In this document: positions 1-64,000 of the stretch, one piece after another
Layout of the letters: every line of letters begins with the position of its first letter
Position numbering within the stretch: position 1 is the first letter of the stretch
From: a phage
Direction: 5' to 3' (one strand)
DNA: 64,000 nt
Sequence record: PX436236.1
The notes under the pieces: generated by a model
Told to the model about the DNA's origin: nothing
Databases searched by the model: none
The model's input: only the letters and a program-made list of their open reading frames with translations
Program-made: the position numbers and the translations under genes

Positions 1-950
1 AAAGGACGAATTAAATGATGGTTATCTTGGAAACGCTTGATGTAGTCGTTTTCACCTAAAGTCTTATACATATTCACTACAGCTTGGTAGTTTTCCCAGG
101 CGTACTCGCGGAACCAACCTGAAGTGATTGAGGTACACACTTTCTCAAGAGCCATATAAAAACTTAATGATGGTGAAATATTGAAGTCATTAGGAACCTG
201 TGAACGTTCTAGTGCCAGGACACAAGTTTCTTCATATACACCAGCCAGTTTAATAGCTTCAGGCAAAGCCTCGAACTTCTCACGAGAGGTCATGACTTCA
301 GAACCTTCCTTCATATAAAAGGTATATGCAGGGCGTCCAGCCAATGCTACTGCTTCATGAATAGAGTCATGGTCCAGCGTATAAATGGTATCATTAAAGA
401 ACGATGATTTGTTTACGTCCAATTTAGGGTGAGAATAGCTCAACGTTTCTTTTTGACGTTGCAGCATAATTTCCTGGAGTTCTTCGTTAAGGGTGATACC
501 TTTATTACGAAGGTATTTGATGTGTGACATAGTTTTCAAGAAGAACGGATTATTCTTAAGGAAACGATGAGAGGTTTTGATAGCCAGACAGATATCAGGG
601 GTGGCCCAATAGAAACCAGTAAGACGGTCCTTTTTAATATGATTTTCAGCATATTTCAGGAGACGATAGCTTGAAGTGAAATCTTCGTCTTGAAGCTCAC
701 CGGTAATTTCTCGTACGTTAGTCAGAGCACGAACGATATAAGCTTCAAAATAGGTTTCTTTACCATTATGCATACATTTGAAAGCCTGGACATCAGGATT
801 GTCAACGTGTACATGGGCGCCGAACATACGTGCTTTAAAGTGATTCCATGAGCCTTGGTCGGCAATGAAATCCCAATCAGAATTTTCGATATGCTTACTT
901 TCAATCAGACCAGCGTGGTGCAGTGCACGAGAACCAATAACTAACATCAT
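1..950 (-). CDS. hypothetical early protein, partial (first ~316 aa; 3' end lies beyond window start)
   Basis: Uninterrupted minus-strand frame from ATG at 950 (SD GAGGA ~8 nt upstream) to position 1; absent from ORF track because no stop in window. Begins MMLVIGSRALHHAGLIESKH. Translated by eye. Confidence 0.5.
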   Translation of the reverse strand, partial: MMLVIGSRALHHAGLIESKHIENSDWDFIADQGSWNHFKARMFGAHVHVDNPDVQAFKCMHNGKETYFEAYIVRALTNVREITGELQDEDFTSSYRLLKYAENHIKKDRLTGFYWATPDICLAIKTSHRFLKNNPFFLKTMSHIKYLRNKGITLNEELQEIMLQRQKETLSYSHPKLDVNKSSFFNDTIYTLDHDSIHEAVALAGRPAYTFYMKEGSEVMTSREKFEALPEAIKLAGVYEETCVLALERSQVPNDFNISPSLSFYMALEKVCTSITSGWFREYAWENYQAVVNMYKTLGENDYIKRFQDNHHLIRP

Positions 951-969
951 AATATTTTCCTCAGTAAAC

Positions 970-1209
970 TTAAATTTCAGCGACGTAATCGTTATGCAAT
1001 TCCCACATATCATCAGAATTATTCTTAATGATAGGAATTATCTCATTAGAGATTTCTTCAGCATAAGGGTCATTGATACAGTGGGCATCTTCAAAACGAA
1101 CACCGTAATCAGACTTCTTATAAGAGAAGCCATAAATCTTTTTAAACTTGGCGCGAGTAATGCGTACCGGTTCATTAGACTTATCGGACATCGGAGCGTA
1201 ATACCACAT
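970..1209 (-). CDS. hypothetical small protein (79 aa)
   Basis: ATG start with GAGGAG SD; leader is near-identical to the leader of the ORF at 58083-58373. Confidence 0.45.
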   Translation of the reverse strand: MWYYAPMSDKSNEPVRITRAKFKKIYGFSYKKSDYGVRFEDAHCINDPYAEEISNEIIPIIKNNSDDMWELHNDYVAEI

Positions 1210-1252
1210 ATGTTCTCCTCATGTTTGTGTAGGGTAATAGTAACATGATTTT

Positions 1253-1582
1253 CTAGAGTTGTACATCACTTCTGCAATATTCTAAAAATAATTTATCATT
1301 GTCTACTGTATCCCAACGACGCCAAGACGGGTTCCAGACCAAAGCGTTGTCACCACAATCATTGAGCTTAAAATGGTCGTAGTACATAGCTATGTGTCTA
1401 GTCTCGTCACCAGAGAACCCCAGTATAGGCTCACCGCGGGTGTGATACATATGATGGTGCATTGAGAGGTCGCATTTGTAAAACATCTCACGTTTACCAC
1501 GAACGAACAAGAAGGCCTGTCCATTCATATAGAATTCTTTATTTGTTTTCAAAAGATATTTGAATACTGAATCTTTATGCAT
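1253..1582 (-). CDS. hypothetical protein (~109 aa)
   Basis: ORF-track frame 1253-1603; internal ATG at 1582 (MHKDSVF...) has strong AGGAGG SD and is preferred over ATG at 1603. Confidence 0.5.
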   Translation of the reverse strand: MHKDSVFKYLLKTNKEFYMNGQAFLFVRGKREMFYKCDLSMHHHMYHTRGEPILGFSGDETRHIAMYYDHFKLNDCGDNALVWNPSWRRWDTVDNDKLFLEYCRSDVQL

Positions 1583-1612
1583 AAGTCCTCCTACCACATC
1601 CATGTGGTTAAA

Positions 1613-1840
1613 TTATTTTCCTAACGAAATACGAGTAGGTTTTTTACCGAAATAGTCTTCATAAGAACCATCTAAACGACCTGCTTTAGACCGACAATAT
1701 GAATCGTACTTTTTGTAATAAGTCATCTCAGTATTATAACGCGGGTGTCTATCAGCCATAATAATACTTAACGGCCAACCTTTGGCATAATCGCGAAGAC
1801 CATTTATTTTACGAATGTATCTTTTCTTTAATTTTAGCAT
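1613..1840 (-). CDS. hypothetical small basic protein (75 aa)
   Basis: ATG start overlapping stop of upstream gene; weak SD. Confidence 0.4.
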   Translation of the reverse strand: MLKLKKRYIRKINGLRDYAKGWPLSIIMADRHPRYNTEMTYYKKYDSYCRSKAGRLDGSYEDYFGKKPTRISLGK

Positions 1841-2058
1841 GAGCTCGGATACCAGATTTTACCATCGGCCTGAGCAACGAAGGTGCGACCAGCTTCTTCG
1901 CCATAACACGAGCTATTCAGCCAATCTTCGAGACGAACTTCACCGTCATAATCGTCGAGCTCAACACCAAAACTTTGAGCAGAAGCCATATCTTTTACTT
2001 TCTTATACAGTGCAGCCAGTTCAAGTGCAGCTTTTTCTAATTCATTAATATCAGACAT
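1834..2058 (-). CDS. small acidic protein, member D of C-terminal-Cys paralogue family
   Basis: ATG with AAGGTG SD; ends ...KIWYPSSC. Confidence 0.5.
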   Translation of the reverse strand: MSDINELEKAALELAALYKKVKDMASAQSFGVELDDYDGEVRLEDWLNSSCYGEEAGRTFVAQADGKIWYPSSC

Positions 2059-2069
2059 TTTTTATCACC

Positions 2070-2282
2070 TTAGCAAGACATAGAGGATGTAAACCAGAAA
2101 CCTTCACCTTCCGGAATACCGTAGTCATCACGGACCCATTCGTAATCATCATATTCCGGGTTCTTTGGAGAAATGTATTCTCCACGACCAGAAACACGGA
2201 ACTCTTCACCCGTTTCGTCAGCCACAGACTGGCCTTTACGTACTAATTCACGGATTTGGTTTTCAATTTCATCAATAGTCAT
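2070..2282 (-). CDS. small acidic protein, member C of C-terminal-Cys paralogue family
   Basis: ATG with AAGGAA SD; ends ...GFWFTSSMSC. Confidence 0.5.
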   Translation of the reverse strand: MTIDEIENQIRELVRKGQSVADETGEEFRVSGRGEYISPKNPEYDDYEWVRDDYGIPEGEGFWFTSSMSC

Positions 2283-2291
2283 TTTATTTCC

Positions 2292-2573
2292 TTAACATTC
2301 AGAAGAAGAGGACACCCAACCACCATTTTCTAGGCTGGTAGTGTAATCATGTTGGTTTACAATAGCGTACTGAGCTTCACCGTATTCTTCCCAGTGGGCA
2401 AGGTCGGCTTTCAAGGCGCCAGGAGAATAATAGTCACCGCCCATACCGCGAGCAGGGTATATATTAAAATGAGTCTCATATTTGTTTGCAATTTCCTCGG
2501 CACGACGAATAGCTTTATGGATATCATTTACTGCTTCAGCCAATTCTTTATTTTTATGGTAATCATTCATCAT
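2292..2573 (-). CDS. small acidic protein, member B of C-terminal-Cys paralogue family
   Basis: ATG with AAGGAA SD; ends ...GGWVSSSSEC; clearly related to member A (KY..F...G.YY.PG core). Confidence 0.55.
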   Translation of the reverse strand: MMNDYHKNKELAEAVNDIHKAIRRAEEIANKYETHFNIYPARGMGGDYYSPGALKADLAHWEEYGEAQYAIVNQHDYTTSLENGGWVSSSSEC

Positions 2574-2582
2574 AAAATTTCC

Positions 2583-2873
2583 TTAGCACATTGCCGAAGA
2601 GGAGATCCAAGCACCAACTGTAACGACGCCATTTTCAACTTCACCACCGTTGTTTTCAATTTCATCTTTAAACCACTGGGAGCATTCATAACCGACAGGA
2701 TAATATGTACGGCCTGAACCATAATCACCAGTACCGAATTGGATACCATACTTATCGGCAATAGCTTCACATTCATGTTCGATGGTATTCACTTTATTCA
2801 GAAGAGCATAGATAGCCTTTTCTGCAGATTTCTCATCATTGTGTTCCGGGATTTCAATTTCAATTTTATTCAT
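2583..2873 (-). CDS. small acidic protein, member A of C-terminal-Cys paralogue family
   Basis: ATG with AAGGAA SD; ends ...VGAWISSSAMC. Confidence 0.55.
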   Translation of the reverse strand: MNKIEIEIPEHNDEKSAEKAIYALLNKVNTIEHECEAIADKYGIQFGTGDYGSGRTYYPVGYECSQWFKDEIENNGGEVENGVVTVGAWISSSAMC

Positions 2874-3223
2874 GATTTACATTCCTTAATAAAGGTTTCA
2901 AGGTCATTACGTTTAGTTTGTTTTACATACTCATTATAATTAGCCATAGCTAAAGCATATCTCTTTTTACGTGGCTTGTTTATTTTATTAGTTTGGGCAA
3001 TATCAAAGACCCATGGGATAAAAAATCCTATTAAAGCCGGAACCCAAATCCATGCAAGGCTCATATCTTCAAACGGATGGCGAGGCATACCATTAATAAT
3101 CCCACCGACAAGAAATCCAATTATCCCTGCAGTCATACTAGTAGCAATGCCGAGGAATAAGGAAATAGCTATATCATAATCTGCTAATGCGTAACCAGGG
3201 TCGGTTTTACTAGGCTTATGCAT
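2870..3223 (-). CDS. small membrane protein (two predicted TM helices)
   Basis: ORF-track start at 3259 is TTG; ATG at 3223 (MHKPSK...) has AGAGG SD and abuts upstream stop. Hydrophobic segments GIATSMTAGIIGFLVGGII and LAWIWVPALIGFFIPWVF. Confidence 0.5.
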   Translation of the reverse strand: MHKPSKTDPGYALADYDIAISLFLGIATSMTAGIIGFLVGGIINGMPRHPFEDMSLAWIWVPALIGFFIPWVFDIAQTNKINKPRKKRYALAMANYNEYVKQTKRNDLETFIKECKS

Positions 3224-3752
3224 TTTGAACCTCTTTAGCGTATTCGCGACATTCAGCAATAAAACGATTAAGCTTACGTTGTTGTTTACGACTTTCTAAT
3301 GTGTACTCATTAGCCAAAATAATAAGCTCATCTTTATCGTAATTTTTAATATCAGAGTAAGATGGGCGACGGTCAACCATTCCAAATACATCACCATTTT
3401 CTAAAGCTACATAACATACTAAATGGTAATCATCGTCTGCCATATTAAGAAGCACACAATCAGCGCTCTCGTTTAAAGAATATACCGAATAACGTAGTCC
3501 AGCGAATTCCACTCGTTGAATAGCCAGATTTACGTCAATAATTTCCAAAGCATCTTCAAAAGAAAGGTCTTCAGCTAAAGCAAAAATAAAAGGTAATTTG
3601 GTAGTATCGCCACGGCTAGATGTTCTGCTTAAGAAATCGTTTGAATAGCCTAGGTCTTGGCGAATTCTATAAAGAACTGAATTAGTTTCATGTGAAAGAC
3701 CACTATGCTTAAACCAATCAATATTTGATATCAGGTCGTCATATAAACTCAT
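3216..3752 (-). CDS. hypothetical protein (178 aa)
   Basis: ATG with strong GGAGGAGAGGAG SD. Confidence 0.55.
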   Translation of the reverse strand: MSLYDDLISNIDWFKHSGLSHETNSVLYRIRQDLGYSNDFLSRTSSRGDTTKLPFIFALAEDLSFEDALEIIDVNLAIQRVEFAGLRYSVYSLNESADCVLLNMADDDYHLVCYVALENGDVFGMVDRRPSYSDIKNYDKDELIILANEYTLESRKQQRKLNRFIAECREYAKEVQNA

Positions 3753-3775
3753 AATATTCTCCTCTCCTCCAAATA

Positions 3776-3793
3776 GGGAGACCGAAGTCTCCC
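3776..3793 (-). repeat. intergenic hairpin GGGAGAC-TTCG-GTCTCCC (minus-strand sense)
   Basis: Identical stem to 42259-42276 but inverted orientation; between two minus-strand ORFs. Confidence 0.45.
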
Positions 3794-3800
3794 AGTAACA

Positions 3801-4394
3801 TTACTTAAGTGAATTAATGTAGTCTTCGATATCAGCAGAAGTCGTATCCATTCCAACTTGTGGGCCTTTAAACGTTTCTACACGAAGCAGGGTGTCTTCA
3901 ATATCAATCTTAGTCAATGCAGCGATTTCAACAACATCATCGGCAGTAGCAATACCCAGGGCAGCCATATTACGAGTTTCACGAATGTACTCAAGCTTAA
4001 CCGCTAGTTCCTGGCGAGAGTCATCAAGTTCCTTAACCTTCAGTTTAATTTCATTACGCATTTCGATATAATCATCGGCTTTCTTACGAAGCTGGGTAGC
4101 TGTACGACGATAAAGGAGGCCAAGTTTAGCATGTACCTGGACATCAGCGCCTCCGGCAATCAGTTTACGAATTTCACGTTCTTTAGAAGCAGCGAGCTGG
4201 TCTTTTTCATTAGCCAATGCACGAATACGTTTTTCTTCATTCACAGACTTAACATGAGCAGTCTGGAGTTCAGTGATTTTATCAATCAGAGTAGAAGCAG
4301 CTTTTGTGTATTGGTCTTCGATTGACAGGTTCTGAGCCATTGCGGTGCCCAGTTTAGAACGAATGAATTCAACGATTTTCTTTAAAGTGTTCAT
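3801..4394 (-). CDS. coiled-coil protein (197 aa), weak resemblance to PspA/IM30-type helical proteins
   Basis: ATG with AAGGAA SD; own GTTTAC/TATAAT promoter upstream; sequence predominantly helical and charged. Confidence 0.5.
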
Positions 4395-4437
4395 AGTATT
4401 TCCTTCAGTTGGTTAACGTTTTGTAATCCATGAGGAC

Positions 4438-4467
4438 ATTATACCCTGTCCTCTGAGGTTTGTAAAC
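4438..4467 (-). promoter_or_regulatory. early sigma70-type promoter (GTTTAC -35, TATAAT -10) with overlapping stem-loop
   Basis: Minus strand GTTTAC-N18-TATAAT upstream of 3801-4394; inverted repeat aggaca/tgtcct spans -10. Confidence 0.55.
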
Positions 4468-4470
4468 ATT

Positions 4471-4869
4471 TTATTTCATTTTTGCGAGGCAAATTTCATT
4501 GGCTTCCCATTGAGCTTGCTTAATAATAGCTTTGGATACAGGAGCCCTTTGGCCATAAGTTTTTGACGTTGAGAGAACAATATGTTTGTTTGCTTCATTA
4601 TGCCAGCCCCATGATTTTTCGCCATGAGTACCTTTAACTACAGCTGACACCTCAACAGAGCAACCACCATCAGAAATCTTGGTTTCGACAACCCATTCAT
4701 TTCTCTCAGCAGCTTCAATTTCTAATCTAGTTTTTTCTTCATACATCGCGGCCCAATCAGTTTTTGCCAAGTTGAAAGTAAGAGCTTTCTCTAGTTCTTT
4801 GGCATATTTTTGTTGTTCAGGTGTTAATGAATTATACAACTCTTGCATTTCTTTATCTTCGATATTCAT
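4471..4869 (-). CDS. hypothetical protein (132 aa)
   Basis: ATG with GAGGAG SD; early promoter plus 10-bp inverted repeat upstream. Confidence 0.5.
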   Translation of the reverse strand: MNIEDKEMQELYNSLTPEQQKYAKELEKALTFNLAKTDWAAMYEEKTRLEIEAAERNEWVVETKISDGGCSVEVSAVVKGTHGEKSWGWHNEANKHIVLSTSKTYGQRAPVSKAIIKQAQWEANEICLAKMK

Positions 4870-4894
4870 TATGTTCTCCTCAAATTATGGGCTC

Positions 4895-4924
4895 ATAATA
4901 TCTTAATCATGAGCCCATGTAAAC
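4895..4924 (-). promoter_or_regulatory. early promoter (GTTTAC -35, TATTAT -10) with 10-bp inverted repeat
   Basis: Upstream of 4471-4869; ATGGGCTCAT/ATGAGCCCAT inverted repeat. Confidence 0.5.
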
Positions 4925-4927
4925 GTT

Positions 4928-5191
4928 TTATTTCATATTATTGAAATAATTTTCTGCATCAAAATCATTACCATGGTAAACTTTGGTAGACGATTTGGCG
5001 TAACCTTCAGCTGAGAACATATTAATCACAACTTTAATTGTATACCACTGTCCATCTTCATTACCCATTACTGCATAGGTTTCATACACCGGGTGTTCAG
5101 GACCGATAACCTTAATATCGTTAACTGTGGCACCAAATTCTTCCGGAACACATTTCATAAAGAAATTAAACACTTCACCATAATTATCCAT
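4928..5191 (-). CDS. hypothetical protein (~87 aa)
   Basis: ORF-track start 5206 is GTG; ATG at 5191 (MDNYGEV) has AAGGAG SD. Confidence 0.5.
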   Translation of the reverse strand: MDNYGEVFNFFMKCVPEEFGATVNDIKVIGPEHPVYETYAVMGNEDGQWYTIKVVINMFSAEGYAKSSTKVYHGNDFDAENYFNNMK

Positions 5192-5226
5192 TTTACTCTC
5201 CTTCACTCTGTTGTTTTGATAGGTCT

Positions 5227-5255
5227 ATAGTATCATGTTCTACGAAAGAGTAAAC
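5227..5255 (-). promoter_or_regulatory. early promoter cassette (GTTTAC-N17-TACTAT) containing GGTCTATAG motif
   Basis: Shares gataggtctatagta core with 8315-8352, 8641-8682 and 42579-42617. Confidence 0.55.
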
Positions 5256-5280
5256 ATCTTTTTTAAACCTTTTAGAAACA

Positions 5281-5307
5281 AAAAAGGCCCAACCTTTCGG
5301 AAGGGCC
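5281..5307 (-). terminator. intrinsic terminator (GNRA-loop hairpin plus T-run), repeat copy 1
   Basis: Minus strand GGCCCTTCCGAAAGGTTGGGCC then TTTTT, just after stop of 5313-5867. Confidence 0.6.
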
Positions 5308-5312
5308 TAGAA

Positions 5313-5867
5313 TCAGTTCTTGTAGAACCGGAATGGGTTTATGTGGAAGGCTAACATAGCCTTAGGGATTTTACGAGACAAAAGACTCTTAAGTTTCCAA
5401 CCACAGTATACACGAAGGTAAAAGGTAATCCCACCTACTTTAAGATACGGAACTGAAGCAAAGACTCCCCATGCTTCGTCATTCCACATCCATAACCATC
5501 CATGATGAGCTTTATCAGGAGAACCGGATTCAACGTCAGGATTACCACGATAATGGAATTCTGAGCTACAATCGCGTCCAAGTTTATGGTAAGCAAAGTT
5601 ATAAGCTTTATTTCGCCATAGCCAAGCTACCCTCTGGAGATAAACACCGCCCGGCATTTTCCTGATTTTAGCCCAACGTTTAATATGACCTTTGTCACCG
5701 TCAATTGGATTATCGTATGTCATCATCCAATCAAAGCCGTACGGTAATTTACCTGTCTTTTTATTGTGGAAAGGAACCACAAATGGGGCAAGGATAACAG
5801 CCAGAACCATAGAGATAAAATCTAGTGGGACCAACAGAACCCAACTCAAATATTTTAAAAGTTTCAT
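5313..5867 (-). CDS. membrane protein (N-terminal TM helices), ~184 aa
   Basis: ATG at 5867 lies downstream of the terminator hairpin at 5891-5906; the longer ATG at 5972 would bury that terminator in coding sequence. Hydrophobic N-terminus LSWVLLVPLDFISMVLAVILAPFVV. Confidence 0.5.
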   Translation of the reverse strand: MKLLKYLSWVLLVPLDFISMVLAVILAPFVVPFHNKKTGKLPYGFDWMMTYDNPIDGDKGHIKRWAKIRKMPGGVYLQRVAWLWRNKAYNFAYHKLGRDCSSEFHYRGNPDVESGSPDKAHHGWLWMWNDEAWGVFASVPYLKVGGITFYLRVYCGWKLKSLLSRKIPKAMLAFHINPFRFYKN

Positions 5868-5883
5868 ATATTTCTCTAAGTTA

Positions 5884-5906
5884 ACCAAAAAGCCCCAGAT
5901 GGGGCT
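5884..5906 (-). terminator. intrinsic terminator after internal-protein-like gene
   Basis: AGCCCCA/TGGGGCT hairpin followed by T-run on minus strand. Confidence 0.6.
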
Positions 5907-5910
5907 TTCG

Positions 5911-6375
5911 TTATTTGATTTGTTTAGCAGACCAGATACGGTCTTTGATGATTTTCTGAATATCTTCAACATACTCTAAGTCGTGAGCATGTGGATTATC
6001 TTTGAAGCTATGTGCTCGTGCCAGTTTCTGGCCTTCTGTTTTGATTACTAAAAGCTCTTTAAGAATTGCTTCATACTTAGAAATAATTCCTTTGGCGATA
6101 TTTTTTTCTTGAGCGGCTTTAGGGTCCGCTTTTGACGCAGGTGCTTTACCTGTAGCTTTCTGGAACAATTCACCTGATGCAGCTAGGCTTTTAAAAACTC
6201 GGCTAACAGTATTAGCATTAGTAAAACCTTCGGCTTTAAAATCTTTAATAAAACGGAAACGTTCTTCATCAGAGGCGTCTTTGTAAGAATATTTACCTGC
6301 TTGAATTGCTGCAATCGCAGCGGCTTTTACATCTGAACTAGATTGTTCAGTCAAAAATTCATTGTAAGTTTTCAT
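5911..6375 (-). CDS. internal-protein-like (capsid-targeted) protein, 154 aa
   Basis: N-terminus MKTYNEFLTE matches the T4 internal-protein capsid targeting sequence (MKTYQEFIAE, L/I-x-E cleavage motif); late promoter TATAAATA immediately upstream. Confidence 0.6.
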   Translation of the reverse strand: MKTYNEFLTEQSSSDVKAAAIAAIQAGKYSYKDASDEERFRFIKDFKAEGFTNANTVSRVFKSLAASGELFQKATGKAPASKADPKAAQEKNIAKGIISKYEAILKELLVIKTEGQKLARAHSFKDNPHAHDLEYVEDIQKIIKDRIWSAKQIK

Positions 6376-6401
6376 ATTATTTCCTAAGTTAGTTTACTAC
6401 A

Positions 6402-6409
6402 TATTTATA
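6402..6409 (-). promoter_or_regulatory. T4-type late promoter (TATAAATA)
   Basis: Minus-strand TATAAATA ~27 nt upstream of ATG of 5911-6375. Confidence 0.55.
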
Positions 6410-6410
6410 C

Positions 6411-6438
6411 AAAAAAAGCCCAACCTTTCGGAAGGGCC
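6411..6438 (-). terminator. intrinsic terminator, repeat copy 2 (after tRNA region)
   Basis: Same GCCCTTCCGAAAGGTTGGGC hairpin plus TTTTTTT. Confidence 0.55.
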
Positions 6439-6439
6439 T

Positions 6440-6820
6440 TTAACCTAGGGTAACCTTGTCGGGGTTCCACCTGCTAGGCAAGTGTTTGTACGAAACGCCG
6501 GGATTCGAACCCGGTTATTAAGTAGTTGACGCCACTCAATATTTTTAAAAGGCCATATCTCGACCATATCCGAACGTTCCGTCAAAAACGCTACTCGGCT
6601 TACGGCAAAGATATTTCCTCGAATCGATAATTCGGTGCGCCGTTTCTGCTGTGATGTAAGGGGACGTTAACAGATCGTAAAGATTTGTTAATGCCAGTCC
6701 TTACTCAGGGAACATCAGTCCGACGACTTACCGGTAGCGACCCGGTTTCTTGTTTGTTGCGCCGGTGAATGCTGGTAATCAGTCTTCATACGACGGCTTG
6801 ACTATATAATAGTCTTCATT
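6440..6820 (-). other. ORF-free structured region next to tRNAs, with orphan tRNA-like T-arm (6494-6512)
   Basis: No ORF of 60 aa or more; CCGGG/TTCGAAT/CCCGG T-arm-like hairpin and other stem-loops; position analogous to T4 small stable RNAs. Confidence 0.3.
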
Positions 6821-6895
6821 TGGTATCCCGCCCTGGGATCGAACCAGGACCGCAAACTTAGAAGGATCGTATGCTATCCATTACACCAGCGGGAC
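6821..6895 (-). tRNA. tRNA-Arg (anticodon TCT)
   Basis: Cloverleaf folded by hand: 7-bp acceptor stem, T-arm CCTGG/TTCGATC/CCAGG, anticodon loop CTTCTAA, encoded CCA. Confidence 0.75.
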
Positions 6896-6900
6896 GTAGT

Positions 6901-6977
6901 TGGTGACCCAGACCAGATTTGAACTGGTAACCTTTCCCTTATGAGGGGACTGCTGCTAACCATTGAGCTACAGGGCC
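6901..6977 (-). tRNA. tRNA-Met/Ile (anticodon CAT)
   Basis: T-arm ACCAG/TTCAAAT/CTGGT, anticodon loop CTCATAA, encoded CCA; acceptor stem has one T-T mismatch, D-arm atypical. Confidence 0.6.
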
Positions 6978-6982
6978 TTAAA

Positions 6983-7249
6983 TCAAACTACAAATCCAGC
7001 AGGAGCATTATCATCTTTAGCCATGTGCTGAATTGTATGATAAGTCATTTCTTCAGGAGCAACCAGATAAGCCGCAGCGTTAACTAGTGGAATTATTTTT
7101 GGTTTAGCGAATGTGCTATCGGCAATTGCCATAAAGGGCTCGCCGTCGGTCTCAACTTCACCAAATTGACATTCATACGAAATAGAACAACGTTTGGTAG
7201 TTGTTGTCTTGGTTTCTGGGTCGTAAAAAGCTAATTTTAATACTAACAT
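6983..7249 (-). CDS. hypothetical protein (~88 aa)
   Basis: ORF-track start 7255 is GTG; ATG at 7249 with GAGGTG SD. Confidence 0.4.
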   Translation of the reverse strand: MLVLKLAFYDPETKTTTTKRCSISYECQFGEVETDGEPFMAIADSTFAKPKIIPLVNAAAYLVAPEEMTYHTIQHMAKDDNAPAGFVV

Positions 7250-7428
7250 AAACACCTCAAATAAAATTAAGTAAAGTAAGTTTGATTAATAGACCTTGTC
7301 TATTATGAAAGGCTCTTTGAGGGAAGAACCTTTGGTAATAGAGGGTTACTTAATAATGTTAGAGTAATAATAACACATTACTCTTAAAGCATATTACTAT
7401 TTTTAGGAATAGTCTGGTCAAATTTGAT

Positions 7429-7719
7429 TCATTGTGGCCACATATTAATGTAATCAAGTTTAATAGAAGCAATCTTCAAAGGATTTTTAAAGATGTCGTA
7501 TTCGATCAATCCGTTTTCAGTTGCGGTGTAGAAAGTAAAGTTAACAGAATTATAACGGCGACCATTAACTTTTAGTTTAACGTCGCTTGAACTACGACCA
7601 ATATTAACCTGTTGGACATCAAGCACAGCACCTTTGCCAAAGTTGCGAATCAGTAGCTCTGCTGCAACCTGGTCTGAATTATAGCCATTCTCTGGATTAG
7701 TAACCTTAACGTATAGCAT
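7429..7719 (-). CDS. hypothetical protein (96 aa)
   Basis: ATG start abutting stop of upstream gene. Confidence 0.45.
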   Translation of the reverse strand: MLYVKVTNPENGYNSDQVAAELLIRNFGKGAVLDVQQVNIGRSSSDVKLKVNGRRYNSVNFTFYTATENGLIEYDIFKNPLKIASIKLDYINMWPQ

Positions 7720-8100
7720 TTAACCCTCGTCTACAATAGTATGGGTATTAGCATTAACAATCTGCCACCAGTCAAAACGATTGGAACCGTAAAGAGGGTT
7801 ATTCTCATTTTCTTTAATGATATCGCGCAGTTCATCTTCAGTAGCGGCCTTTGCGATTAAGTCGGCATAACCGCCACGAGGGTAATAGTTATCACCCGCA
7901 AAGAGCAAAAAGTTTGTTTTGATATTCTTGAATTCTTCAAGTGTAATAACGGACCCATTGGGTTGAACAATATCCACATAACTATACCCTAATTCCTGGG
8001 CTTTATCTACCGCCTCAAGCAGGGTGTCGTGTGCCCACCCAATTTGACAATCTGGTTTTTCAGATGGATTTGCCTGATAATCTGCATACACTTTATACAT
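7720..8100 (-). CDS. hypothetical protein (~126 aa)
   Basis: ORF-track start 8148 is TTG; ATG at 8100 (MYKVYADYQ) lies 1 nt after stop of upstream ORF (translational coupling). Confidence 0.5.
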   Translation of the reverse strand: MYKVYADYQANPSEKPDCQIGWAHDTLLEAVDKAQELGYSYVDIVQPNGSVITLEEFKNIKTNFLLFAGDNYYPRGGYADLIAKAATEDELRDIIKENENNPLYGSNRFDWWQIVNANTHTIVDEG

Positions 8101-8101
8101 T

Positions 8102-8287
8102 TTACTCACCTTTAGAGATTTTATCCATAACAAAAGAAATTGAACCAATTAAAAATGCCACTACTAAAGAGATTATATTCTCGGAAGTTGAAAGCATATC
8201 GAGCATGAATCCTGCAAACATACTAAAGCCAAAAGCGGTAACAGCGGCCAGTGCAGTAACATTTCTAATTAATTCACAACGTTTCAT
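8102..8287 (-). CDS. small hydrophobic membrane protein (~61 aa)
   Basis: ATG at 8287 with GGAGA SD (track start 8299 is TTG); single TM-like segment; early promoter at 8324-8352. Confidence 0.4.
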   Translation of the reverse strand: MKRCELIRNVTALAAVTAFGFSMFAGFMLDMLSTSENIISLVVAFLIGSISFVMDKISKGE

Positions 8288-8323
8288 TTTATTCTCCAAT
8301 CACTCATTTGTTTTGATAGGTCT

Positions 8324-8352
8324 ATAGTATCACACCTATAGACCTTGTAAAC
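8324..8352 (-). promoter_or_regulatory. early promoter cassette (GTTTAC-N17-TACTAT) within palindrome
   Basis: ggtctatag...ctatagacc inverted repeat; upstream of 8102-8287. Confidence 0.55.
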
Positions 8353-8354
8353 AA

Positions 8355-8627
8355 TTATTTTAGATAAATTGCATACTTTTTATAACCAGCTGTTTCGTGA
8401 CGCAACCCTTTTTCATTAGCAAAACGTTCAATATTGTTAATTTGATTCTGGTCGAGTTCTGAAGTATCAAAAACAAAAAAGTTTCGCTTATTGCCTAAAG
8501 TTACGTGATTAGTCAAATCGATGTTATAGAGATGATTTATATCATCAATCATAGTCTTAACAGATTTGTTAATTTTTACTTCCTCATTAAGAATAGATTC
8601 AGCGATAAATTCTTGATAAGTTTTCAT
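8355..8627 (-). CDS. ipI: internal protein I-like (capsid-targeted), 90 aa
   Basis: N-terminus MKTYQEFIAE identical to the T4 IPI capsid targeting sequence; position next to 57B as in T4. Confidence 0.65.
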   Translation of the reverse strand: MKTYQEFIAESILNEEVKINKSVKTMIDDINHLYNIDLTNHVTLGNKRNFFVFDTSELDQNQINNIERFANEKGLRHETAGYKKYAIYLK

Positions 8628-8640
8628 TTTGATTTCCGTG

Positions 8641-8682
8641 CGGTTAGTTTGTTTACAAGGTCTATAGTATCATGCCTATAGA
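8641..8682 (-). promoter_or_regulatory. early promoter cassette within 17-bp perfect inverted repeat
   Basis: GTTTACAAGGTCTATAG / CTATAGACCTTGTAAAC separated by 8 bp; minus-strand GTTTAC-N17-TACTAT upstream of IPI-like gene. Confidence 0.6.
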
Positions 8683-8703
8683 CCTTGTAAACACCTTTTT
8701 AAA

Positions 8704-9396
<693 letters not shown>

Positions 9397-9404
<8 letters not shown>

Positions 9405-10158
9405 TTTTATTTCCTAATAATTTATCAATAGTGGTGTATAGTTCAGAAAGAGTGCCGTTATTTTCAATAACAACGTCACCGGGTAAAATTGGTAGACCCG
9501 CTTCAGTGATGTGCGAGTCTTGTACTTGACCGGTTTCAGCGCGAACTACATGAATAATCGTAGCACCCATCGCTCTGAGCGAATCAATTTCGTGTGTTTG
9601 ACGAACATCAGGTACGACATAGTATTTCGCATCAGAGTATATTTTATCAAAATAGTCTAAAGCGAACAACTTAACCCAATACATCTTATCAAATTGGTTA
9701 ACAATAATATCAGTCCCAAGGGTCTGCATGAGACGACGTACTGACCAATTGTTATTTTTATTTATTACTTCAAACAGTTGGTCTTTTGTTTCTTCAGACA
9801 GATACTGGACTGGGGTAAGACCATAATGATATGCGGTACGAACGTCCATTCCTGGAATAGGAAGGATATTATTCAGTTTGACAATAGCATTTTCAAAGAT
9901 ATCAATCACATCATATGGTTTTAAAGGAATGATTTCTTCACGGTCGTAACCGATACCTTCAAAACAGTTAAAATCTAGTTTAGGCATGTAACTACGGTCG
10001 AATACAGGGTCATCAGAGATGTATTCATAGGCTTCAGCCAGATACTTTTTAATAGGACCTGCGAGCTGAAATTTTACCGAATCCATATTTTCGATTACAT
10101 AGTTAGCAACGGTATCCTTACCGCTACGTTTGATTCCTACAATTGATATTAGTTTCAT
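9397..10158 (-). CDS. 1: gp1 deoxynucleoside monophosphate kinase
   Basis: 253 aa; P-loop-like VGIKRSGKDT near N-terminus; synteny. Confidence 0.85.
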
Positions 10159-10748
10159 TATTTTCTCATAGATGGATGCATAGACATACGAGCCACTCGT
10201 TGTTCGGCATACGAATCAATTTGTGGACGACCTGTAACTATTGTACCATCTATTTCTACAGCAAACGATTTGAAGTTGAATGTTGCTGTGGCGATAATCG
10301 CCGGGTCAGAATCCTCTTTATAAGAGTACTGGATTTCCGAGAGGTCGGATGGCCAACCACCGTAGTAATGAATGCTCATTACGATTTTCTGTTTGTTGTT
10401 ATCAAGGATGTGGAGGGTGATAGCTTCCGGTTGACCTTTAGGATGCCAGGCTTCTGAATCATGGGTTACATAGTTGTTTAATGACAACATCCACTTATAA
10501 ACGTCAAGCCACGATTTCAATTCACGGTCCACAAGAAAGTTCACAATCAATGGGTCGAATTCTACAGTAGAACCTGGCAGCTTAGCACGATGTATGCCCT
10601 GGGTCGATCCTGGGACGTCTGAGACCGGAATATGGATACCCGGTAGTGTTACATCTTGTACGTTCAATTTGAATGCCTGCGTCATTCCTGCGTCACTAAC
10701 CTCTAAGATAAAGTTAGTAGTGTTAGTTTGGTTAAATAAACCGTTCAT
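10158..10748 (-). CDS. 3: gp3 tail completion / sheath stabiliser
   Basis: Synteny (1-3-2-4). ORF-track start 10883 is TTG and would overlap gp2 by 53 nt; first ATG at 10748 chosen (196 aa). Confidence 0.65.
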   Translation of the reverse strand: MNGLFNQTNTTNFILEVSDAGMTQAFKLNVQDVTLPGIHIPVSDVPGSTQGIHRAKLPGSTVEFDPLIVNFLVDRELKSWLDVYKWMLSLNNYVTHDSEAWHPKGQPEAITLHILDNNKQKIVMSIHYYGGWPSDLSEIQYSYKEDSDPAIIATATFNFKSFAVEIDGTIVTGRPQIDSYAEQRVARMSMHPSMRK

Positions 10749-10830
10749 AGGGTTCCTATATTGCTTAAGTCCCAGACAGTGTATAATGGTCCTAGGTCTG
10801 TTCCATTCAATAACTGGCTGGGATAATAGA

Positions 10831-11667
10831 TTATGAATTCTTCCATACTTTCTGAGCTGAATAACGCTTACCTTTCGATACAAATTGCTGGAGTGGTAAT
10901 CCTATTACATTAGCCCAATCAGACGGTTTTATCTCTACTAAAGGTCCCTTAATATTTCCAGGGATATAAGCCTTAATCATCACGTCGGCGCCAGCGAATC
11001 CTTTTACCTTACTCCAATCGATTTTTAATTTAGTCGAGTTCGTAATGGTAGGCGTACTCGCGTATTGCTTCAGCAATTCTTCCAGAAATTGCTGACGTGC
11101 TTTAGGTGGAATATAGTGTAAGTTCAGTCCGTACATTAAATTATGCTTACCTAACCCAAGATAAATTATTAAAGGATATTTGTCCCAGTATGGTAGGGTA
11201 TCCTTATGTTTGGCATCATAGATATAAGCATAAAGCTTACCAGGAGACGGTTTAGATACCTGGTGCCCACGAATTCCTTTCTTTAATGTTTCTGTAAACC
11301 ATTTAGCCGATTTATTGTTTACAGCGGCGCCCTCGTTAGCAATCTTATCACGAATACTCTTTCTAAAACTATTCACCAAAATTAATTGACGTTCGGCTTT
11401 GGTTAATTTATTGCCAGGTTTCTTCTGAAGTTTTTCAACCTGTACAGCAGTTTTAATTCGACTCGAGTATCGAGACATCGCAGATGTAAAGCTAGAATAC
11501 TTGATGCCTTTATCTTCAGCGAATTTCTTAGCCGAAACACCTTTAGCCTTAGCGTTGGCATATTCAACGCCTAAAGCTATCCATTGTTGTTCTGAACGAG
11601 TAGGCTTGGAACCTTTTGTAGTTTCAGTAGCCTCGTTGATGTAAGAAAATATACTCATCCTTTCCAT
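10831..11667 (-). CDS. 2: gp2 DNA end-protector protein
   Basis: 278 aa (T4 gp2 ~274 aa); synteny; alternative ATG at 11657 has better SD. Confidence 0.8.
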
Positions 11668-12104
11668 CCTAATTTTTTCAGTGAGTTTTCGGTAATCAAT
11701 CTGAAATTAATTCCCATTTTATCTGCTGTAGCTTTAGCAGCTTTCCATTTATCTTTATTTACACTCCATGTATAATGTTCGTTGATATATCTCTTTTTAG
11801 CAGCTGTAGTCATTTTAGCAGGCGCCGCTGGAGGATGGGTCTCTTTAAAAGGTTTGACTTCGAAAAAGAATTGTTGACCATTGTCGAACTTCACCCAGAA
11901 GTCCATAAAATACCGACGTTTCTTTCCATCAGCGTTACTAAAATATGGAATCACAACCTCTTCCGAGTTCCACTGGACGACATTAGGATGGTTGTCAAGC
12001 CAACGCATAAGCCATGCTTCCCAAGAGGAACGATATTGGATTTTCTTCCAATCACCTTTATATTTTTGTAAGTTTGTAGGTTTAAATTTCCCTGAGTAGG
12101 CCAT
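11655..12104 (-). CDS. 4: gp4 head completion protein
   Basis: 149 aa (T4 gp4 ~150 aa); late promoter TATAAATA and AAGGAGG SD upstream. Confidence 0.8.
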
Positions 12105-12114
12105 AGTGCCTCCT

Positions 12115-12137
12115 TATAAATATTAATATTATTTATA
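12115..12137. promoter_or_regulatory. divergent late promoters (TATAAATA on both strands) for gp4 and gp53, flanked by 9-bp inverted repeat
   Basis: plus TATAAATA 12115-12122, minus TATAAATA 12130-12137; AGTGCCTCC...GGAGGCACT gives identical SD spacing on both sides. Confidence 0.7.
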
Positions 12138-12149
12138 CTCGGAGGCACT

Positions 12150-12752
12150 ATGCTCTTCTCATTTTTCGATCCTATAAATTACGAATCAAAAACAGTCAAG
12201 CCAGATTCCGGCTCATTAACTGATGCCGATGTACTGAGCGTACCGATGACTGATATATTTAGAAACTATAAAGAATATTTTGATAAAGTGGCTAAAAATT
12301 ATACACTTAAAACATATTATATCAGTGGGGCCCCTCGTCCAGAAGAATTAGCCCATCAACTTTATGGTAACGTGCAATTATATTGGGTTTTATTGATGTG
12401 TAATAACGTATACGACCCTTATTACGGCTGGATTACAGGCCAAGAATCTGCGTATCAAGCAGCTATTCAACGTTATGCTACTGCAGGCGGAAACCAAGTC
12501 CTTTATCATGTCAATGAAAAGGGTGAGAAATTCTGGAATCTAGTAAATACTCCGGAAAATCCTTATACTTGGTACGATAAAGGTGATACAGAAAAACGTT
12601 ATCCTCAATATGAAGGTCCTTTGGCTGCAGTAGATATTTACGAGGACGCCATTCGTAAAAATGAATATAAGCGCGAAATAAAGATTATAGACCCTAATGA
12701 CATCGAGTCCTTTGTTTCCGCTTTAATTAGAGAAATGGAAAAAGCGCTATGA
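12150..12752 (+). CDS. 53: gp53 baseplate wedge protein
   Basis: 200 aa; late promoter and GGAGG SD; synteny before gp5. Confidence 0.85.
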   Translation: MLFSFFDPINYESKTVKPDSGSLTDADVLSVPMTDIFRNYKEYFDKVAKNYTLKTYYISGAPRPEELAHQLYGNVQLYWVLLMCNNVYDPYYGWITGQESAYQAAIQRYATAGGNQVLYHVNEKGEKFWNLVNTPENPYTWYDKGDTEKRYPQYEGPLAAVDIYEDAIRKNEYKREIKIIDPNDIESFVSALIREMEKAL

Positions 12753-14536
12753 TTAACATGTCTGATAATGTAAGTTGGTTCGTCGGTGTAGTTGAAGACC
12801 GAATGGACCCACTCCAACAAGGCCGAGTACGCGTGCGCGTATGGGGTATGCATCCCTATGAAAAGGTGCAAGGTCCTGTAAAAGGCCTTCGTACAGAAGA
12901 TTTACCATGGATGTCGGTATTAATGCCTACATCTTCAGCCTCCGTTTCTGGTATCCAAACAGCCATGACTGGTATGGTTCCAGGTACACAGGTTTACGGG
13001 CACTTTCTTGATAAGTGGAAATTAAACGGACTTGTCCTTGGTACATACGGTTCCGCTTCAAGACAAAAGGCTAATCCTAATGAAGGTTTTAGTGACCCGA
13101 CAGGTCAATATCCACTTTATTTAGGTAACGATGCCGCTGCACTAAACCGAGGTGGTGAAGTTGGATATGATGCCACTTCCAACGTAATACAAGATGCAAA
13201 CACCGATGTAGGTATTAATCCTGACGGGTTGGATTTAAGTCAAGTCAAACCAGACGATAATCCTAATTTCACAATAGAAAACATGCTTCATCGTGATGAA
13301 GGGCTTAGACTGAAGGTATATTGGGATACCGAAGGTTATCCTACTATAGGTATAGGCCACCTTATCACACCACAACCTATTAGAGATATGAATCGAATAA
13401 ACAAAATATTATCTAATCAGGTAGGACGAGAAGTTAAAGGTAACCCTGGTGCAATATCAATGGATGAGGCTTCTAAATTATTCCAAGAAGACCTTAAAAA
13501 AGTCCAAAACGATATAGGTCGGCATAGTGTTGTAGGTCCTGTTTACAATAAAGAAAACCGTTCAAGACAAATGGCTCTTGAAAACATGGCTTTCCAAATG
13601 GGATTAGGTGGATTGGCTAAATTCCGTGGAATGCTTAGTGCAATGCTAATAGGCGATTATAAAAAGGCATTTGAGGAAGCTCGTAATTCAGTATGGTTTA
13701 ACCAAACTAAAGGTCGCGCATCAAGGGTGTCAATGATTATCCTCACAGGTAACATGGAATCATATGGTATTATGGCCCCTAAAGAAAGGTCATTTAATGG
13801 CCGTTCGTATAGAATGATTCAAACCTTTGTGGCCCCTACAAATTCAGACCCTGCCGACCCGTGGACTCCAGAAGACACAAGGATTCTTTTTAAAGAACCT
13901 GATTCTAGTTATAAAGGCGAATATCCATATGTCCAAACCATGCAAACTGAAGGCGGGCATATCCAAGAATTCGATAATACCCCAGGGCAAGAACGATACC
14001 GTTTAATCCATCCTACCGGTAGTTATGAAGAAGTTGCTCCTGATGGACGTAAAACTTCTAAGACGGTAGCCGATGGTTATTATATGACCCAAGGCGATTC
14101 AAATACTTATGTTGGCGGTAATAATAAAGTCAACGTTGGCGGCGATGAAACCTATTATAATATGGCAAACGTGCGCCGTCAAACTGATGGGTCTGAAAGC
14201 ATTCATATTCGAGGGAATGAAACCAAAACTGTAGAAGGTAATGGAACTCTGCTTGTTAAAGGAAATGTTAAAATAGTTATTATGGGTACTGCTGATATAA
14301 CTGTTGAACAAGAAGCATATATTACGGTTGAAAAAGATACAACAGTTAATGTCAACCAGAATGCAGATATAAGCGTTAAACAAAAGGCCACAATCAATGC
14401 TCAAAATATGGATGTAAATGTCGAACAAGATTTAAATTTTGCAGCGACGAACATTAATTTAAACGCATCAAATACTGTGCATATGGATGGCGGTTCATTA
14501 GCTAAAGTATCTGGTGGCAACGTACAGGTCGGTTAA
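12749..14536 (+). CDS. 5: gp5 baseplate hub / cell-puncturing spike with lysozyme domain
   Basis: 595 aa; N-terminus ...SWFVGVVEDRMDP...; T4-lysozyme-like motif YWDTEGYPTIGIGHL; C-terminal beta-helix repeats (VxGxxxxx). Confidence 0.9.
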   Translation: MINMSDNVSWFVGVVEDRMDPLQQGRVRVRVWGMHPYEKVQGPVKGLRTEDLPWMSVLMPTSSASVSGIQTAMTGMVPGTQVYGHFLDKWKLNGLVLGTYGSASRQKANPNEGFSDPTGQYPLYLGNDAAALNRGGEVGYDATSNVIQDANTDVGINPDGLDLSQVKPDDNPNFTIENMLHRDEGLRLKVYWDTEGYPTIGIGHLITPQPIRDMNRINKILSNQVGREVKGNPGAISMDEASKLFQEDLKKVQNDIGRHSVVGPVYNKENRSRQMALENMAFQMGLGGLAKFRGMLSAMLIGDYKKAFEEARNSVWFNQTKGRASRVSMIILTGNMESYGIMAPKERSFNGRSYRMIQTFVAPTNSDPADPWTPEDTRILFKEPDSSYKGEYPYVQTMQTEGGHIQEFDNTPGQERYRLIHPTGSYEEVAPDGRKTSKTVADGYYMTQGDSNTYVGGNNKVNVGGDETYYNMANVRRQTDGSESIHIRGNETKTVEGNGTLLVKGNVKIVIMGTADITVEQEAYITVEKDTTVNVNQNADISVKQKATINAQNMDVNVEQDLNFAATNINLNASNTVHMDGGSLAKVSGGNVQVG

Positions 14537-14537
14537 T

Positions 14538-16601
14538 ATGAATTACTACGATAAAGTTGATGAAGTGGTAGGGACTGTAACAAGTCCCTGTGATGACGCA
14601 GTAGGACCCGGTGAATATCGCCGGGTTAAATGGGAATTATATAACCCAACAGGTGCTTTTATTCAACCTGGGAATGGCGTTGAATGGGATACCGAGATTA
14701 TTCCACTAGCTACACATTTATACACACAAAATCCATTTGGTAATAAGTCCGAAACTTTTCCCGCACCTCCCCCACCGGAAGATGGAACAAGTCAAGGTAT
14801 CTGGTGTGCTAAACTCGGAATATTCTTTATTACGCAATTGGATTTAGAAAATTATGTAGAATCGATTGGTGCAACTCTTTTGCCCGGTAATGATTGGTAC
14901 GGCGCTGATTTATCAAAATCTGTATTGTATAAAACATCTATTGAATATGATATGTATCGCATCGAAAACTGTGGCGGTGTATGGACATCACAAGGCCCCA
15001 GAATGGACCCCAGGACGATGATTGCAGTTACGGCTGATTATCATATGTATGTCAACTTTAACGGCCTTGGTGACTCCCGCAGGGCTTATTTGAAGTACTA
15101 TGAGACAAAACCTTGTACTTATGTTGGACTGGTATTAAATCTAGATGTTGATATGAGTATCCCAGGAACTCCGATTCCGGGACCGGTATCCATCGGGTCT
15201 TTACCGCCAGAAATAACCGGGCGAGCCAGGGCAATAAGCTGTGTTCCTTTTACAGCGGAATTCCCTTACAACGGATTGACCAATGCGATTATGGCTTCAT
15301 GGAATACATCTAGGAATTCATTCAAATTATATTGGGATATGCTCCCTGGATGGCCATCATCTGGTGGAACCGATTGGGAAAAATTCTTCGATTCTGGTTA
15401 TAGTAAGCTATCGGTCGCAATGGAAGAGCTAGGCAACTCGGCTGTTGCTATGTGTCAATATGTTCAGCAAATGGCTTTTCTTGCATTTAAAGATGCCATA
15501 TCACAGGTCTTGAATATTGTTGGCGGTGGGTGGGACTTACTTAAAAGCTTTTTACCCTCGATTACTATTATGGGCATGACTATTGACCTAGAAGACCTCT
15601 GCACTTCAGGTGATGGTGTACAGAAATTAAAAGAAGCATGGAAAAACTTTAATTTAGAAGAAACCATCCAATCGATTTATTCTGCCATTGGGTCTGCATA
15701 CGATTATTCGGTTGAACGCGTCAAGATGTATTCGCGTGACCTTATTGATGCAATTACAGACTTGTATGACTGGGCCTGGTCTCAATTGCTTATGGCTGGT
15801 GTTGCATTATCAAAACTGTGTGTAGACCTCGCTCAAATATGGAGTATGCCTCCTATAGTTCCGAACCCAGTTTGGAGCGTTATTACTGCGGTCAAGGAAA
15901 TGATGAAGCAAGTTAAACCACTGGACATGATAATGAGCGGTAACTTTCCAGGATTCACAGCATCAGATGTTTATCAAATGGTTATGGAAAAGGTAGACCA
16001 GAAAATAGACGAAGCTTATGCAATGATTGAGGCTCTTAAAACCCAGGCACTCAATCTGTGGAATGAGATTAAGCTCAAAAAGCAAGAAGTACAAAAACAA
16101 GCTATTGAATTTAAACAATATCTTTCAGGAATGTACGAAAAAGTTACAGACGAGCTAACTGCTCAGAAGGAAGCCGCATTAGCACAAGCTGAAGCTGCAC
16201 TCGAACTTTTAAAGAATAAATATAATCAGATTAAGAACTCTATTACCGAAAGTCAAACCTCCGTTTCTGATGTATTAGATATGGCTTTAGAAGAATTCAA
16301 AAAACTTCCTATTGTGGCTCAAATGGAAGAACTTCTCGGTATGCTCGGAGCTACTGTAGATGATATCATGGTTATATACGAGAACTCAGTAACTAAAGCA
16401 AAATCTTTATATCACGAATTTACTGATGGTTCCAGGTCAATGAAAGACTTGTGCAAATCAATGTATAACCAAATATCAACATTATCCTTAAGTAAGGTGG
16501 TACAATGGATTAATAAGATGCTGGGAATATTCGGTTTAACGATTGCATTTCCATCCCTTTCCATTTGCATACCTTGTTTAGAATCTCCTACTAGGAATTA
16601 A
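14538..16601 (+). CDS. hypothetical protein, 687 aa, occupying the gp5.1-5.4 slot between gp5 and gp6
   Basis: ATG at 14538 one nt after gp5 stop; ends 1 nt before gp6 ATG; no counterpart of this size recalled in T4. Confidence 0.7.
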   Translation: MNYYDKVDEVVGTVTSPCDDAVGPGEYRRVKWELYNPTGAFIQPGNGVEWDTEIIPLATHLYTQNPFGNKSETFPAPPPPEDGTSQGIWCAKLGIFFITQLDLENYVESIGATLLPGNDWYGADLSKSVLYKTSIEYDMYRIENCGGVWTSQGPRMDPRTMIAVTADYHMYVNFNGLGDSRRAYLKYYETKPCTYVGLVLNLDVDMSIPGTPIPGPVSIGSLPPEITGRARAISCVPFTAEFPYNGLTNAIMASWNTSRNSFKLYWDMLPGWPSSGGTDWEKFFDSGYSKLSVAMEELGNSAVAMCQYVQQMAFLAFKDAISQVLNIVGGGWDLLKSFLPSITIMGMTIDLEDLCTSGDGVQKLKEAWKNFNLEETIQSIYSAIGSAYDYSVERVKMYSRDLIDAITDLYDWAWSQLLMAGVALSKLCVDLAQIWSMPPIVPNPVWSVITAVKEMMKQVKPLDMIMSGNFPGFTASDVYQMVMEKVDQKIDEAYAMIEALKTQALNLWNEIKLKKQEVQKQAIEFKQYLSGMYEKVTDELTAQKEAALAQAEAALELLKNKYNQIKNSITESQTSVSDVLDMALEEFKKLPIVAQMEELLGMLGATVDDIMVIYENSVTKAKSLYHEFTDGSRSMKDLCKSMYNQISTLSLSKVVQWINKMLGIFGLTIAFPSLSICIPCLESPTRN

Positions 16602-16602
16602 A

Positions 16603-18561
16603 ATGGCTACTCCTACGAATTACCAATTAACAAGAACCGTTAACGCTATCCCAAAAGTATTTGTGGGAGCTACGTTTGAAGAGATTAAAAAGAATATTAT
16701 CGATTGGCTTTCTAGCCAGGACGAATTTAAGGATTACGATTTCGTTGGTTCGCGAATGAATATCCTGATTGACATGTTAGCTTACAACACCCTGTATATG
16801 CAGCAGTTTGCTAATACCGCGGTATATGAATCTTTCATCGGTACTGCTAACTTGCGTTCCTCCGTCGTCCAGGCTGCACAGGATAACGGCTATTTGCCAA
16901 GTTCTAAATCAGCAGCCAAAACAAGTATCATGTTGACCTGTACCCAAGCCCTGAATGAAAAGAATATTCGTATCCCACGTGGTACTAAATTCTTGGCCTA
17001 TGCCCGTGATACTTCAGCAGACCCGTATGCTTTTGTTACCACGGAAAACGTTATTGCCGTACGTGATGTTAATAACCAATATCTTCCTATCGTATCTTTA
17101 GCACAAGGTCGTATTATCCGTACTGAACTTAAGTATGACCCTAAAACTCCTATTCTTATTCGTGACCCGGATATTGATAGACAGGAAGTTAAACTTTATG
17201 TCGATGGCGCAGAATGGACTAACTGGACTAATAAATCCATGGTTCATGCTGGTAGTACATCAACAATTTACTATATGCGTGAAACCGTAGATGGTAATAC
17301 TGAATTCTTCTTTGGTGAAGGTGTTGCTGAAAAATCAGTTGCAGGTGGGGTATTAGAAGCTAATTATATTGGTGGTTTAAAACCTGTTAAAGATGCTACC
17401 ATTGTTATAGAATACCTTCGTACAGATGGTGAAGTTGCTAACGGGGCAGTGGACTTTAGTTATGCGGATTCTTTGGCATATATTACGGTTGAAAAAATTA
17501 CAGAAAACTACGATGAAAACCCGGATTATGTAGGTGCTGACGGTGGTGGTGACCCTGAAGATATTGAACGTATTCGTGAACTTGCTGTAGTTAAACGTGA
17601 AGCCCAGATGCGTGCTGTAACCGGTACAGATTATGATACATTCGTTTCGGAGCGATTTGGTTCTATTGTACAAGCAGTACAAACCTTTACAGACCCAAAT
17701 AAACCAGGTTATGCCTTTGTTACCATTAAACCTAAATCAGGATTGTATTTGACGGCAGTACAACGCGAAGATATCCAAAATTATCTTTCAGAATTTAACT
17801 TGGCACCTATTACCCCTTCGGTTATTTCTCCTGACTACTTGTTCTTGAAGCATAAAATTAAGGTTTCATATGCACTGAACAAATTACAGGAATCCGAACA
17901 ATGGTTAACGGCTCAAATCCTTTCCCAAATAGACCGTTATTATATTAACGAAGTTGAAATATTCAACCACGGATTTGCCAAGTCTAAAATGCTGACTTAT
18001 ATTGATAATGCAGACCACAGTATCCTTGGCTCTTCGGCTACGGTAACAATGGTTCGCGAGGTATTAAACTTCTTCAAAACACCTGAAGCAGGTATTAAAT
18101 ACTATAATCAATACACCAACCGTTCTGTAACTTCTAGTGAATTTGAGTTCGTCCCAACAAACGTATCTGATGTTGTTAAATCTTACAACGTACGTATTGT
18201 TGCCACAGATAAAGACGAACGAGGCGATGGTAAAATGGTTATAGGTCCTTTCCGACCTGGCGATGTAATTGAAAACCAATACATCCAACCTTACACCGGA
18301 GATGACTTCGATAAAATGGCAGCGCCTGCAGACCAATCGGTCTACTATGTTATTGGCGAAATTGATTATTACTCGGACTTTATTTTCTGGGATATCGCCG
18401 CAATAGGCCTTACTTCCGACCGTTTTGAAGTCCAGTCTATTGAACTTTATGCAGGGCCAGACCAAGACAACATCTTTACCAAAGACGGTTCTTTAATCGT
18501 ATTTGAAGATGACCTTCGTCCTCAGTACACAACTATAGAGTTGGAACCAATTACAATATAA
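16603..18561 (+). CDS. 6: gp6 baseplate wedge protein
   Basis: 652 aa; strong similarity to T4 gp6 as recalled (YQLTRT..NAIP, RSSVVQAAQDNGYLP). Confidence 0.9.
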   Translation: MATPTNYQLTRTVNAIPKVFVGATFEEIKKNIIDWLSSQDEFKDYDFVGSRMNILIDMLAYNTLYMQQFANTAVYESFIGTANLRSSVVQAAQDNGYLPSSKSAAKTSIMLTCTQALNEKNIRIPRGTKFLAYARDTSADPYAFVTTENVIAVRDVNNQYLPIVSLAQGRIIRTELKYDPKTPILIRDPDIDRQEVKLYVDGAEWTNWTNKSMVHAGSTSTIYYMRETVDGNTEFFFGEGVAEKSVAGGVLEANYIGGLKPVKDATIVIEYLRTDGEVANGAVDFSYADSLAYITVEKITENYDENPDYVGADGGGDPEDIERIRELAVVKREAQMRAVTGTDYDTFVSERFGSIVQAVQTFTDPNKPGYAFVTIKPKSGLYLTAVQREDIQNYLSEFNLAPITPSVISPDYLFLKHKIKVSYALNKLQESEQWLTAQILSQIDRYYINEVEIFNHGFAKSKMLTYIDNADHSILGSSATVTMVREVLNFFKTPEAGIKYYNQYTNRSVTSSEFEFVPTNVSDVVKSYNVRIVATDKDERGDGKMVIGPFRPGDVIENQYIQPYTGDDFDKMAAPADQSVYYVIGEIDYYSDFIFWDIAAIGLTSDRFEVQSIELYAGPDQDNIFTKDGSLIVFEDDLRPQYTTIELEPITI

Positions 18562-18588
18562 ACCTCTTCGGAGGTTTAAGGAGATTTA

Positions 18589-21500
18589 ATGTCTGTACAA
18601 GCGCCTTATGTTACTAGTCTGAGAATTGATAAACTCTCGGCTAACCATGTGAGCATTCTTTGGGATGACGTAGGCGCCAACTTCTATTATTTCGTAGAAC
18701 TGGCCCAAACGAAGGATGCGGGTGTAGAAATTCCCGACGATAGATTATTTTGGAGAAATTTAGGTTACACCCCTAATAACGAATGGTTTGAAGAGGCATT
18801 CATTTCTCCTAATTCATTTTATAAAATGCGAGTTGCGGTGGCCGCCCAGGGGTTTGAGCAGTCCGAATGGGTTTACACTGAAGAATTTGAAACTTTCTCT
18901 ACCAACGCATATACATTTGAGCATATGCGCGAATTCACTTTGTCTAATAAATTTATTGAAGAAAAATTCACAAAAAATAATCAGAATTATGTGAACTTTA
19001 ATACCGATGCCATTATGGCTTCCTTAATGACGGAAGATTTTAACTTTACGCCAGCGTATTCGCATTTGTCATCTATATCAAATTATGTTTTAAAAGCCGA
19101 CCGTTTCCATGAAATCCAAGGAAGCATCCAAGCGGTTTGTAAAGACCCTAAACGTTCTATTTTAATGGAACTTGGTGGTGTACTTTACCTTTTAGAAAGA
19201 TTCCAAAGTACTGCTAAGGTTTCTAATGATAAAGGGCAGAACTGGCATTATATCCGTTTGTTTAATGACCGAGTAGGTAACCCTGTTTCGCGTACAGCAC
19301 ATTACCAAACTGAAACTACTACGTATGTTCTAGGTTATGACCAAATATTTTACGGACGTAAATCAAGTGATATTCGTTGGTCTGCTGATGATGTCCGTTT
19401 TAGCTCCCAAGATATAACATTTGCTAAAATAGGTAGTGATATCGACCTTCCATTTGAAATCGAGATATTTGGGTCATATGCAAAACTTCCTTTGCCTATT
19501 TCCACTATTGCTGAAGCTATATGCGCTTCTGATGATTTCATTTATGTTGCAGGTAGAGACAGAGTTTATAAAGCAAAAACATCTGAGGCACCTATAGACA
19601 CCGACCCTAGTTCTCCGACTTATGGAGAGAAGATATTTGAAAGCGGATATTCGACTATCACAGGGAACCCTAAAGCAGTTTGTTATAAATTAGATTCTAT
19701 CCAAGGCCATACATTTGCTTTAATTACAGGTGAAGTTAAAGAAGAAAAAATGGACCCTACGGTCGAATCCAATGTGGTTGATTCTGAATCCAAAGGTGTT
19801 TATTGGTTAGACACTTCAACTGATACATGGACCCGTGTATTTGGAAACACTGAAGAAGAACGTCGTCGTATAGAGCATGGATATACCAGCATGTCTACTG
19901 ATGGAGAGGAATTATTTTTCAGTTCAAGCAACTTTAGATATGAAGTAGAGGTTGATTCTGAGCTTCCTTTGGAATACCCTGAAATTGTCACCTCCGCCGT
20001 TAAATATGTTAAAGATGAACAATGGATTCACGATAAACATTATTTGATGATGAGTTTTAGGTCTAACTCTAAATCCGATTTCAAAGAATTTAAACCTGGG
20101 CGTATGGCTTATTATGCCGAACCATTCTTTAGTTGGTCTCGACGCGATGGAACCCGTTCATGGATTACCACCGGTGACCATGCGATGGTTGTTTATAACG
20201 ATGCTTTATACCAGAAAATTATCGACCTGAACAGTGGTTCTTCACCTGAACGTATTGTTCATGAGATTTGGAGTAAAGGTTTTTGTAAAGTCACATCTCC
20301 TAATATAGAGTTCAACGGCTTTAAGAAATATTCTTCTGGAATGATGATTCACAAATCTACAGGTGAATTGGTTGGATATTTTGAATTTGACTATCGCGTG
20401 CGTGATGAAGTCCGTGTTATTTGGAAGCCTAAAGAAATTATGTTTACGGCAGAATTGCAAAACCAAGAACATGAAATCCCGTGGAAACCTAAAGAGGAAG
20501 TTGGTGAGCAGGACCCAGACCTCCAGCCTTTACTGGTTAAAATGATTCCAGATAGTTATTTGCTTCAAGATAGCAACTTTGAAAAATTCTGTGAATACTA
20601 TCTCCAATTTATTAGTGATGGCTCAGGTACACACTATAATAATTTGTTGAATCTTATTCGTAACCAATACCCACGTGAAGAAGATTCATGGGAATATTTG
20701 TGGTCGGAAATCTATAAGCGTAATATCTATTTGTCGAAAGAAAAACGCGACGAAGTAGTTCGTTTTTTCCAGGCGCGCCAAACCGATTTTTGGTCTACAA
20801 AAGGTACCGAAGCTTCATATAAATTCCTGTTTAAATTGCTTTACAATGAAGATGTAGAAATTGATATCGAGTCCAAGAACTCTATCGAATATGATATCAT
20901 CGTAGAATCTGATAATATCAGTGAAGATATCGTAGGCCAAACGATTTATACTCCTACAGGTCGTAGTAATGTTACTTATATAGAACGAAATTACAAAGAT
21001 GGTAAACTGCAATGGCGTTTAACCATTCATAATCTTTTAGGTCGTTTTATAGTCGGACAGGAAATTAAATCTGAACGTACTTCGTTCAAGGGTATGATTG
21101 TTCAGGGCGTACGTGGTAAAGAGCTTTTGAGTAACAATATCGACTATATCAACCGTAACCGTTCTTATTATGTGATGACCATTAAGTCTAATCTCCCTAC
21201 TTCTCGTTATCGCAACGATGTTTTGAGATTTGTTCATCCAGTAGGTTTCGGCTTTGTAGGTATAACTTTGCTTTCTATGTTCGTTAACGTAGGTTTAACG
21301 CTAAAACATACAGAAACTATTATTAATATCCTTAAGAACTACAAATGGGACTCAGGTTTGCCATCTGAATGGTATGATAGAGTTGCTGTAATAGGTTTTG
21401 ATGGTAATATAGAACGAGACCCTAGAACAGGACTTCCGGTTTATAACGTTGGACCTAAAGCAGGAGAACCGTTTGATATCCCTGCAGATTATGATGCGGA

Positions 21501-21684
21501 AAATGATTTCTCTGTATTCCAAGGTCAATTACCACACGAACGTATTAAAAAGCATAGTCCATTGTTTGACCAAAGTGCTGTGACCTTTGCCAATTGGCGT
21601 GCACTGGTTGATAAGCGTCTTAAAGACGATATTGGAAATCCTAGAGACCCTAAAGTTCCAACTCAGGTAAAAATTAATGATTAA
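18589..21684 (+). CDS. 7: gp7 baseplate wedge protein
   Basis: 1031 aa (T4 gp7 1032 aa); collinear similarity. Confidence 0.9.
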   Translation: MSVQAPYVTSLRIDKLSANHVSILWDDVGANFYYFVELAQTKDAGVEIPDDRLFWRNLGYTPNNEWFEEAFISPNSFYKMRVAVAAQGFEQSEWVYTEEFETFSTNAYTFEHMREFTLSNKFIEEKFTKNNQNYVNFNTDAIMASLMTEDFNFTPAYSHLSSISNYVLKADRFHEIQGSIQAVCKDPKRSILMELGGVLYLLERFQSTAKVSNDKGQNWHYIRLFNDRVGNPVSRTAHYQTETTTYVLGYDQIFYGRKSSDIRWSADDVRFSSQDITFAKIGSDIDLPFEIEIFGSYAKLPLPISTIAEAICASDDFIYVAGRDRVYKAKTSEAPIDTDPSSPTYGEKIFESGYSTITGNPKAVCYKLDSIQGHTFALITGEVKEEKMDPTVESNVVDSESKGVYWLDTSTDTWTRVFGNTEEERRRIEHGYTSMSTDGEELFFSSSNFRYEVEVDSELPLEYPEIVTSAVKYVKDEQWIHDKHYLMMSFRSNSKSDFKEFKPGRMAYYAEPFFSWSRRDGTRSWITTGDHAMVVYNDALYQKIIDLNSGSSPERIVHEIWSKGFCKVTSPNIEFNGFKKYSSGMMIHKSTGELVGYFEFDYRVRDEVRVIWKPKEIMFTAELQNQEHEIPWKPKEEVGEQDPDLQPLLVKMIPDSYLLQDSNFEKFCEYYLQFISDGSGTHYNNLLNLIRNQYPREEDSWEYLWSEIYKRNIYLSKEKRDEVVRFFQARQTDFWSTKGTEASYKFLFKLLYNEDVEIDIESKNSIEYDIIVESDNISEDIVGQTIYTPTGRSNVTYIERNYKDGKLQWRLTIHNLLGRFIVGQEIKSERTSFKGMIVQGVRGKELLSNNIDYINRNRSYYVMTIKSNLPTSRYRNDVLRFVHPVGFGFVGITLLSMFVNVGLTLKHTETIINILKNYKWDSGLPSEWYDRVAVIGFDGNIERDPRTGLPVYNVGPKAGEPFDIPADYDAENDFSVFQGQLPHERIKKHSPLFDQSAVTFANWRALVDKRLKDDIGNPRDPKVPTQVKIND

Positions 21685-22681
21685 TTCTACAGTAGTTTAT
21701 CGTTCTATTGTTACTTCAAAATTTAGAACGGAAAAAATGTACAACTTTTACAGAACAATAGGTGATGGCGAAGACCAGAACACTATGTATGTATCTTTCG
21801 GAAGGGCCCGACCATGGGCCGATAACGAAAATGACCCAGGTTTTGCCCCGCCATATCCTGTAGATGATTCTGAAGGCGTAGAAGACGTCTGGACAAACAT
21901 GATGGGATGCGTTAAGGTTTATAAGAGCATGTTGGATTGTGTTGTCCCGCGCAAAGACTGGGGCGATACCTCTTATCCTAACCCATTTACTTTCCAGATT
22001 GGTGAAATTGTAGTGGCGAACAGCCAGCCGCAAAACCGTACTGATGTCGGTGCCGGGTGGATGGTTTATCGTTGTGTAGATATTCCAGAATCAGGTACAT
22101 GTTCTATTTTGTCCCTTGATAATAAAACCGAGTGTATTAAACTTGGTGGTAAATGGACTTCAAATGTACAGTCGGTTAAAGCCCCTGCAGGACAAGGCGA
22201 TACGGAAGGTATGGTTGATACGGGTGATGGGTATCTCTGGGAATATTTGTATGAGATTCCACCTGATGTAAGTATTAACCGTTGCACTAATGAATATATC
22301 GTGGTTCCATGGCCAGAAGAAATTGCCGAAGACCCGGAACGTTGGGGATACGAGAATAATCTTACTTGGCAGCAAGACGATTATGGATTGATTTATCGTA
22401 TTAAAGGCAATACCATTCGTTTTAAAGCATTCTTAGATTCAGTTTACTTCCCTGAATTTAGTCTTCCTGGTAACAAAGGATTTAGACAGCTTTCGATAAT
22501 CTCTAATCCATTAGAAGCTAAAGCTCACCCATCCGATCCGATCATTAAAGCCGAAAAAGAGTACTATGATGTTATAGACCTCTCCCGCCATTCAGGTGAA
22601 ATGATTTATATGGAAAACCGTCCTCCGGTTATTCGTTCCATGGACCAAACAGAAGAAATTAACATTATCTTCGAATTCTAA
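21677..22681 (+). CDS. 8: gp8 baseplate wedge protein
   Basis: 334 aa, same length as T4 gp8; high similarity. Confidence 0.9.
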   Translation: MINSTVVYRSIVTSKFRTEKMYNFYRTIGDGEDQNTMYVSFGRARPWADNENDPGFAPPYPVDDSEGVEDVWTNMMGCVKVYKSMLDCVVPRKDWGDTSYPNPFTFQIGEIVVANSQPQNRTDVGAGWMVYRCVDIPESGTCSILSLDNKTECIKLGGKWTSNVQSVKAPAGQGDTEGMVDTGDGYLWEYLYEIPPDVSINRCTNEYIVVPWPEEIAEDPERWGYENNLTWQQDDYGLIYRIKGNTIRFKAFLDSVYFPEFSLPGNKGFRQLSIISNPLEAKAHPSDPIIKAEKEYYDVIDLSRHSGEMIYMENRPPVIRSMDQTEEINIIFEF

Positions 22682-22684
22682 TAA

Positions 22685-22708
22685 GGGCCGCAAGGCCCTT
22701 TCGGGTTT
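22685..22708 (+). terminator. terminator hairpin after gp8
   Basis: GGGCC-GCAA-GGCCC then TTTCGGGTTT. Confidence 0.55.
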
Positions 22709-22742
22709 AATAAATACAGTATATCAATAATGAGGCATACCT

Positions 22743-23603
22743 ATGATTAAGCAAACTGGTAAAGAACTAATTGACGTCGGTGAAATTGGTAATGCCAGCA
22801 CCGGCGACATTCTTTATGATGGCGGTGTTAAACTGAACACTGACTTAAACAACATATATAATACTTTCGGCGACCAACGCAAAACTGCTTTAACTGGTGA
22901 ATTAACCGGTCAGAAATTACACGCTACAGGTTATTATCAAAAATTTGGTGATATGGACCAAGCAAGCTCAGTAGATTTAGGCTCTTTGGTGGATATCGAT
23001 GCTTCTACCGGTTCTATCGTATTAACCACTGTAAAAGGTGCAGTCGGTGAAGGAATCGAGATTATCAACTCTAACGGGAGTATTTCTTCCACTAATTATC
23101 TTGAAATCCGTATATTGGATACTTTTGCAAGCCATTCAACTTCGACTTTGCGTATCGTAACACCCTATACACGGGTTCTTTTATGGTGTGTATCGGATAC
23201 AAACGGCGTTGCAGTATGGGATTATTCAATTGAAAGTATGTTTGGTGATAAACGAGTTCCATTAAATAAGACATATAATATATCTTCTGTCGCTCGTGAT
23301 ATTCCGGTGGTTTATTCCGGCCAGTATTCATTGGTCAAACTTTTAGTTACGGCAGTGAATGCCAACGAAACCATTTACAAAGCTTCAGAATATCTTGTGT
23401 TTATCGACAACCAAGCTAAAAAGATTTATTCCACCGAATACGCTGTTATTAAACGTGGGCAAACTTCAGATGATGACGAAATTTATTCCCTAGATTTTAA
23501 ATTCGATACATCAAACTATATTATCGCGACCGCTTCTTCTGTCAATCCTATGAGGCTTGCAATTAAGGTCGTAGAAACCCAAACTATTGGAGTTCCAGTA
23601 TAA
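22743..23603 (+). CDS. 9: gp9 baseplate wedge / long-tail-fibre socket
   Basis: 286 aa; synteny. Confidence 0.85.
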   Translation: MIKQTGKELIDVGEIGNASTGDILYDGGVKLNTDLNNIYNTFGDQRKTALTGELTGQKLHATGYYQKFGDMDQASSVDLGSLVDIDASTGSIVLTTVKGAVGEGIEIINSNGSISSTNYLEIRILDTFASHSTSTLRIVTPYTRVLLWCVSDTNGVAVWDYSIESMFGDKRVPLNKTYNISSVARDIPVVYSGQYSLVKLLVTAVNANETIYKASEYLVFIDNQAKKIYSTEYAVIKRGQTSDDDEIYSLDFKFDTSNYIIATASSVNPMRLAIKVVETQTIGVPV

Positions 23604-25414
23604 TGAAACAAGACTTAAAAGTAGGTTCCGCTGTTGATGACGGGTCCGGTGATTACCTGCGTGCAGGTGGTCTTAAAATTAATAACAACTTCAATGAGCT
23701 TTATTACCAATTAGGTGATGGCAACAACCCTCATGCAGCAGGCGCTTGGAAACAGCATTCTACTGCAGATGGTGCTTTGTTGAACGCTGTAATGGGTCAT
23801 AGCTATACCCTTAATACTCAAGGCGGGCGTATTAACGTTCAGCTTCCTAAAGGCTCTCCTGAAGAATATAACTTTGTTATCCGTGTACGTGATGTGTATT
23901 CCTCATGGCAAGCTAACCCTGTAACCCTAATCCCTGCCACGGGTGATACCATTAAGGGTTCAGCTACTCAAGTAGAAATTGCTCGCAACTTCTCGGACCT
24001 TGAATTAGTTTATTGTGCCCCAGGACGATGGGAATACGTTGAAAATAAGCAAGTAAACCGTATTCCAAATAACGACCTCGCTACTGTAGCAACTAAGCAG
24101 TTTATTGCCACTGAAGGCCAAACAGATTTTCTAGACATTTTCCCAGGGCTTTCTTATAACGTAGCAAGTTTAAGCGTTTCGCAACGTGGTAACAATTTGT
24201 TCTACGGTGTTGATGATATTTTTGATGCGGCTACTGCAGAGTTCGGTTCTCCGGGTGCTCAACCAGGTGAATTGGTTGCCTTGAATGGTAAAGACATCCG
24301 TTTAAAATATCCTTGTGAAGCAGGTGATACTGTTATTATCAAATCATATAATGACGGGCTTGCTCAATGGCGCAGTTCTTATAACCGCCGTGATATAACA
24401 ATCCAAAGTTCAGAATTGACTAAAAACGTTTCTGTTCCTGGTTCTTCTTTCGTGGCTGATTTGAATACTTCGCATGTTATATCGGCCGCAGATTTGAATA
24501 TTTCTGTTAATAGTCCTATCAACCCAAATGCTTGCCAAGTTATGCTGAATAGCACATTACTTCATCAAGCTGGTACGGCAGGACTTCCTTCGTTTTATTG
24601 TGAAGGTGCTGATGGTCGTACTGCTACCGAGTGTTTTAATGCTGGTGGTCAATGGACCCAATCTAAATCAGACTATATTTTTAATTTGACTCCTGAAGAC
24701 AAGATTGAATCCATCGAATTTGGACGTAACTTTGAACATGGCGATATTCTTACAGTAATTTGGTACAATAATGATATCGGTACTACCATGGAAATTGATG
24801 AGATTTTGGATTATACCAACAACATCTATATTTCTAAAGGTCCATCGATTGATATAACAGGGCAGGTTCGTATTACTGATGTAGATAATCCTTTTGCACC
24901 TAACGTTGAACCGGTCGCCGCGTCCAATATTACAATAGATACAGCAGCAACGTTTTTTGATTTGGTCTATCCAATAGGAACCATCTATGAGAATACGGTG
25001 AACCCTAATAACCCTAAAACTTATATGGGCTTTGGTTCATGGAAGCGTTTATCTGATGTGTTCTTGGTAGGTTGGTCTCCAGACGCAGCTTCTTTGTTTA
25101 ATGCAAATAATAACGATCTGGATTCTGCTGGTATTCCACAGTCAACTGCCGGTGGTACTGGTGGTGCTCATGTGGCTAATTTGAAATATGAGAATATCCC
25201 TGAACTTAATACCGATGATAAAGTCCTTATTGCTGATAACGATGGCCCTATTTTTGTAGGTGGATGTTTAGTTGACCCTGATTCACAAGGACCGGCTTAT
25301 ACAAAATATCGTGAAGATAAAGCCAGTATTAATAAGGCTCAAGGAACCACTCCTATCCCGGTTAATACTCTACCACCATACTTAACTGTTCATCGCTGGA
25401 TGAGGATTGCATAA
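23603..25414 (+). CDS. 10: gp10 baseplate wedge protein
   Basis: 603 aa (T4 602); synteny. Confidence 0.85.
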   Translation: MKQDLKVGSAVDDGSGDYLRAGGLKINNNFNELYYQLGDGNNPHAAGAWKQHSTADGALLNAVMGHSYTLNTQGGRINVQLPKGSPEEYNFVIRVRDVYSSWQANPVTLIPATGDTIKGSATQVEIARNFSDLELVYCAPGRWEYVENKQVNRIPNNDLATVATKQFIATEGQTDFLDIFPGLSYNVASLSVSQRGNNLFYGVDDIFDAATAEFGSPGAQPGELVALNGKDIRLKYPCEAGDTVIIKSYNDGLAQWRSSYNRRDITIQSSELTKNVSVPGSSFVADLNTSHVISAADLNISVNSPINPNACQVMLNSTLLHQAGTAGLPSFYCEGADGRTATECFNAGGQWTQSKSDYIFNLTPEDKIESIEFGRNFEHGDILTVIWYNNDIGTTMEIDEILDYTNNIYISKGPSIDITGQVRITDVDNPFAPNVEPVAASNITIDTAATFFDLVYPIGTIYENTVNPNNPKTYMGFGSWKRLSDVFLVGWSPDAASLFNANNNDLDSAGIPQSTAGGTGGAHVANLKYENIPELNTDDKVLIADNDGPIFVGGCLVDPDSQGPAYTKYREDKASINKAQGTTPIPVNTLPPYLTVHRWMRIA

Positions 25415-26079
25415 TGACTTTAACTGAAATGAAAAGCGGGTTAAAATCCCGCTTAGCCGATTATTTGGAATTATCTTACACTAGTGACAAGCCTACTGCT
25501 GTCGCTGACCAACGTCCTATCGGTGGGCCTTCTGCAAACCAAACCCAGAAGGGTGTTTATTTTCCTACAGTCCAAAGTGCAATAGATGATATTGCATTTA
25601 GAACAGAGCTTCCTGTGAACTCTGTTATTATTACCACAGAAAACAGAGCACCTGGATTTATCCAGCAATCTGATAAAATTACATTTACCGGTTCTATTTC
25701 TTCAGGCGGTGAACTTGGCGACCCGGTTATTATTAAAGTGTTCGGACTTCCTGTAGAGGTCTTAGTTGGCGATTCATCTGTATTGGTTGCATCTAAAGTA
25801 AATGATGTGTTTTTAGACGCTATTGCTAATAGCTATATTTTAGCCGAAACTGCTATTGATGCCTTAGACCAATCTACCTTGAATATTAAATACAATGACT
25901 ATCAGAATCATATTTTTTCACCATATAAACAATCGGGTTGTACAATTTCCCATACTATAGTCCAACAGCCAAGGGCTGGATACGGTAAGTGGGAATACTT
26001 AGGTAACTCTACCCAATCGTTAGCAGGTGGTACAGTTAACGGCACGATTCCTTTATATTACTATAAGAGATTATATTAA
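25414..26079 (+). CDS. 11: gp11 baseplate wedge / short-tail-fibre attachment
   Basis: 221 aa (T4 219); synteny. Confidence 0.85.
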   Translation: MTLTEMKSGLKSRLADYLELSYTSDKPTAVADQRPIGGPSANQTQKGVYFPTVQSAIDDIAFRTELPVNSVIITTENRAPGFIQQSDKITFTGSISSGGELGDPVIIKVFGLPVEVLVGDSSVLVASKVNDVFLDAIANSYILAETAIDALDQSTLNIKYNDYQNHIFSPYKQSGCTISHTIVQQPRAGYGKWEYLGNSTQSLAGGTVNGTIPLYYYKRLY

Positions 26080-27605
26080 TGTCAACAAACACACTAAAAC
26101 ACATTAGTGATAAATCGGAATTCAAATCATTCGACCCTACTGGGTCGAATTTCCCGCCTGATATTACTAATGTTCAAGAAGCATTGGCAACTATTTCATT
26201 AATCGGCGTCACAGGTAATGTTCCTTCAGCTACAGAAACATCCCAAGGTATTATTCGTCTTGCAACCACACAAGAAGTAATGGATGGATTGGATGCTTAT
26301 AGTGCGGTGACTCCAGCAACTTTAAAAGCCCGTTTAGATATTCCTACTCAGGCAACAGAAACTTATGTAGGTATCACCCGTTATGCTACTAACGCTGAAG
26401 CTATAGCAGGCACAGAGCCCCAGGCTGCAATCGTAGCAACCTCTTTGAAAGCGGTAATGGATTATACATTTGAGAACCGTTTATCAACAGAGAACGCTAC
26501 AGGCGTTATCAAGATTTCAACTACACCTGCCGCATTAGCTGGTACCGATGATACCACAGCAATGACCCCACTTAAAGTATCTCAGGCAATTGGTGCAGCG
26601 ACGGCCGCGTTACCGGTTTATTCTACAGCAACGACTACAAATGAAGGTTTAGTTCGTTTAGCGACCAATGCAGAGGTTGGTAATGGAAGTCTTTCGGTAG
26701 GTATCGCTATTTCTCCGGCAGGATTAGCCACATTAACTTCCACCGAAGAACGAAGCGGTATTATTAAACTCGCAGGTTGGGATATGGTATCTAATGGTAC
26801 CGACCATACCGCCGCAGTTACACCGGCTTCTTTGTTAGCTCGCACGGGTAATACTGGACGTATTGGGTTGGTTCGTTTATCTACTACTGTAGGCCAAGGC
26901 GATGGTAATACGGCGCTGGCTTATAATGCTAACGTTATTTCTACTTCAGGCGGCGAAATATGGGGTACTTTAAACGTTAATGGAGCATTACGTCGTAATG
27001 GTGTTGATGTTGTTACCCATGACCAATTATCAGATAGCGTTCCGGTGGGTACTATTTGCATGTGGGGTGGCAATGAAGGTAATATACCTGGTAAATGGCG
27101 TGCTTGTGTAGGTGGGACTTACACTGGTGGTGCATATTTAAATGCTGTTGGTGGGCGTTGGGGATGGTGGGGTGCTATTCCAGATTTCCGTGGATTATAT
27201 CCTCGTGGCGCTAACATGGTCGGTGGATATTCTGAAGGCGAAGTTAACCCGCATATTGCCGGTAACCGAGGAGAAGACGGTAAAGGTAAAGCCCGTTTAG
27301 GTAATGGTGTTGGTTCTTTCCCGCAATCTTCCGTTCAAGCCCAAGCATTACGTTATCATAAACATGCTGGTGGTTTTGGTGAACATGATAACTATGGCGC
27401 TTTTGGTAACACCGCTAACTCCGGATATGTTGGTACTCGTAAAGGCCTTGACTGGGATAACCGTAGTTATTATACCAACGAAGGTTTTGAGACCACCGAT
27501 CCTTGGAACCGTGATGGACATACCACATTGAATAGTGAAGGTCTTATTGCCAACGAAACACGTCCATGGACAATGTCCGTTCTTTTTATTATTAAAGTAG
27601 AATAA
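26079..27605 (+). CDS. 12: gp12 short tail fibre
   Basis: 508 aa; Gly/Thr/Ala-rich repeats; synteny. Confidence 0.85.
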   Translation: MSTNTLKHISDKSEFKSFDPTGSNFPPDITNVQEALATISLIGVTGNVPSATETSQGIIRLATTQEVMDGLDAYSAVTPATLKARLDIPTQATETYVGITRYATNAEAIAGTEPQAAIVATSLKAVMDYTFENRLSTENATGVIKISTTPAALAGTDDTTAMTPLKVSQAIGAATAALPVYSTATTTNEGLVRLATNAEVGNGSLSVGIAISPAGLATLTSTEERSGIIKLAGWDMVSNGTDHTAAVTPASLLARTGNTGRIGLVRLSTTVGQGDGNTALAYNANVISTSGGEIWGTLNVNGALRRNGVDVVTHDQLSDSVPVGTICMWGGNEGNIPGKWRACVGGTYTGGAYLNAVGGRWGWWGAIPDFRGLYPRGANMVGGYSEGEVNPHIAGNRGEDGKGKARLGNGVGSFPQSSVQAQALRYHKHAGGFGEHDNYGAFGNTANSGYVGTRKGLDWDNRSYYTNEGFETTDPWNRDGHTTLNSEGLIANETRPWTMSVLFIIKVE

Positions 27606-27614
27606 GGGTAAAAA

Positions 27615-29204
27615 ATGATTAACAAATTGGAACTTAGTGAGTTACCATTTGTTGACGGCGTACCTGATGCTCCTCAAAAGCGTATCCAATGGATACGCGA
27701 GGGTGATTGTATGTCTGCAGCAAAAACAAAATATGGCAATGAAGGTAATTTGAACGCTGCTGCTTTAGGAGTTCAGAAAAACGTTGAAGCTCTTGATGCG
27801 AATGATTTGAAAACCGCAGATAAAGTTAACGAACTGGTAGAAAACGTTAATAATATCAATGATGCCTTAGAAATGGCTACGGATATTTCCGTCATCCAAC
27901 AAATTGAGAAAAACCGTGTTGATATCGTAGAGCTTAAGAGAGTAGAAGGCGAAACCACTACTGGGCTAAACAATTTAACCATAAATTTAGACCACCTAAA
28001 AGAAGACGTTGGTTACCATGACCCTTTACAAGATGGCCCATATTTAACTGTACGTGAAAATATTGTTCTTCTTAAAACCGAAATAGGTCATTATGAAAAC
28101 CAGGATATAAATGGTAATCCGTTGCCTCCTGGTGAAACCAGCGAAGCCACCGGTATGAAACGTCGCATCATTGATAATACCACCCAATTGGTCGACCATC
28201 GTCTTCGCATTGATACCCTTGAAAGGAATTATGAAGATTCTGACGTCGGGCAACTAGGTATTAAATTAAATGAAATTCGTGCTGAACTTGGGCCCCATTC
28301 CGATACGGTAGGTAAACAACAGGCTTATACCCGAATTTCTGTATTAGAAACGGCTGCAATTAATTTCAATACATCTATCGACGAAATTAAGACTAATATT
28401 GATTTCTCCGGTATGCCTATAAAGGACCGAGTAACTACTTTAGAAAGCAAAACTCTTACCCTAGAAAATTCAGTCAACGTTGATTTAAAACCTCGTGTAA
28501 CATCAATTGAAACCCAAATAGGTTCTGAATCAACTCCTACTTCTATTAATGGACGTTTAAGCGGCCTTCGTACTGATGTAAATGACCTTAAAACCATAGT
28601 GGGTGTTAGTTCAAGTGATGGCTTACGTTTCCAAGTTACTGATATCAACCGCCGTTTAGGTAGTGAAGTATCTCCGGCAGCTGGGACCATTAATAAGCGT
28701 TTAAATGACGTTATTATCCAAGCAAACCAATCTACTTCATCTATCCAGGATATTCAAGTAGAAATTGGAAATAACCAATCCGGTATTAAGGGTACTTTAC
28801 TTAAACTCACCAATAAGGTTGACGGGACAAACCCTAACGGTACTACTGTAGAAGAACGTGGTCTTATTAACGCGGTTACTTCTTTAGAAACCCAGATGTT
28901 AGGTAAGTTGAATGATGCCCCTTCCGATGGTAAGCTTTATGCTCGTCGTAATGCTACGTGGACCGAAGTTCCTAACGTTTCTACTGAAATAGGGACCGTT
29001 AAAGCTGATTTAGTTGTTACCGATGGTAATGTGGCAGCTTTAACTTCTAGAGTTACTACAGCAGAAGATAAAATCACTGCATTAGAAACTGAACTTGCTA
29101 AACGTCCACCAGTGGCTCCAGTTGCTGATGGACTTCCATATGTTCTTGTTGATAATGCGTGGGTGCTATTGTCAGATTTTGTGACTTTAAACCCAGCACC
29201 ATAA
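27615..29204 (+). CDS. wac: fibritin (whisker antigen control)
   Basis: 529 aa coiled-coil; C-terminal foldon-like GLPYVLVDNAWVLLSDF. Confidence 0.85.
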   Translation: MINKLELSELPFVDGVPDAPQKRIQWIREGDCMSAAKTKYGNEGNLNAAALGVQKNVEALDANDLKTADKVNELVENVNNINDALEMATDISVIQQIEKNRVDIVELKRVEGETTTGLNNLTINLDHLKEDVGYHDPLQDGPYLTVRENIVLLKTEIGHYENQDINGNPLPPGETSEATGMKRRIIDNTTQLVDHRLRIDTLERNYEDSDVGQLGIKLNEIRAELGPHSDTVGKQQAYTRISVLETAAINFNTSIDEIKTNIDFSGMPIKDRVTTLESKTLTLENSVNVDLKPRVTSIETQIGSESTPTSINGRLSGLRTDVNDLKTIVGVSSSDGLRFQVTDINRRLGSEVSPAAGTINKRLNDVIIQANQSTSSIQDIQVEIGNNQSGIKGTLLKLTNKVDGTNPNGTTVEERGLINAVTSLETQMLGKLNDAPSDGKLYARRNATWTEVPNVSTEIGTVKADLVVTDGNVAALTSRVTTAEDKITALETELAKRPPVAPVADGLPYVLVDNAWVLLSDFVTLNPAP

Positions 29205-29206
29205 TA

Positions 29207-29227
29207 AAAGGGCTTCGGCCCTTTTTT
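29207..29227 (+). terminator. intrinsic terminator after wac
   Basis: GGGC-TTCG-GCCC hairpin then TTTTTT. Confidence 0.7.
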
Positions 29228-29229
29228 GC

Positions 29230-29237
29230 TATAAATA
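29230..29237 (+). promoter_or_regulatory. late promoter (TATAAATA) for gp13
   Basis: TATAAATA 22 nt upstream of ATG 29259. Confidence 0.65.
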
Positions 29238-29258
29238 CGGTTATTAGAGGAATAAACC

Positions 29259-30194
29259 ATGGCAAGTGAATCATATAACCCTAAGCAACTCAAGGACGCA
29301 ATCCTGCGCCGCCTGGGTGCACCGATTACGAATATTGAAGTAACTACAGACCAAGTATACGATTGCATCCAGCGCGCCCTGGAGCTCTACGGTGAGTATC
29401 ATTATAACGGCTATAACAAAGGTTATCAGGCTTTTTATATAGGCCATGATGACGAAGAAAAATTCCGTAACGGCGTATTTGACCTTAAAGGCCGTAATAT
29501 ATTTGCAGTAACACAAATTTTAAGAACTAATGTAGGTTCTTTAACATCTATGGATGGCCAAGCGACTTATCCATGGTTTACTGATTTTGTATTAGGCCTA
29601 GCTGGTATTAACGGCGGTCTTGGAACTTCTTGTAACAGCTTTGGGCCTAATGCCTTTGGTGCTGACCTCGGGTATTTTACACAATTAATGCAATATCGTT
29701 CTATGATGCAGGACCTTTTGGTTCCATTGCCTGATTATTGGTATAACGATGCCACTGAACAGTTGAAGGTAATGGGTAACTTTGTTAAAGGCGATTTTAT
29801 TGTAATTGAAGTTTATACTCGCTCTTTTAATGGGGTCGATTCTATGGTAGGAAATACCGCAGGATATGGATATGCCTCTGGTGGGTGCGACGAAAATGAA
29901 TGGAGCCCCGGAGCTATTTGGGATAACCCGGCTCGTCGTATTTCAGGTATGAGGGCAGGTGAAGACCTTGGTTTGCAAGATGGTTCATATAATAACCGTT
30001 GGGTCAAAGATTATGCGACGGCATTGGTTAAAGAAGTCAATGGTAATATTTTGGCCAAACACCAAGGCATGCAACTTGCGGGTGGAACCACTGTAGATGG
30101 TATTCGATTGATTGAAGAAGCTCGTTTAGAAAAAGAACGCCTTCGCGAAGAATTAGATTTACTCGACCCACCAACACCTATTTTAATTGGATAA
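29259..30194 (+). CDS. 13: gp13 neck protein
   Basis: 311 aa (T4 309); late promoter upstream. Confidence 0.85.
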
Positions 30195-30196
30195 TT

Positions 30197-30970
30197 ATGG
30201 CTACTTTCGATTCGAGTTTATTTGCCAAGCTGGAAAATAATACTGGCTATGCTAACACGAACGAAACTGAAATAATGAATCCGTTCGTCAACTTCTACAA
30301 GCATGAGAATACCCAAACATTGGCTGATGCTTTAGTTGCTGAGTCTATTCAAATGCGTGGTATTGAGCTTTATTATATACCACGTGAATACGTTAATCCA
30401 GACCAGCTATTTGGCGAAGACCTTCAGAACAAATTTACTAAAGCCTGGAAATTTGCAGGTTATTTGGATTCCTTTGAAGGTTATTCCGGTGACAATACTT
30501 ATTTCAGTAAGTTCGGTATGATGGTTAATGACGAAGTAACAATCACAATTAACCCTAACCTTTTTAAACATCAATGCAATGGCACTGAACCTGTTTCAGG
30601 TGATTTGATTTATTTCCCAATGGACAACAGCCTATTCGAAATTAACTGGGTACAACCTTACGACCCATTCTATCAAGTAGGAGCTAACGTCCAGCGGCGC
30701 ATCACCGCTACCAAGTTCATTTACAATGGTGAAGAACTTCGCCCTGAATTACAGAGAAATGAAGGTATTAATATCCCTGAGTTTAGTGAGCTTGATTTAA
30801 TGCCTGTTAAGAATATCGACGGATTGGCTGATATCTCCGACATTCAATATGAAGAGGTCAATGAGATTAATGCTGAAGCGGCGGAATTCGTACATCCTTA
30901 TGTTGTAATTAATGGACGAGGAGAGGATGCTCCTCCTACAGCATTTGATGATGCTTTTTTAGATGATTAA
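30197..30970 (+). CDS. 14: gp14 neck protein
   Basis: 257 aa (T4 256); synteny. Confidence 0.85.
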
Positions 30971-30977
30971 ATAATAC

Positions 30978-31000
30978 ATGGCGCATGGTGCGCCATTTTA
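30978..31000 (+). terminator. intrinsic terminator after gp14
   Basis: ATGGCGCA/TGCGCCAT hairpin then TTTT. Confidence 0.6.
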
Positions 31001-31009
31001 GGAGGTTTG

Positions 31010-31872
31010 ATGTTTGGACATTGGTATAATAGTTCGCTACGTCGCTATATTGTTTTGATGGGTGATTTATTTTCCCATGTTCAAGTAGCACGTCAAAGAG
31101 AAGATACAGGACTTAAATTTATTAAGGTTCCTATTACGTATGCTTCTAAAGAAAGATTTATGGCAAATTTGGGTAAATGGACGGCAGTACAGAATATTCC
31201 AAATCCTAATATGACAGCTAAAGAACGGGCCGAACAAAAAGCTAAAGTGGAAACAGTTCTTCCGCGTATGAACCTCCAAATGGTTGATATGCTTTACAAC
31301 TCACAATATAAAACAGCCCTTCAAAACAGAACACAAATTCAATTTGAGAATGGCGACCCACGTAAGCGTGTCAGCCAATATTCTCCTACTCCGGTTAAAA
31401 TGATTTTCGAACTGGGTATTTACACTAGAACCCAAGATGATATGTTCCAAATTGTAGAACAGATTATGCCTTATTTCCAACCCCACTTCAATACAACTAT
31501 CACTGAACTCTATACAAACGAAATTAAATTTGACCGTGATATCCGTATTGTGTTCCAATCTATAGCAATGGATGAACAATTAGAAGGTGATACCACTTCT
31601 AGACGTCGCTTAGAGTGGTCTATGATGTTTGAGGTTAATGGTTGGTTATATCCTCCTGTGAAGGAAATGGAAGGCGAAATTAAAACCATTTATCTTGATT
31701 TCTTTGCCAACTCAAAGGAACTCGCTCCTGAAGGTAATTTCGAATCGGTTGATAGCGAAGTGGTTCCTAGAGGTGTAGAAGAAAAAGAATGGGACGGTAA
31801 GTCCATTCAAACATATTCACAAGATATTCCAGTGCCTGTCGAGCCAGCGCCTCCAGCACCAAGGAGAAACCC

Positions 31873-31876
<4 letters not shown>
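31010..31876 (+). CDS. 15: gp15 tail sheath stabiliser / tail completion
   Basis: ATG at 31010 with GGAGG SD (track start 31007 is TTG); 288 aa. Confidence 0.85.
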
Positions 31877-34186
<2,310 letters not shown>

Positions 34187-34215
34187 ACAATAAAGCATAA
34201 CCAAGAGGATTCAAA

Positions 34216-36198
34216 ATGTCTTTATTATCACCGGGCATTGAGCTCAAAGAAACGTCCGTACAGAGTACTGTCGTTCGTAACGCAACGGGTCGTGCAGCGC
34301 TGGTTGGTAAATTCCAGTGGGGCCCTGCTTTCCAGGTAACTCAGATTACTAATGAAGTTGAACTGGTCGACTTATTTGGAGGTCCTAATAACGAAGTTGC
34401 TGATTACTTCATGTCGGGTATGAACTTCCTCCAGTATGGTAACGACCTTCGTACTGTTCGTGTTGTTAACCGTGAATTCGCTAAAAACGCGTCTCCGGTA
34501 GCGGGTAACGTCCAAACCACTATTACTACTGCAGGTTCTAACTATGTGGTAGGCGATAAAATTAATATCAAATATAACCAGACTGTTGTTGAATCTGAAG
34601 GTCGTGTGACTTCTGTAGATACGGATGGTAAAATTCTTTCCGTGTTTATCCCATCAGCAAAAATTATTGCTTATGCACGTTCTTTAAACCAGTATCCGAA
34701 CCTCGGCCCGGCATGGACTGCTGAAGTAACTTCTGCCTCTTCAGGTGTTTCTGGTACTATTACCGTTGGTAAAATCGTAACCGATTCCGGTATTCTTTTG
34801 ACCGAAGCAGAGAACAGTGAAGAAGCTATTACTTCCCTAGAATTCCAAGCATCTCTTAAACAGTTTGGTATGCCTGGCGTGGTCGCTCTTTATCCTGGTG
34901 AAATTGGCAGCACCTTAGAAGTAGAAATTGTTTCTAAAGCAGCTTATGATGTCGGTTCTTCTAAAATGCTGGATATTTATCCCGGCGGTGGTACCCGTGC
35001 TTCTATTGCCAAGGCAGTATTTAACTACGGCCCGCAAACAGATGACCAATACGCAATTATTGTTCGTCGTGATGGCGCTATCGTAGAATCTGTCGTACTT
35101 TCTACCAAAGAAGGTGAAAAAGACGTTTACGGTAATAACATTTATCTTGACGACTATTTCGCTAAAGGTACTTCTAACTATATTTTTGCTACCTCTTTGA
35201 ACTGGCCTAAAGGCTTCAGTGGTATCATTAATCTTATGGGTGGTGTATCTGCTAACGATCAGGTTACTGCGAGTGATTTGATGCAGGGTTGGGATTTGTT
35301 TGCCGACCGTGAAGCACTCCATATTAACCTTTTGATTGCTGGTGCCGTTGCCGGTGAAGGTGATGAAGTTGCTTCTACCGTCCAGAAACACGTTGTTAGT
35401 ATTGCTGATGAACGTCAGGATTGCTTGGCATTTATTTCTCCTCCTAAAGGACTGTTGGTTAACGTTCCATTGACTCGTGCAGTAGATAATCTTATCGACT
35501 GGCGTACCGGTGCAGGTACTTTCGATACCAACAACATGAACATTAGCACCACTTATGCTGCTATTGATGGTAACTATAAATATCAGTATGACAAATATAA
35601 TGACGTAAACCGTTGGGTGCCTCTGGCCGCTGATATGGCTGGTTTGTGTGCACGTACTGATGATGTTTCTCAGCCTTGGATGTCTCCGGCAGGTTATAAC
35701 CGTGGCCAGATTCTTAACGTTCTGAAATTGGCAATTGAACCGCGCCAAGCTCAACGTGACCGCATGTACCAAGAAGCTATTAACCCAGTTGTTGGTTTTG
35801 CTGGTGGCGATGGTTTCGTATTGTTTGGTGATAAGACTGCAACCAAAGTTCCATCTCCGATGGACCACATTAACGTTCGCCGTCTGTTCAACATGCTTAA
35901 GAAAAATATCGGTGATGCCTCTAAATATAAACTGTTTGAATTGAACGACAACTTCACTCGTTCAAGCTTCCGTATGGAAGTTTCTCAGTACTTAGATGGT
36001 ATTAAGGCACTTGGTGGGATTTATGAAGGACGTGTGGTTTGTGATACTACAGTGAACACCCCTGCGGTTATCGACCGTAATGAGTTTATTGCTAATATCT
36101 ACGTTAAACCGGCCCGTTCTATTAACTACATCACGTTGAACTTCGTTGCAACGAGCACTGGTGCTGATTTTGATGAATTGATTGGACCTTTAGTATAA
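34216..36198 (+). CDS. 18: gp18 contractile tail sheath
   Basis: 660 aa (T4 659); late promoter upstream. Confidence 0.95.
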   Translation: MSLLSPGIELKETSVQSTVVRNATGRAALVGKFQWGPAFQVTQITNEVELVDLFGGPNNEVADYFMSGMNFLQYGNDLRTVRVVNREFAKNASPVAGNVQTTITTAGSNYVVGDKINIKYNQTVVESEGRVTSVDTDGKILSVFIPSAKIIAYARSLNQYPNLGPAWTAEVTSASSGVSGTITVGKIVTDSGILLTEAENSEEAITSLEFQASLKQFGMPGVVALYPGEIGSTLEVEIVSKAAYDVGSSKMLDIYPGGGTRASIAKAVFNYGPQTDDQYAIIVRRDGAIVESVVLSTKEGEKDVYGNNIYLDDYFAKGTSNYIFATSLNWPKGFSGIINLMGGVSANDQVTASDLMQGWDLFADREALHINLLIAGAVAGEGDEVASTVQKHVVSIADERQDCLAFISPPKGLLVNVPLTRAVDNLIDWRTGAGTFDTNNMNISTTYAAIDGNYKYQYDKYNDVNRWVPLAADMAGLCARTDDVSQPWMSPAGYNRGQILNVLKLAIEPRQAQRDRMYQEAINPVVGFAGGDGFVLFGDKTATKVPSPMDHINVRRLFNMLKKNIGDASKYKLFELNDNFTRSSFRMEVSQYLDGIKALGGIYEGRVVCDTTVNTPAVIDRNEFIANIYVKPARSINYITLNFVATSTGADFDELIGPLV

Positions 36199-36323
36199 TC
36201 TATTATCCCAGGCTGTAATATAAAGAACCTAAAACCATTATACCATGAGTTTGGTTACAGCGTACATCACGTAGAATTGCGCCTGGGATTGATTATTCTT
36301 TAGGAATATGATTTATCAACTGT

Positions 36324-36331
36324 TATAAATA
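36324..36331 (+). promoter_or_regulatory. late promoter (TATAAATA) for gp19, followed by leader hairpin
   Basis: TATAAATA, then GTTCCTGG/CCAGGAAC hairpin, then SD. Confidence 0.6.
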
Positions 36332-36383
36332 AATTAATCAGAACGTTCCTGGTGTGTCCAGGAACTGACTTAAGAGGCATCCC

Positions 36384-36875
36384 ATGGAGTTGACAGATAT
36401 CACTCGTGCGTTTGAGTCAGGTGACTTTGCACGCCCTAACCTTTTCGAAGTGGAAATTCCATTTCTGGGTAAAAACTTTAGCTTTAAATGTAAAGCAGCA
36501 CCTATGCCGGCAGGCATTGTAGAAAAAGTACCGGTTGGCTACATGAACCGTAAAATTAACGTAGCCGGTGACCGTACGTTTGATGATTGGACCATTACCA
36601 TTTATAACGATGATGCACATGACACCCGTCAAGCAATTGTCGATTGGCAGAATCTCTGTCACGGTATGACCAATGAAATTACCGGTGCAGCACCTGCAGA
36701 ATATAAGAAACAAGCAGTAGTTCGCCAGTTCCATCGTGACGGCAAGACTGTGACCAAAGAAGTTACAATTTACGGCTTATGGCCTACTAACGTTGGTGAA
36801 GTCCAGATGGATTGGGACAGCAACAACGAGGTAGAAACTTTCGAATCTACGTTCGCTATCGATTGGTGGGAATGA
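36384..36875 (+). CDS. 19: gp19 tail tube
   Basis: 163 aa, same as T4 gp19. Confidence 0.9.
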   Translation: MELTDITRAFESGDFARPNLFEVEIPFLGKNFSFKCKAAPMPAGIVEKVPVGYMNRKINVAGDRTFDDWTITIYNDDAHDTRQAIVDWQNLCHGMTNEITGAAPAEYKKQAVVRQFHRDGKTVTKEVTIYGLWPTNVGEVQMDWDSNNEVETFESTFAIDWWE

Positions 36876-36876
36876 G

Positions 36877-36884
36877 TATAAATA
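36877..36884 (+). promoter_or_regulatory. late promoter (TATAAATA) for gp20, followed by TTCG-loop hairpin
   Basis: TATAAATA then AAGGAGC-TTCG-GCTCCTT at 36892-36909. Confidence 0.6.
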
Positions 36885-36932
36885 GAATTATCAAGGAGCT
36901 TCGGCTCCTTATCCCATTCATCGGAGACTCTA

Positions 36933-38507
36933 ATGGCAAACTTTAATACAATATTAAGTTTTCTTAAGCCATGGGCTAATGAAGACGAAAAAGAATATAA
37001 ACAACAAATTAATAACAATTTAGAGTCTGTCACCGCACCTAAGCTTGATGATGGCGCTCGCGAAATTGAGACACAAGAGCAAAATATTCCTTATAATGCT
37101 CTTATGCAACAGATGTTTGGTAGTAATGAGCCTGAAGTTAAAAATACCAGGGAACTTATTGATACCTACCGTAATTTAATGAACAACTATGAAGTCGACA
37201 ACGCCGTACAGGAAATTGTGTCTGACGCTATTGTCTATGAGGATGATAAAGAAGTAGTTGCATTGAATTTAGACGGGACAGAATTTAGTCAAGCAATTAA
37301 AGATAAAATCTTGGCCGAATTCAGTGAAGTTTTAAACCTTTTAAATTTCCAACGTAAAGGTACTGACCATTTCCAACGCTGGTATGTAGACTCAAGAATT
37401 TTCTTTCATAAAATTATAAACCCTAAAAAAATGAAAGATGGCGTACAAGAGCTTCGTCGCTTAGACCCACGCCAAGTCCAATATATTCGTGAAATCGTTA
37501 CACGTATGGAAGATGGCGTTAAAGTTGTAGACGGATATCGCGAGTTTTTCGTTTATGATACAGGCCATGAAAGTTATTGCGCTGATGGACGCATTTATTC
37601 AGCCGGGACTAAAGTTAAAATTCCTCGTGCTGCAGTGGTTTATGCTCATTCTGGATTATTAGATTGTTGTGGTAAAAACATCATTGGCTATTTGCAACGT
37701 GCTATTAAGCCTGCAAACCAGCTTAAATTGATGGAAGACGCAATGGTCATCTACCGTATTACACGTGCTCCTGACCGTCGTGTGTTTTATATCGATACAG
37801 GTAATATGCCTTCACGTAAGGCTGCAGCACAAATGCAACATATCATGAACACGATGAAAAACCGTGTGGTGTATGATGCTTCGACAGGTAAAATTAAAAA
37901 CCAACAACACAATATGTCCATGACTGAAGACTATTGGTTGCAACGTCGTGATGGTAAAGCGGTAACAGAAGTTGATACAATGCCAGGTGCTACTGGTATG
38001 AGTGATATGGATGACGTTCTTTATTTCCGCACAGCACTTTACCGTGCGTTGCGTGTTCCTGAATCACGTATCCCTAGCGAGTCTAATTCTGGTGTTATGT
38101 TTGATGCCGGTACAGCAATCACTCGTGACGAATTAAAATTCTCTAAATGGATTCGTCAACTACAAAACAAATTTGAAGAAATTTTCCTAGACCCGTTAAA
38201 AACAAACCTCATTCTTAAAAAGATTATTACAGAAGATGAGTGGGAAAAGGAAATAAATAATATTAAAGTTACGTTTAACCGTGATAGCTATTTCAGTGAA
38301 ATGAAAGATGCTGAAATCATGGAACGCAGAATCAATATGCTAACGATGGCTGAACCATTTATTGGTAAGTATATTTCACATCAAACGGCTATGAAAGATT
38401 TCCTCCAAATGACCGACGAAGAAATTAATCAAGAAGCTAAGCAAATTGAAGAAGAGTCTAAAGAGGCTCGTTTCCAAAACCCAGATGAAGAAGAAGAGGA
38501 TTTCTAA
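36933..38507 (+). CDS. 20: gp20 portal vertex protein
   Basis: 524 aa, same as T4 gp20; acidic C-terminus ...DEEEEDF. Confidence 0.95.
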
Positions 38508-38752
38508 TGGAAGATTTAATCGAAGCTATTAAATCAAACGACCTCGTAGCAGTTCGTAAAGCAGCAGCCCCGCTTATCGAATCTCGAGTAACCGCTTTGA
38601 TTGAAGCCCGTAAAGCAGAAATTGCTCGCTCCGTTATGATTGAAGGCGAAGAAGCTGACGAAGATGACGAAGACGACGAAAAATCCGATAAAGCAGATAA
38701 GAAAGACAAAAAAGAATCTGACGATGCGGATGATGACGAGGACGACGAATAA
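38507..38752 (+). CDS. 67: gp67 prohead core protein
   Basis: 81 aa with highly acidic C-terminal tail. Confidence 0.8.
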
Positions 38753-39180
38753 TGTTCCTTATCCCTGATGATTACGAATTAACTCTAGAAAGCGTAGAGG
38801 CCAAAATTCCAGAAGCACAGGGACGTTTTGCTGCTCTTTCTGAAGCGCTCGAGAAAAGCGATATAAATAATCTTGTAGAGAACATGATTGCTGAAGGCGA
38901 TATCGAATGTGCTATCGCTCTTGGTTCTTTAAATGAATCAATGGCTCTTAACGAATTTATCGTTAAACACGTTTCCTCTAAAGGTGAGCTTACTCGTACT
39001 AAAGATATTAAAACCCGTCAACGTAATGCGTTCCAAACGACAGGTTTATCTAAAGCAAAACGCCGTCAGATTGCTCGTAAAGCATCTAAAACCAAACGTG
39101 CTAATCCGTCTACTCAAGTACGTGCCGAACGTAAGCGTAAGAAAGCCCGTTCTAAACGTAAAGCTTTTGGACTTAACTAA
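38752..39180 (+). CDS. 68: gp68 prohead core protein
   Basis: 142 aa; basic C-terminus; synteny. Confidence 0.75.
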
Positions 39181-39815
39181 TGAAACCTGAATTGCTCATC
39201 GAACATTGGGGACAACCAGGTGAAATTATCGATGGGGTTCCTATGTTGGAATCTCATGATGGAAAAAATTCTGGGCTTGCTCCCGGCCTTTATATAGAAG
39301 GCATTTTCATGCAAGCAGAGGTAGTTAACCGTAATAAACGGCTTTACCCAAAACCTATTTTGGAAAAAGCCGTTGCCGATTATATGGCAGAACAGGTTGC
39401 TACTAAACAAGCTTTAGGAGAATTAAACCACCCACCTCGTGCTAACGTTGACCCTATGCAAGCTGCTATCATTATTGAAGATATGTGGTGGAAAGGTAAT
39501 GATGTTTATGGACGTGCACGTATCATCGAAGGTGACCATGGCCCTGGTGATAAACTAGCTGCAAATATCCGAGCCGGCTGGGTTCCTGGTGTTAGTTCTC
39601 GCGGTCTTGGTTCTTTAACTGAAACCAATAAAGGATATAAGCGTGTAAACGAAGGTTATAAATTAACCGTCGGTGTTGATGCAGTATGGGGACCATCTGC
39701 TCCTGATGCTTATGTAACTCCGAAGCAAATTACAGAATCACAAACGGTAGAAACCGATACCAGTGCCGATGACGCCTTTATGGCTCTCGCAGAGGCCATG
39801 AAAAAAGCGTTATAA
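39180..39815 (+). CDS. 21: gp21 prohead core protease
   Basis: 211 aa (T4 212); synteny. Confidence 0.9.
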   Translation: MKPELLIEHWGQPGEIIDGVPMLESHDGKNSGLAPGLYIEGIFMQAEVVNRNKRLYPKPILEKAVADYMAEQVATKQALGELNHPPRANVDPMQAAIIIEDMWWKGNDVYGRARIIEGDHGPGDKLAANIRAGWVPGVSSRGLGSLTETNKGYKRVNEGYKLTVGVDAVWGPSAPDAYVTPKQITESQTVETDTSADDAFMALAEAMKKAL

Positions 39816-39818
39816 ATA
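39811..39818 (+). promoter_or_regulatory. late promoter (TATAAATA) for gp22
   Basis: TATAAATA ~28 nt upstream of ATG 39846. Confidence 0.6.
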
Positions 39819-39845
39819 TTATTATCTAAACAACAGGACTACAAA

Positions 39846-40661
39846 ATGCTTAAAGAACAACTGATCGCCGAAGCACAGAATATTGATGCTTCCGTTGCTC
39901 TTGACAGTATTTTCGAATCAGTTAATATTTCTCCGGAAGCAAAAGAAACTTTCGGCACTGTATTCGAAGCTACCGTCAAGCAACACGCCGTGAAACTGGC
40001 TGAATCTCACATCGCTAAAATCGCTGAAAAAGCGGAAGAAGAAGTCGAGAAAAATAAAGAAGAAGCTGAAGAAAAAGCCGATAAGAAAATCCAAGAAGCT
40101 GCCGGTCGTTTCCTTGACCACGTTGCTAAAGAATGGATGGCTGAAAACCAGCTGGCTGTTGATAAAGGTATTAAAGCCGAACTGTTCGAATCCATGTTGA
40201 TGGGTATGAAAGAACTGTTTGTTGAACACAATGTGGTTGTTCCAGAAGAAGCAGTAGATGTTGTTGCTGAAATGGAAGAAGAACTCCAAGAGCAGAAAGA
40301 TGAAACCGCTCGTCTGTTCGAAGAAGTTGGTAAGCGCGACGCGTATATTAATTACGTACAGCGTGAAGTTGCTGTTACGGAAGCAACTAAAGACCTGACT
40401 GAATCCCAAAAAGAAAAAGTTAGTTCTCTGGTAGAAGGCATGGATTATTCCGATGCATTCGGTAGAAAAATTGGCGCTATTGTTGAAATGGTTAAAGGTC
40501 AGTCTGACGTTGAAAACCCAATCACCGAAGCCGCTATAAATAAAAATGTAGACGATGCTGCGGCACTGAATTACATTTCAGAAGCAGTTGAAGAAAAAGG
40601 CGCTAAGCCTACCCTGTCCTTCGCGGACCTGTCTGCAATCGCAGCATCACGAATTTCTTAA
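39846..40661 (+). CDS. 22: gp22 prohead core scaffold
   Basis: 271 aa; acidic helical; late promoter upstream. Confidence 0.85.
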   Translation: MLKEQLIAEAQNIDASVALDSIFESVNISPEAKETFGTVFEATVKQHAVKLAESHIAKIAEKAEEEVEKNKEEAEEKADKKIQEAAGRFLDHVAKEWMAENQLAVDKGIKAELFESMLMGMKELFVEHNVVVPEEAVDVVAEMEEELQEQKDETARLFEEVGKRDAYINYVQREVAVTEATKDLTESQKEKVSSLVEGMDYSDAFGRKIGAIVEMVKGQSDVENPITEAAINKNVDDAAALNYISEAVEEKGAKPTLSFADLSAIAASRIS

Positions 40662-40682
40662 TTTAATAAGGTTATACAACAC

Positions 40683-42242
40683 ATGAAAAAGAATGCATTA
40701 GTTCAAAAATGGTCCGCTCTGCTGGAAAACGAAGCCCTTCCTGAAATCGTGGGTGCTTCTAAACAAGCTATCATCGCTAAAATTTTCGAAAACCAGGAAC
40801 AAGACATCCTGACTGCCCCGGAATACCGTGATGAAAAAATCTCTGAAGCATTTGGTTCTTTCCTGACCGAAGCTGAAATTGGTGGTGACCACGGTTATGA
40901 TGCTACCAATATCGCAGCTGGCCAGACTTCTGGTGCTGTAACTCAGATTGGGCCGGCAGTAATGGGTATGGTTCGTCGTGCTATTCCTCATCTGATTGCT
41001 TTTGATATTTGTGGTGTTCAGCCTCTGAATAACCCTACCGGCCAGGTATTTGCCCTGCGCGCAGTTTATGGTAAAGACCCTGTCGCTGCTGGCGCTAAAG
41101 AAGCTTTCCACCCGATGTATTCTCCGGACTCTATGTTCTCTGGTCAGGGTGCTGCTGAATCTTTCGAAGCACTGGCTGCAAGCAAAGTTCTGGAAGTTGG
41201 TAAAATTTATTCTCACTTCTTCGAAGCTACCGGTGCTGCACACTTCCAGGCTGTTGAAGCCGTAACCGTTGATGCTGCTGCTACCGATGCCGCTAAACTG
41301 GATGCCGCTGTTACCGCTTTGATTGAAGCTGGTAAGTTGGCTGAATTGGCTGAAGGTATGGCTACTTCTATCGCTGAACTTCAGGAAGGCTTTAACGGTT
41401 CTACCGATAACCCGTGGAACGAAATGGGCTTCCGCATCGACAAACAAGTTATCGAAGCTAAATCCCGTCAGCTGAAAGCAAGCTATTCTATCGAACTGGC
41501 ACAGGACCTTCGTGCAGTACACGGTATGGATGCAGATGCTGAACTGTCCGGTATCCTTGCTACCGAAATTATGCTCGAAATCAACCGTGAAGTTATCGAT
41601 TGGATTAACTACTCTGCACAGGTTGGTAAATCTGGTATGACCAACACCGTTGGCGCTAAAGCTGGTGTGTTTGACTTCCAGGACCCGATTGATATCCGTG
41701 GTGCTCGTTGGGCCGGTGAGAGCTTTAAAGCCCTTCTGTTCCAGATTGATAAAGAAGCAGCCGAAATCGCTCGTCAGACCGGTCGTGGTGCTGGTAACTT
41801 CATCATCGCTTCCCGTAACGTAGTTAACGTACTGGCTGCAGTTGATACTTCTGTAAGTTATGCAGCTCAAGGTCTGGGTCAAGGTTTCAACGTTGACACA
41901 ACCAAAGCAGTATTTGCCGGTGTTCTTGGTGGTAAATATCGCGTTTACATCGACCAGTATGCACGTTCCGATTACTTCACCATCGGTTATAAAGGCGCTA
42001 ACGAAATGGACGCAGGTATCTACTATGCTCCGTACGTTGCACTGACCCCGCTGCGTGGTTCCGATCCGAAGAACTTCCAACCGGTAATGGGCTTCAAAAC
42101 TCGTTACGGTATCGGTATCAACCCGTTCGCTGACCCTGCTGCTCAGGCTCCTACCAAACGTATCCAGAATGGTATGCCTGACATCGTTAACAGCCTTGGT
42201 CTGAATGGTTACTTCCGTCGCGTATATGTTAAAGGTATCTAA
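40683..42242 (+). CDS. 23: gp23 major capsid protein
   Basis: 519 aa (T4 521); biased codon use (stop-free antisense frame). Confidence 0.95.
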   Translation: MKKNALVQKWSALLENEALPEIVGASKQAIIAKIFENQEQDILTAPEYRDEKISEAFGSFLTEAEIGGDHGYDATNIAAGQTSGAVTQIGPAVMGMVRRAIPHLIAFDICGVQPLNNPTGQVFALRAVYGKDPVAAGAKEAFHPMYSPDSMFSGQGAAESFEALAASKVLEVGKIYSHFFEATGAAHFQAVEAVTVDAAATDAAKLDAAVTALIEAGKLAELAEGMATSIAELQEGFNGSTDNPWNEMGFRIDKQVIEAKSRQLKASYSIELAQDLRAVHGMDADAELSGILATEIMLEINREVIDWINYSAQVGKSGMTNTVGAKAGVFDFQDPIDIRGARWAGESFKALLFQIDKEAAEIARQTGRGAGNFIIASRNVVNVLAAVDTSVSYAAQGLGQGFNVDTTKAVFAGVLGGKYRVYIDQYARSDYFTIGYKGANEMDAGIYYAPYVALTPLRGSDPKNFQPVMGFKTRYGIGINPFADPAAQAPTKRIQNGMPDIVNSLGLNGYFRRVYVKGI

Positions 42243-42258
42243 GATATAACCTTATTAT

Positions 42259-42276
42259 GGGAGACTTCGGTCTCCC
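42259..42276. terminator. bidirectional terminator hairpin between gp23 and convergent ORF
   Basis: GGGAGAC-TTCG-GTCTCCC; same stem in opposite orientation at 3776-3793. Confidence 0.55.
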
Positions 42277-42291
42277 ATTCTTGTTTCTGTA

Positions 42292-42573
42292 TTATGCAAT
42301 CTTAACTCGGCGGTTGATGATATCACGGAAGTCAATACGATTTTCTTGGATTTTCAGCCAGTTACCAGATTTGTCTTTGGTATGGGTAGAGTATTCACCG
42401 TTCCACCAGAAGTCGGTAGCATAAGCCATGGCTTCGTATTTCTTAACTAAGGCATTCACTGCATTACCATTAGGATTGTTACCGAATTTTTCTACCAGAG
42501 CTTTGATGTCTTTATCAAGAGCGGAAAGAGTAGTACGAATAAAGTTTAACTTGTTCATTTTTAATCTCCTCAT
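42292..42573 (-). CDS. hypothetical small protein (93 aa) at the position of T4 segD
   Basis: ATG start; own GTTTAC/TACTAT early-type promoter; convergent with gp23. Confidence 0.5.
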   Translation of the reverse strand: MRRLKMNKLNFIRTTLSALDKDIKALVEKFGNNPNGNAVNALVKKYEAMAYATDFWWNGEYSTHTKDKSGNWLKIQENRIDFRDIINRRVKIA

Positions 42574-42587
42574 GTTTTGATAGGTCT

Positions 42588-42617
42588 ATAGTAACATGTG
42601 AGAATCTTGCTGTAAAC
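42588..42617 (-). promoter_or_regulatory. early promoter cassette (GTTTAC-N18-TACTAT) inside late capsid gene cluster
   Basis: Same gataggtctatagta core; upstream of minus-strand ORF 42292-42573. Confidence 0.55.
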
Positions 42618-42623
42618 AACTTT

Positions 42624-42631
42624 TATAAATA
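42624..42631 (+). promoter_or_regulatory. late promoter (TATAAATA) for gp24
   Basis: TATAAATA ~29 nt upstream of ATG 42660. Confidence 0.65.
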
Positions 42632-42659
42632 AACATATACCCTCAATAAGGAAAGCGCA

Positions 42660-43943
42660 ATGGCAAAGATTAACGAATTACTGCGCGAGTCAACAACTAC
42701 TTCCAGCAACTCATTGGGTCGCCCTAATCTTGTTGCTTTGACCCGTGCTACAACCAAATTGATTTACCGTGATATTATCGCCGAACAACGTACTAGCCAG
42801 CCTATTGCTGCACTGTATGGTGTCAAATATCTTACCCCTGATAATGAATTTAGTTTCCAGACAGGTGCCTCTTATGGTGGTGAAGTTGGTTCTAAAGACC
42901 GTGAAACTATCCCAGAACTCACAGATAAGGCCCAGGCGATTGCTCAGGGTGAATATTTCAAGTACCAGAATGTGGTTTATAAGGCTCTTAAAGCAAGCCC
43001 ACTCGCGTCCACTAGCGCCACAGAATTGGCTGATGCTCTTCAAGAAGGTTTAGTGTCATTAACATGTCGTCTGGTTCCTGATGCTGCCCATACCACTAAA
43101 TTTGAAGCGAGTGATGTAGAAATCTCTGATGCTGTATTCCAGGTTAATAAATGGAATGCTCCGGTTAAGACCCGTAAATTGAAGACGGCTTTGACTGTAG
43201 AATTAGCGCAGGATATGGAATCAAATGGCTTTGACGCGCCGGCGTTCTTAGAAGACCTCTTGGCTACAGTAATGGCAGATGAAATTAATAAAGACGTTCT
43301 GCAATCTCTAATAACCGTATCCAAACGTTATAAAGTTACTGGTGTATCTGATAACGGCATCATCGATTTGTCTTATGACAGTGCTCCTGAATCTGCACGT
43401 AAACTTTATGAACTCGTTTGTGAGATGAATTCTGAAATCCAGAAAACTACTTCTTATTCTGGCACGTTTGTTGTGGCTTCAAGTCGTGTGGCTGCAATGC
43501 TTGCAGGTTCTGGCTGGTTAAAACATAAACCCGAAGATAATAATTGGCTTCCGGAAACTGCATACGGATATTTGTTGAATGGTCTGCCTCTGTTTTGTGA
43601 CGTTAACAGTCCATTAGATTATGTTACCGTTGGTGTTAAAGAGAATTACGGCGGTAATGAAGTTGTCGGTTCTATTTTCTACGCTCCCTATACCGAAGGC
43701 TTAGATTTAGATGACCAAGAACACGTCGGTGCTTATAAGGTTATTGTTGACCCGGATTCATTACAACCTTCTATTTCTCTGATGGTTCGTTATGCACTAT
43801 CAGCTAACCCGTACACCGTGGCTAAAGACGATAAAGAAGCTCGTGTTATCGATGCAACCAATATGGATTTAATGGCTGGACAGAGCAATATGTCTTATCT
43901 GGTTGGCGTTAAACTTCCGGCAATTATTTACGAGGCTGATTAA
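42660..43943 (+). CDS. 24: gp24 capsid vertex protein (copy 1)
   Basis: 427 aa; late promoter upstream; gp23/gp24 fold family. Confidence 0.9.
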   Translation: MAKINELLRESTTTSSNSLGRPNLVALTRATTKLIYRDIIAEQRTSQPIAALYGVKYLTPDNEFSFQTGASYGGEVGSKDRETIPELTDKAQAIAQGEYFKYQNVVYKALKASPLASTSATELADALQEGLVSLTCRLVPDAAHTTKFEASDVEISDAVFQVNKWNAPVKTRKLKTALTVELAQDMESNGFDAPAFLEDLLATVMADEINKDVLQSLITVSKRYKVTGVSDNGIIDLSYDSAPESARKLYELVCEMNSEIQKTTSYSGTFVVASSRVAAMLAGSGWLKHKPEDNNWLPETAYGYLLNGLPLFCDVNSPLDYVTVGVKENYGGNEVVGSIFYAPYTEGLDLDDQEHVGAYKVIVDPDSLQPSISLMVRYALSANPYTVAKDDKEARVIDATNMDLMAGQSNMSYLVGVKLPAIIYEAD

Positions 43944-45223
43944 TGTCTAAGATTGTAGACCTAATTAAAGAATCCACATTGACGGCTGCCAACTCGGTTG
44001 GCCGTCCTGCTCTTCTTTCATACACCCAAGCAACTAATAAACGAATCTTTAAAGCCCTAGTTGCTGAACAAAAAACAAATCAACCGGTTGCTGCTCTGTA
44101 TGGGGTACGTGTACTGAATCCTGACGACAAAATGACTTATCTTGGTGGAGCAACATTTGCGGGCCAGATTGGTATGACGGAACGTGAAAATATTCCAGAA
44201 TTTACTGATTCATCTACAGCTTATGCGGTCGGTGATATGTTCCAGTTTGAAAGCGTAGTGTTTAAAGTTCTAGAAGCATCTCCTTTCGCCGGAACCACAG
44301 AAACCAACCTCAGCGAAGTTATTTCTGAAGCAGTGGCAGCCGGCCATATCCGTATGGTGTCGGATGCTGCTATTACTTCTAAATTTGAACAAGGCCATCC
44401 TGAAATTGCTGAAACCGGATTCCGTATCGACAAATGGCAATCTGAAGTTAAATCACGTAAACTGAAAACTTCATTGACAGTCGAATTAGCCCAAGACCTA
44501 GAATCTAACGGGTTTAATGCTCCTAATTTTGTTGAAAATCTGCTAGGCATTCAAATGGCAGAAGAAATTAATAAGGATGTATTACAGTCATTAATTACCG
44601 TGAGCTCTCGTTTTAAAGTCCAGGGTGTTTCTGAAAAGGGTGTATTAGACCTTACCAACCCTCGCTACGATAATGCCCAGGACCGTGCTCGCACATTATA
44701 TTATTATATGTGTGAGATGAACTCTGCCGTCCAACGACAGACTTCTTTTGCCGGGACTTATGCAGTAGCTAGTTCTCGTTGTGCTGCTATTCTCGCCGCC
44801 TCTGGTTGGGTTGAGAAAAAGGAAGACCAGGACGAATTGGCTTATGGTATATTAAAGAATGGCCTACCACTTTATGCTGATATGAATAGTCCATGTGATT
44901 ATGTTATTGTTGGTGTAAATGCCCAGATGGGTGAAGGACAGACGGTCGCATCTTTATATTATGCGCCTTATACGGAAGGTTTGAATGTGGTTGACGAAGA
45001 AGGTGATACTTCAGTTGGTGAATTTAAGGTTATTGTTGACCCGGAAAGCTTACAACCTACAGTAGCATTGCTTGCTCGTTATGCATTGTCTGCAAACCCT
45101 TATACCGTCGCTAAGGACGATAAAGAAGCCCGCATTATTGATGGTTCTGATATGGACAAAATGGCTAATCAAAGTCAATTGAGTTCTTATCTCGGCGTAA
45201 AATTACCGCCTTTAGAAAAATAA
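43943..45223 (+). CDS. 24: gp24 capsid vertex protein paralogue (copy 2)
   Basis: 426 aa; roughly half-identical to copy 1 by eye, collinear. Confidence 0.85.
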   Translation: MSKIVDLIKESTLTAANSVGRPALLSYTQATNKRIFKALVAEQKTNQPVAALYGVRVLNPDDKMTYLGGATFAGQIGMTERENIPEFTDSSTAYAVGDMFQFESVVFKVLEASPFAGTTETNLSEVISEAVAAGHIRMVSDAAITSKFEQGHPEIAETGFRIDKWQSEVKSRKLKTSLTVELAQDLESNGFNAPNFVENLLGIQMAEEINKDVLQSLITVSSRFKVQGVSEKGVLDLTNPRYDNAQDRARTLYYYMCEMNSAVQRQTSFAGTYAVASSRCAAILAASGWVEKKEDQDELAYGILKNGLPLYADMNSPCDYVIVGVNAQMGEGQTVASLYYAPYTEGLNVVDEEGDTSVGEFKVIVDPESLQPTVALLARYALSANPYTVAKDDKEARIIDGSDMDKMANQSQLSSYLGVKLPPLEK

Positions 45224-45246
45224 AAGGGACCGTAAGGTCCCTTTAT
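45224..45246. terminator. bidirectional terminator between gp24 copy 2 and rnlB
   Basis: AGGGACC-GTAA-GGTCCCT flanked by A/T runs. Confidence 0.6.
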
Positions 45247-45249
45247 CGT

Positions 45250-46257
45250 TTATTTGGATACTAGTTCAATCCATACATGTCTTAATGTTTCTTTTACGCA
45301 CTCAATGAGCTGCTTTTTAACTTCAACGGGATTTTCCGCATCAGTTAATTCCAATTCTTCACGGGCGGCTTCTTCAAGGATATCCTGGACTGTCAAGCCC
45401 ATCACCTTTCCGAAATCCTTCGGCGATACTTCGCCAATCTTACTGATGACATTGTTAATGCGGTTAACAGTCACATAATCGGTGAATTGCCACATCAAAT
45501 CCATATCGTCTTGGGACAATACCACTGCAACTTTAATAGGCTTATCAGACTTTTTCTTCTCGCTGAATTTAGAGTTCTTACATTTAATCGCCACACGATT
45601 TCCGTTTGGAAGCCAGGTAGGAACATCAGGTTTCAATACAAAGCCTTCAGCCGTGAATACCTTACCTTCTACCTTAGGAATAAAATCGGTTGAGTTTGCA
45701 ATAGTTAAGCCTGCGTTATCCACTGCAAAATTATAATCAGGAACAACTGAATCAAAATCATTAGGAAGTTTAATAAGGTCTTCAAAGCTACCGGTGGCCA
45801 GACATGGAGCTACCTTAAACTTATGGATAATACAGAAGGCTTCCATCAATGTATCGGTTAGAACAGATTCTGAGCCATCTTCTTTAGTAACTCGGATATC
45901 GAACACATAAAAGTCTTTATCACCATAGTCCACATTCTTCTGGATACCTGGCCCAGCGAATTCGCCGTAAATCTGATATGACTGGTAATTAATCGATTCG
46001 ATTAGATGTTGAACAGATTTAATAGAATCAGCATAGTTCTTAAGTACAATTTCATAGCCATAGAAATCTTCAGCAGGGAGGATAGGGCCAGTGCGCTTGG
46101 CGCATGTGACTGCGTCACGTTCTATGATTAAACTAAAGTTGGTTCCATGAATCTTCTCACGTGCTACCCATTCACCACCAGTCAAACCGTTAGTACGGAG
46201 TTTTTCGATAAACTTACTGTTGTAGTGGTTTTCGAGACTGCTATATTTCTTGAACAT
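45250..46257 (-). CDS. rnlB: RNA ligase 2
   Basis: 335 aa; [20 protein letters not shown] and KIHGTN ligase motif as in T4 Rnl2. Confidence 0.9.
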
Positions 46258-46343
46258 AAATCACCATAATAAATATAATTAAATAGAAGAGCTAGTAGTC
46301 TTCTGTCACCAAGCCAAATGGTTTAACGGAAGGACCTAGACCC

Positions 46344-46376
46344 ATTATATCACACCTAAATTTAAAGCATATTACT
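46344..46376 (-). promoter_or_regulatory. possible MotA-dependent middle promoter (ATGCTTTA box, spacer, TATAAT) upstream of rnlB
   Basis: Minus strand AGTAATATGCTTTAA-N13-TATAAT; 15-mer repeated at 7384-7398. Confidence 0.35.
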
Positions 46377-46620
46377 TTGAACTAGAACGCGCTTTGCGCC
46401 GAACCTTGTTGTTCAATCTTTTACGATAAACAACCTTTTCTTTCGCTTTAAATTTGGCCTTGGCTTGTTCTACATCAACCCATGCTTTGGCCATGTCCTT
46501 AGCGGTCCCGCCCATTTTTTTAGCAATTTCTATAAAATTCAACCCAGATTCGTGTAAAAAATGTACTTTAACCTTATCCATAACAATTCTCTCGTTGAGT
46601 TGGTAAACCCATCTTAACAT
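46372..46620 (-). CDS. small basic helix-turn-helix-like protein
   Basis: 82 aa; alternative ATG at 46581 (MDKVKVHF...); occupies T4 24.2/24.3 position. Confidence 0.45.
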   Translation of the reverse strand: MLRWVYQLNERIVMDKVKVHFLHESGLNFIEIAKKMGGTAKDMAKAWVDVEQAKAKFKAKEKVVYRKRLNNKVRRKARSSSK

Positions 46621-46654
46621 AGAATTTTTAACTTGTAAACAGGAATTTTGTACT

Positions 46655-46680
46655 TTAATGCAAAATGGGCCTTGCGGCCC
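46655..46680 (-). terminator. terminator after hoc
   Basis: GGGCC-TTGC-GGCCC hairpin 5 nt after hoc stop, followed by ATTTTG on minus strand. Confidence 0.5.
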
Positions 46681-46684
46681 ATTA

Positions 46685-47533
46685 TTAATAAATGTAATCG
46701 TATATAATACCAGCTTCTAAAGCGGTGCGATGAATAATTCGACCATTACGAGATTCTTGTACATCAACCTCTGAATAGTCGGTAATCATTTTTTGAAGTG
46801 TATATCGGTGCAAATAATACGGGCTATCCGGGTCATCTGTTTTCCAGTCTTTGCCTTCAAGAGTCATTTTCTGGATTTCATCCATAACCCACCAACCAAC
46901 CCAAATATATGCTGAATTACGAACAGGGAGTGGATGAACGTAAGGTAATTCGCCATCCGGAACCGGTGCGACTTTAGCCGTGACTGTTACATTACCGGTT
47001 TTTGTGACAGTCGCCGGGTTATAATCAGTCGCCGAAACCACAACAGAAACTTCAATAACCTGTGAACCTTCAGTGCTTGTATCGATTGCTAGAGTATCCG
47101 TGGTGCCAACTACAGGAGAACCGTCTTTCTTCCAAGAATAGGCAAAAGTAGCACCAGCAGGAGCGCCGACCACATTCGCTTTAAAAGAAGCTGGAGTGCC
47201 TTCCGGAACATTAATCGAAGCTGGGGTTAATGTCACAGAAACACCGGAAATGGTTTTATTCTGGATAGTTAAAGTTGTTTCGGCTTCAGCTGTTTCTGGT
47301 TCGCCGTCCGCCGGTGTAGTTGTTGCAACAACTTTAATAGTCTTGCTGCCTGCCGGGCCAACAGCAACATAATCCATTGCAGCAGTCACAGAAGATTGAG
47401 GAACGCCATCAACAGTCCAGACAAATGATTCAGTACCTTCAGCTGCAGCACCGGAACCGGTCGCAGTGAAATTGGTTGTTGCTCCAATAACGGCCGTAGC
47501 CGCCAAAGGAGCCATATCTACGGTATAAGCCAT
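46685..47533 (-). CDS. hoc: Hoc highly immunogenic outer capsid protein
   Basis: 282 aa; Ig-like repeats and conserved C-terminal capsid-binding region (ELPYVHPLP...WVMDEIQKMT). Confidence 0.85.
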   Translation of the reverse strand: MAYTVDMAPLAATAVIGATTNFTATGSGAAAEGTESFVWTVDGVPQSSVTAAMDYVAVGPAGSKTIKVVATTTPADGEPETAEAETTLTIQNKTISGVSVTLTPASINVPEGTPASFKANVVGAPAGATFAYSWKKDGSPVVGTTDTLAIDTSTEGSQVIEVSVVVSATDYNPATVTKTGNVTVTAKVAPVPDGELPYVHPLPVRNSAYIWVGWWVMDEIQKMTLEGKDWKTDDPDSPYYLHRYTLQKMITDYSEVDVQESRNGRIIHRTALEAGIIYDYIY

Positions 47534-47542
47534 AATAAACCC

Positions 47543-48214
47543 TTATTTTAAAGTGACAAAAGATGAGTTACGAGTTTCACGTACTAATACTGAACCATTA
47601 CGATTAATGTAATAAATCAGACTAAATAATGTTTGGTGGGCAGAAGGATGTTGGAAAGCAGTTGGACGTTCTTTCCAATCCGGAGTCTCAGAAATCCATT
47701 GGTAAATCCACCAAGGAACGGTGCAATAACCTGGGTTCTTACCGATAAGCAAAAGATTAGGACTGAAGTTTTCAGGTAAAGAGAATACAGGTTTTTCAGA
47801 TTCAACAACCTTGGCTATAGCCCCTTTGAATTTCTCTTCGTCAAATGGAACATCCTCTTCGATAATCTCTACCTTAGGAAGTTCGGCTACCTCAACGACT
47901 TCTACTGCAGCCTCAGGGGCATCGAACAACAGGGTGGCTTCTTCTTTAGCTGGTTCAGCACCATCAACAAATTCGTTAGCACCTGTAAGTTCGTCGGCAG
48001 CATCAATCAAATCAGAAATGGACAACCCTTCGGTTTCTGGGAGTGGTTCGTCAGCCAAGGCTTTAAGGCCTTCAGAGATATCGATAATCAAATTATCAAA
48101 CGAACGGGTTTTCTTAAGTTTTAAACCGAACTGTTCGCCGTATTCGATTAACTTAGCTTTAGCTTCTTTTTTATCTTCGAGTGCACGAAGCTCTTCAATA
48201 TATTGAGTATCCAT
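47543..48214 (-). CDS. inh: Inh inhibitor of prohead protease
   Basis: 223 aa (T4 ~226); synteny. Confidence 0.75.
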   Translation of the reverse strand: MDTQYIEELRALEDKKEAKAKLIEYGEQFGLKLKKTRSFDNLIIDISEGLKALADEPLPETEGLSISDLIDAADELTGANEFVDGAEPAKEEATLLFDAPEAAVEVVEVAELPKVEIIEEDVPFDEEKFKGAIAKVVESEKPVFSLPENFSPNLLLIGKNPGYCTVPWWIYQWISETPDWKERPTAFQHPSAHQTLFSLIYYINRNGSVLVRETRNSSFVTLK

Positions 48215-48233
48215 AATTAGTCTCTTGTTGGTG

Positions 48234-48255
48234 TATAAATATAACTATATTTATA
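48234..48255. promoter_or_regulatory. divergent late promoters for inh (minus) and uvsW (plus)
   Basis: plus TATAAATA 48234-48241; minus TATAAATA 48248-48255. Confidence 0.55.
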
Positions 48256-48269
48256 ACTGAGAATTACTT

Positions 48270-49766
48270 ATGCAAATTCAAGTACATTTTGATAATTTTA
48301 GTCATGTCCGTATTGAATGCGATGAATCTACATTCTACGAACTCAGAGACTATTTTAGCTTTGAAGCTGATGGATATAAATTCAACCCTAAATTTCGTTA
48401 TGGTCAATGGGACGGACGTATTCGCCTTCTGGATTACAACCGTAAACTTCCTTATGGATTGGTCCCTCAAATTAAAAAGTTCGCTGAACAATTTGAATAC
48501 TCTCTGTGGATTGACCCACGTATTCTTGAACAGGAAGATATTTCTCGTGAAGATTTTGATTCATGGGTGGCTTCTCAAGAAATTTATTCAGGGTCTACCA
48601 AGATTGAGCCTCATTGGTATCAGAATGAAGCCGTATACAACGGCCTGACAAAACGTCGCGCAATTCTGAATTTACCTACATCTGCAGGTAAATCATTAAT
48701 CCAGGCACTCCTGAGTCGATATTACGTTGAGAACTATGAAGGTAAAATCCTCATCTTAGTTCCTACTACTGCACTTGTCGACCAGATGATTAACGACTTC
48801 ATCGATTATCGTCTGTTCCCTAAAGCCGCAATGCTTGGTATTCGTTCAGGTACTGCTCGTGATTCCGATGCAATGATTTATGTTTCAACTTATCAAACCG
48901 CTATCAAGCAACCTAAAGAATGGTTTGCTCAGTTCGGTATGTTTATGAACGACGAATGCCATTTGGCTACAGGTAAATCTATTTCTACTATCATCGAAGG
49001 CCTAACCAACTGTATGTTTAAATTCGGTTTGTCGGGTTCTTTAAAAGATGGTAAAGCTAATTTAATGCAATATATGGGCTTGTTTGGTGATGTGTTTAAG
49101 CCAGTATCCACCTCCCAATTAATGGAAGAAGGACAGGTTACTGACCTTAAAATCAACAGTATTTTCCTTCGATACCCAGACGAATTCACGGTTAAAATGA
49201 AAGGTAAAGATTACCAATCAGAAATCAAGGTCATTACTAAGGCTACTCGTCGTAATAAATGGGTTGCTAATTTAGCTGTTAAACTCGCTAAGAAAGAAGA
49301 GAACGTATTCCTGATGTTTAAAAACATCGAACACGGTAAAACTCTTTTTGAAATGGTTAAAGAGCAACATAAAGAAGTTTATTACGTATCAGGTGAAGTT
49401 AATACCGAAACGCGTAATGCTCTGAAGGTAATGGCGGAAAATGGTAAGGGTATTATTGTTGTGGCAAGTTATGGTGTGTTCTCTACAGGTATTTCCGTTA
49501 AGAACCTTCACCACGTTGTATTTGCCCATCCAGTAAAATCTAAAATCATTGTACTCCAGACAATTGGTCGTGTACTCCGTAAACATGCCTCTAAATCAAC
49601 AGCACAGGTGTGGGATATCATCGACGACATGGGTGTTAAGCCTAAATCAGCTACGGCTAAAAAGAAATATGTTCATTTGAACTACGCCCTCAAACACGCT
49701 TTAGAACGTATTCAACGTTATGCTGATGAGAAATTTAATTACGTAATGAAACAGGTGGATTTATGA
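48270..49766 (+). CDS. uvsW: UvsW DNA/RNA helicase
   Basis: 498 aa; helicase motifs (NLPTSAGKS Walker A, DECH); high similarity to T4 UvsW. Confidence 0.9.
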   Translation: MQIQVHFDNFSHVRIECDESTFYELRDYFSFEADGYKFNPKFRYGQWDGRIRLLDYNRKLPYGLVPQIKKFAEQFEYSLWIDPRILEQEDISREDFDSWVASQEIYSGSTKIEPHWYQNEAVYNGLTKRRAILNLPTSAGKSLIQALLSRYYVENYEGKILILVPTTALVDQMINDFIDYRLFPKAAMLGIRSGTARDSDAMIYVSTYQTAIKQPKEWFAQFGMFMNDECHLATGKSISTIIEGLTNCMFKFGLSGSLKDGKANLMQYMGLFGDVFKPVSTSQLMEEGQVTDLKINSIFLRYPDEFTVKMKGKDYQSEIKVITKATRRNKWVANLAVKLAKKEENVFLMFKNIEHGKTLFEMVKEQHKEVYYVSGEVNTETRNALKVMAENGKGIIVVASYGVFSTGISVKNLHHVVFAHPVKSKIIVLQTIGRVLRKHASKSTAQVWDIIDDMGVKPKSATAKKKYVHLNYALKHALERIQRYADEKFNYVMKQVDL

Positions 49767-49990
49767 AAACCTTTAAAGAAGTTATTCAAGAAGCATCTAT
49801 TGAAAGCTTCATGGCTAAAATTGGTTCTTGTCAGACTATGGACGGTCTGAAGGAACTAGAGAAGTATTACAAAACTCGTAGTAAGGAAGCTGAACTTCGT
49901 GATTCGGACGATATTAGCGTGCGTGATGCATTGGCTGGTAAGAGAGCTGAATTGGAGTCGATGGACGACGAGGAAGAGGAAGATTTCTAA
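49763..49990 (+). CDS. uvsW.1: UvsW.1-like small protein
   Basis: 75 aa; position after uvsW; CTS-like N-terminus MKTFKEVIQE and acidic C-terminus DEEEEDF. Confidence 0.6.
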   Translation: MKTFKEVIQEASIESFMAKIGSCQTMDGLKELEKYYKTRSKEAELRDSDDISVRDALAGKRAELESMDDEEEEDF

Positions 49991-50017
49991 ACAAAAAAGG
50001 CCCAACCTTTCGGAAGG
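49990..50017 (-). terminator. intrinsic terminator, repeat copy 3 (after uvsY operon; also abuts uvsW.1 stop)
   Basis: Same hairpin plus T-run on minus strand. Confidence 0.55.
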
Positions 50018-50049
50018 GCCAATAACCATAAATGGCTATACACACTAGA

Positions 50050-50217
50050 CTAAAGTAGTAATTGGGTTTCGTTCAGCTGTTCTTCAGTGTTTTCCGTAAC
50101 AGGCAGGCTTTGAACGTAATTATAGCATGAGCCCGGATGAACCGGACCTTTTTCTGTTTCAACAACCAATGCAGCATCGATTGGAGTTTTACAGACAACG
50201 CAAATCTTATCTGACAT
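50050..50217 (-). CDS. small Cys-containing protein (55 aa), uvsY.-2 position
   Basis: Below ORF-track cutoff; ATG with AAGGAG SD; CVVCK...C spacing suggests metal binding. Confidence 0.35.
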   Translation of the reverse strand: MSDKICVVCKTPIDAALVVETEKGPVHPGSCYNYVQSLPVTENTEEQLNETQLLL

Positions 50218-50245
50218 GATTGTCTCCTTAGTTTAACTTACATAC

Positions 50246-50350
50246 CTATTTATTACTTGCTAAAGCAGCATTAATGAATTTTTGGAGTTCGTCCATCCGC
50301 TCTTTAGATGGTTTAGGGCATTTATTGATGACTGGTTTACGATAACTCAT
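50246..50350 (-). CDS. small protein (34 aa), uvsY.-1 position
   Basis: ATGA start/stop overlap with uvsY. Confidence 0.3.
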   Translation of the reverse strand: MSYRKPVINKCPKPSKERMDELQKFINAALASNK

Positions 50351-50781
50351 TTGCCCGCCTCAAATTGTCTCATCTCATGCATGGTCTTAAGGTTAAAACC
50401 ACGAGCCTTAATAGCATCAAGTGCTGAACTACAAAAGTCTTGTAATAAAGCCCAATACTGAATTGATGTGTCGATTTTAATTACACTAGAATCCGCAGCC
50501 ATAACGGTCTTTAATTCAGATTTCTCATATTGGTCCATACAAACCTCATCACCAGGCTCTCCACGTCCCGTGTAGAAATCTAATCGCTTCTTAAGTGAGG
50601 TCTTTTTCTGGATTTCTAATCTCATTATTTCTTTCTTACAATTCGTATACAGCCTTAGCCATTTGCTGTGCAGCAAAACGTTGTTCTGTACTTCATATTG
50701 TAAACGAGTTCCATCAATCTTTAAATCTTCATCCAAAGCATCTTGAAACGACTCCAACTTGTACTCAATCTCTTTACTCAT
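50347..50781 (-). CDS. uvsY: UvsY recombination mediator
   Basis: Strong similarity to T4 UvsY; ATG at 50781 with AGGAAA SD chosen over the longer track ORF. Confidence 0.85.
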   Translation of the reverse strand: MSKEIEYKLESFQDALDEDLKIDGTRLQYEVQNNVLLHSKWLRLYTNCKKEIMRLEIQKKTSLKKRLDFYTGRGEPGDEVCMDQYEKSELKTVMAADSSVIKIDTSIQYWALLQDFCSSALDAIKARGFNLKTMHEMRQFEAGK

Positions 50782-50839
50782 CGCATGTTTCCTGTGTAAT
50801 AACCATAGGACCATTATACACTATTCATTTGAACAGCAA

Positions 50840-51229
50840 TTAACCACTCTGTGAGAGCTGGATTCTAATTTGCTCTAATGTATCCGGGTCATCAACGATA
50901 CTAAACTGAACGGTCACGATAATCGAGTTATCATCGTACACAGGTGTCACACCTACAGCTAGAGCAGAAATTCTGGGTTCGAAGTTCCGCACTGCGGAAA
51001 CTATATTACGCTTAATGGTATCCGTGATTAATGGAGTAATATTCTCAAACAATTGGTTGCTGATGTCACAACCGAATTCAGGCATAAAAGGGCGCGAACC
51101 CTTGCGAGTAGTAATAATGCCTAACAAACTATTTTTTACTGCGCGAGCACCTGTAGCTTTAGCGACGTCTCTATTCCAAGACGTCCTCATTTCAGGGTCT
51201 AAATCTGAATACATTTTATTGATATTCAT
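50840..51229 (-). CDS. 25: gp25 baseplate wedge protein
   Basis: 129 aa; synteny. Confidence 0.85.
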   Translation of the reverse strand: MNINKMYSDLDPEMRTSWNRDVAKATGARAVKNSLLGIITTRKGSRPFMPEFGCDISNQLFENITPLITDTIKRNIVSAVRNFEPRISALAVGVTPVYDDNSIIVTVQFSIVDDPDTLEQIRIQLSQSG

Positions 51230-51852
51230 TACATCACCTTAAAGAACTCTTTAAGTCCCTCAATAACGTGGACGGTGTGTTCACCACATTCACAAGAAAT
51301 AGGTATAGCCAAAATAGGCTTAGGGGCGACTAGTGCATCATAAACTTCTTTTATATCTTTTTCTGTTATCACAGAATAAAGGTCATCAAGTTCCGCATCG
51401 CTTAAATCGGAAAGAAGAAGCTTTTCGCCTGCAGAAGTTAAAATATAATCGATACACCCTGCGACCATCATAGCTCTATTTTTATCTTCAAAGAGTTTAG
51501 GATATCTGAAAACAATTTTAAAGTTGCCAAAGTCTTTAATAACATCCGGCTCTTTACCCAATGTTGCTCGAGTTAGTGTCATAGGGACAACCTGTGAGCG
51601 ACCACAACTACAACTCCACTCACGTTCTATATTCACTTCAGCTAATGAATGGGCCCACAGGTTTATCACCAGGAGCTCAGATTCTTGCTTGTTTAAATCA
51701 CGAGCATCTGTGCAATTCGAAATGAGTTCATTGATAAAGGACTCTATTCTGCCTTCTAATTTAGCTTGGAGCAAGTCCTTATACTCTCTGAGGGTAAATG
51801 CTCTGCATTTTATGGTTTTGTTTTTAATTTTTACGTCAAAAGTATAATTCAT
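51229..51852 (-). CDS. 26: gp26 baseplate hub protein
   Basis: 207 aa (T4 208); late promoter and AAGGAG SD. Confidence 0.8.
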   Translation of the reverse strand: MNYTFDVKIKNKTIKCRAFTLREYKDLLQAKLEGRIESFINELISNCTDARDLNKQESELLVINLWAHSLAEVNIEREWSCSCGRSQVVPMTLTRATLGKEPDVIKDFGNFKIVFRYPKLFEDKNRAMMVAGCIDYILTSAGEKLLLSDLSDAELDDLYSVITEKDIKEVYDALVAPKPILAIPISCECGEHTVHVIEGLKEFFKVM

Positions 51853-51870
51853 TGTCTTCTCCTTTAAGCT

Positions 51871-51882
51871 TATTTATAAATA
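51871..51882. promoter_or_regulatory. overlapping divergent late promoters (TATTTATAAATA) for gp26 and gp51
   Basis: 12-bp palindrome read as TATAAATA on both strands; SDs on each side. Confidence 0.6.
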
Positions 51883-51902
51883 CATCAATAAGAGGACACC
51901 CT

Positions 51903-52655
51903 ATGGCTAATATAGTACGTTGTGAAATGCCTGATGGAGTCCACCGATTTAAACCTTTTACAGTAGCTGATTATCGTGATTTTATTTTGATTCGAAATGA
52001 CATGAATAATAAATCGCCTGAAGAGCAAAAACAAATTTTAGATGAGTTACTGGAAGAATACTTCGGTGAATATCCTATGTCATGGCGCCCATATATGTTC
52101 ATTGAACTTTATACGTCATCACTCGGCAAGACCAAAATTCCTATCCGATACACTTGTAGTAAGTGTGAAAAGGATAGACAAGTTTTATTCAATTTGAAAC
52201 AGACCAAGTTAGATAATCCCACAATTGAAGTGGCCGGCTTGAAGCTAACATTCAAATTTCCGGAAATAGAATATCAAGACAAATCCGAATTGATTCTGAA
52301 CACCCTCCAAACCGTGGAAGATGAAAACGGGAAATATAATTGGACTGACCTTTCTGAAGAAGACCAATTAGCCGTAATAGATGCTATAGACTTATCCACT
52401 TTAGAGGATATAGTCAAACAAACTAGCCCTATTAATTTTGAACTAAAATATGGATGCTGTAATCGTAGAACAATTACGTATACCGATATTTTAGAGGTGT
52501 TTAAGCTTATAGTCAACCCGGATGAGATATTTTTATTTTACCAAATAAACCATTTACTGGTAAAGAACAATTATTCATTAGAAAGCATTATGCAGATGAT
52601 TCCAATCGAACGCGGTATTGCTTTGTCTTTGGTTGAAAAGGACCTTAAGAAATGA
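51903..52655 (+). CDS. 51: gp51 baseplate hub assembly protein
   Basis: ATG at 51903 (MANIVRC...) after TATAAATA and AGAGGA SD; track start 51852 is TTG. Confidence 0.8.
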
Positions 52656-53821
52656 GTTCAAAAACTATGCAACGTGAAGGCTTTCCTAATATTAGTATAC
52701 GCCTTTACGAAGATTATGACGCCTGGTTAGAGCATCGTTTTGTTGAACTAGGCGCGACATTTACTACTCTAACAATGCGAGATGGGCTTTACGGTAGTAA
52801 TGAAGGGTTGCTTCAGTTTTATGATGCAAAGAACCTTCATACTAAAATGGATGGTGAGCAGATTATTCAAATTTCTGTTAAGAATGCTAACTCTGAACGT
52901 ACCCAATCAAGAATTTATGGAAGTAAACACTTTGCTGTAGGAGTGGATTCGAAGGGCGACAATATCATAACAATACAACTCGCCCCAATCCACTTTTTAG
53001 AGAATCTTAAATTTAGTCGTATGTTCTTCCCGAGTGTTCAAGAAACATTAACTGAAATGATTGGTGTTATTTATCAAGACCGTCCGCTTCTTGCTCCTCC
53101 TTTGAACGGGATAAACGTTTACGTTCCTAATGTTCCTTGGTGTGATTCAATGGACCGTTATATGGAATTTGTACGAGAAGTAGGTATGGCCGTTGAATCT
53201 GATAAATTTGTATTTGTCTGGGAAGATATAGATGGTATTTCTATCATGGACTACGAATTTATGGTTAACCAAGAGCCTATTAATTTTGTAGTGGGTGAGC
53301 CGCGATTAATAGGTCAATACGTTCAAGATATGGATACACCTATCGCATTTGATTTTGAATGGTTAACTAAAGCCAACCAACATTCCAGAAAACCATATGA
53401 AAACGCTACTGTATACGCCCACTCTTTCTTAGACAAAAACGCCACACGAATTACTTTTGGTGACGGGCAAAACAGTATATTGGTTTCTCGCTCCGGTGGA
53501 TATTCTGATTATACCTACCGAAACGGTTTTGAAGAAGCCGATAGATTAGTTACTATGGCCCAATACGATGGATACGCTCATTGTAAGGTATATGGTAACT
53601 TTGAACTAACTCCAGGCGATAAGATTAATTTCTATGACCCTAAAAACCAATTCCAGTACGATTTTTATGTAGACGAAGTTATTCATGAAGTGAGTAACAA
53701 TACATCAATTACAAACCTTTATATGTTTACTAATGGTAAGCCTATTAAGATTGAAGAACCGCCGAAGGTTAAAAATGAACTTAAAACTGATACTCCCGAT
53801 CAAGAAAATAACGCTGGGTGA
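52652..53821 (+). CDS. 27: gp27 baseplate hub
   Basis: 389 aa (T4 391); synteny. Confidence 0.85.
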
Positions 53822-54302
53822 CAAAGAGATTTCCATTCCTAAATTGGGTCTTAAACACCAGAAATTGGTTAAAGATGAAAAGGACCCTTACAAGGCCCTC
53901 TATATGACAATGGAATCCATTTGTAAAGGACTGTCTGCAGCAGAAACAGATTTTGCTGCTTTACACCTTTTAGAATTCAACGGACGATTAAAAGAAAAAG
54001 TAACTAAAGATGGATTCACATATAATTTAAATGACCTTTATATTTGCCAACGACTTGAATTCCAGTTCCAAGGTAAGACATTTAAATTTAAATCACACGA
54101 ACCATTTCAAACATTTGGTCCTGTTGATAGTGTACTACAATCTCTTTATCTTGGTGATGATGTACCAGATTTTCTGGATATGCCTGCCTTTGTTGCTACA
54201 TGGGCCGACGATATAACTTCTACTGTAGCTATCCCTGGTCCTAATGGTCCTATCAAAGGATTGCTTAAAATCATGGATATCTTAAATGAAGAACGAATCT
54301 AA
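53775..54302 (+). CDS. 28: gp28 baseplate hub distal subunit
   Basis: ATG at 53775 with GAAGG SD gives 175 aa (T4 177); the ATG at 53733 has no SD. Confidence 0.75.
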
Positions 54303-56022
54303 TCAGAATAGTTTTCGTCGCAATAAACTGATTGAAGAAATGGCTCCTCAGCGTCGTGCTGAGGCGCTAGCCCAAACTCAGAACGACGAATTAGGAAATA
54401 TATCAGATGTTTTATCCGATTCCCAGGCGGCGTCTGAATTGCTCTCTGAAGTTGTTGAGACAAAGTCTAACCAGATTATTAATTCTGTAGACCGAGTAGA
54501 CAAAAGCGTCCAAGATGTTGTCGCTGGAACAGAATTAACGGCTGAAGCCATATCAGAACAAACCCAACAGTCTAAAGCTCTTTCGGATGCATTAAACGAA
54601 AAGATTAATAAGCTTTCTAATATGTTGGAGGCTAAATTTTCTGGTATTTCTATTCCACCGGAAGGGAGCTCATTAAAGGTTATTGAAGACTCTATTCCAG
54701 AAGAACCTAAGGCCGAAACTCCTAAAGTTCCTGCTGTTGTTGAAGATATTCTTCCACCTGAAGATAATAAACCTGACGCCGAATTTATGCCTGAGCCTCC
54801 TAAAAATTCAGATGAAGGTAAAGAAGGTGATAAGACTTCTCTTTCCGAGAAAATCGAAGCCCTTACTAAAATAACTGAAAAGGGATTTAAAGCTTCTATA
54901 GGCGTCGCTGATAGAATTTCAGGCATGCTTTTTAAGTATACCATTACCGCTGCCGCTGAAGCTGCTAAACTCGCAGCAGGTTTAGTCCTTTTAATATTTG
55001 GTATAGATGCCATTCGCGTATACTTCCAATATTTCATGGACCAATTTGAGTCAGGGTGGAAAGAATTTAACGATAAGTTTAAAGAGTGGGGACCATTACT
55101 TGAAGGGCTAATGACATGGGCCAAGAATGCTGAAGCCATGTTTAGTGAAGGAAACTGGTTAGGTCTGGCTGAAGCTATTATTCGTGGTATGGTTAATCTT
55201 ACCAAAAATATGGCACAACTTTTAATGCTTGGTATTTCTAAGTTGATTTCTGCTATTTTAAGTAAAATACCTGGTATGGGTGATTTAGCTGAAAACGTAG
55301 AGGCTTCTGCTTTAATGTCATATCAGCAAAATACCGGAGCCACTTTGGACGATGAAGACCAAACTAAAGTGGCCAAGTACCATGATAGACGTTCAGCCGA
55401 GGCTTTAGAAACAGCCGAGAAAATGAATAAGAAGTATAAGGATAAACCTGAGCTTATAAACCAGGCAGAGAAATACGGTAATCTTACTAAAGAACAAGCC
55501 GACCAATTACGCGCAGGTGGAATTGACACAAGCTTCCGTGACCTCCCTGAAGAAGAACGTTTAGAGTATTTCAAGAAACGTGATAAAGCTCAGGCTGATA
55601 TTATTCGTTTGACACAAACCGCTGATAATATAATGAAGCCAGATTCTAAAGATATCGAAAATGCTAAAGCATTTAAAGCTGATATCGAGAAACAATTGGC
55701 CGACCCTATTATGGCTAAAGGTGGGGCACCGAAAGACCTTAATATCCAGCAATTACTTGATAAGATGAATAAATCTTTAGAGAAATTTAATGAAGCTGAA
55801 AAGCCTAAACCTGCTTCTGTAGCGGAATCTCCTGAAAATACCCAGGTTAAAAAGGTTGATGAGCAAATGAGAGCAAAGGAAAATGCTAAATATAGTCAGC
55901 AAGCTCCAACTCAAATAAATCAGCAAACGAATATCAAGAAAACGAGTAAGACAAGCTATAATATGCCCCCACAGTCCTCTACTCCTGCTCCTGGTATGCG
56001 TCAAGCTACTAAAGTTAATTAG
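54286..56022 (+). CDS. 29: gp29 tail tape measure / baseplate hub
   Basis: 578 aa; synteny. Confidence 0.85.
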   Translation: MKNESNQNSFRRNKLIEEMAPQRRAEALAQTQNDELGNISDVLSDSQAASELLSEVVETKSNQIINSVDRVDKSVQDVVAGTELTAEAISEQTQQSKALSDALNEKINKLSNMLEAKFSGISIPPEGSSLKVIEDSIPEEPKAETPKVPAVVEDILPPEDNKPDAEFMPEPPKNSDEGKEGDKTSLSEKIEALTKITEKGFKASIGVADRISGMLFKYTITAAAEAAKLAAGLVLLIFGIDAIRVYFQYFMDQFESGWKEFNDKFKEWGPLLEGLMTWAKNAEAMFSEGNWLGLAEAIIRGMVNLTKNMAQLLMLGISKLISAILSKIPGMGDLAENVEASALMSYQQNTGATLDDEDQTKVAKYHDRRSAEALETAEKMNKKYKDKPELINQAEKYGNLTKEQADQLRAGGIDTSFRDLPEEERLEYFKKRDKAQADIIRLTQTADNIMKPDSKDIENAKAFKADIEKQLADPIMAKGGAPKDLNIQQLLDKMNKSLEKFNEAEKPKPASVAESPENTQVKKVDEQMRAKENAKYSQQAPTQINQQTNIKKTSKTSYNMPPQSSTPAPGMRQATKVN

Positions 56023-56030
56023 GATTAATA

Positions 56031-57119
56031 ATGAAAGTAAAAGAACTTGACTTTGATGTAGCCTCCTTGTTTAAAGGAGGTTCAAAGACCTCCGCAGGTC
56101 AATCTAAAACACCACCAATAAAAACCACGGTAACCGCTCAGTATCCAGCTGAGCGGGCTTCAGGTAATGATACCTCAACCGATATGGTATTAAACGACCT
56201 CTATAAAAATGGATTGCTTTTTACCGCATATAATTTTAGTTCTCGTGTATCTCCGGATTTGCGTAACGACCGTTCGAGTCAAATGACTAAAAAGTTCTCA
56301 AGTGCAGCCAGCAAATTAACAGGCAATAGTGGAACATATAGTGCTGTTAAAAACTTATTTGGTGGAAATACTAAGGGCGTTAAATTTGATACCCAAGCCT
56401 TAGCTAATATCCTTTTACCTCGTTCTAAATCTGATGTGGATTCCGTGTCACATAAATTTAATGATGTTGGTGAGTCCTTAATTACTAAAGGCGGTGGTAC
56501 TGCTACAGGTATTTTAAGTAACGTTGCTAGTACCGCGGTATTTGGTGCATTAGAATCTGTGACCAACGGCGTAATGGCTGATTCAGGCGAACAGATATAC
56601 ACTACAGCTCGTAGTATGTACGCCGGTCCGGATAACCGTACTAAGGTATTCACTTGGGAAATGACTCCACGAAATGCCCAAGACCTTATCCAGATTATTA
56701 AAATATACGAAATCTTCAACTATTATTCTTACGGCGAAACGGGTAATTCGGCTTTCGCAGGTGAATTAAAAGAGAAGATTGATACTTGGTATCGTTCTAC
56801 ATTTAAAAAAGAAGCTATTGACAAGTTTGATGGTAAGCTATTAGGGGAAAGTATTACAAGCTTCCTTTCTAATGTTATTGTGGTAAGTAACCCAACCATT
56901 TGGTATATCCGAAACTTTGGTGATAGCAGTTCATATGATGGTCGTGAAGATATTTTTGGCCCATGCCAAATCCAGAGTATCCGTTTTGATAAAACTCCGG
57001 ACGGTCATTTTAACGGATTGGCTATTGCTCCTAACTTACCATCTACGTTTAGTTTAGAAGTTACTTTCCGTGAAATTATTACTCTGAACCGTGGCTCACT
57101 TTATACGGAAGGATTCTAA
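56031..57119 (+). CDS. 48: gp48 baseplate tail-tube cap
   Basis: 362 aa (T4 364). Confidence 0.85.
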   Translation: MKVKELDFDVASLFKGGSKTSAGQSKTPPIKTTVTAQYPAERASGNDTSTDMVLNDLYKNGLLFTAYNFSSRVSPDLRNDRSSQMTKKFSSAASKLTGNSGTYSAVKNLFGGNTKGVKFDTQALANILLPRSKSDVDSVSHKFNDVGESLITKGGGTATGILSNVASTAVFGALESVTNGVMADSGEQIYTTARSMYAGPDNRTKVFTWEMTPRNAQDLIQIIKIYEIFNYYSYGETGNSAFAGELKEKIDTWYRSTFKKEAIDKFDGKLLGESITSFLSNVIVVSNPTIWYIRNFGDSSSYDGREDIFGPCQIQSIRFDKTPDGHFNGLAIAPNLPSTFSLEVTFREIITLNRGSLYTEGF

Positions 57120-58048
57120 TGTATACTTTACAAGAATTTCAGAATCAGGCAATTAATATTGACCTACAAAGGAATAACCTGTTTAGTGTGGTATTTGCCA
57201 CAGTTCCTTCTTCTAAATCTCAGACGCTCCTCGACCAGTTCGGTGGAGCTTTATTTAACAATATCCCATTGAATAGCGATTTGTTTGGTATTACACAAGG
57301 AGAGTTGACCCAAGGTGTTACGACATTAGTGACAGCGGGCACTCAGAAGTTGATTCGTAAGTCAGGCATAAGTAAATATTTGATTGGAGCTATGTCATCC
57401 AGGGTTGTGCAGAGCTTACTAGGAGAGTTTGAAGTAGGTACATATCTGATGGATTTTTTCAATATGGCCTATCCTACGGCAGGTCTTTTAGTCCACGCCG
57501 TTAAAATCCCGGATAATACTTTGAACTATGAAATGGATTTGAACCACAACTCACCTAACATCAAAATTACCGGAAGAGAATATTCTCCATTAGTATTAAG
57601 CTTCCGTATGGATTCTGAAGCTGCTAACTACCGTGCTTTTAATGATTGGGTCAATAGTGTTCAAGACCCTATTACACAATTAAGAGCATTACCGGAGGAT
57701 GTTGAAGCTGACATTCAAGTCAACCTTCATTCCCGTAATGGATTACCACATACGGTAGTAATGCTTAATGGTTGCGTTCCAATGAGCGTATCTTCCCCGG
57801 AATTATCTTACGACGGTGATAACCAAATTGCTTCATTTGATGTTACATTTGCTTATAGAAGTGTACAGACTGGTGCAGTTGGCAAACAAGCTGCTTATGA
57901 ATGGTTGGAAGATAAAGTCCTTAAAGGCGTGGCGGGTATAAGTGAGAGCAATTCCCTGAGTTCTTCAGTAGCTAAATTAAGCCGACTTTCAGGAGCTTCT
58001 AGTGGATTAACAGGATTGGTTAATAGTGGAATATCGAGGTTGTTATAA
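57119..58048 (+). CDS. 54: gp54 baseplate tail-tube initiator
   Basis: 309 aa; synteny. Confidence 0.85.
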   Translation: MYTLQEFQNQAINIDLQRNNLFSVVFATVPSSKSQTLLDQFGGALFNNIPLNSDLFGITQGELTQGVTTLVTAGTQKLIRKSGISKYLIGAMSSRVVQSLLGEFEVGTYLMDFFNMAYPTAGLLVHAVKIPDNTLNYEMDLNHNSPNIKITGREYSPLVLSFRMDSEAANYRAFNDWVNSVQDPITQLRALPEDVEADIQVNLHSRNGLPHTVVMLNGCVPMSVSSPELSYDGDNQIASFDVTFAYRSVQTGAVGKQAAYEWLEDKVLKGVAGISESNSLSSSVAKLSRLSGASSGLTGLVNSGISRLL

Positions 58049-58053
58049 CAAAA

Positions 58054-58075
58054 AAGGAGAGCATATGCTCTCCTT
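58054..58075. terminator. bidirectional terminator between gp54 and convergent ORF
   Basis: Perfect 22-bp palindrome AAGGAGAGCAT/ATGCTCTCCTT flanked by A and T runs. Confidence 0.6.
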
Positions 58076-58082
58076 TAGGGGT

Positions 58083-58373
58083 TTATTTACGGAACGAAAT
58101 GAAACCTGCTGTGGTCATTAGTGGTTGCTTTTTAACAAACACCGTAACCGAAATAGGAGCTTCGGATTCGAGTTGTCCTGTCACTACACCGTTAAAAATG
58201 TTTTCGGTTTGTTCTGGATAAGAAAAATTCTCAACAGGTCGGATATCAAACTGTTTGTCTTCACCGAAAACTCGACGTAATTCATTACCCACTGCACTGT
58301 CAAACTCTTCAGAAGCAGGGATAACGTTTTCAACTACCAGTTCTTGACCATTAAAACGGAATGCAGATTTCAT
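58083..58373 (-). CDS. hypothetical small protein (96 aa) downstream of alt cluster
   Basis: ATG with GAGGAG SD; own GTTTAC/TACTAT promoter. Confidence 0.45.
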   Translation of the reverse strand: MKSAFRFNGQELVVENVIPASEEFDSAVGNELRRVFGEDKQFDIRPVENFSYPEQTENIFNGVVTGQLESEAPISVTVFVKKQPLMTTAGFISFRK

Positions 58374-58401
58374 AATGTTCTCCTCATGTTTGTGTAAGGT
58401 A

Positions 58402-58431
58402 ATAGTACCACATCCTTGTGGTGTTGTAAAC
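58402..58431 (-). promoter_or_regulatory. early promoter (GTTTAC-N18-TACTAT) plus conserved leader
   Basis: Upstream of 58083-58373; leader matches 1210-1245. Confidence 0.5.
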
Positions 58432-60554
58432 TACATTTTGAATTTATTTGATAAAGAAGAGATATCCAAAGACGCTGCAAGGATTTCCATAGCCTCGTTG
58501 CTTTCAGAAACAGATTCATTAACCAAGAATTGACTGAACCCATCCATCAGGCGAACTTCACCAGTTTCCATCAAATGGTCACCATCGTAAACAGATTCGC
58601 TGAGCTCTGAAGGAGGCGTTACGGTAGCTTCCATAAGGTATTTGTGAGATACTCTATCATTCATGGCAAAAGCCGCTACTTTATCAACCTTCAACAATAA
58701 TCCACGCGGAAGGATAATTTCTGCTTCTTCGGCATATTCTGTAAGGTCACCAGGAGCGATAACTTTAACTGCTTCAGCACCTCGAATAACCATACCAATT
58801 TCAGCAATTCTATCTGCAGGACCTTCAGGTGCAATTGGATTACCAAACTCGTCTTCTTCCCATTCTACCTCTTCGTCATCGACTTCACCCACATCAGATG
58901 AACTACCACTAGCCAATTTAAACAACTCATCAGCGGAGGACAAAGAACCTTCACCACCAACAAAAACGGCTTGGTTGTCGAGGGCCATATAATTTTTACC
59001 GAATTCACCAAAGATGTTAGGCTTTAATGAGGCTGACACAAAGTTCTTAAAGTAAAATGTTTTGTTATCGATATTATGGCGCAGAATTTTGTATGGCAAA
59101 TCCTGACCACGATACAAAATAGTACCCTTAGGAAGTTTAATACCCTTAGTAAATGCTGAGTCTAAATCCTTAATCAATTTAATAGCCGTTGTATTGTTTT
59201 CGGATTCAGGTTTACCTAAAAGGAATAAGTTCATAGGAGCATATTCAGCCGCGCAATATTCAATAATAGCATTGCTTTCATCTTTGGTTAGGTCCTTAGG
59301 TTTAATGAGCTCGCCTGAATAAGCATATGCATCACTAATAGAATCGTTAATCAGTTTATAAACGGCTTCCATAGCGAAAGCAATTCGAGATGCTTTCTCT
59401 GAAGGGGAACCCTTAAAACGGGTACTCAGGTTATTAACAATTTTCTTAATAATATCCAGACTATTGGTTGTATTGATTTGCGAAAGGCCACTTAAAAGTC
59501 TATCGACTTCTGTATTAAAAAATGCCATATTATTAGAGTAAATTTCAAACCCTTGTTTATCTCTATTAGCATAATTTAGTTTAAATTTACTATCAGTCAT
59601 TAAAGCGTGTGTGAGAGCAATAGTGTATCTAAAGTTGGCAAGGTCCTCGCTCTTAGATTTAAACTGAGAAGCCTGACGCATTTTAGTAATGGCACCTTTT
59701 TTAAAGTTCTGACTAATCTGTTCAATACCTTCGTTCTCAGGGCCTTCAGCCGTGTGAACCGGTACAGAAGCTTCAAACTCGTTATAAACCTGCAATTCTT
59801 TAGGGGACAAAGTTTCAGGCTCAGCAGTAGAATACTGCGCCGCCGCTGCCATACGACGCGAAATCTTAGTACGAGTAATGACAGCCTTATCAGTACGTTT
59901 CTCTTCAACTTGTGCAATAGATGCCGCTACGGCTTCGACCTTACTTACAGCCTGGCCGGTTTTCTTAGAAACATACACTTCGCCAACTTTAGACTCAACT
60001 TTAGTATAAAGATCGGCATTAATTTCAGGCATACCCTTGATATCTTCAATATTAGCACCACGACGTACTAAAAGAACGTAGGTATGTTTTCCGCTGAATT
60101 GGAACATGTCGTCAACAACTTTAAACTTACCACCGGTACGAGCCATAGCCAAGCGAGCTAATACGCGCTGAACGGTAGGACCTTTACCTTTCATTTTCTT
60201 AGTAGGGAAACGGAACAAAACCGCGTCCATTTTAAGTTTGTTTATTTGTTCATATATGGTATCGAAAATGGTGTTCAGTGTACCGAGTGGATCGGTACCC
60301 AAACCACCCTTGAGTTCTGCCGGGGCGCCTTTAGCAGATAAACTCATTAGGATGACATGGACGTACTTATCGCCTGGCTTAACCATTTTAATAGCGTCTC
60401 CTTGAGACGCATAAGATACCATACGAGCAACCAGATTATCATTACCTGGTGCTTGGATAGAGAAAATCTGTGGAATACCGGAACCCGGTTTAAGATTTGT
60501 TACTGGATAGTTTTTAGCGGAATCACTATCAAAAACCTCATTTAAATTTTCCAT
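58431..60554 (-). CDS. alt: Alt-like ADP-ribosyltransferase, paralogue 1
   Basis: 707 aa; conserved N-terminal ~240 aa shared with paralogue 2; C-terminal R-S-E ART motifs (LYRGQ, SASL, EEAEIILPRG). Confidence 0.8.
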   Translation of the reverse strand: MENLNEVFDSDSAKNYPVTNLKPGSGIPQIFSIQAPGNDNLVARMVSYASQGDAIKMVKPGDKYVHVILMSLSAKGAPAELKGGLGTDPLGTLNTIFDTIYEQINKLKMDAVLFRFPTKKMKGKGPTVQRVLARLAMARTGGKFKVVDDMFQFSGKHTYVLLVRRGANIEDIKGMPEINADLYTKVESKVGEVYVSKKTGQAVSKVEAVAASIAQVEEKRTDKAVITRTKISRRMAAAAQYSTAEPETLSPKELQVYNEFEASVPVHTAEGPENEGIEQISQNFKKGAITKMRQASQFKSKSEDLANFRYTIALTHALMTDSKFKLNYANRDKQGFEIYSNNMAFFNTEVDRLLSGLSQINTTNSLDIIKKIVNNLSTRFKGSPSEKASRIAFAMEAVYKLINDSISDAYAYSGELIKPKDLTKDESNAIIEYCAAEYAPMNLFLLGKPESENNTTAIKLIKDLDSAFTKGIKLPKGTILYRGQDLPYKILRHNIDNKTFYFKNFVSASLKPNIFGEFGKNYMALDNQAVFVGGEGSLSSADELFKLASGSSSDVGEVDDEEVEWEEDEFGNPIAPEGPADRIAEIGMVIRGAEAVKVIAPGDLTEYAEEAEIILPRGLLLKVDKVAAFAMNDRVSHKYLMEATVTPPSELSESVYDGDHLMETGEVRLMDGFSQFLVNESVSESNEAMEILAASLDISSLSNKFKM

Positions 60555-60557
60555 TAT

Positions 60558-62639
60558 TTACCCTTGGATGAATTTTTCTGGGATGTCATAGAGGTCTATG
60601 CATGAAGCCAAAAGAGGCAGTACATCAAACCGTGTAGATTTAACAAATGAATCAAAAGATACAGGGCTTTCGGAAGTATCGAAGTCATCTTGATATACGA
60701 CCAACTCGCCGGTTTCCATTAGTACGTCACCATCATATACCACAGATTCTTGAAGCTCATCTGTTGTCATAACTTCAGCTTGGATGAGTTTTGTATTACT
60801 AGATGTTGTTCCATCATTATTAGAAGCATCTGTTATTTTATTAACTTTGACCATTAATCCACGTGGTAGAATAACTTCAGCTTCAGTTGCTATTCCGAGA
60901 TTTCCTGGATATACGACATTAACTTTATGAGCTCCATCAATCGCCCATCCTATTTGAACTTTAACATAATCAGGATTTTCTTTATATGCTCTTATTTCAT
61001 TAGGATTAATAGTTATTCCTTCTTCATTTTTATCAACTGTCAATTCGTTGCGAACTTCCGGTTCTAAAAGACCAATACCAGCGTGCGTAACACCAAAACG
61101 TCCGAAAATTATAGGAGTTAAAGAAGTAGATACAAAATTTCTAAAATAAAACACTTTATTTTTAACTAGTGCTTCGTATATAGGAGCAGTCATACTCTGT
61201 GCACGATAAACTGTAATGCCTTCCGGTATACGGTCACCATTTTCAAAAGCTGAATCTAAATTATTTACAGCGGATTCGATATCTTTTTCGCTCATAACCT
61301 CATAGTTCTGAGGATTATAACGTCCTAAAAGAAGATTATTTATGTCTGTATATCCTGAACCACAATATTCTCTGATACCACGCTTTTGTGATGGAGTATA
61401 TTTAGAACCTTCACGAGCAATAGTAATATCAACCATAATACCACCACCCACACCAGCAAAACTATACACGCGTTTTTTAATGAACTTAGTCTTGGCTGCT
61501 TTCCACTTGGCCTCTGTCAATTCGTTCCAAAGGTCATCAGGTTGGCCTTTACGAGTTCTGTTATGGATAGCCAGCCACTCGCCTTTATATTCTTCGAAAA
61601 TGGTATTAATAGCAGAGGCATATTTTTCTAGAGCTTTAACAGATGTCAAAGGTTCGTTTTTTATTGCTGTAAGAATTTTCTCTTTAATTTTCTCTTGGAT
61701 TTCGCCAATACCGTGAAGTGGGAACATTTTATAATCGTAATGCAATTCTTCAGCAGTGCCTTCAGCCACTATATTAGCAACCTTATTTTTAGCCGCAGGA
61801 GAATTGTTATTAGTGACCATTTCCTGGGCCTCAGGGATTAATGGAACTGTTGCCGGTTTATTAAAATCTACTGCAGTAGCTTCATATTTCTTAAACAGCT
61901 CACTTTCATTACGATAAGATTCTAACGATTGACTTGCTGCAATAGCACGTCGAGAAATCTTAGTCTTGGTTATAACCATTTTATCAGTGCGACGTTCTTC
62001 AACCTTAGCAATACTACCGGCGATAGCAGTTTCTTTAGTAACCTGCACGCCTTCTTTTTTAGAAATATAAACTTCACCGACATCAGAATCTACCTTAGTA
62101 TACAATTCAGCATTAATTCCAGGCATACCTTTGATATCTTCTATATCAGCTTGTTTACGAACTACCAGGATGTAAGTATGTTTACCGGTAAATTGGTACA
62201 TAGCCGGAACTACTTTAAAACGTCCACCTGTTTTCTGTGCTACCAAACGTTGGATAATCCGTTGAACGATAGGGCCTTGACCTTTCATTTTCTTAGTAGG
62301 GAAACGGAACATCACGGCATCCATACGAAGCTTTTTAACTTGGTCATAAACCACATCAAAAATAGTATTAATCGCATCTACGGGAGTAGGGCCTAGGCCA
62401 CCTTTAAGTTCGGCAGGCGAACCTTTAGCTGAAAGGCTCATAAGGATAACGTGGGCATATTTATCACCCATCTTAACCTGTTTAATAGCATCACCTTCAG
62501 AAGCATAGGATACCATACGTGCTACTAACTGAGACTCCGCGTCTCCAATCTTCCAAATCTGAGGTACTTTAAGTTTTGGGTTCAAGTTCACAACAGGCAG
62601 TGTACCTTCGGACTCGAACACTTCATTTAATTGGGTCAT
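60558..62639 (-). CDS. alt: Alt-like ADP-ribosyltransferase, paralogue 2
   Basis: 693 aa; ART motifs VYRAQ, STSL, TEAEVILPRG. Confidence 0.8.
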   Translation of the reverse strand: MTQLNEVFESEGTLPVVNLNPKLKVPQIWKIGDAESQLVARMVSYASEGDAIKQVKMGDKYAHVILMSLSAKGSPAELKGGLGPTPVDAINTIFDVVYDQVKKLRMDAVMFRFPTKKMKGQGPIVQRIIQRLVAQKTGGRFKVVPAMYQFTGKHTYILVVRKQADIEDIKGMPGINAELYTKVDSDVGEVYISKKEGVQVTKETAIAGSIAKVEERRTDKMVITKTKISRRAIAASQSLESYRNESELFKKYEATAVDFNKPATVPLIPEAQEMVTNNNSPAAKNKVANIVAEGTAEELHYDYKMFPLHGIGEIQEKIKEKILTAIKNEPLTSVKALEKYASAINTIFEEYKGEWLAIHNRTRKGQPDDLWNELTEAKWKAAKTKFIKKRVYSFAGVGGGIMVDITIAREGSKYTPSQKRGIREYCGSGYTDINNLLLGRYNPQNYEVMSEKDIESAVNNLDSAFENGDRIPEGITVYRAQSMTAPIYEALVKNKVFYFRNFVSTSLTPIIFGRFGVTHAGIGLLEPEVRNELTVDKNEEGITINPNEIRAYKENPDYVKVQIGWAIDGAHKVNVVYPGNLGIATEAEVILPRGLMVKVNKITDASNNDGTTSSNTKLIQAEVMTTDELQESVVYDGDVLMETGELVVYQDDFDTSESPVSFDSFVKSTRFDVLPLLASCIDLYDIPEKFIQG

Positions 62640-62647
62640 AATCTATC

Positions 62648-64000
62648 CTATTTAAATAAATTTGCTAATTTTTCCATAGAATCTTCATACATAATTCTAT
62701 CATAATTTCCAAACGAGAATCCGGTGCTATATGAATTTTCCTCTGTGATTTGCTCGGTAGCTACAACTTCACATTCCACTAAAACATATTTACCAATTGA
62801 ACCCATAGGTCCCTTGGAAGCACCGTATACTTTATTAATCTTAAGCATAACCCCACGAGGAAGAATTACTTCGGTTTCTGTAGACCAATTAGCCAAGTCA
62901 CCGGGCACAATAACCTTAATTTTATCAGCACCTTTAATAATTAACCCTAGCTTAATGGTATCTCTAGCACTTCCGGTCGCACTTTTAATGGTGTCTTCAA
63001 GATTACTATCTATATCGCTAGAAAGAGCTTCAGGGTCTAAGTTGGATTGAGCATGACCCATTTCACCGAAAATATTAGGAGCCAATGAAGTTGATGCAAA
63101 AATAGGAAGATACATCACCTTATGTTTTATAGAATTCAAAGCCATTTCGGTAGGCATTATCTGAGAACGATACACTATGGTTCCTTTAGGAAGTTTTGTA
63201 CCATTTTCAAATGTAGAATCCAACTCACCAATCATTTTTATCATTTCATCGGTGGTATCTGTTTTACCTAGCAAAAAGTTGTTTATATGGTTGTAGCCGC
63301 CACGAGTATACTTTTTGACTGCCTCTTCTTGAGGTTTGGATAAATTAGGATTATCAGATATCTTAAACAATGGTTGGATAGATTTTGTATAAACTGCTAC
63401 TAAGGATTTTATTACTTCCTTGATTTTAGATTCTCTAGCCCAAGTACCTTTAACTGAATCATCTAAAAGGGCCGCAGCGACTAGTCTAAGAATGTCTACA
63501 TTAGATTTACCTGATTTTAAAGCCTCTATGACACTATTAGATTTATCTAAAGAATCTGATGCCTCTAAAGCAAACTTTATATCAGCAATTAGTTTAAGTT
63601 TGCGCTCGTCTACTTCAAATGATGGATTAACACCGTTAAAAATATAATCCAAATATTCTGCCATTTCTTTAGAGGCGTCTTTTAATATTTTATTACTGGC
63701 TAAAGCTATTTGGCTTTCTTTAGAATCTTCAGAAGAATGAACGGAACTAGTAGCAGAATAATCTGCATAAGCTTTTTTGTGCTCTGCCGAAAATTTACTC
63801 AATCCTGTAGGCTCGGCGGTAGAATATAACGCATTTATAGCGGCCCGTTTAGAAACCTTAGTCTTGGTTATAACCATTTTATCAGAACGTGATTTTTCTA
63901 TTTCGTCTATAGACTTAGCTATAGCTTCTAATTTGGTAACATCTTCGCCTGTTTTCTTTGAAACATACACATCACCGACTTCAGATTCGACTTTAGTATA
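62648..64000 (-). CDS. alt: Alt-like ADP-ribosyltransferase, paralogue 3 (partial; N-terminus beyond window end)
   Basis: Frame homologous to paralogues 1 and 2 up to window edge; ART motifs VYRSQ, STSL, TETEVILPRG. Confidence 0.75.
   Translation of the reverse strand, partial: YTKVESEVGDVYVSKKTGEDVTKLEAIAKSIDEIEKSRSDKMVITKTKVSKRAAINALYSTAEPTGLSKFSAEHKKAYADYSATSSVHSSEDSKESQIALASNKILKDASKEMAEYLDYIFNGVNPSFEVDERKLKLIADIKFALEASDSLDKSNSVIEALKSGKSNVDILRLVAAALLDDSVKGTWARESKIKEVIKSLVAVYTKSIQPLFKISDNPNLSKPQEEAVKKYTRGGYNHINNFLLGKTDTTDEMIKMIGELDSTFENGTKLPKGTIVYRSQIMPTEMALNSIKHKVMYLPIFASTSLAPNIFGEMGHAQSNLDPEALSSDIDSNLEDTIKSATGSARDTIKLGLIIKGADKIKVIVPGDLANWSTETEVILPRGVMLKINKVYGASKGPMGSIGKYVLVECEVVATEQITEENSYSTGFSFGNYDRIMYEDSMEKLANLFK

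Follow-up and report, generated by a model that had tools for sequence, protein, structure and literature searches.

To our knowledge, the spikes of contractile injection systems have been thought to carry one of two caps only, a PAAR protein or a fused iron-binding apex. In phage T4 the tip is gp5.4 (PDB 4KU0), a PAAR protein of 97 residues that adopts the shape of a β-cone and is accompanied by gp5.1. Variations of this theme are known. T6SS PAAR proteins may carry a C-terminal extension or effector, and phage P1 places an α-helical “tripod” of UpfB on its PAAR protein UpfC, as seen at medium resolution (PLoS Pathog 2026, PMC12810830).

A different and unusual spike tip was proposed in a 2025 preprint for the product of orf205w of phage RB43 (Mattenberger et al., bioRxiv 2025, PMC12407873). 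RB43 lacks gene 5.4, and in its baseplate map of 17.7 Å the spike tip bears a larger density (PMC12407873). The map is C6-averaged, and the authors rated their own model as one of low confidence; production of a complex of the RB43 protein with a gp5 fragment was unsuccessful in their hands (PMC12407873). AF3 modelling of a gp202 trimer with gp203 of the Klebsiella phage Helios places a three-helix core on the last strand of gp5 (PMC12407873; Viruses 2026, PMC13611949).

We here discuss a locus of the same kind from a Dhakavirus, contained in a stretch of 64,000 nucleotides of record PX436236.1, which is called the window throughout. The pertinent features are compiled in Table 1. An ATG at 14538 opens a frame of 687 codons on the + strand that ends with a TAA at 16599–16601. 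Upstream, the TAA of gp5 occupies 14534–14536, which leaves a spacer of 1 nt; downstream, again 1 nt separates the stop from the gp6 ATG at 16603. The placement in the original prediction (14538–16601, with 1-nt gaps to gp5 and gp6) proved to be exact. The neighbours were identified by Pfam as gp53, gp5 and gp6. A program-made list of ORFs starts this frame upstream, at a GTG at 14514. The ATG at 14538 is preferred, since it agrees with the annotation of phage WG01 and with the homologues at their N-termini. The ORF is a genuine gene, tightly coupled to gp5.

Judged by promoter consensus and gene order, the ORF lies within a late operon. A T4-type late promoter precedes gp53, and the next match on the + strand is only found at 29230. 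Being the sole + strand match before that position, the promoter at 12115–12122 likely drives gp53, gp5, the 687-aa ORF, gp6, gp7 and further genes. In the entire window the consensus is matched exactly 17 times, versus 7.6 expected. Terminator-like matches do not exceed chance level. The ORF had been described as having neither a promoter nor a terminator of its own, and this is correct: the nearest late promoter on the + strand is the one in front of gp53.

Table 1. Features of the gp5–gp6 region of PX436236.1 (positions refer to the window; residues refer to the 687-aa protein unless stated otherwise)
Feature	Position	Strand	Basis
T4-type late promoter consensus TATAAATA	12115..12122	+	exact match, 28 nt 5' of gp53 ATG
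gp5, baseplate hub/spike and tail lysozyme, 595 aa	12749..14536	+	Pfam Gp5_OB 3e-61, Phage_lysozyme, Gp5_C
Non-T4-type gp5 β-helix tip, ~codons 520–595, ending ...KVSGGNVQVG	14306..14536	+	divergence from T4/QL01
Exchange cassette, gp5 tip plus whole 687-aa ORF	14306..16591	+	QL01 comparison
687-aa ORF, putatively a large spike-tip protein of non-PAAR type (phrog_5296, RB43 orf205w family)	14538..16601	+	family and AF2
N-terminal α/β domain, residues 1–200; invariant C18, C193	14538..15137	+	confident fold in isolation
Pro/Gly-rich connector, residues 201–293; strand 234–241 (C235)	15138..15416	+	pLDDT
Core helix 1, residues 294–328	15417..15521	+	AF2; = Phe287–Ile327 of Helios gp203 AF3 core
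Core helix 2, residues 398–435	15729..15842	+	AF2; published AF3 core
Long antiparallel helical hairpin, helices 475–529 and 538–575, loop ~530–537	15960..16262	+	
Core helix 3, residues 631–664	16428..16529	+	AF2; published AF3 core
Hydrophobic C-terminal tail, residues 662–682	16521..16583	+	Kyte-Doolittle 1.87 over residues 662–680
gp6, baseplate wedge	16603..18561	+	Pfam gp6 domains

The protein matches phrog_5296 with E = 0, residues 1–682 aligning with profile positions 1–684 of 685, and shares 43% identity with RB43 orf205w across 99% of its length. In 214 of 216 phage records the ORF is kept at ≥80% of its length, with identities ranging from 42 to 100%. Full-length conservation spans at least five genera, and an alignment of 61 family sequences contains 47 invariant columns. 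When 1.84 billion representatives were searched by profile, 8 full-length clusters emerged, all at T4-like spike loci, and no relatives outside such loci. The gene is likewise located directly 3' of gp5 in RB43, KP27, S13, Pm5461 and G8. The original prediction had not recognised the protein, a verdict that is superseded by the spike-tip proposal for the RB43 homologue. The proposal that the family forms spike tips dates from 2025; the protein of PX436236.1 adds a member to it, not a new kind.

Apart from its own family, the protein found few partners in the data bases. Pfam and NCBIfam returned nothing above threshold, just coiled-coil noise; the sole match among the sequences of PDB chains was a coiled-coil adhesin with E = 0.46, and Foldseek against BFVD retrieved only members of the family itself. 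Virion proteomics on any family member was not found in the literature. The paper on KP15 and KP27 contains no mass spectrometry, and gp5 itself went undetected in the mass spectrometry of Morganella phage MP1. The ValerieMcCarty phages belong to Jiaodavirus, and the examined locus of that genus, PKO111, carries 5.1 and 5.4.

The T4-type tip genes are missing. With T4 5.1, segC, 5.3 and 5.4 as tblastn queries, no homologue was detected in the window, nor do homologues of 5.1, 5.3 and 5.4 occur in the remainder of the genome of WG01, which is near-identical (99.3% over the compared 17 kb around the ORF). The gp5.4 query is a sensitive one; it recovers gp5.4 from 1,422 phage records, with identities as low as 25–30%. 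The only marginal gp5.4 match, on the minus strand at 31576–31656 (E = 0.045–0.12), runs antisense to a 289-aa ORF of the + strand, within a 59-aa ORF, and was treated as chance. Profile-profile comparison by hhalign against gp5.1 and gp5.4 gave a probability of ~0.1% (0.05% for the gp5.4 alignment), and Pfam returned no PAAR match. The absence of a T4 counterpart, as claimed at the outset, holds for sequence and fold alike.

What occupies the place of these genes is best seen by comparison with the Dhakavirus sister QL01. The two genomes align at 97.8% identity from 10824 to 14305 and at 99.0% from 16592 to 21700; in between, nothing is alignable. The left breakpoint falls near gp5 codon 519, the right one 11 nt 5' of the gp6 ATG, and the slot of QL01 is filled with a T4-type gp5 tip plus 5.1 and 5.4. 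Outside the tip, gp5 is 100% identical to that of QL01 and 61–70% identical to that of T4, whereas the tip reaches only 21–26% versus T4 and QL01 and is ~15 residues longer than the T4 tip. The same architecture is seen in Tequatrovirus. There, G8 matches the flanks of T4 at 98.5% and 97.5% identity, yet the slot that in T4 is filled by the T4 tip, 5.1, segC, 5.3 and 5.4 contains a different gp5 tip and the large ORF in G8. In its body, G8 gp5 shares 97% identity with T4; the tip shares 26% with T4 but 89% with the window. QL01/PX436236.1 and T4/G8 are, in short, two natural near-isogenic pairs that differ by a single cassette between flanks of 97–99% identity.

The end of gp5 varies with the gene that follows. 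It reads ...[ST]G[GA][NT]V[QSV]VG in all 8 loci with the large ORF, also where the homologue is down to ~31% identity or, in one case, follows a gp5 that has no lysozyme, and DGSRI[DN]xG in 6 of 6 gp5.4 loci. The linkage tracks gp5, not gp6, as is evident from Cronobacter S13 and from metagenomic loci in which gp6 is displaced. By the evidence of these alignments, the 687-aa gene is inherited and exchanged jointly with the last 75–90 codons of gp5, and this in two genera.

AF2 models the 687-aa protein with confidence (pLDDT 87, pTM 0.78). Its N-terminal domain (residues 1–200) has no structural neighbour in the PDB. The connector behind it is confident only in the full-length context, since its pLDDT of 71–90 falls to under 50 when the N-terminal part is modelled alone. 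Core helix 3 ranks among the best-conserved stretches, the hairpin is the least conserved region of the protein. Four cysteines are conserved in the family, C18, C193, C235 and the near-invariant C677 (59 of 61 aligned sequences). Heptad periodicity in the C-terminal half is marginal (p ~0.06–0.07), and this half is therefore not a demonstrated coiled coil; as modelled, its helices are amphipathic, and a long antiparallel hairpin forms part of it. Of the composition originally described, the PAPPPPEDG motif, the hydrophobic C-terminus and the helical C-terminal half are retained; the heptad pattern is marginal at best. Signs of an internal threefold pseudo-repeat are weak, with an hhalign probability of 25–41% versus 1–4% in controls.

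The 687-aa ORF probably encodes a spike-tip protein that caps gp5. This reading builds on the absence of gp5.4 and 5.1, two natural swaps, the covariation of the gp5 ending, the linkage to gp5, the position of the gene, the RB43 literature and the AF2 model. That the protein extends the spike tip and is expressed together with the puncturing device had been considered from the beginning, and the lack of gp5.4, the joint exchange with the tip, the covariation of the gp5 C-terminus and the gp5 linkage speak in favour of this idea. The protein would bind, as a large non-PAAR cap, to the gp5 trimer where its β-helix ends bluntly at the C-terminus, and would take the place of T4 gp5.4, possibly that of gp5.1 too. 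A single copy might dock on the gp5 trimer via a base, to which the intramolecular three-helix core (294–328, 398–435 and 631–664), the N-terminal domain and the hydrophobic strand at the C-terminus would all contribute. The hairpin (475–575), which is poorly conserved, would then be the distal, leading end that points away from the phage. Upon sheath contraction, the tip would be driven across the outer membrane and enter the periplasm together with the spike, as is known from P2, where the GpV spike passes the outer membrane into the periplasm. There it may meet components of the envelope; T4 gp5.4 is reported to meet LPS and PpiD.

With T4 gp5.4 the 687-aa protein has the slot, the late operon and the presumed gp5-capping role in common, and the two are interchangeable in nature, provided that the gp5 tip is swapped too. 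Their architectures differ, a small β-cone in T4 and 687 largely helical residues in PX436236.1, and the iron site of PAAR tips, made of three His and one Cys, has no counterpart in the latter, since none of its 3 histidines is conserved. Co-inheritance of the cassette and the published AF3 models suggest that it may bind the blunt spike end like PAAR tips do. The likeness to RB43 orf205w and Helios gp203 is closer: it extends to the slot behind gp5, the loss of 5.4 and the divergent gp5 C-terminus, as well as to the predicted layout with an α/β part at the N-terminus, a core of three helices and a long hairpin. Unlike the RB43 protein, however, ours stems from another genus and has diverged from it by 57% in sequence. 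Also, Dhakavirus comprises sisters with a PAAR module at 98–99% flank identity, and the RB43 papers do not describe such. UpfB of P1 is likewise α-helical and distal on a gp5-type spike, but there three trimers sit on a PAAR cap, whereas the 687-aa protein lacks PAAR and is proposed to sit as a single chain directly on gp5. The extended T6SS tips share the idea of a tip that brings extra mass into the target envelope; they are built on a PAAR core, while our protein has neither PAAR nor a recognisable toxin or enzyme domain.

A more ambitious version of the spike-tip reading, which we regard as unlikely, adds a payload to the tip. In the periplasm, the amphipathic hairpin and the hydrophobic parts would rearrange to contact the inner membrane, or else a host factor distinct from the LPS core and PpiD, the partners of the PAAR tip. 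The cassette of gp5 tip and tip protein would then be a module for host range or envelope adaptation, exchanged among T4-like phages through recombination, and the cap would have a fold not seen before, perhaps with a four-cysteine site to stabilise it.

Of course, covariation with the gp5 tip is also what one would expect from a tip-specific assembly factor. Such a chaperone would assist the divergent C-terminal helix of this type of gp5 β-helix tip in folding or trimerising and be absent from the finished virion. We consider this quite unlikely.

On the strength of the hydrophobic tail and a coiled coil, the original prediction also offered an ejected, membrane-active protein, and some GenBank records of the family bear the label “tail length tape measure”. 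Such a protein would be no structural cap; it would be carried within hub or tube, or be loosely attached to the baseplate, and would insert into the host inner membrane, where it would form or prime a conduit for DNA. The long amphipathic helices and the hydrophobic C-terminus (Kyte-Doolittle 1.87) fit this idea, as do weak matches to tape measures (phrog_305 at 4e-4, profile matches to PhageMin_Tail (PF10145) proteins at 1e-4 to 4e-6). The matches, however, are confined to residues ~472–635, where the helices are amphipathic in an apolipoprotein-like manner; no Pfam tape-measure family exceeded the threshold, and the PHROG matches overlapping this helical region (4e-4, 5.5e-3) were sub-threshold too. 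The tail contains conserved prolines, and AF2 confidently models its residues 673–682 as a β-strand inside the fold (pLDDT ~90), while the tail is the sole segment above the membrane-helix hydropathy threshold, with neither a signal peptide nor a second hydrophobic segment. The phage does have a genuine tape measure: gp29 lies between gp28 and gp48 at 54286–56022 (PF25671, 2.2e-88); T4 gp29 also has long amphipathic helices but is not homologous to the 687-aa protein. Membrane activity, finally, leaves the covariation with the outer gp5 tip unexplained. With no support of its own, this alternative appears clearly improbable.

Even less can be said for a non-structural passenger, like T4 segC, that uses a slot of variable content in the late operon and serves, for instance, host range, anti-defence or exclusion. 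The T4 gp5–gp6 interval is indeed a known place for mobile or optional ORFs (segC, 5.3), and the function of the family is as yet derived from prediction. A passenger would, however, hardly be conserved over its full length in at least five genera at 42–100% identity, be restricted to T4-like spike loci and always be found directly 3' of gp5, together with the loss of 5.4 and an altered gp5 tip; we hold it for very improbable. The idea that the frame extends gp5 or gp6 through a frameshift, which the 1-nt spacing on either side might evoke, is refuted by the 214 of 216 intact records, the confident independent AF2 fold and the normal ends of the neighbours, gp5 finishing at its family-typical C-terminal glycine and gp6 beginning with the conserved MATPTNYQLTR; its probability is practically nil.

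If the 687-aa protein is the spike tip, as we deem probable, the phrog_5296 family would represent a third, structurally unrelated solution to capping a spike, distributed over several genera of the Straboviridae. Its carriers include phages of Klebsiella and Enterobacter, some of which were isolated for phage therapy. QL01 versus WG01 or Bp7 and T4 versus G8 are natural pairs for a direct test of the role of the spike tip in infection, and their comparison delimits the segment of gp5 that is obliged to co-vary with the tip. The data base labels “tail length tape measure” and “baseplate hub structural protein” would be corrected accordingly.

The gene of 687 codons lies directly between gp5 and gp6, as had been claimed. 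By Pfam, gp53 and gp5 (OB, lysozyme, C-terminal beta-helix repeats) lie on one side of it, gp6 followed by gp7 on the other. The window belongs to a Dhakavirus (Bp7/WG01/SP18 type); the 17 kb compared around the gene are 99.3% identical to WG01, and its product is 100% identical to those of Bp7, WG01, E33 and LHE83. The gene has no promoter or terminator of its own. The nearest late promoter on the plus strand is found 5' of gp53, the following match only at 29230, and terminator-like sites in the window do not exceed chance level, which places the gene within the late baseplate operon. The promoter is part of a back-to-back pair of exact consensus matches, the second one at 12130-12137 (minus strand), in the 45 nt that separate gp4 (minus strand) from gp53 (plus strand). 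The pair at 12115-12137 looks like divergent late promoters, serving the head-completion genes on one side and the baseplate operon on the other.

Features of the large ORF, its product and its surroundings
Feature	Position	Strand	Basis or remark
T4-type late promoter, exact match TATAAATA	12115-12122	+	28 nt 5' of gp53
gp5 stop	14534-14536	+	sequence
Large ORF (ATG 14538, 687 codons, TAA 16599-16601)	14538-16601	+	sequence
gp6 ATG	16603	+	sequence
C18	14589-14591	+	in 61/61 sequences
C193	15114-15116	+	in 61/61 sequences
C235	15240-15242	+	in 59/61 sequences
C677	16566-16568	+	in 59/61 sequences
Alpha/beta N-terminal domain	residues 1-200		AlphaFold2 model
Pro/Gly-rich connector	after N-terminal domain		AlphaFold2 model
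Three long helices, long excursions between	residues 294-328, 398-435, 631-664		AlphaFold2 model
Antiparallel helical hairpin, roughly 100 residues	residues 475-575		AlphaFold2 model
C-terminal beta-strand	residues 673-682		AlphaFold2 model

An artefactual frame is ruled out: 214 of 216 matching phage records contain the ORF at no less than 80% of its length (42-100% identity), and gp5 and gp6 retain their canonical ends beside it. The family is narrow: 1.84 billion representatives include eight full-length clusters, and the loci examined are all T4-like spike loci. In PHROGs the protein falls end to end in phrog_5296, labelled 'unknown function'. Elsewhere homologues are called 'tail length tape measure' (Roth23, Roth26) or 'baseplate hub structural protein' (EBPL); these labels are backed by no result here and are annotation noise. 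In some phages the gene is truncated or split. The annotation of phT4A (4516-5973 of L012, a partial genome) covers residues about 193-682 only, and BFVD A0A7T3TJJ6 and A0A7T3TJK5 are adjacent half-length proteins; such versions could be sequencing frameshifts or genuine pseudogenisation.

The gene has no T4 counterpart, in line with the original prediction. By tblastn, T4 gp5.1, 5.3 and 5.4 found no match in the window or the remaining WG01 genome, while the gp5.4 query matched 1,422 phage records, some as distant as Campylobacter, Vibrio and Rhizobium phages (25-35% identity). T4-type gp5.4 is named 'phospholipase' in many records. When the family was compared profile to profile with alignments of gp5.1 and of gp5.4, the probability was ~0.1%. 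The usual tip is absent, and the large ORF is a non-homologous replacement.

Comparison of T4-like genomes reveals two natural exchange experiments. Within Dhakavirus, QL01 is 97.8% identical to the window over the left flank (10824-14305, to gp5 codon ~519) and 99.0% over the right flank (from 16592, 11 nt before the gp6 ATG). The intervening segment of QL01 consists of a T4-type gp5 tip, 5.1 and 5.4, that of the window of a different gp5 tip plus the 687-aa ORF. For ~500 residues the two gp5 proteins are 100% identical, thereafter 21-25%. Within Tequatrovirus, the flanks of Escherichia phage G8 are 98.5% (left, as far as gp5 codon ~502) and 97.5% (right, starting 10 nt before gp6) identical to T4, and the large-ORF cassette stands where T4 has its own tip, 5.1, segC, 5.3 and 5.4. 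Over its body, the gp5 of G8 is 97% identical to that of T4; over its tip, identity is 26% to T4 and 89% to the window. G8 (NC_054915; L011 3234-5528) is classed as Tequatrovirus with flanks 97-98% identical to T4, yet lacks 5.1, segC, 5.3 and 5.4 and has the large tip gene; this allele, whose product shows 72% identity to that of the window, is common to SG1, PD112, JEP6 and others. In both independent exchanges the right-hand breakpoint precedes the gp6 ATG by 10-11 nt (window 16592-16602; L011 5529-5538), which suggests the conserved ribosome-binding region and start of gp6 as a recurrent crossover point.

The end of gp5 varies with its partner. It reads ...[ST]G[GA][NT]V[QSV]VG in 8/8 large-ORF loci, including metagenomic homologues at ~31% identity and one after a lysozyme-less gp5, and DGSRI[DN]xG in 6/6 gp5.4 loci from five genera. 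The linkage is to gp5, not to gp6: gp6 is elsewhere in Cronobacter phage S13, and gp25 intervenes in one metagenomic phage. In S13 a block of small reverse-strand genes replaces gp6 3' of the tip gene (L009 5562-9067), and the gp53-gp5 interval holds an extra 385-aa hypothetical gene (L009 546-1703). A JGI metagenome contig (L018 219-1388) encodes a gp5-like spike of 389 aa that has the OB domain and the beta-helix, lacks the lysozyme domain and ends ...IFTGGTVVVG; a 743-aa tip-protein homologue begins 4 nt after it. The two are therefore paired whether or not gp5 has a lysozyme domain.

In the simplest reading, the protein attaches to the gp5 beta-helix at its distal face, and both surfaces co-evolved. 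Since it is 43% identical to the product of RB43 orf205w over 99% of the length, the spike-tip idea is already a published hypothesis for the family. RB43, RB16 and Lw1 lack gene 5.4, and orf205w (~690 codons) occupies its place; a C6-averaged RB43 baseplate map at 17.7 A shows a larger tip on the spike (2025 preprint, Leiman and Belin laboratories; PMC12407873). The authors' AlphaFold model was of low confidence, and co-expression with a gp5 fragment failed (PMC12407873). An AF3 model of Helios gp203 on its own gp5 trimer has a three-helix core (2026 paper, PMC13611949), which corresponds to the three long helices of our protein. An assembly chaperone specific for the gp5 tip would account for the covariation equally well; with such a chaperone, however, the phage would have no tip and the RB43 density no explanation, and we consider it improbable. 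The covariation, the cassette exchanges and the loss of 5.4 are strong, if indirect, comparative support for the protein being the spike tip of these phages, much as the original prediction of a spike-tip extension had it; the literature supports it too. The protein is a new member, within Dhakavirus, of a recently recognised, putative non-PAAR kind of spike tip. Its value is foremost practical: the near-isogenic pairs QL01 versus WG01/Bp7 and T4 versus G8 delimit a 2.3-kb cassette, and swapping it would test the role of a spike tip.

Pfam, NCBIfam and a sequence search of all PDB chains yielded coiled-coil noise only. The AlphaFold2 model from a 61-sequence alignment is confident (mean pLDDT 87, pTM 0.78). 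Foldseek against viral models retrieved the protein's own family and no specific relative; the N-terminal domain has none among solved structures. Of the proposed helical C-terminal half with heptad coiled coil, the long helices are found in the model, but heptad periodicity is marginal. Conservation peaks in the core helices and the loops after them and is lowest in the hairpin; an internal pseudo-repeat is weakly indicated. In a single chain, the three long helices may combine with the N-terminal domain and the C-terminal strand into a quasi-threefold base. At the leading end would be the variable hairpin, and the tip protein would enter the periplasm together with the spike. A tape measure or membrane effector, suggested by nothing but amphipathic-helix similarity, is without support of its own: the true gp29 is at 54286-56022 and unrelated, and the hydrophobic tail, which alone exceeds the hydropathy threshold, forms a confidently predicted strand within the modelled fold, not an anchor.

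The four conserved cysteines come from distant parts of the chain, and the alignment contains no conserved histidine. Possible arrangements are a Cys4 metal site or disulfides tying the N-terminal domain to the C-terminal strand. Confidence in the connector strand 234-241 drops when the C-terminal part is omitted from the model.

In Aeromonas phage SW69-9 (L016 686-3894), gp53-gp5-5.1 is inverted relative to 5.4-gp6. Gene 5.1 thus remains with gp5 and the PAAR gene 5.4 with gp6, which is relevant to the suggested association of gp5.1 with the spike. Finally, WG01 (L001 1536-3165, ~1.6 kb) is not colinear with the window at about 7896-8706 (~0.8 kb); they share a piece of 289 bp (89% identical) and nothing more. 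The WG01 stretch holds internal-protein-like genes (Ip7, Ip9) and small ORFs, and this part of the window is a variable internal-protein region.

Follow-up and report, generated by a model that had tools for sequence, protein, structure and literature searches.

A putative early-expressed ORFan cassette between the capsid genes gp23 and gp24 of a JS98/Bp7-type T4-like phage

The slot between genes 23 and 24 of bacteriophage T4 is occupied, on the minus strand, by segD, which encodes a free-standing GIY-YIG homing endonuclease (PMC2988022). The phage DNA analysed here (the window; 64,000 nucleotides of record PX436236.1) carries another small minus-strand open reading frame (ORF) in the same slot, preceded by an early-type promoter, and this raises the question of what such a gene is doing inside a late capsid module and how it came to lie there. 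The 701 bases around the ORF are 100% identical to those of Bp7, QL01, vB_EcoM_FB and LQ5 and 96% identical to those of JS98, which places the window by sequence with the JS98/Bp7-type T4-like coliphages (Straboviridae, Tevenvirinae, Dhakavirus). The features of the locus, as annotated or predicted from the sequence, are as follows.

40683-42242, plus strand: gp23, major capsid protein; left flank, convergent with the ORF
42257..42278, folding on both strands: GC-rich hairpin ATGGGAGAC-TTCG-GTCTCCCAT; gp23 intrinsic terminator on the plus strand, 14 nt past the ORF stop on the minus strand
42292..42573, minus strand: longest ORF, 93 aa from the first ATG, from the ORF list
42292..42558, minus strand: 88-aa ORF including the stop (MNKLNF...RRVKIA), a phrog_6003 member, from the comparison of starts and homologues
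42566..42571, minus strand: Shine-Dalgarno GAGGAG, 7 nt ahead of the ATG at 42558, read from the sequence
42574..42593, minus strand: 20-nt block TACTATAGACCTATCAAAAC, comprising the -10 hexamer (42593-42588), the predicted start site and the leader
42588..42617, minus strand: T4-type early (host sigma-70) promoter; GTTTAC, 18-nt spacer and TG-T-TACTAT extended -10
42617-42612, minus strand: -35 element GTTTAC, the T4 early consensus
42624-42631, plus strand: gp24a late promoter TATAAATA, divergent, 6 nt from the early -35 and 29 nt upstream of the ATG at 42660
42660-43943, plus strand: gp24a, vertex protein; right flank, divergent from the ORF
43943-45223, plus strand: second gp24 paralogue, directly after gp24a

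With both gp23 and gp24a on the plus strand, the ORF lies on the minus strand of the gp23-gp24 slot and converges with gp23, as a sequence-only reading of this DNA had described. The two tandem vertex-protein paralogues of the window (42660-43943 and 43943-45223) have a mutual identity of 55.5%; a gp24 pair is also present in IME08 and VR7, while Dhakavirus AnYang has a single gp24, so that the duplication is variable within the genus. The QL01 annotation had hinted at an additional gene between 19 and 20, but it is absent from the window, where gp18, gp19 and gp20 follow in normal order.

The ORF had been read as 93 codons long. Its presence on the minus strand (42292..42573) holds, but its length does not: translation almost certainly begins at the ATG at 42558, for a product of 88 aa and not 93, because this codon has GAGGAG 7 nt upstream, because all homologues in the alignment begin MNK, MTK, MKK or MIK at the equivalent position, and because the start is annotated there in QL01, JK45 and VR7. 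The upstream ATG of the 93-aa version overlaps the GAGGAG and has no Shine-Dalgarno of its own, and the GAGGAG is kept in IME08, JK45 and PhAPEC2.

Homologues of the ORF were found in 234 phage records (tblastn), and its product matches the profile of phrog_6003 with E = 6.8e-50 (residues 1-88 against profile positions 1-88 of 90). Kin in this family at the same locus are JS98 ORF173c, VR7ORF190c and RB69ORF188c, all full-length homologues. Family length is held at 84-93 aa even at 27-33% identity; the residues M1, K3, F6, L11, L14, L21, G26 and N30-G31-N32-A33 are invariant, as are N35, A45, W51, Q71 and I80. In four comparisons (Nei-Gojobori; against IME08, JK45 and VR7) dN/dS was 0.08-0.11, with dS running from 0.23 to saturation. 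An apparently divergent C-terminus, where tblastn coverage ended at residue 72, was an artefact, the translations being collinear to the end. The conservation on which the standing of the gene depended is thus present (234 records, phrog_6003, dN/dS of about 0.1), and the comparisons mark the ORF as a genuine gene under purifying selection. Annotations of more than 200 phage genomes already include it as a hypothetical protein.

The encoded protein of 88 aa has a mass of ~10.2 kDa and a pI of 9.6 and is hydrophilic (GRAVY -0.65). An AlphaFold2 model built from an 11-sequence alignment (pLDDT 83.7, pTM 0.67) has helices at residues 3-25, 31-48 and 77-87, with residues 49-76 forming a long aromatic, polar loop; the protein is therefore predicted to be a soluble, basic three-helix bundle, in which a VNGNA turn is conserved and the loop is aromatic. 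It had been described as a protein without known function, and the homology and structure searches agree with this, returning no described family or fold. Pfam gave DUF5380 only (E = 0.11) and no GIY-YIG domain; NCBIfam, PADLOC and PDB sequence searches gave no match; Foldseek of the model against the PDB gave E > 2 throughout; and among known defence and anti-defence families there was neither a sequence nor a fold match. The sole return of a BFVD structure search was an uncharacterised family member with 40% identity. Our literature search found RB69ORF188c, phrog_6003 and NP_861878 mentioned in no paper.

HMMER over 1.84 billion representative proteins recovered about seven true relatives, all of 84-90 aa. 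The long matches P0017 and P0020 are repeat-protein artefacts; P0021, a 160-aa metagenomic protein, has last ~35 residues identical to family residues 35-62 and an unrelated N-terminus, and is probably the product of a chimeric or mis-assembled contig and not a real fusion. The most distant relatives are found beyond the T4-like phages, in dissimilar surroundings: one in the Vequintavirinae phage ABPH49 amid a run of small hypothetical genes, one in a contig where it follows a lambda-J-type tail-tip gene, and one in an array of small early-type genes beside T7-0.6-like and g100-like ORFs. Judged by these contexts, the family is a small, phage-restricted and horizontally scattered ORFan.

The promoter ahead of the ORF was compared with the early promoters of T4, in which the -35 consensus is GTTTAC at positions -36 to -31 (Nolan 2006, PMC1524935). 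The ORF promoter has this -35, a TAnnnT -10 at the T4 early spacing of 17-18 nt with TG, and a UP-like region, in the T4 early orientation; the A/T-rich TTTATTTATAAAAGTT lies upstream of the -35, and GAGGAG and ATG follow downstream. A generic promoter scan also returned the site (TTTACA-17-TACTAT with extended-10 TG at 42616..42588, minus strand), although that scan was noisy, with 2 matches against 2.9 expected in the ORF stretch. The more specific pattern GTTTAC-N16-18-TAYTAT occurs six times in the window, always on the minus strand, against 0.14 expected, and the motif GGTCTATAG/CTATAGACC pointed out earlier also occurs six times, against 0.22 expected. The 20-mer TACTATAGACCTATCAAAAC is found exactly at 5213, 8310 and 42574 (0 expected), and each of its other copies is followed by a Shine-Dalgarno and a small ORF; these lie in the early accessory region, close to the homologues of ip, trna.x and 57B. 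The claim that a copy of the same early promoter cassette lies at 42588-42617 is therefore borne out by GTTTAC-N18, by the extended -10 and by the TACTATAGACCTATCAAAAC block common to two other early genes. From the promoter type alone, we infer that the ORF is expressed early by host sigma-70 polymerase.

Two other minus-strand promoters of the window, at 8305-8360 and 8645-8700, contain perfect inverted repeats between the -35 and -10, with arms GGTCTATAG/CTATAGACC (10 bp) and TGTTTACAAGGTCTATAG/CTATAGACCTTGTAAACA (18 bp). As DNA these segments fold at -10.6 kcal/mol (z = -5.6) and -17.2 kcal/mol (z = -8.2) respectively, and by this structure they are PeSL-like elements in a Dhakavirus. The palindrome of the 8645-8700 promoter is such that GTTTAC appears on both strands. 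Just downstream of it, on the minus strand, is a 151-aa ORF (8704-9159); going by how QL01 is annotated in the collinear stretch, it is probably the 57B homologue. 57B belongs to the anti-CBASS Acb1 family, and the shared promoter cassettes would therefore serve accessory or counter-defence genes.

The early promoter had further been described as standing back to back with the gp24 late promoter, and so it does, with TATAAATA 6 nt from the -35. The block TTATTTATAAA around the late promoter is invariant in six phages, and the AT-rich late-promoter block would double as the UP region of the ORF early promoter. This divergent early/late pair, and with it the early promoter, is kept by position in Bp7, IME08, VR7, JK45 and PhAPEC2, and in T4, where it stands upstream of segD. 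The T4 candidate (NC_000866, ~107,253-107,281, minus strand) reads TTTACA-17-TATTAT with TG (10/12), lies just upstream of segD and is a positional homologue of the Bp7 ORF early promoter; like it, this sigma-70-like promoter is back to back with the gene 24 late promoter. Previous work could not identify a segD-specific promoter and assumed segD transcription to be vanishingly low (Edgell et al. 2010, PMC2988022); the predicted site is a candidate for the promoter that T4 segD seemed to lack.

At the other end of the ORF, a bidirectional terminator had been proposed. One part of this stands, in that the hairpin at 42257-42278 is common to both genes and its 9-bp stem folds on both strands (-18.5 kcal/mol on plus, -16.4 kcal/mol on minus). 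The other part does not, as the T-run follows the hairpin on the plus (gp23) strand only, while the ORF strand continues with AUAAUAAGGUUAUAU. On the ORF strand the hairpin, which is also conserved in JK45, is probably a 3'-end stabiliser or partial stop and not a full intrinsic terminator.

Comparison of the gp23/gp24 slot across T4-like phages gave four states.

State 1, empty: fPS-90, gap of 83 bp, with the terminator and TATAAATA only
State 2, segD only: T4 and ~53 records, minus strand
State 3, ORF only: Dhakavirus Bp7, QL01, JS98 and AnYang; Gaprivervirus VR7; Mosigvirus PhAPEC2
State 4, ORF and segD: 38 records, including Dhakavirus IME08, and JK45; one minus-strand unit

The PhAPEC2 ORF is annotated as "similar to RB69ORF188c", and across Dhaka-, Gapriver- and Mosigvirus the amino acid identity of the ORF is 33-95%. 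No early promoter is present in the fPS-90 gp23-gp24 gap, and a short empty span was also found in the sampled Tequatrovirus (about one and a half dozen records of 467, at 95-99% identity to T4) and in the sampled Klebsiella T4-like phages; from this sample the slot is empty in most Tequatroviruses. Since the gap of most Tequatroviruses is without the early promoter, the unit of promoter and ORF is an addition to the late module, in keeping with the earlier description of an insertion: the sampled Tequatroviruses hold the terminator and late promoter only. The accompanying view of the ORF as an accessory gene in a late structural module is likewise upheld by a unit that combines an early promoter with a conserved ORF and is absent from these phages. 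We consider it probable that the locus is a moron- or PeSL-like early accessory 'ORFan cassette', that is, a self-contained early unit in the Dhakavirus gp23/gp24 slot.

The relationship of the ORF to segD is different from that first supposed. T4 does have segD on the minus strand of the same slot, but the two genes are not strict alternatives, as 38 records carry both; by this count of records they are additive occupants. Where both occur, segD is downstream of the ORF, as a precise ~665 bp insertion between the ORF stop and the hairpin: the uninterrupted site in Bp7 reads TAA-taca-gaaacaagaatggg, against TAA-aat-[segD]-aaacaagaatggg in JK45. In IME08 and JK45, segD begins 3 nt past the ORF stop without a Shine-Dalgarno of its own, and this short gap and missing Shine-Dalgarno suggest that segD is translationally coupled to the small ORF.

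Such an arrangement could mean that the small protein is a partner of SegD (a specificity, regulatory or self-protection factor), the two forming one mobile element of which Bp7 would have the version minus the nuclease. The 3-nt spacing on one strand, with no Shine-Dalgarno ahead of segD in IME08 and JK45, fits this reading, as do the 38 records with promoter, ORF and segD together and the passage of that unit as a whole across genus boundaries. It is nevertheless improbable, given that an adjacent segD of the IME08/JK45 type is missing from about 196 of the 234 records that bear the ORF, that T4 has segD without the ORF, and that the distant homologues in Vequintavirinae and siphovirus-like contigs adjoin no nuclease; the clean segD insertion is also what one would expect if a free-standing homing gene had landed next to a gene already in place.

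On the mobility of the unit, JK45 is informative. Its record is labelled Tequatrovirus, and a Tequatrovirus that had gained the ORF was ruled out, the gp23, gp24 and rnlB flanks being 95-99% identical in nucleotides to Mosigvirus PhAPEC2. Identity between JK45 and PhAPEC2 collapses between the gp23 stop and the gp24 start. Against Dhakavirus AnYang, in contrast, the promoter region of JK45 is identical at 97/97 positions, the ORF is 97.3% identical and the terminator 90%, whereas the flanks reach only 71-83%; the JK45 segD is 90% identical to that of IME08. The whole gp23-gp24 intergenic unit of JK45 (terminator, segD, ORF and promoters; JK45 segment 2898-3987) is of Dhakavirus type. These alignments indicate that a promoter-ORF(-segD)-terminator unit replaced the resident Mosigvirus allele in JK45, the breakpoints coinciding with the capsid gene ends, and as a Dhakavirus-type unit in a Mosigvirus-like backbone it means that the cassette moves between genera. 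Such a replacement is the outcome expected of homing-nuclease-stimulated recombination with co-conversion, in which the nuclease would have had a role.

In vertical comparisons the ORF diverges much faster than the capsid genes beside it. Between VR7 and Bp7 it is 60% identical in amino acids, against 97% for gp23 and 88% for gp24; between PhAPEC2 and Bp7 the corresponding values are 33%, 83% and 69%. Comparison of GC content with the window gave no compositional sign of foreign origin for the ORF (39.0% against a window mean of 39.8%).

A capsid-related job for the protein, as an early regulator or chaperone for gp23/gp24 or as a counter to host sensing of the major capsid protein, would account for the constant position and orientation of the ORF in Dhaka-, Gapriver- and Mosigvirus and for the AT-rich block that its early promoter has in common with the gp24 late promoter. 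We regard this as a poor candidate on several grounds: the predicted timing is early and from the opposite strand; the ORF is absent from most Tequatroviruses and Klebsiella T4-like phages despite homologous gp23 and gp24 (the gene ends on either side of the slot are 80-98% identical to T4 in nucleotides); elsewhere among phage families the homologues have no capsid gene beside them; and in JK45 the Dhakavirus allele sits in a Mosigvirus-like backbone with a gp24 only 68% identical. That the ORF is incidental and the locus acts through RNA or promoter, by antisense read-through into the gp23 3' end past a minus-strand hairpin without a U-tract or as a UP-element or insulator on a gp24 late promoter co-conserved 6 nt away, is highly improbable given dN/dS of ~0.1 with synonymous divergence up to saturation, a length that stays at 84-93 aa, and residues that stay invariant, even where identity falls to 27-33%, a conserved Shine-Dalgarno, and homologues in unrelated genomic contexts.

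Under the favoured explanation of an early accessory cassette, host sigma-70 RNA polymerase would, within minutes of infection, initiate at GTTTAC-N18-TGTTACTAT and transcribe a leader of ~22 nt with a strong Shine-Dalgarno, followed by the 88-aa ORF. The polymerase would then reach the gp23 hairpin from its back side, where the hairpin would probably serve as a 3'-end stabiliser or partial stop. The comparisons show that the promoter-ORF-terminator unit is swapped as a whole between genera via recombination in the flanking conserved capsid genes, and that in some lineages the segD homing endonuclease has been inserted precisely between the ORF stop and the hairpin.

ORFan cassettes with early promoters have been described before (Arbiol et al. 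2010, PMC2839356; Nolan et al. 2006, PMC1524935). Like the PeSL and ORFan cassettes of RB49 and phi1 (PMC2839356), the unit joins a strong early promoter of the sigma-70 type, AT-rich in its upstream region, to a Shine-Dalgarno and a small ORFan; its promoter sequence is repeated (the 20-mer at three sites), and the unit is exchanged between related phages. Unlike a PeSL, the ORF promoter has no stem-loop, as 42574-42625 folds at -0.5 kcal/mol (z = +1.3). The Bp7-type unit also occupies the conserved late capsid module instead of a hyperplastic region, and its exchange is bounded by capsid genes and not by PeSL repeats. PeSL cassettes have elements on both sides and mini-circle excision, whereas the ORF is flanked by promoter-like sequence on one side and by the gp23 hairpin only on the distal side. 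The ORF promoter was therefore rejected as a canonical PeSL, having no stem-loop and one promoter-like flank only.

Other parallels can be drawn with lambdoid phages and with T4. A moron of lambdoid phages is a gene with its own promoter and terminator between two late-operon genes. The unit described here resembles one in being an autonomous promoter-gene-hairpin arrangement between two structural genes, absent from close relatives and of another expression class than its neighbours; it differs in that its base composition is not distinct (39.0% against 39.8% GC, as above), that its terminator is borrowed from the neighbouring gp23, and that its expression would be early in a lytic phage and not from a prophage. 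It departs from the T4 segD locus, with which it has slot, strand and promoter position in common, in its product, for the Bp7 protein is no nuclease and has neither GIY-YIG nor SegD similarity. From phrog_6003, JS98 ORF173c, VR7ORF190c and RB69ORF188c there is no difference, these being its own family; none has a described function.

As to what the protein may do, we would guess, at somewhat less than an even chance, that it is a non-essential early effector binding a component of the host, of a defence system or of a competitor phage. This guess follows from the class of gene: early, small, non-essential in relatives, fast-evolving, mobile and scattered among unrelated phages. A stronger version, which we advance only tentatively and hold to be rather unlikely, is that the 88-aa protein is a new effector of early host takeover, anti-defence or inter-phage competition with an undescribed small fold, spread among T-even genera as hitch-hiking cargo of SegD. 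If true, such hitch-hiking would show concretely how a homing nuclease can drive accessory-allele replacement across genus boundaries.

As a feature, the cassette is an ordinary and already described kind of mobile accessory gene; the new points are a well-documented cross-genus transfer of such a cassette and a conserved early promoter at the position of T4 segD. With four states (empty, ORF, ORF and segD, segD) in one slot between two essential capsid genes, the locus is a clean and well-bounded example, and makes a convenient system in which to ask whether SegD-type nucleases drive the replacement of neighbouring accessory alleles, and what the target of a fast-evolving early protein is.

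Follow-up and report, generated by a model that had tools for sequence, protein, structure and literature searches.

Why should a T4-like phage carry three alt genes in a row? T4 Alt (gpAlt), an NAD+:arginine ADP-ribosyltransferase packaged at ∼40 copies per head, is the textbook enzyme injected along with phage DNA, yet it is non-essential in T4 and its physiological role has therefore stayed unsettled. To our knowledge, T4's is the only Alt enzyme that has been studied. The array considered here ends a 64,000-nucleotide stretch of sequence record PX436236.1 (the window), from a Dhakavirus, a T4-like coliphage, that shares 98.7% identity with phage E33 and 98.4% with WG01. We call its genes P1 (altb type), P2 (alta type) and P3; their features are collected in Table 1.

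An earlier note, made from the letters of the window, described three consecutive minus-strand genes, of 707 aa, 693 aa and a third cut at the edge, and the ORF coordinates agree. The reading frames are intact and in tandem with spacings of 3 and 8 bp, and an SD-like sequence precedes each. Gene order (ligase or gene 30, alt.1, the alt genes, alt.-3, gene 54) matches T4 synteny. The window holds only the last ∼59 residues of the P3 N-domain; full P3 was taken from WG01, whose copy is identical at 449 of the 450 visible residues, and this completion of the third paralogue, which the note had called for, gives a full length of 631 aa.

Table 1. Positions of the three alt genes and their parts in the window
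Feature	Coordinates	Strand	Basis or remark
P1, Alt paralogue, altb type, 707 aa	58431..60554	-	ORF; PF03496 E 2.5e-17; phrog_802 E 1.6e-250
P1 N-domain, residues 1-240	59835..60554	-	PF26846 Tevenvirinae_ADPRT in homologues
P1 N-terminal LNE-6 protease motif	60531-60545	-	E6 at least 90% conserved
P1 variable helical middle segment, residues 241-415	59310..59834	-	9-13% identity to P2/P3; all-helical in model
P1 ART domain, residues 416-653	58596..59309	-	
P1 catalytic Y481-R482	59103-59114	-	
P1 S507-A-S509	59025-59036	-	
P1 disordered acidic insert, residues 517-580 (64 aa)	58815-59006	-	
P1 E610-x-E612	within 58713-58730	-	
P1 predicted C-terminal propeptide, 54 aa after LSE-653, and stop codon	58431..58595	-	aligns with T4 Alt LTE-619 cleavage site (PMC5694885)
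P2, Alt paralogue, alta type, 693 aa	60558..62639	-	ORF; PF03496, PHROG 802
P2 N-domain, residues 1-237	61929..62639	-	
P2 LNE-6 protease motif	62616-62630	-	
P2 ART domain, residues 378-631	60747..61508	-	PF03496 spans 378-626, E 4.5e-36
P2 catalytic Y478-R479	61197-61208	-	
P2 S504-T-S506	61119-61130	-	
P2 E586-x-E588	within 60870-60887	-	
P2 predicted C-terminal propeptide, 62 aa after LQE-631, and stop codon	60558..60746	-	
P3, third Alt paralogue, residues 182-631 of 631	62648..64000	-	450 codons in frame; 5' 543 nt past window edge
P3 ART domain, residues 400-601	62741..63346	-	PF03496 E 2.2e-14
P3 catalytic Y458-R459	63161-63172	-	
P3 S484-T-S486	63083-63094	-	
P3 E556-x-E558	within 62864-62881	-	
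P3 predicted short C-terminal propeptide, 30 aa after ITE-601, and stop codon	62648..62740	-	

A three-gene Alt array is already known, from RefSeq annotation and from the near-identical published phages WG01, LQ5, E33 and others, and would not surprise a T4 specialist. WG01 has the identical array, annotated as three Alt-like RNA polymerase ADP-ribosyltransferases; WG01, E33 and LQ5 show no difference of substance from the window; three Alt-like genes are likewise annotated in PSD9, and alta and altb in Dhakavirus JS98, JS10 and IME08. The LQ5 genome table lists all three Alt genes, with ModB and another ADP-ribosylase elsewhere in the genome (PMC12895675).

All three proteins belong to the Alt family. 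They pass the PF03496 (ADPrib_exo_Tox) gathering score of 23.4 with 63.3 (P1), 124.5 (P2) and 53.7 (P3) bits, and match PHROG 802 (Alt-like) over residues 1-707 of P1 (E 1.6e-250), 1-692 of P2 (E 5.4e-263) and in the P3 fragment (E 4.1e-108). PF26846 is annotated on the close homologues P0001 (JS10 Alt, 96% identical to P1), P0077 (99% to P2) and P0017 (99.8% to P3). The AlphaFold model of P1 has a pLDDT of 76.8 (87.4 in the N-domain), and Foldseek matches its C-terminal part to the Vis, Certhrax, C3, CDTa, VIP2 and iota ARTs in the PDB (E 4e-7 to 1e-4, probability 1.0, target TM ∼0.6). The modelling of catalytic domains that the note had proposed thus yields a predicted ART fold for P1, one that P2 and P3 would share by homology. 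By sequence, the PDB gave no match for P1, only marginal matches to binary-toxin ARTs for P2, and no solved Alt structure; in the alignment with BECa, the YR and ExE of P2 fall on the toxin's catalytic YR and EYE.

The R-S-E motifs reported as intact (Y-R-x-Q, S-T/A-S and E-x-E-V/I-I-L-P-R-G) are present in all three, the serine motif being S-A-S in P1 where P2 and P3 have S-T-S. R, S-x-S and ExE stand in the correct order in P1-P3 and in 74 of the 75 family members examined. By family, motifs and the fold of P1, the three are Alt-family R-S-E ADP-ribosyltransferases, and would be expected to act on arginine. C-terminal domains lacking an ART fold, one of the two outcomes named beforehand as refuting, did not turn up. 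Catalytic residues lost in two copies, named beforehand as the mark of pseudo-paralogues, were not found, and dN/dS is 0.07 for P1 (against IME08 altb) and 0.05 for P2, with 0.05-0.07 in every domain of both, a sign of strong purifying selection; on these two grounds pseudo-paralogues can be ruled out.

The paralogues resemble one another unevenly. Pairwise BLASTP relates them far above chance at ∼40% identity (P1-P2 E 2.6e-143, P1-P3 2.3e-154, P2-P3 5.2e-145), made up of 62-67% in the N-terminal ∼240 aa, 9-13% in the middle segment and 33-38% in the ART region. The middle segments are therefore as divergent as first described; the shared N-terminal ∼240 aa also stand, except that the MVSY...GGLG stretch of P3 lies outside the window and was read only in the WG01 copy. 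Third-codon-position identity is mostly 33-63%, so the N-domain similarity within the window does not come from a recent event, and we reject recent in-genome duplication or gene conversion as its source. Separately, columns 91-135 of the P2-P3 alignment, 73% identical at third positions, may mark an older conversion tract.

The locus varies widely among relatives. Two full alt copies occur in 12 of 59 sampled loci, and three in QL01 and PspYZU05; many Tequatroviruses carry two full copies, as do IME08, IME281 and JS10, and the three-copy arrays of WG01 and QL01 are different. Close relatives thus maintain, under selection, two or three Alt enzymes that have diverged strongly. The note had given T4 a single alt: one full gene is there, but a second copy has left the remnants alt.-1 and alt.-2, and T4 represents a reduced state of the locus. 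P1 and P2 are the altb and alta genes of JS10/IME08 (IME08 alta is 97% identical to P2). The two-copy Dhakavirus members differ from the window in lacking P3, which by this comparison is the extra copy, inserted in the first slot. Its nearest relative is alta of SP18 (Gaprivervirus), 64% identical (ART 69%) and likewise in the slot adjoining ligase, and the alta slot of IME281 runs collinear with the first 700 nt (5') of P3. QL01 is another phage with three copies in tandem, but its extra cassette differs (ART 35% identical to P3) and sits between alta and altb. That copy is flanked by altb-5' and alta-3' homology: it joins an altb 5' end, identical to altb at 100% of nucleotides over the first ∼50 codons, to a new core and an alta 3' end, with the junction duplicated.

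Exchange across genera follows the same pattern. The P2 ART core is 93-100% identical in amino acids (89-96% in nucleotides) to a copy in Tequatrovirus ZN18, while the N-domains are only ∼46% identical; T4 Alt and ZN18 Alt are 97-100% identical over residues 1-230 and 606-683, against 10-79% in the centre. A 684-aa copy of Bp7 (P0006), compared at the protein level only, joins a P1-type N-domain (89%) to a T4-type middle (61%) and ART (77%). Co-resident Alt copies show 55-89% identity in the N-domain and only 30-46% in the ART domain. As read from these alignments, the N-domain (∼240 aa) and C-terminal propeptide follow the phage lineage, and the middle segment and ART have been swapped between lineages. 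It is this exchange of an ART cassette between fixed end modules, crossing phage genera, that we add to the known array.

The cargo seems to be nearly always an ART. An N-domain profile search covering 1.84 billion representatives found just 70 clusters, the great majority of Alt length (∼560-712 aa), and we reject the idea that the N-domain widely serves to carry cargo other than ARTs. Pfam scans of 10 atypical-length hits found an ART in four (P0174, P0176, P0166, P0125) and none in six (P0172, P0173, P0169, P0175, P0178, P0170); the two shortest hits (211 and 221 aa) leave little room for cargo, and BFVD structural matches to deaminase-, zeta-toxin- and ParB-annotated proteins are weak (TM 0.4-0.5).

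The note had read the array as an expanded arsenal of packaged toxins. Upstream of the first alt gene, in the WG01 locus, a hairpin GGCCTTCGGGCC is followed by CATAAATA, where T4 has TATAAATA; exact TATAAATA has no match in the WG01 locus, CATAAATA holding the homologous position. The latter, upstream of P3 and outside the window, matches the T4 late consensus at 7 of 8 positions, and the position of hairpin and late-promoter element is common to the array and T4 alt. T4 Alt is cleaved at ITE-6 and LTE-619 to 68.2 kDa (PMC5694885). In the alignment columns of these gp21 cleavage sites stand LNE/LSE in P1, LNE/LQE in P2 and LNE/ITE in P3; the same mapping applied to T4 Alt reproduces 68.2 kDa, and E6 and E653 are at least 90% conserved in 71 homologues. 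Virions of RB69-like and Klebsiella Straboviridae have been found to contain Alt homologues (PMC6563131, PMC13119998). The Alt N-domain, the two retained gp21 motifs and the T4-like hairpin and promoter element strengthen the packaged-arsenal reading, and by analogy with T4 Alt the three proteins are probably packed into the head and then injected. Competition for the same ∼40 Alt sites per head, should it occur, would leave each of the three at low copy number. The P3 tail is short and lacks the VYDGDxLMETGE motif of P1, P2 and T4, so that its processing or packaging may differ.

We therefore consider it likely that the three genes encode functional mono-ADP-ribosyltransferases of the Alt family, in an array assembled from cassette-swapped modules and probably aimed at different host targets. 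Each protein would follow one plan, an N-domain of ∼240 aa (PF26846), an effector cassette (variable helical segment and R-S-ExE ART) and a propeptide of 30-62 aa. If they behave as T4 Alt does, the promoter ahead of the first copy would drive late transcription of the genes as one unit; the proteins would enter the prohead core, be trimmed at both ends by the gp21 protease after L/I-x-E, remain in the head, be injected with the DNA and ADP-ribosylate arginines on host proteins. N-domain and propeptide would double as homology arms, allowing central cassettes to be swapped and inserted by recombination, a process that would have built the present array by adding P3 in the first slot, upstream of an alta/altb pair already in place. 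The host targets recognised by these three very different cassettes are most likely different too, divergence of ART domains being by itself no proof of divergence of targets. For P2, which of the three most resembles T4 Alt (47% overall, N-domain 46%, ART 63%), RNA polymerase alpha Arg265 is a plausible target, given the ART identity.

The extra copies may be anti-defence effectors, with cassettes that, as soon as they are injected, each hit their own immunity protein or toxin of the host, and with an array that tracks changing host defences; this is possible but on the unlikely side, and a special case of different targets rather than a true alternative. Presence, absence and swapping of cassettes vary inside one genus, and T4 Alt is said, in work ascribed to Alawneh in 2016, to modify the MazF toxin, which counts towards it. 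So does the neighbouring alt.-3, the locus where T4 mutations overcome CmdTAC (PMC11618068), whereas NCBIfam and PADLOC scans of P1-P3 returned no family match.

Less probable still is redundancy, with all three modifying RNA polymerase alpha Arg265 to raise the injected dose or cover RNA polymerase variants across hosts. ExE is typical of arginine-specific ARTs, the overall architecture is the same in all three, and T4 Alt is described as promiscuous (Depping 2005, as cited in PMC5512222). Against this stand the low identities of ART domains and middle segments given above, inserts between S-x-S and ExE of 103, 82 and 72 residues (P1, P2, P3), and cassette types that are separately kept under purifying selection and separately mobile between lineages. 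The residues just before ExE, the position of the substrate-recognition loop in C3-like ARTs, also differ (TEYAEE, G-IATE, ANWSTE). That packaging and injection are confined to P2, the orthologue of T4 Alt, with P1 and/or P3 acting post-synthesis like ModA/ModB or being dead decoys, might explain the atypically short P3 tail and the S-A-S and long acidic insert of P1, but is very unlikely given a full N-domain (absent from ModA/ModB), both L/I-x-E motifs and intact catalytic residues in all three, one shared upstream late-type promoter element, the close spacing, and the low dN/dS, N-domain included.

Beyond the likely array of enzymes with different targets, we put forward tentatively, with a little less than even confidence, that the T4-like alt locus at large encodes injected effectors in a polymorphic array. 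The PF26846 N-domain, lineage-specific and head-targeting (possibly GNAT-derived), and a protease-removed propeptide would serve as packaging handles and recombination arms, and middle-plus-ART cassettes with different host targets, possibly defence proteins, would be traded across genera at 1-3 copies per genome. The exchange of cassettes is read directly from the alignments; the packaging role of the flanks and the diversity of targets are proposals. Set side by side, the targets of P1, P2 and P3 would give a direct handle on the purpose of Alt-type effectors, and N-domain and propeptide might serve as portable tags to load foreign proteins into T4-like heads.

Among known systems T4 Alt is nearest. 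It shares with P1-P3 the N-domain, helical middle, R-S-ExE ART, C-terminal propeptide and L/I-x-E at both processing positions, and lies between ligase/alt.1 and alt.-3/gene 54. It differs in being one full gene with alt.-1/alt.-2 remnants against three full genes here, and in 32-34% identity to P1 and P3 (42% to the P1 N-domain), whose middle segments cannot be aligned with its own. ModA and ModB are ∼200 aa, made early and not packaged. At 631-707 aa, with full N-domain and propeptide motifs, P1-P3 are not small stand-alone ARTs of this type. T4 ModA/ModB share the Alt/VIP2 R-S-E clade of phage ARTs (PMC5512222). The C3-like and binary-toxin ARTs (Vis, Certhrax, C3bot, CDTa, iota Ia, VIP2, BECa) have the same ART fold with R, S-T-S and E-x-E, but only 12-19% identity; in the Alt proteins 72-103 inserted residues separate S-x-S from ExE, and these proteins are delivered by the phage head rather than by secretion or a pore-forming B component. 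No cognate immunity genes stand beside the cassettes, the 3- and 8-bp gaps having no intervening ORFs, so the locus works like a polymorphic effector array yet falls outside the class of polymorphic toxin systems. It differs too in its PF26846 delivery module, which is not MuF, and in cassettes that so far are nearly all ARTs. Polymorphic toxin systems, as Zhang 2012 (PMC3482391) describes them, join a conserved delivery module to recombining effector cassettes, MuF-fused and polyvalent phage effectors follow the same delivery-plus-cassette logic (Iyer 2017, 2022; PMC5512222, PMC9503650), and the alt locus shares with polymorphic toxins a conserved N-terminal region and recombining C-terminal cassettes.

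Three Alt-like ADP-ribosyltransferase (ART) genes, here P1, P2 and P3, lie in tandem at the end of the window (see table), separated by 3 bp (P1/P2) and 8 bp (P2/P3), with a Shine–Dalgarno (SD)-like sequence directly upstream of the start codons of P1 and P2. These ORF coordinates confirm the three consecutive minus-strand genes described in the earlier note. Pairwise identity of the proteins is ∼40% (BLASTP E-values 1e-143 to 1e-154), and comparison by region finds the similarity very uneven. In the three-protein alignment the N-terminal ∼240 residues (N-domain; for P3 the window covers only the last ∼59 of these) are 62–67% identical, compared with 9–13% for the middle segment, as the note had described; the ART region is 33–38% identical. 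Every motif quoted there, including the R-S-E motifs of ARTs, was located, the P3 N-domain lying only partly in the window. The main result beyond existing annotation is a cassette-like modular evolution of these genes, the cassette comprising the middle segment and ART domain.

Features of the window and of compared loci (other phages and metagenomic sequence, locus in brackets)
Feature	Coordinates	Strand	Length	N-terminal motif	C-terminal motif	Predicted mature mass
Neighbouring phage tRNA-Arg(tct) and tRNA-Met(cat) genes	6821-6977	minus
Baseplate/tail genes: gp28-like, gp29 tail-length protein, gp48, gp54	53733-58048	plus	578 aa (gp29)
Hairpin terminator	58053-58076
alt.-3 homologue (DUF5498)	58083-58373	minus	96 aa
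Early-type promoter-like site of alt.-3 homologue	58402-58430
P1 ORF	58431-60554	minus	707 aa	LNE-6	LSE-653	71.1 kDa
P2 ORF	60558-62639	minus	693 aa	LNE-6	LQE-631	69.5 kDa
P3 ORF	62648 to past 64000	minus	450 in-frame codons as far as window edge	LNE-7	ITE-601	65.3 kDa
Escherichia phage 04086 (L003), split P1 gene	11083-13645		270 + 624 codons (stop to stop)
Yersinia phage ZN18 (L013), two full alt genes	6844-11055
Pseudomonas phage PspYZU05 (L028), three tandem alt copies	8980-14773		648, 645, 601 aa
P0172, N-domain homologue (L066)	552-3980		1142 aa

The baseplate/tail genes converge on the alt array in T4 order. Between them lies an alt.-3 homologue (58% identity to T4 Alt.-3), with its own early-type promoter-like site (GTTTACA, 17 nt, TACTAT); one hairpin terminator serves both it and the convergent gene 54. 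In T4, Alt.-3 C-terminal extension mutants evade the CmdTAC defence system (PMC11618068).

The 6 kb alt region is 98.7% identical to that of Escherichia phage vB_EcoM-E33 and 98.1–98.4% to those of WG01, PSD9, LQ5, ABTNLS3 and PSD2002, all Dhakavirus-type Straboviridae. In WG01 (RefSeq NC_031928) the same trio is labelled ‘Alt-like RNA polymerase ADP-ribosyltransferase’; its third member has 631 aa, and beyond it come an alt.1 homologue and the DNA ligase gene, which leaves no fourth copy. Judged from WG01, P3 should extend a further 543 nt past the window edge. The LQ5 gene table includes three ADP-ribosylases (PMC12895675). The array as such is therefore already in the public annotation of near-identical genomes, and a literature search found no publication discussing the trio. 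P2 corresponds to ‘alta’ of the two-copy Dhakaviruses (97% to IME08) and P1 to their ‘altb’ (96% to JS10). In phage 04086 the P1 gene is broken into two ORFs by a frameshift or assembly error, and the record annotates it only in part.

Assignment to the Alt-like ADP-ribosyltransferases is supported by Pfam PF03496 (P1 63, P2 125, P3 54 bits; threshold 23.4), by PHROG 802, matched by all three and at full length by P1 and P2, and by the catalytic motifs. Loss of catalytic residues would have counted against the earlier note; Arg, Ser-x-Ser (S-A-S in P1) and Glu-x-Glu are kept in all three proteins, as they are in 74 of the 75 full-length members of the family gathered from related loci. Arginine-specific ARTs have E-x-E, not Q-x-E. 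A sequence search found no solved Alt structure. In the AlphaFold model of P1 (71-sequence alignment; pLDDT 76.8, pTM 0.71) an alpha/beta N-domain is followed by a helical middle segment and then an ART core, which Foldseek matches to Vis, Certhrax, C3, CDTa, VIP2 and iota toxin with probability 1.0 and target-normalised TM ∼0.6, bearing out the C-terminal ART fold for P1.

That P1 and P2 are pseudo-paralogues is rejected by dN/dS against their IME08 orthologues (0.07 and 0.05, each domain being similar). Over the visible 1353 nt, P3 and its WG01 counterpart are separated by 2 nt and 1 aa; in comparison with SP18 alta, the closest relative of P3 (64% aa identity), dS is saturated and ART-domain dN is 0.26. 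On these sequence comparisons P3, too, is unlikely to be a pseudo-paralogue.

T4 Alt is a prohead core component of ∼40 copies, cut by the prohead protease gp21 at ITE-6 and LTE-619 to a mature protein of 68.2 kDa by mass spectrometry (PMC5694885, PMC9026906). The alignment places the L/I-x-E cleavage motif at both of these columns in P1, P2 and P3 (see table), and the same mapping recovers 68.2 kDa for T4 Alt; both motif glutamates are at least 90% conserved among 71 homologues. Upstream of the first alt gene, T4 and Dhakaviruses alike have a hairpin GGCCTTCGGGCC with a T-run, a late-promoter box (TATAAATA in T4, CATAAATA in Dhakaviruses) and a strong SD. In this three-copy lineage the hairpin and late-promoter element precede P3, outside the window, and P2 and P1 follow downstream with no promoter of their own. 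Virions of RB69-like and Klebsiella Straboviridae have been found to contain Alt homologues (PMC6563131, PMC13119998). From the gp21 motifs, the upstream element and virion detection in relatives we infer, with good support, that all three proteins are packaged into the head. The observation of the earlier note is confirmed and its interpretation, a packaged toxin arsenal, is supported by enzyme family, motifs and context, packaging itself being probable by analogy.

The N-domain homologues carry Pfam PF26846 (‘Tevenvirinae_ADPRT’); Pfam gave no GNAT match to the N-domain even at E ≤ 10. Searching 1.84 billion representative proteins with an N-domain profile returned only 70 clusters, the great majority Alt-length. 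Pfam scans of ten matches of atypical length found ART in four and no ART in six; among the latter, the metagenomic P0172, P0173, P0169 and P0175 may use the same delivery module for cargo other than an ART. PF26846 is the sole recorded domain of P0172. Structural matches to the N-domain in BFVD were weak; they fell in large proteins from other myoviruses, of which some have annotated deaminase, zeta-toxin or ParB domains. Because of the conservation pattern and T4 biology, we take the N-domain to be a putative lineage-specific head-targeting or core-binding module.

Three lines of sequence evidence indirectly suggest different targets for P1, P2 and P3. Their middle segments are not alignable. 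The insert between S-x-S and ExE has 103, 82 and 72 residues respectively, that of P1 including a 64-aa acidic stretch (pI 4.05) disordered in the predicted model. The residues immediately preceding ExE are TEYAEE (P1), G-IATE (P2) and ANWSTE (P3); in C3-like ARTs the substrate-recognition loop is located just before ExE.

Cassette exchange is visible in the sequences as discordance between domains. Among co-resident copies N-domain identity (55–89%) is always above ART-domain identity (30–46%). P2 and T4 Alt share 63% in the ART domain and only 46% in the N-domain. T4 Alt and ZN18 Alt are alike at their flanks (97–100% over residues 1–230, about 86–100% over 606–683) but their middle segments are only 10–37% identical and their ART regions about 33–83%. 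P2 and ZN18 Alt have the reverse pattern: ∼46% in N-domains and ∼50% in tails, with 93–100% aa and 89–96% nt identity in the ART core (residues 458–617). ZN18-, PP01- and BF15-type Tequatroviruses have two full alt genes, the first of which, with a T4 N-domain and tail around a Dhakavirus alta-like ART core, looks like a recent intergenus cassette transfer. Other combinations are a 684-aa Bp7 copy with a P1-type N-domain (89%) and T4-type middle and ART (61% and 77%), the homologue P0003 with a T4-type N-domain (67%) and P1-type effector (43% and 61%), and KIT01, in which a different core sits between an N-domain and a tail of the P2 kind (94% and 98%).

Copy gain can be followed at the nucleotide level. 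WG01 matches the two-copy IME281 at 96.9% from 16 nt upstream of P2, and the stretch from its ligase end through alt.1 to the first ∼700 nt of P3 is collinear (82.6%) with the corresponding IME281 stretch, which runs into the 5′ end of alta, so P3 took the first slot and its promoter. SP18 (Gaprivervirus) also has a P3-type gene in the first slot. The extra copy of QL01 opens with 730 nt of altb 5′ end, nt-identical to altb in its first ∼50 codons, and closes with 330 nt of alta 3′ end; between them is a new core, and the junction ...CCAGAAAAATTCATCCAAGGGTAAATAATGGAAAATTTAAA... is present twice; unequal homologous recombination between conserved gene ends would be expected to give this structure. 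The cassette architecture adds modestly to what was known and makes the long-standing question of the role of Alt-type injected enzymes more tractable.

Multi-copy alt loci are common. Among 59 IMG/VR loci retrieved with the family profile, about 33 have one full copy and 12 have two in tandem; QL01 and PspYZU05 have three, and 44RR has an ART-only ORF in addition to two copies. The PspYZU05 copies, from a distant T4-like phage, share 81% identity in N-domains and 37–46% in ART domains. The N-domain query hit 1825 places across 1202 records, and the two-gene pair of ZN18 (Tequatrovirus) is found at ≥80% coverage in 279 phage records. The statement that T4 carries one alt gene holds for full copies; T4-type loci also have alt.-1 and alt.-2, which are 58–62% identical to Alt residues 2–63 and 64–118 and are therefore remnants of a second copy, as previously noted by Nolan 2006 (PMC1524935). 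A three-copy locus is the extreme of a common pattern and no singular event.
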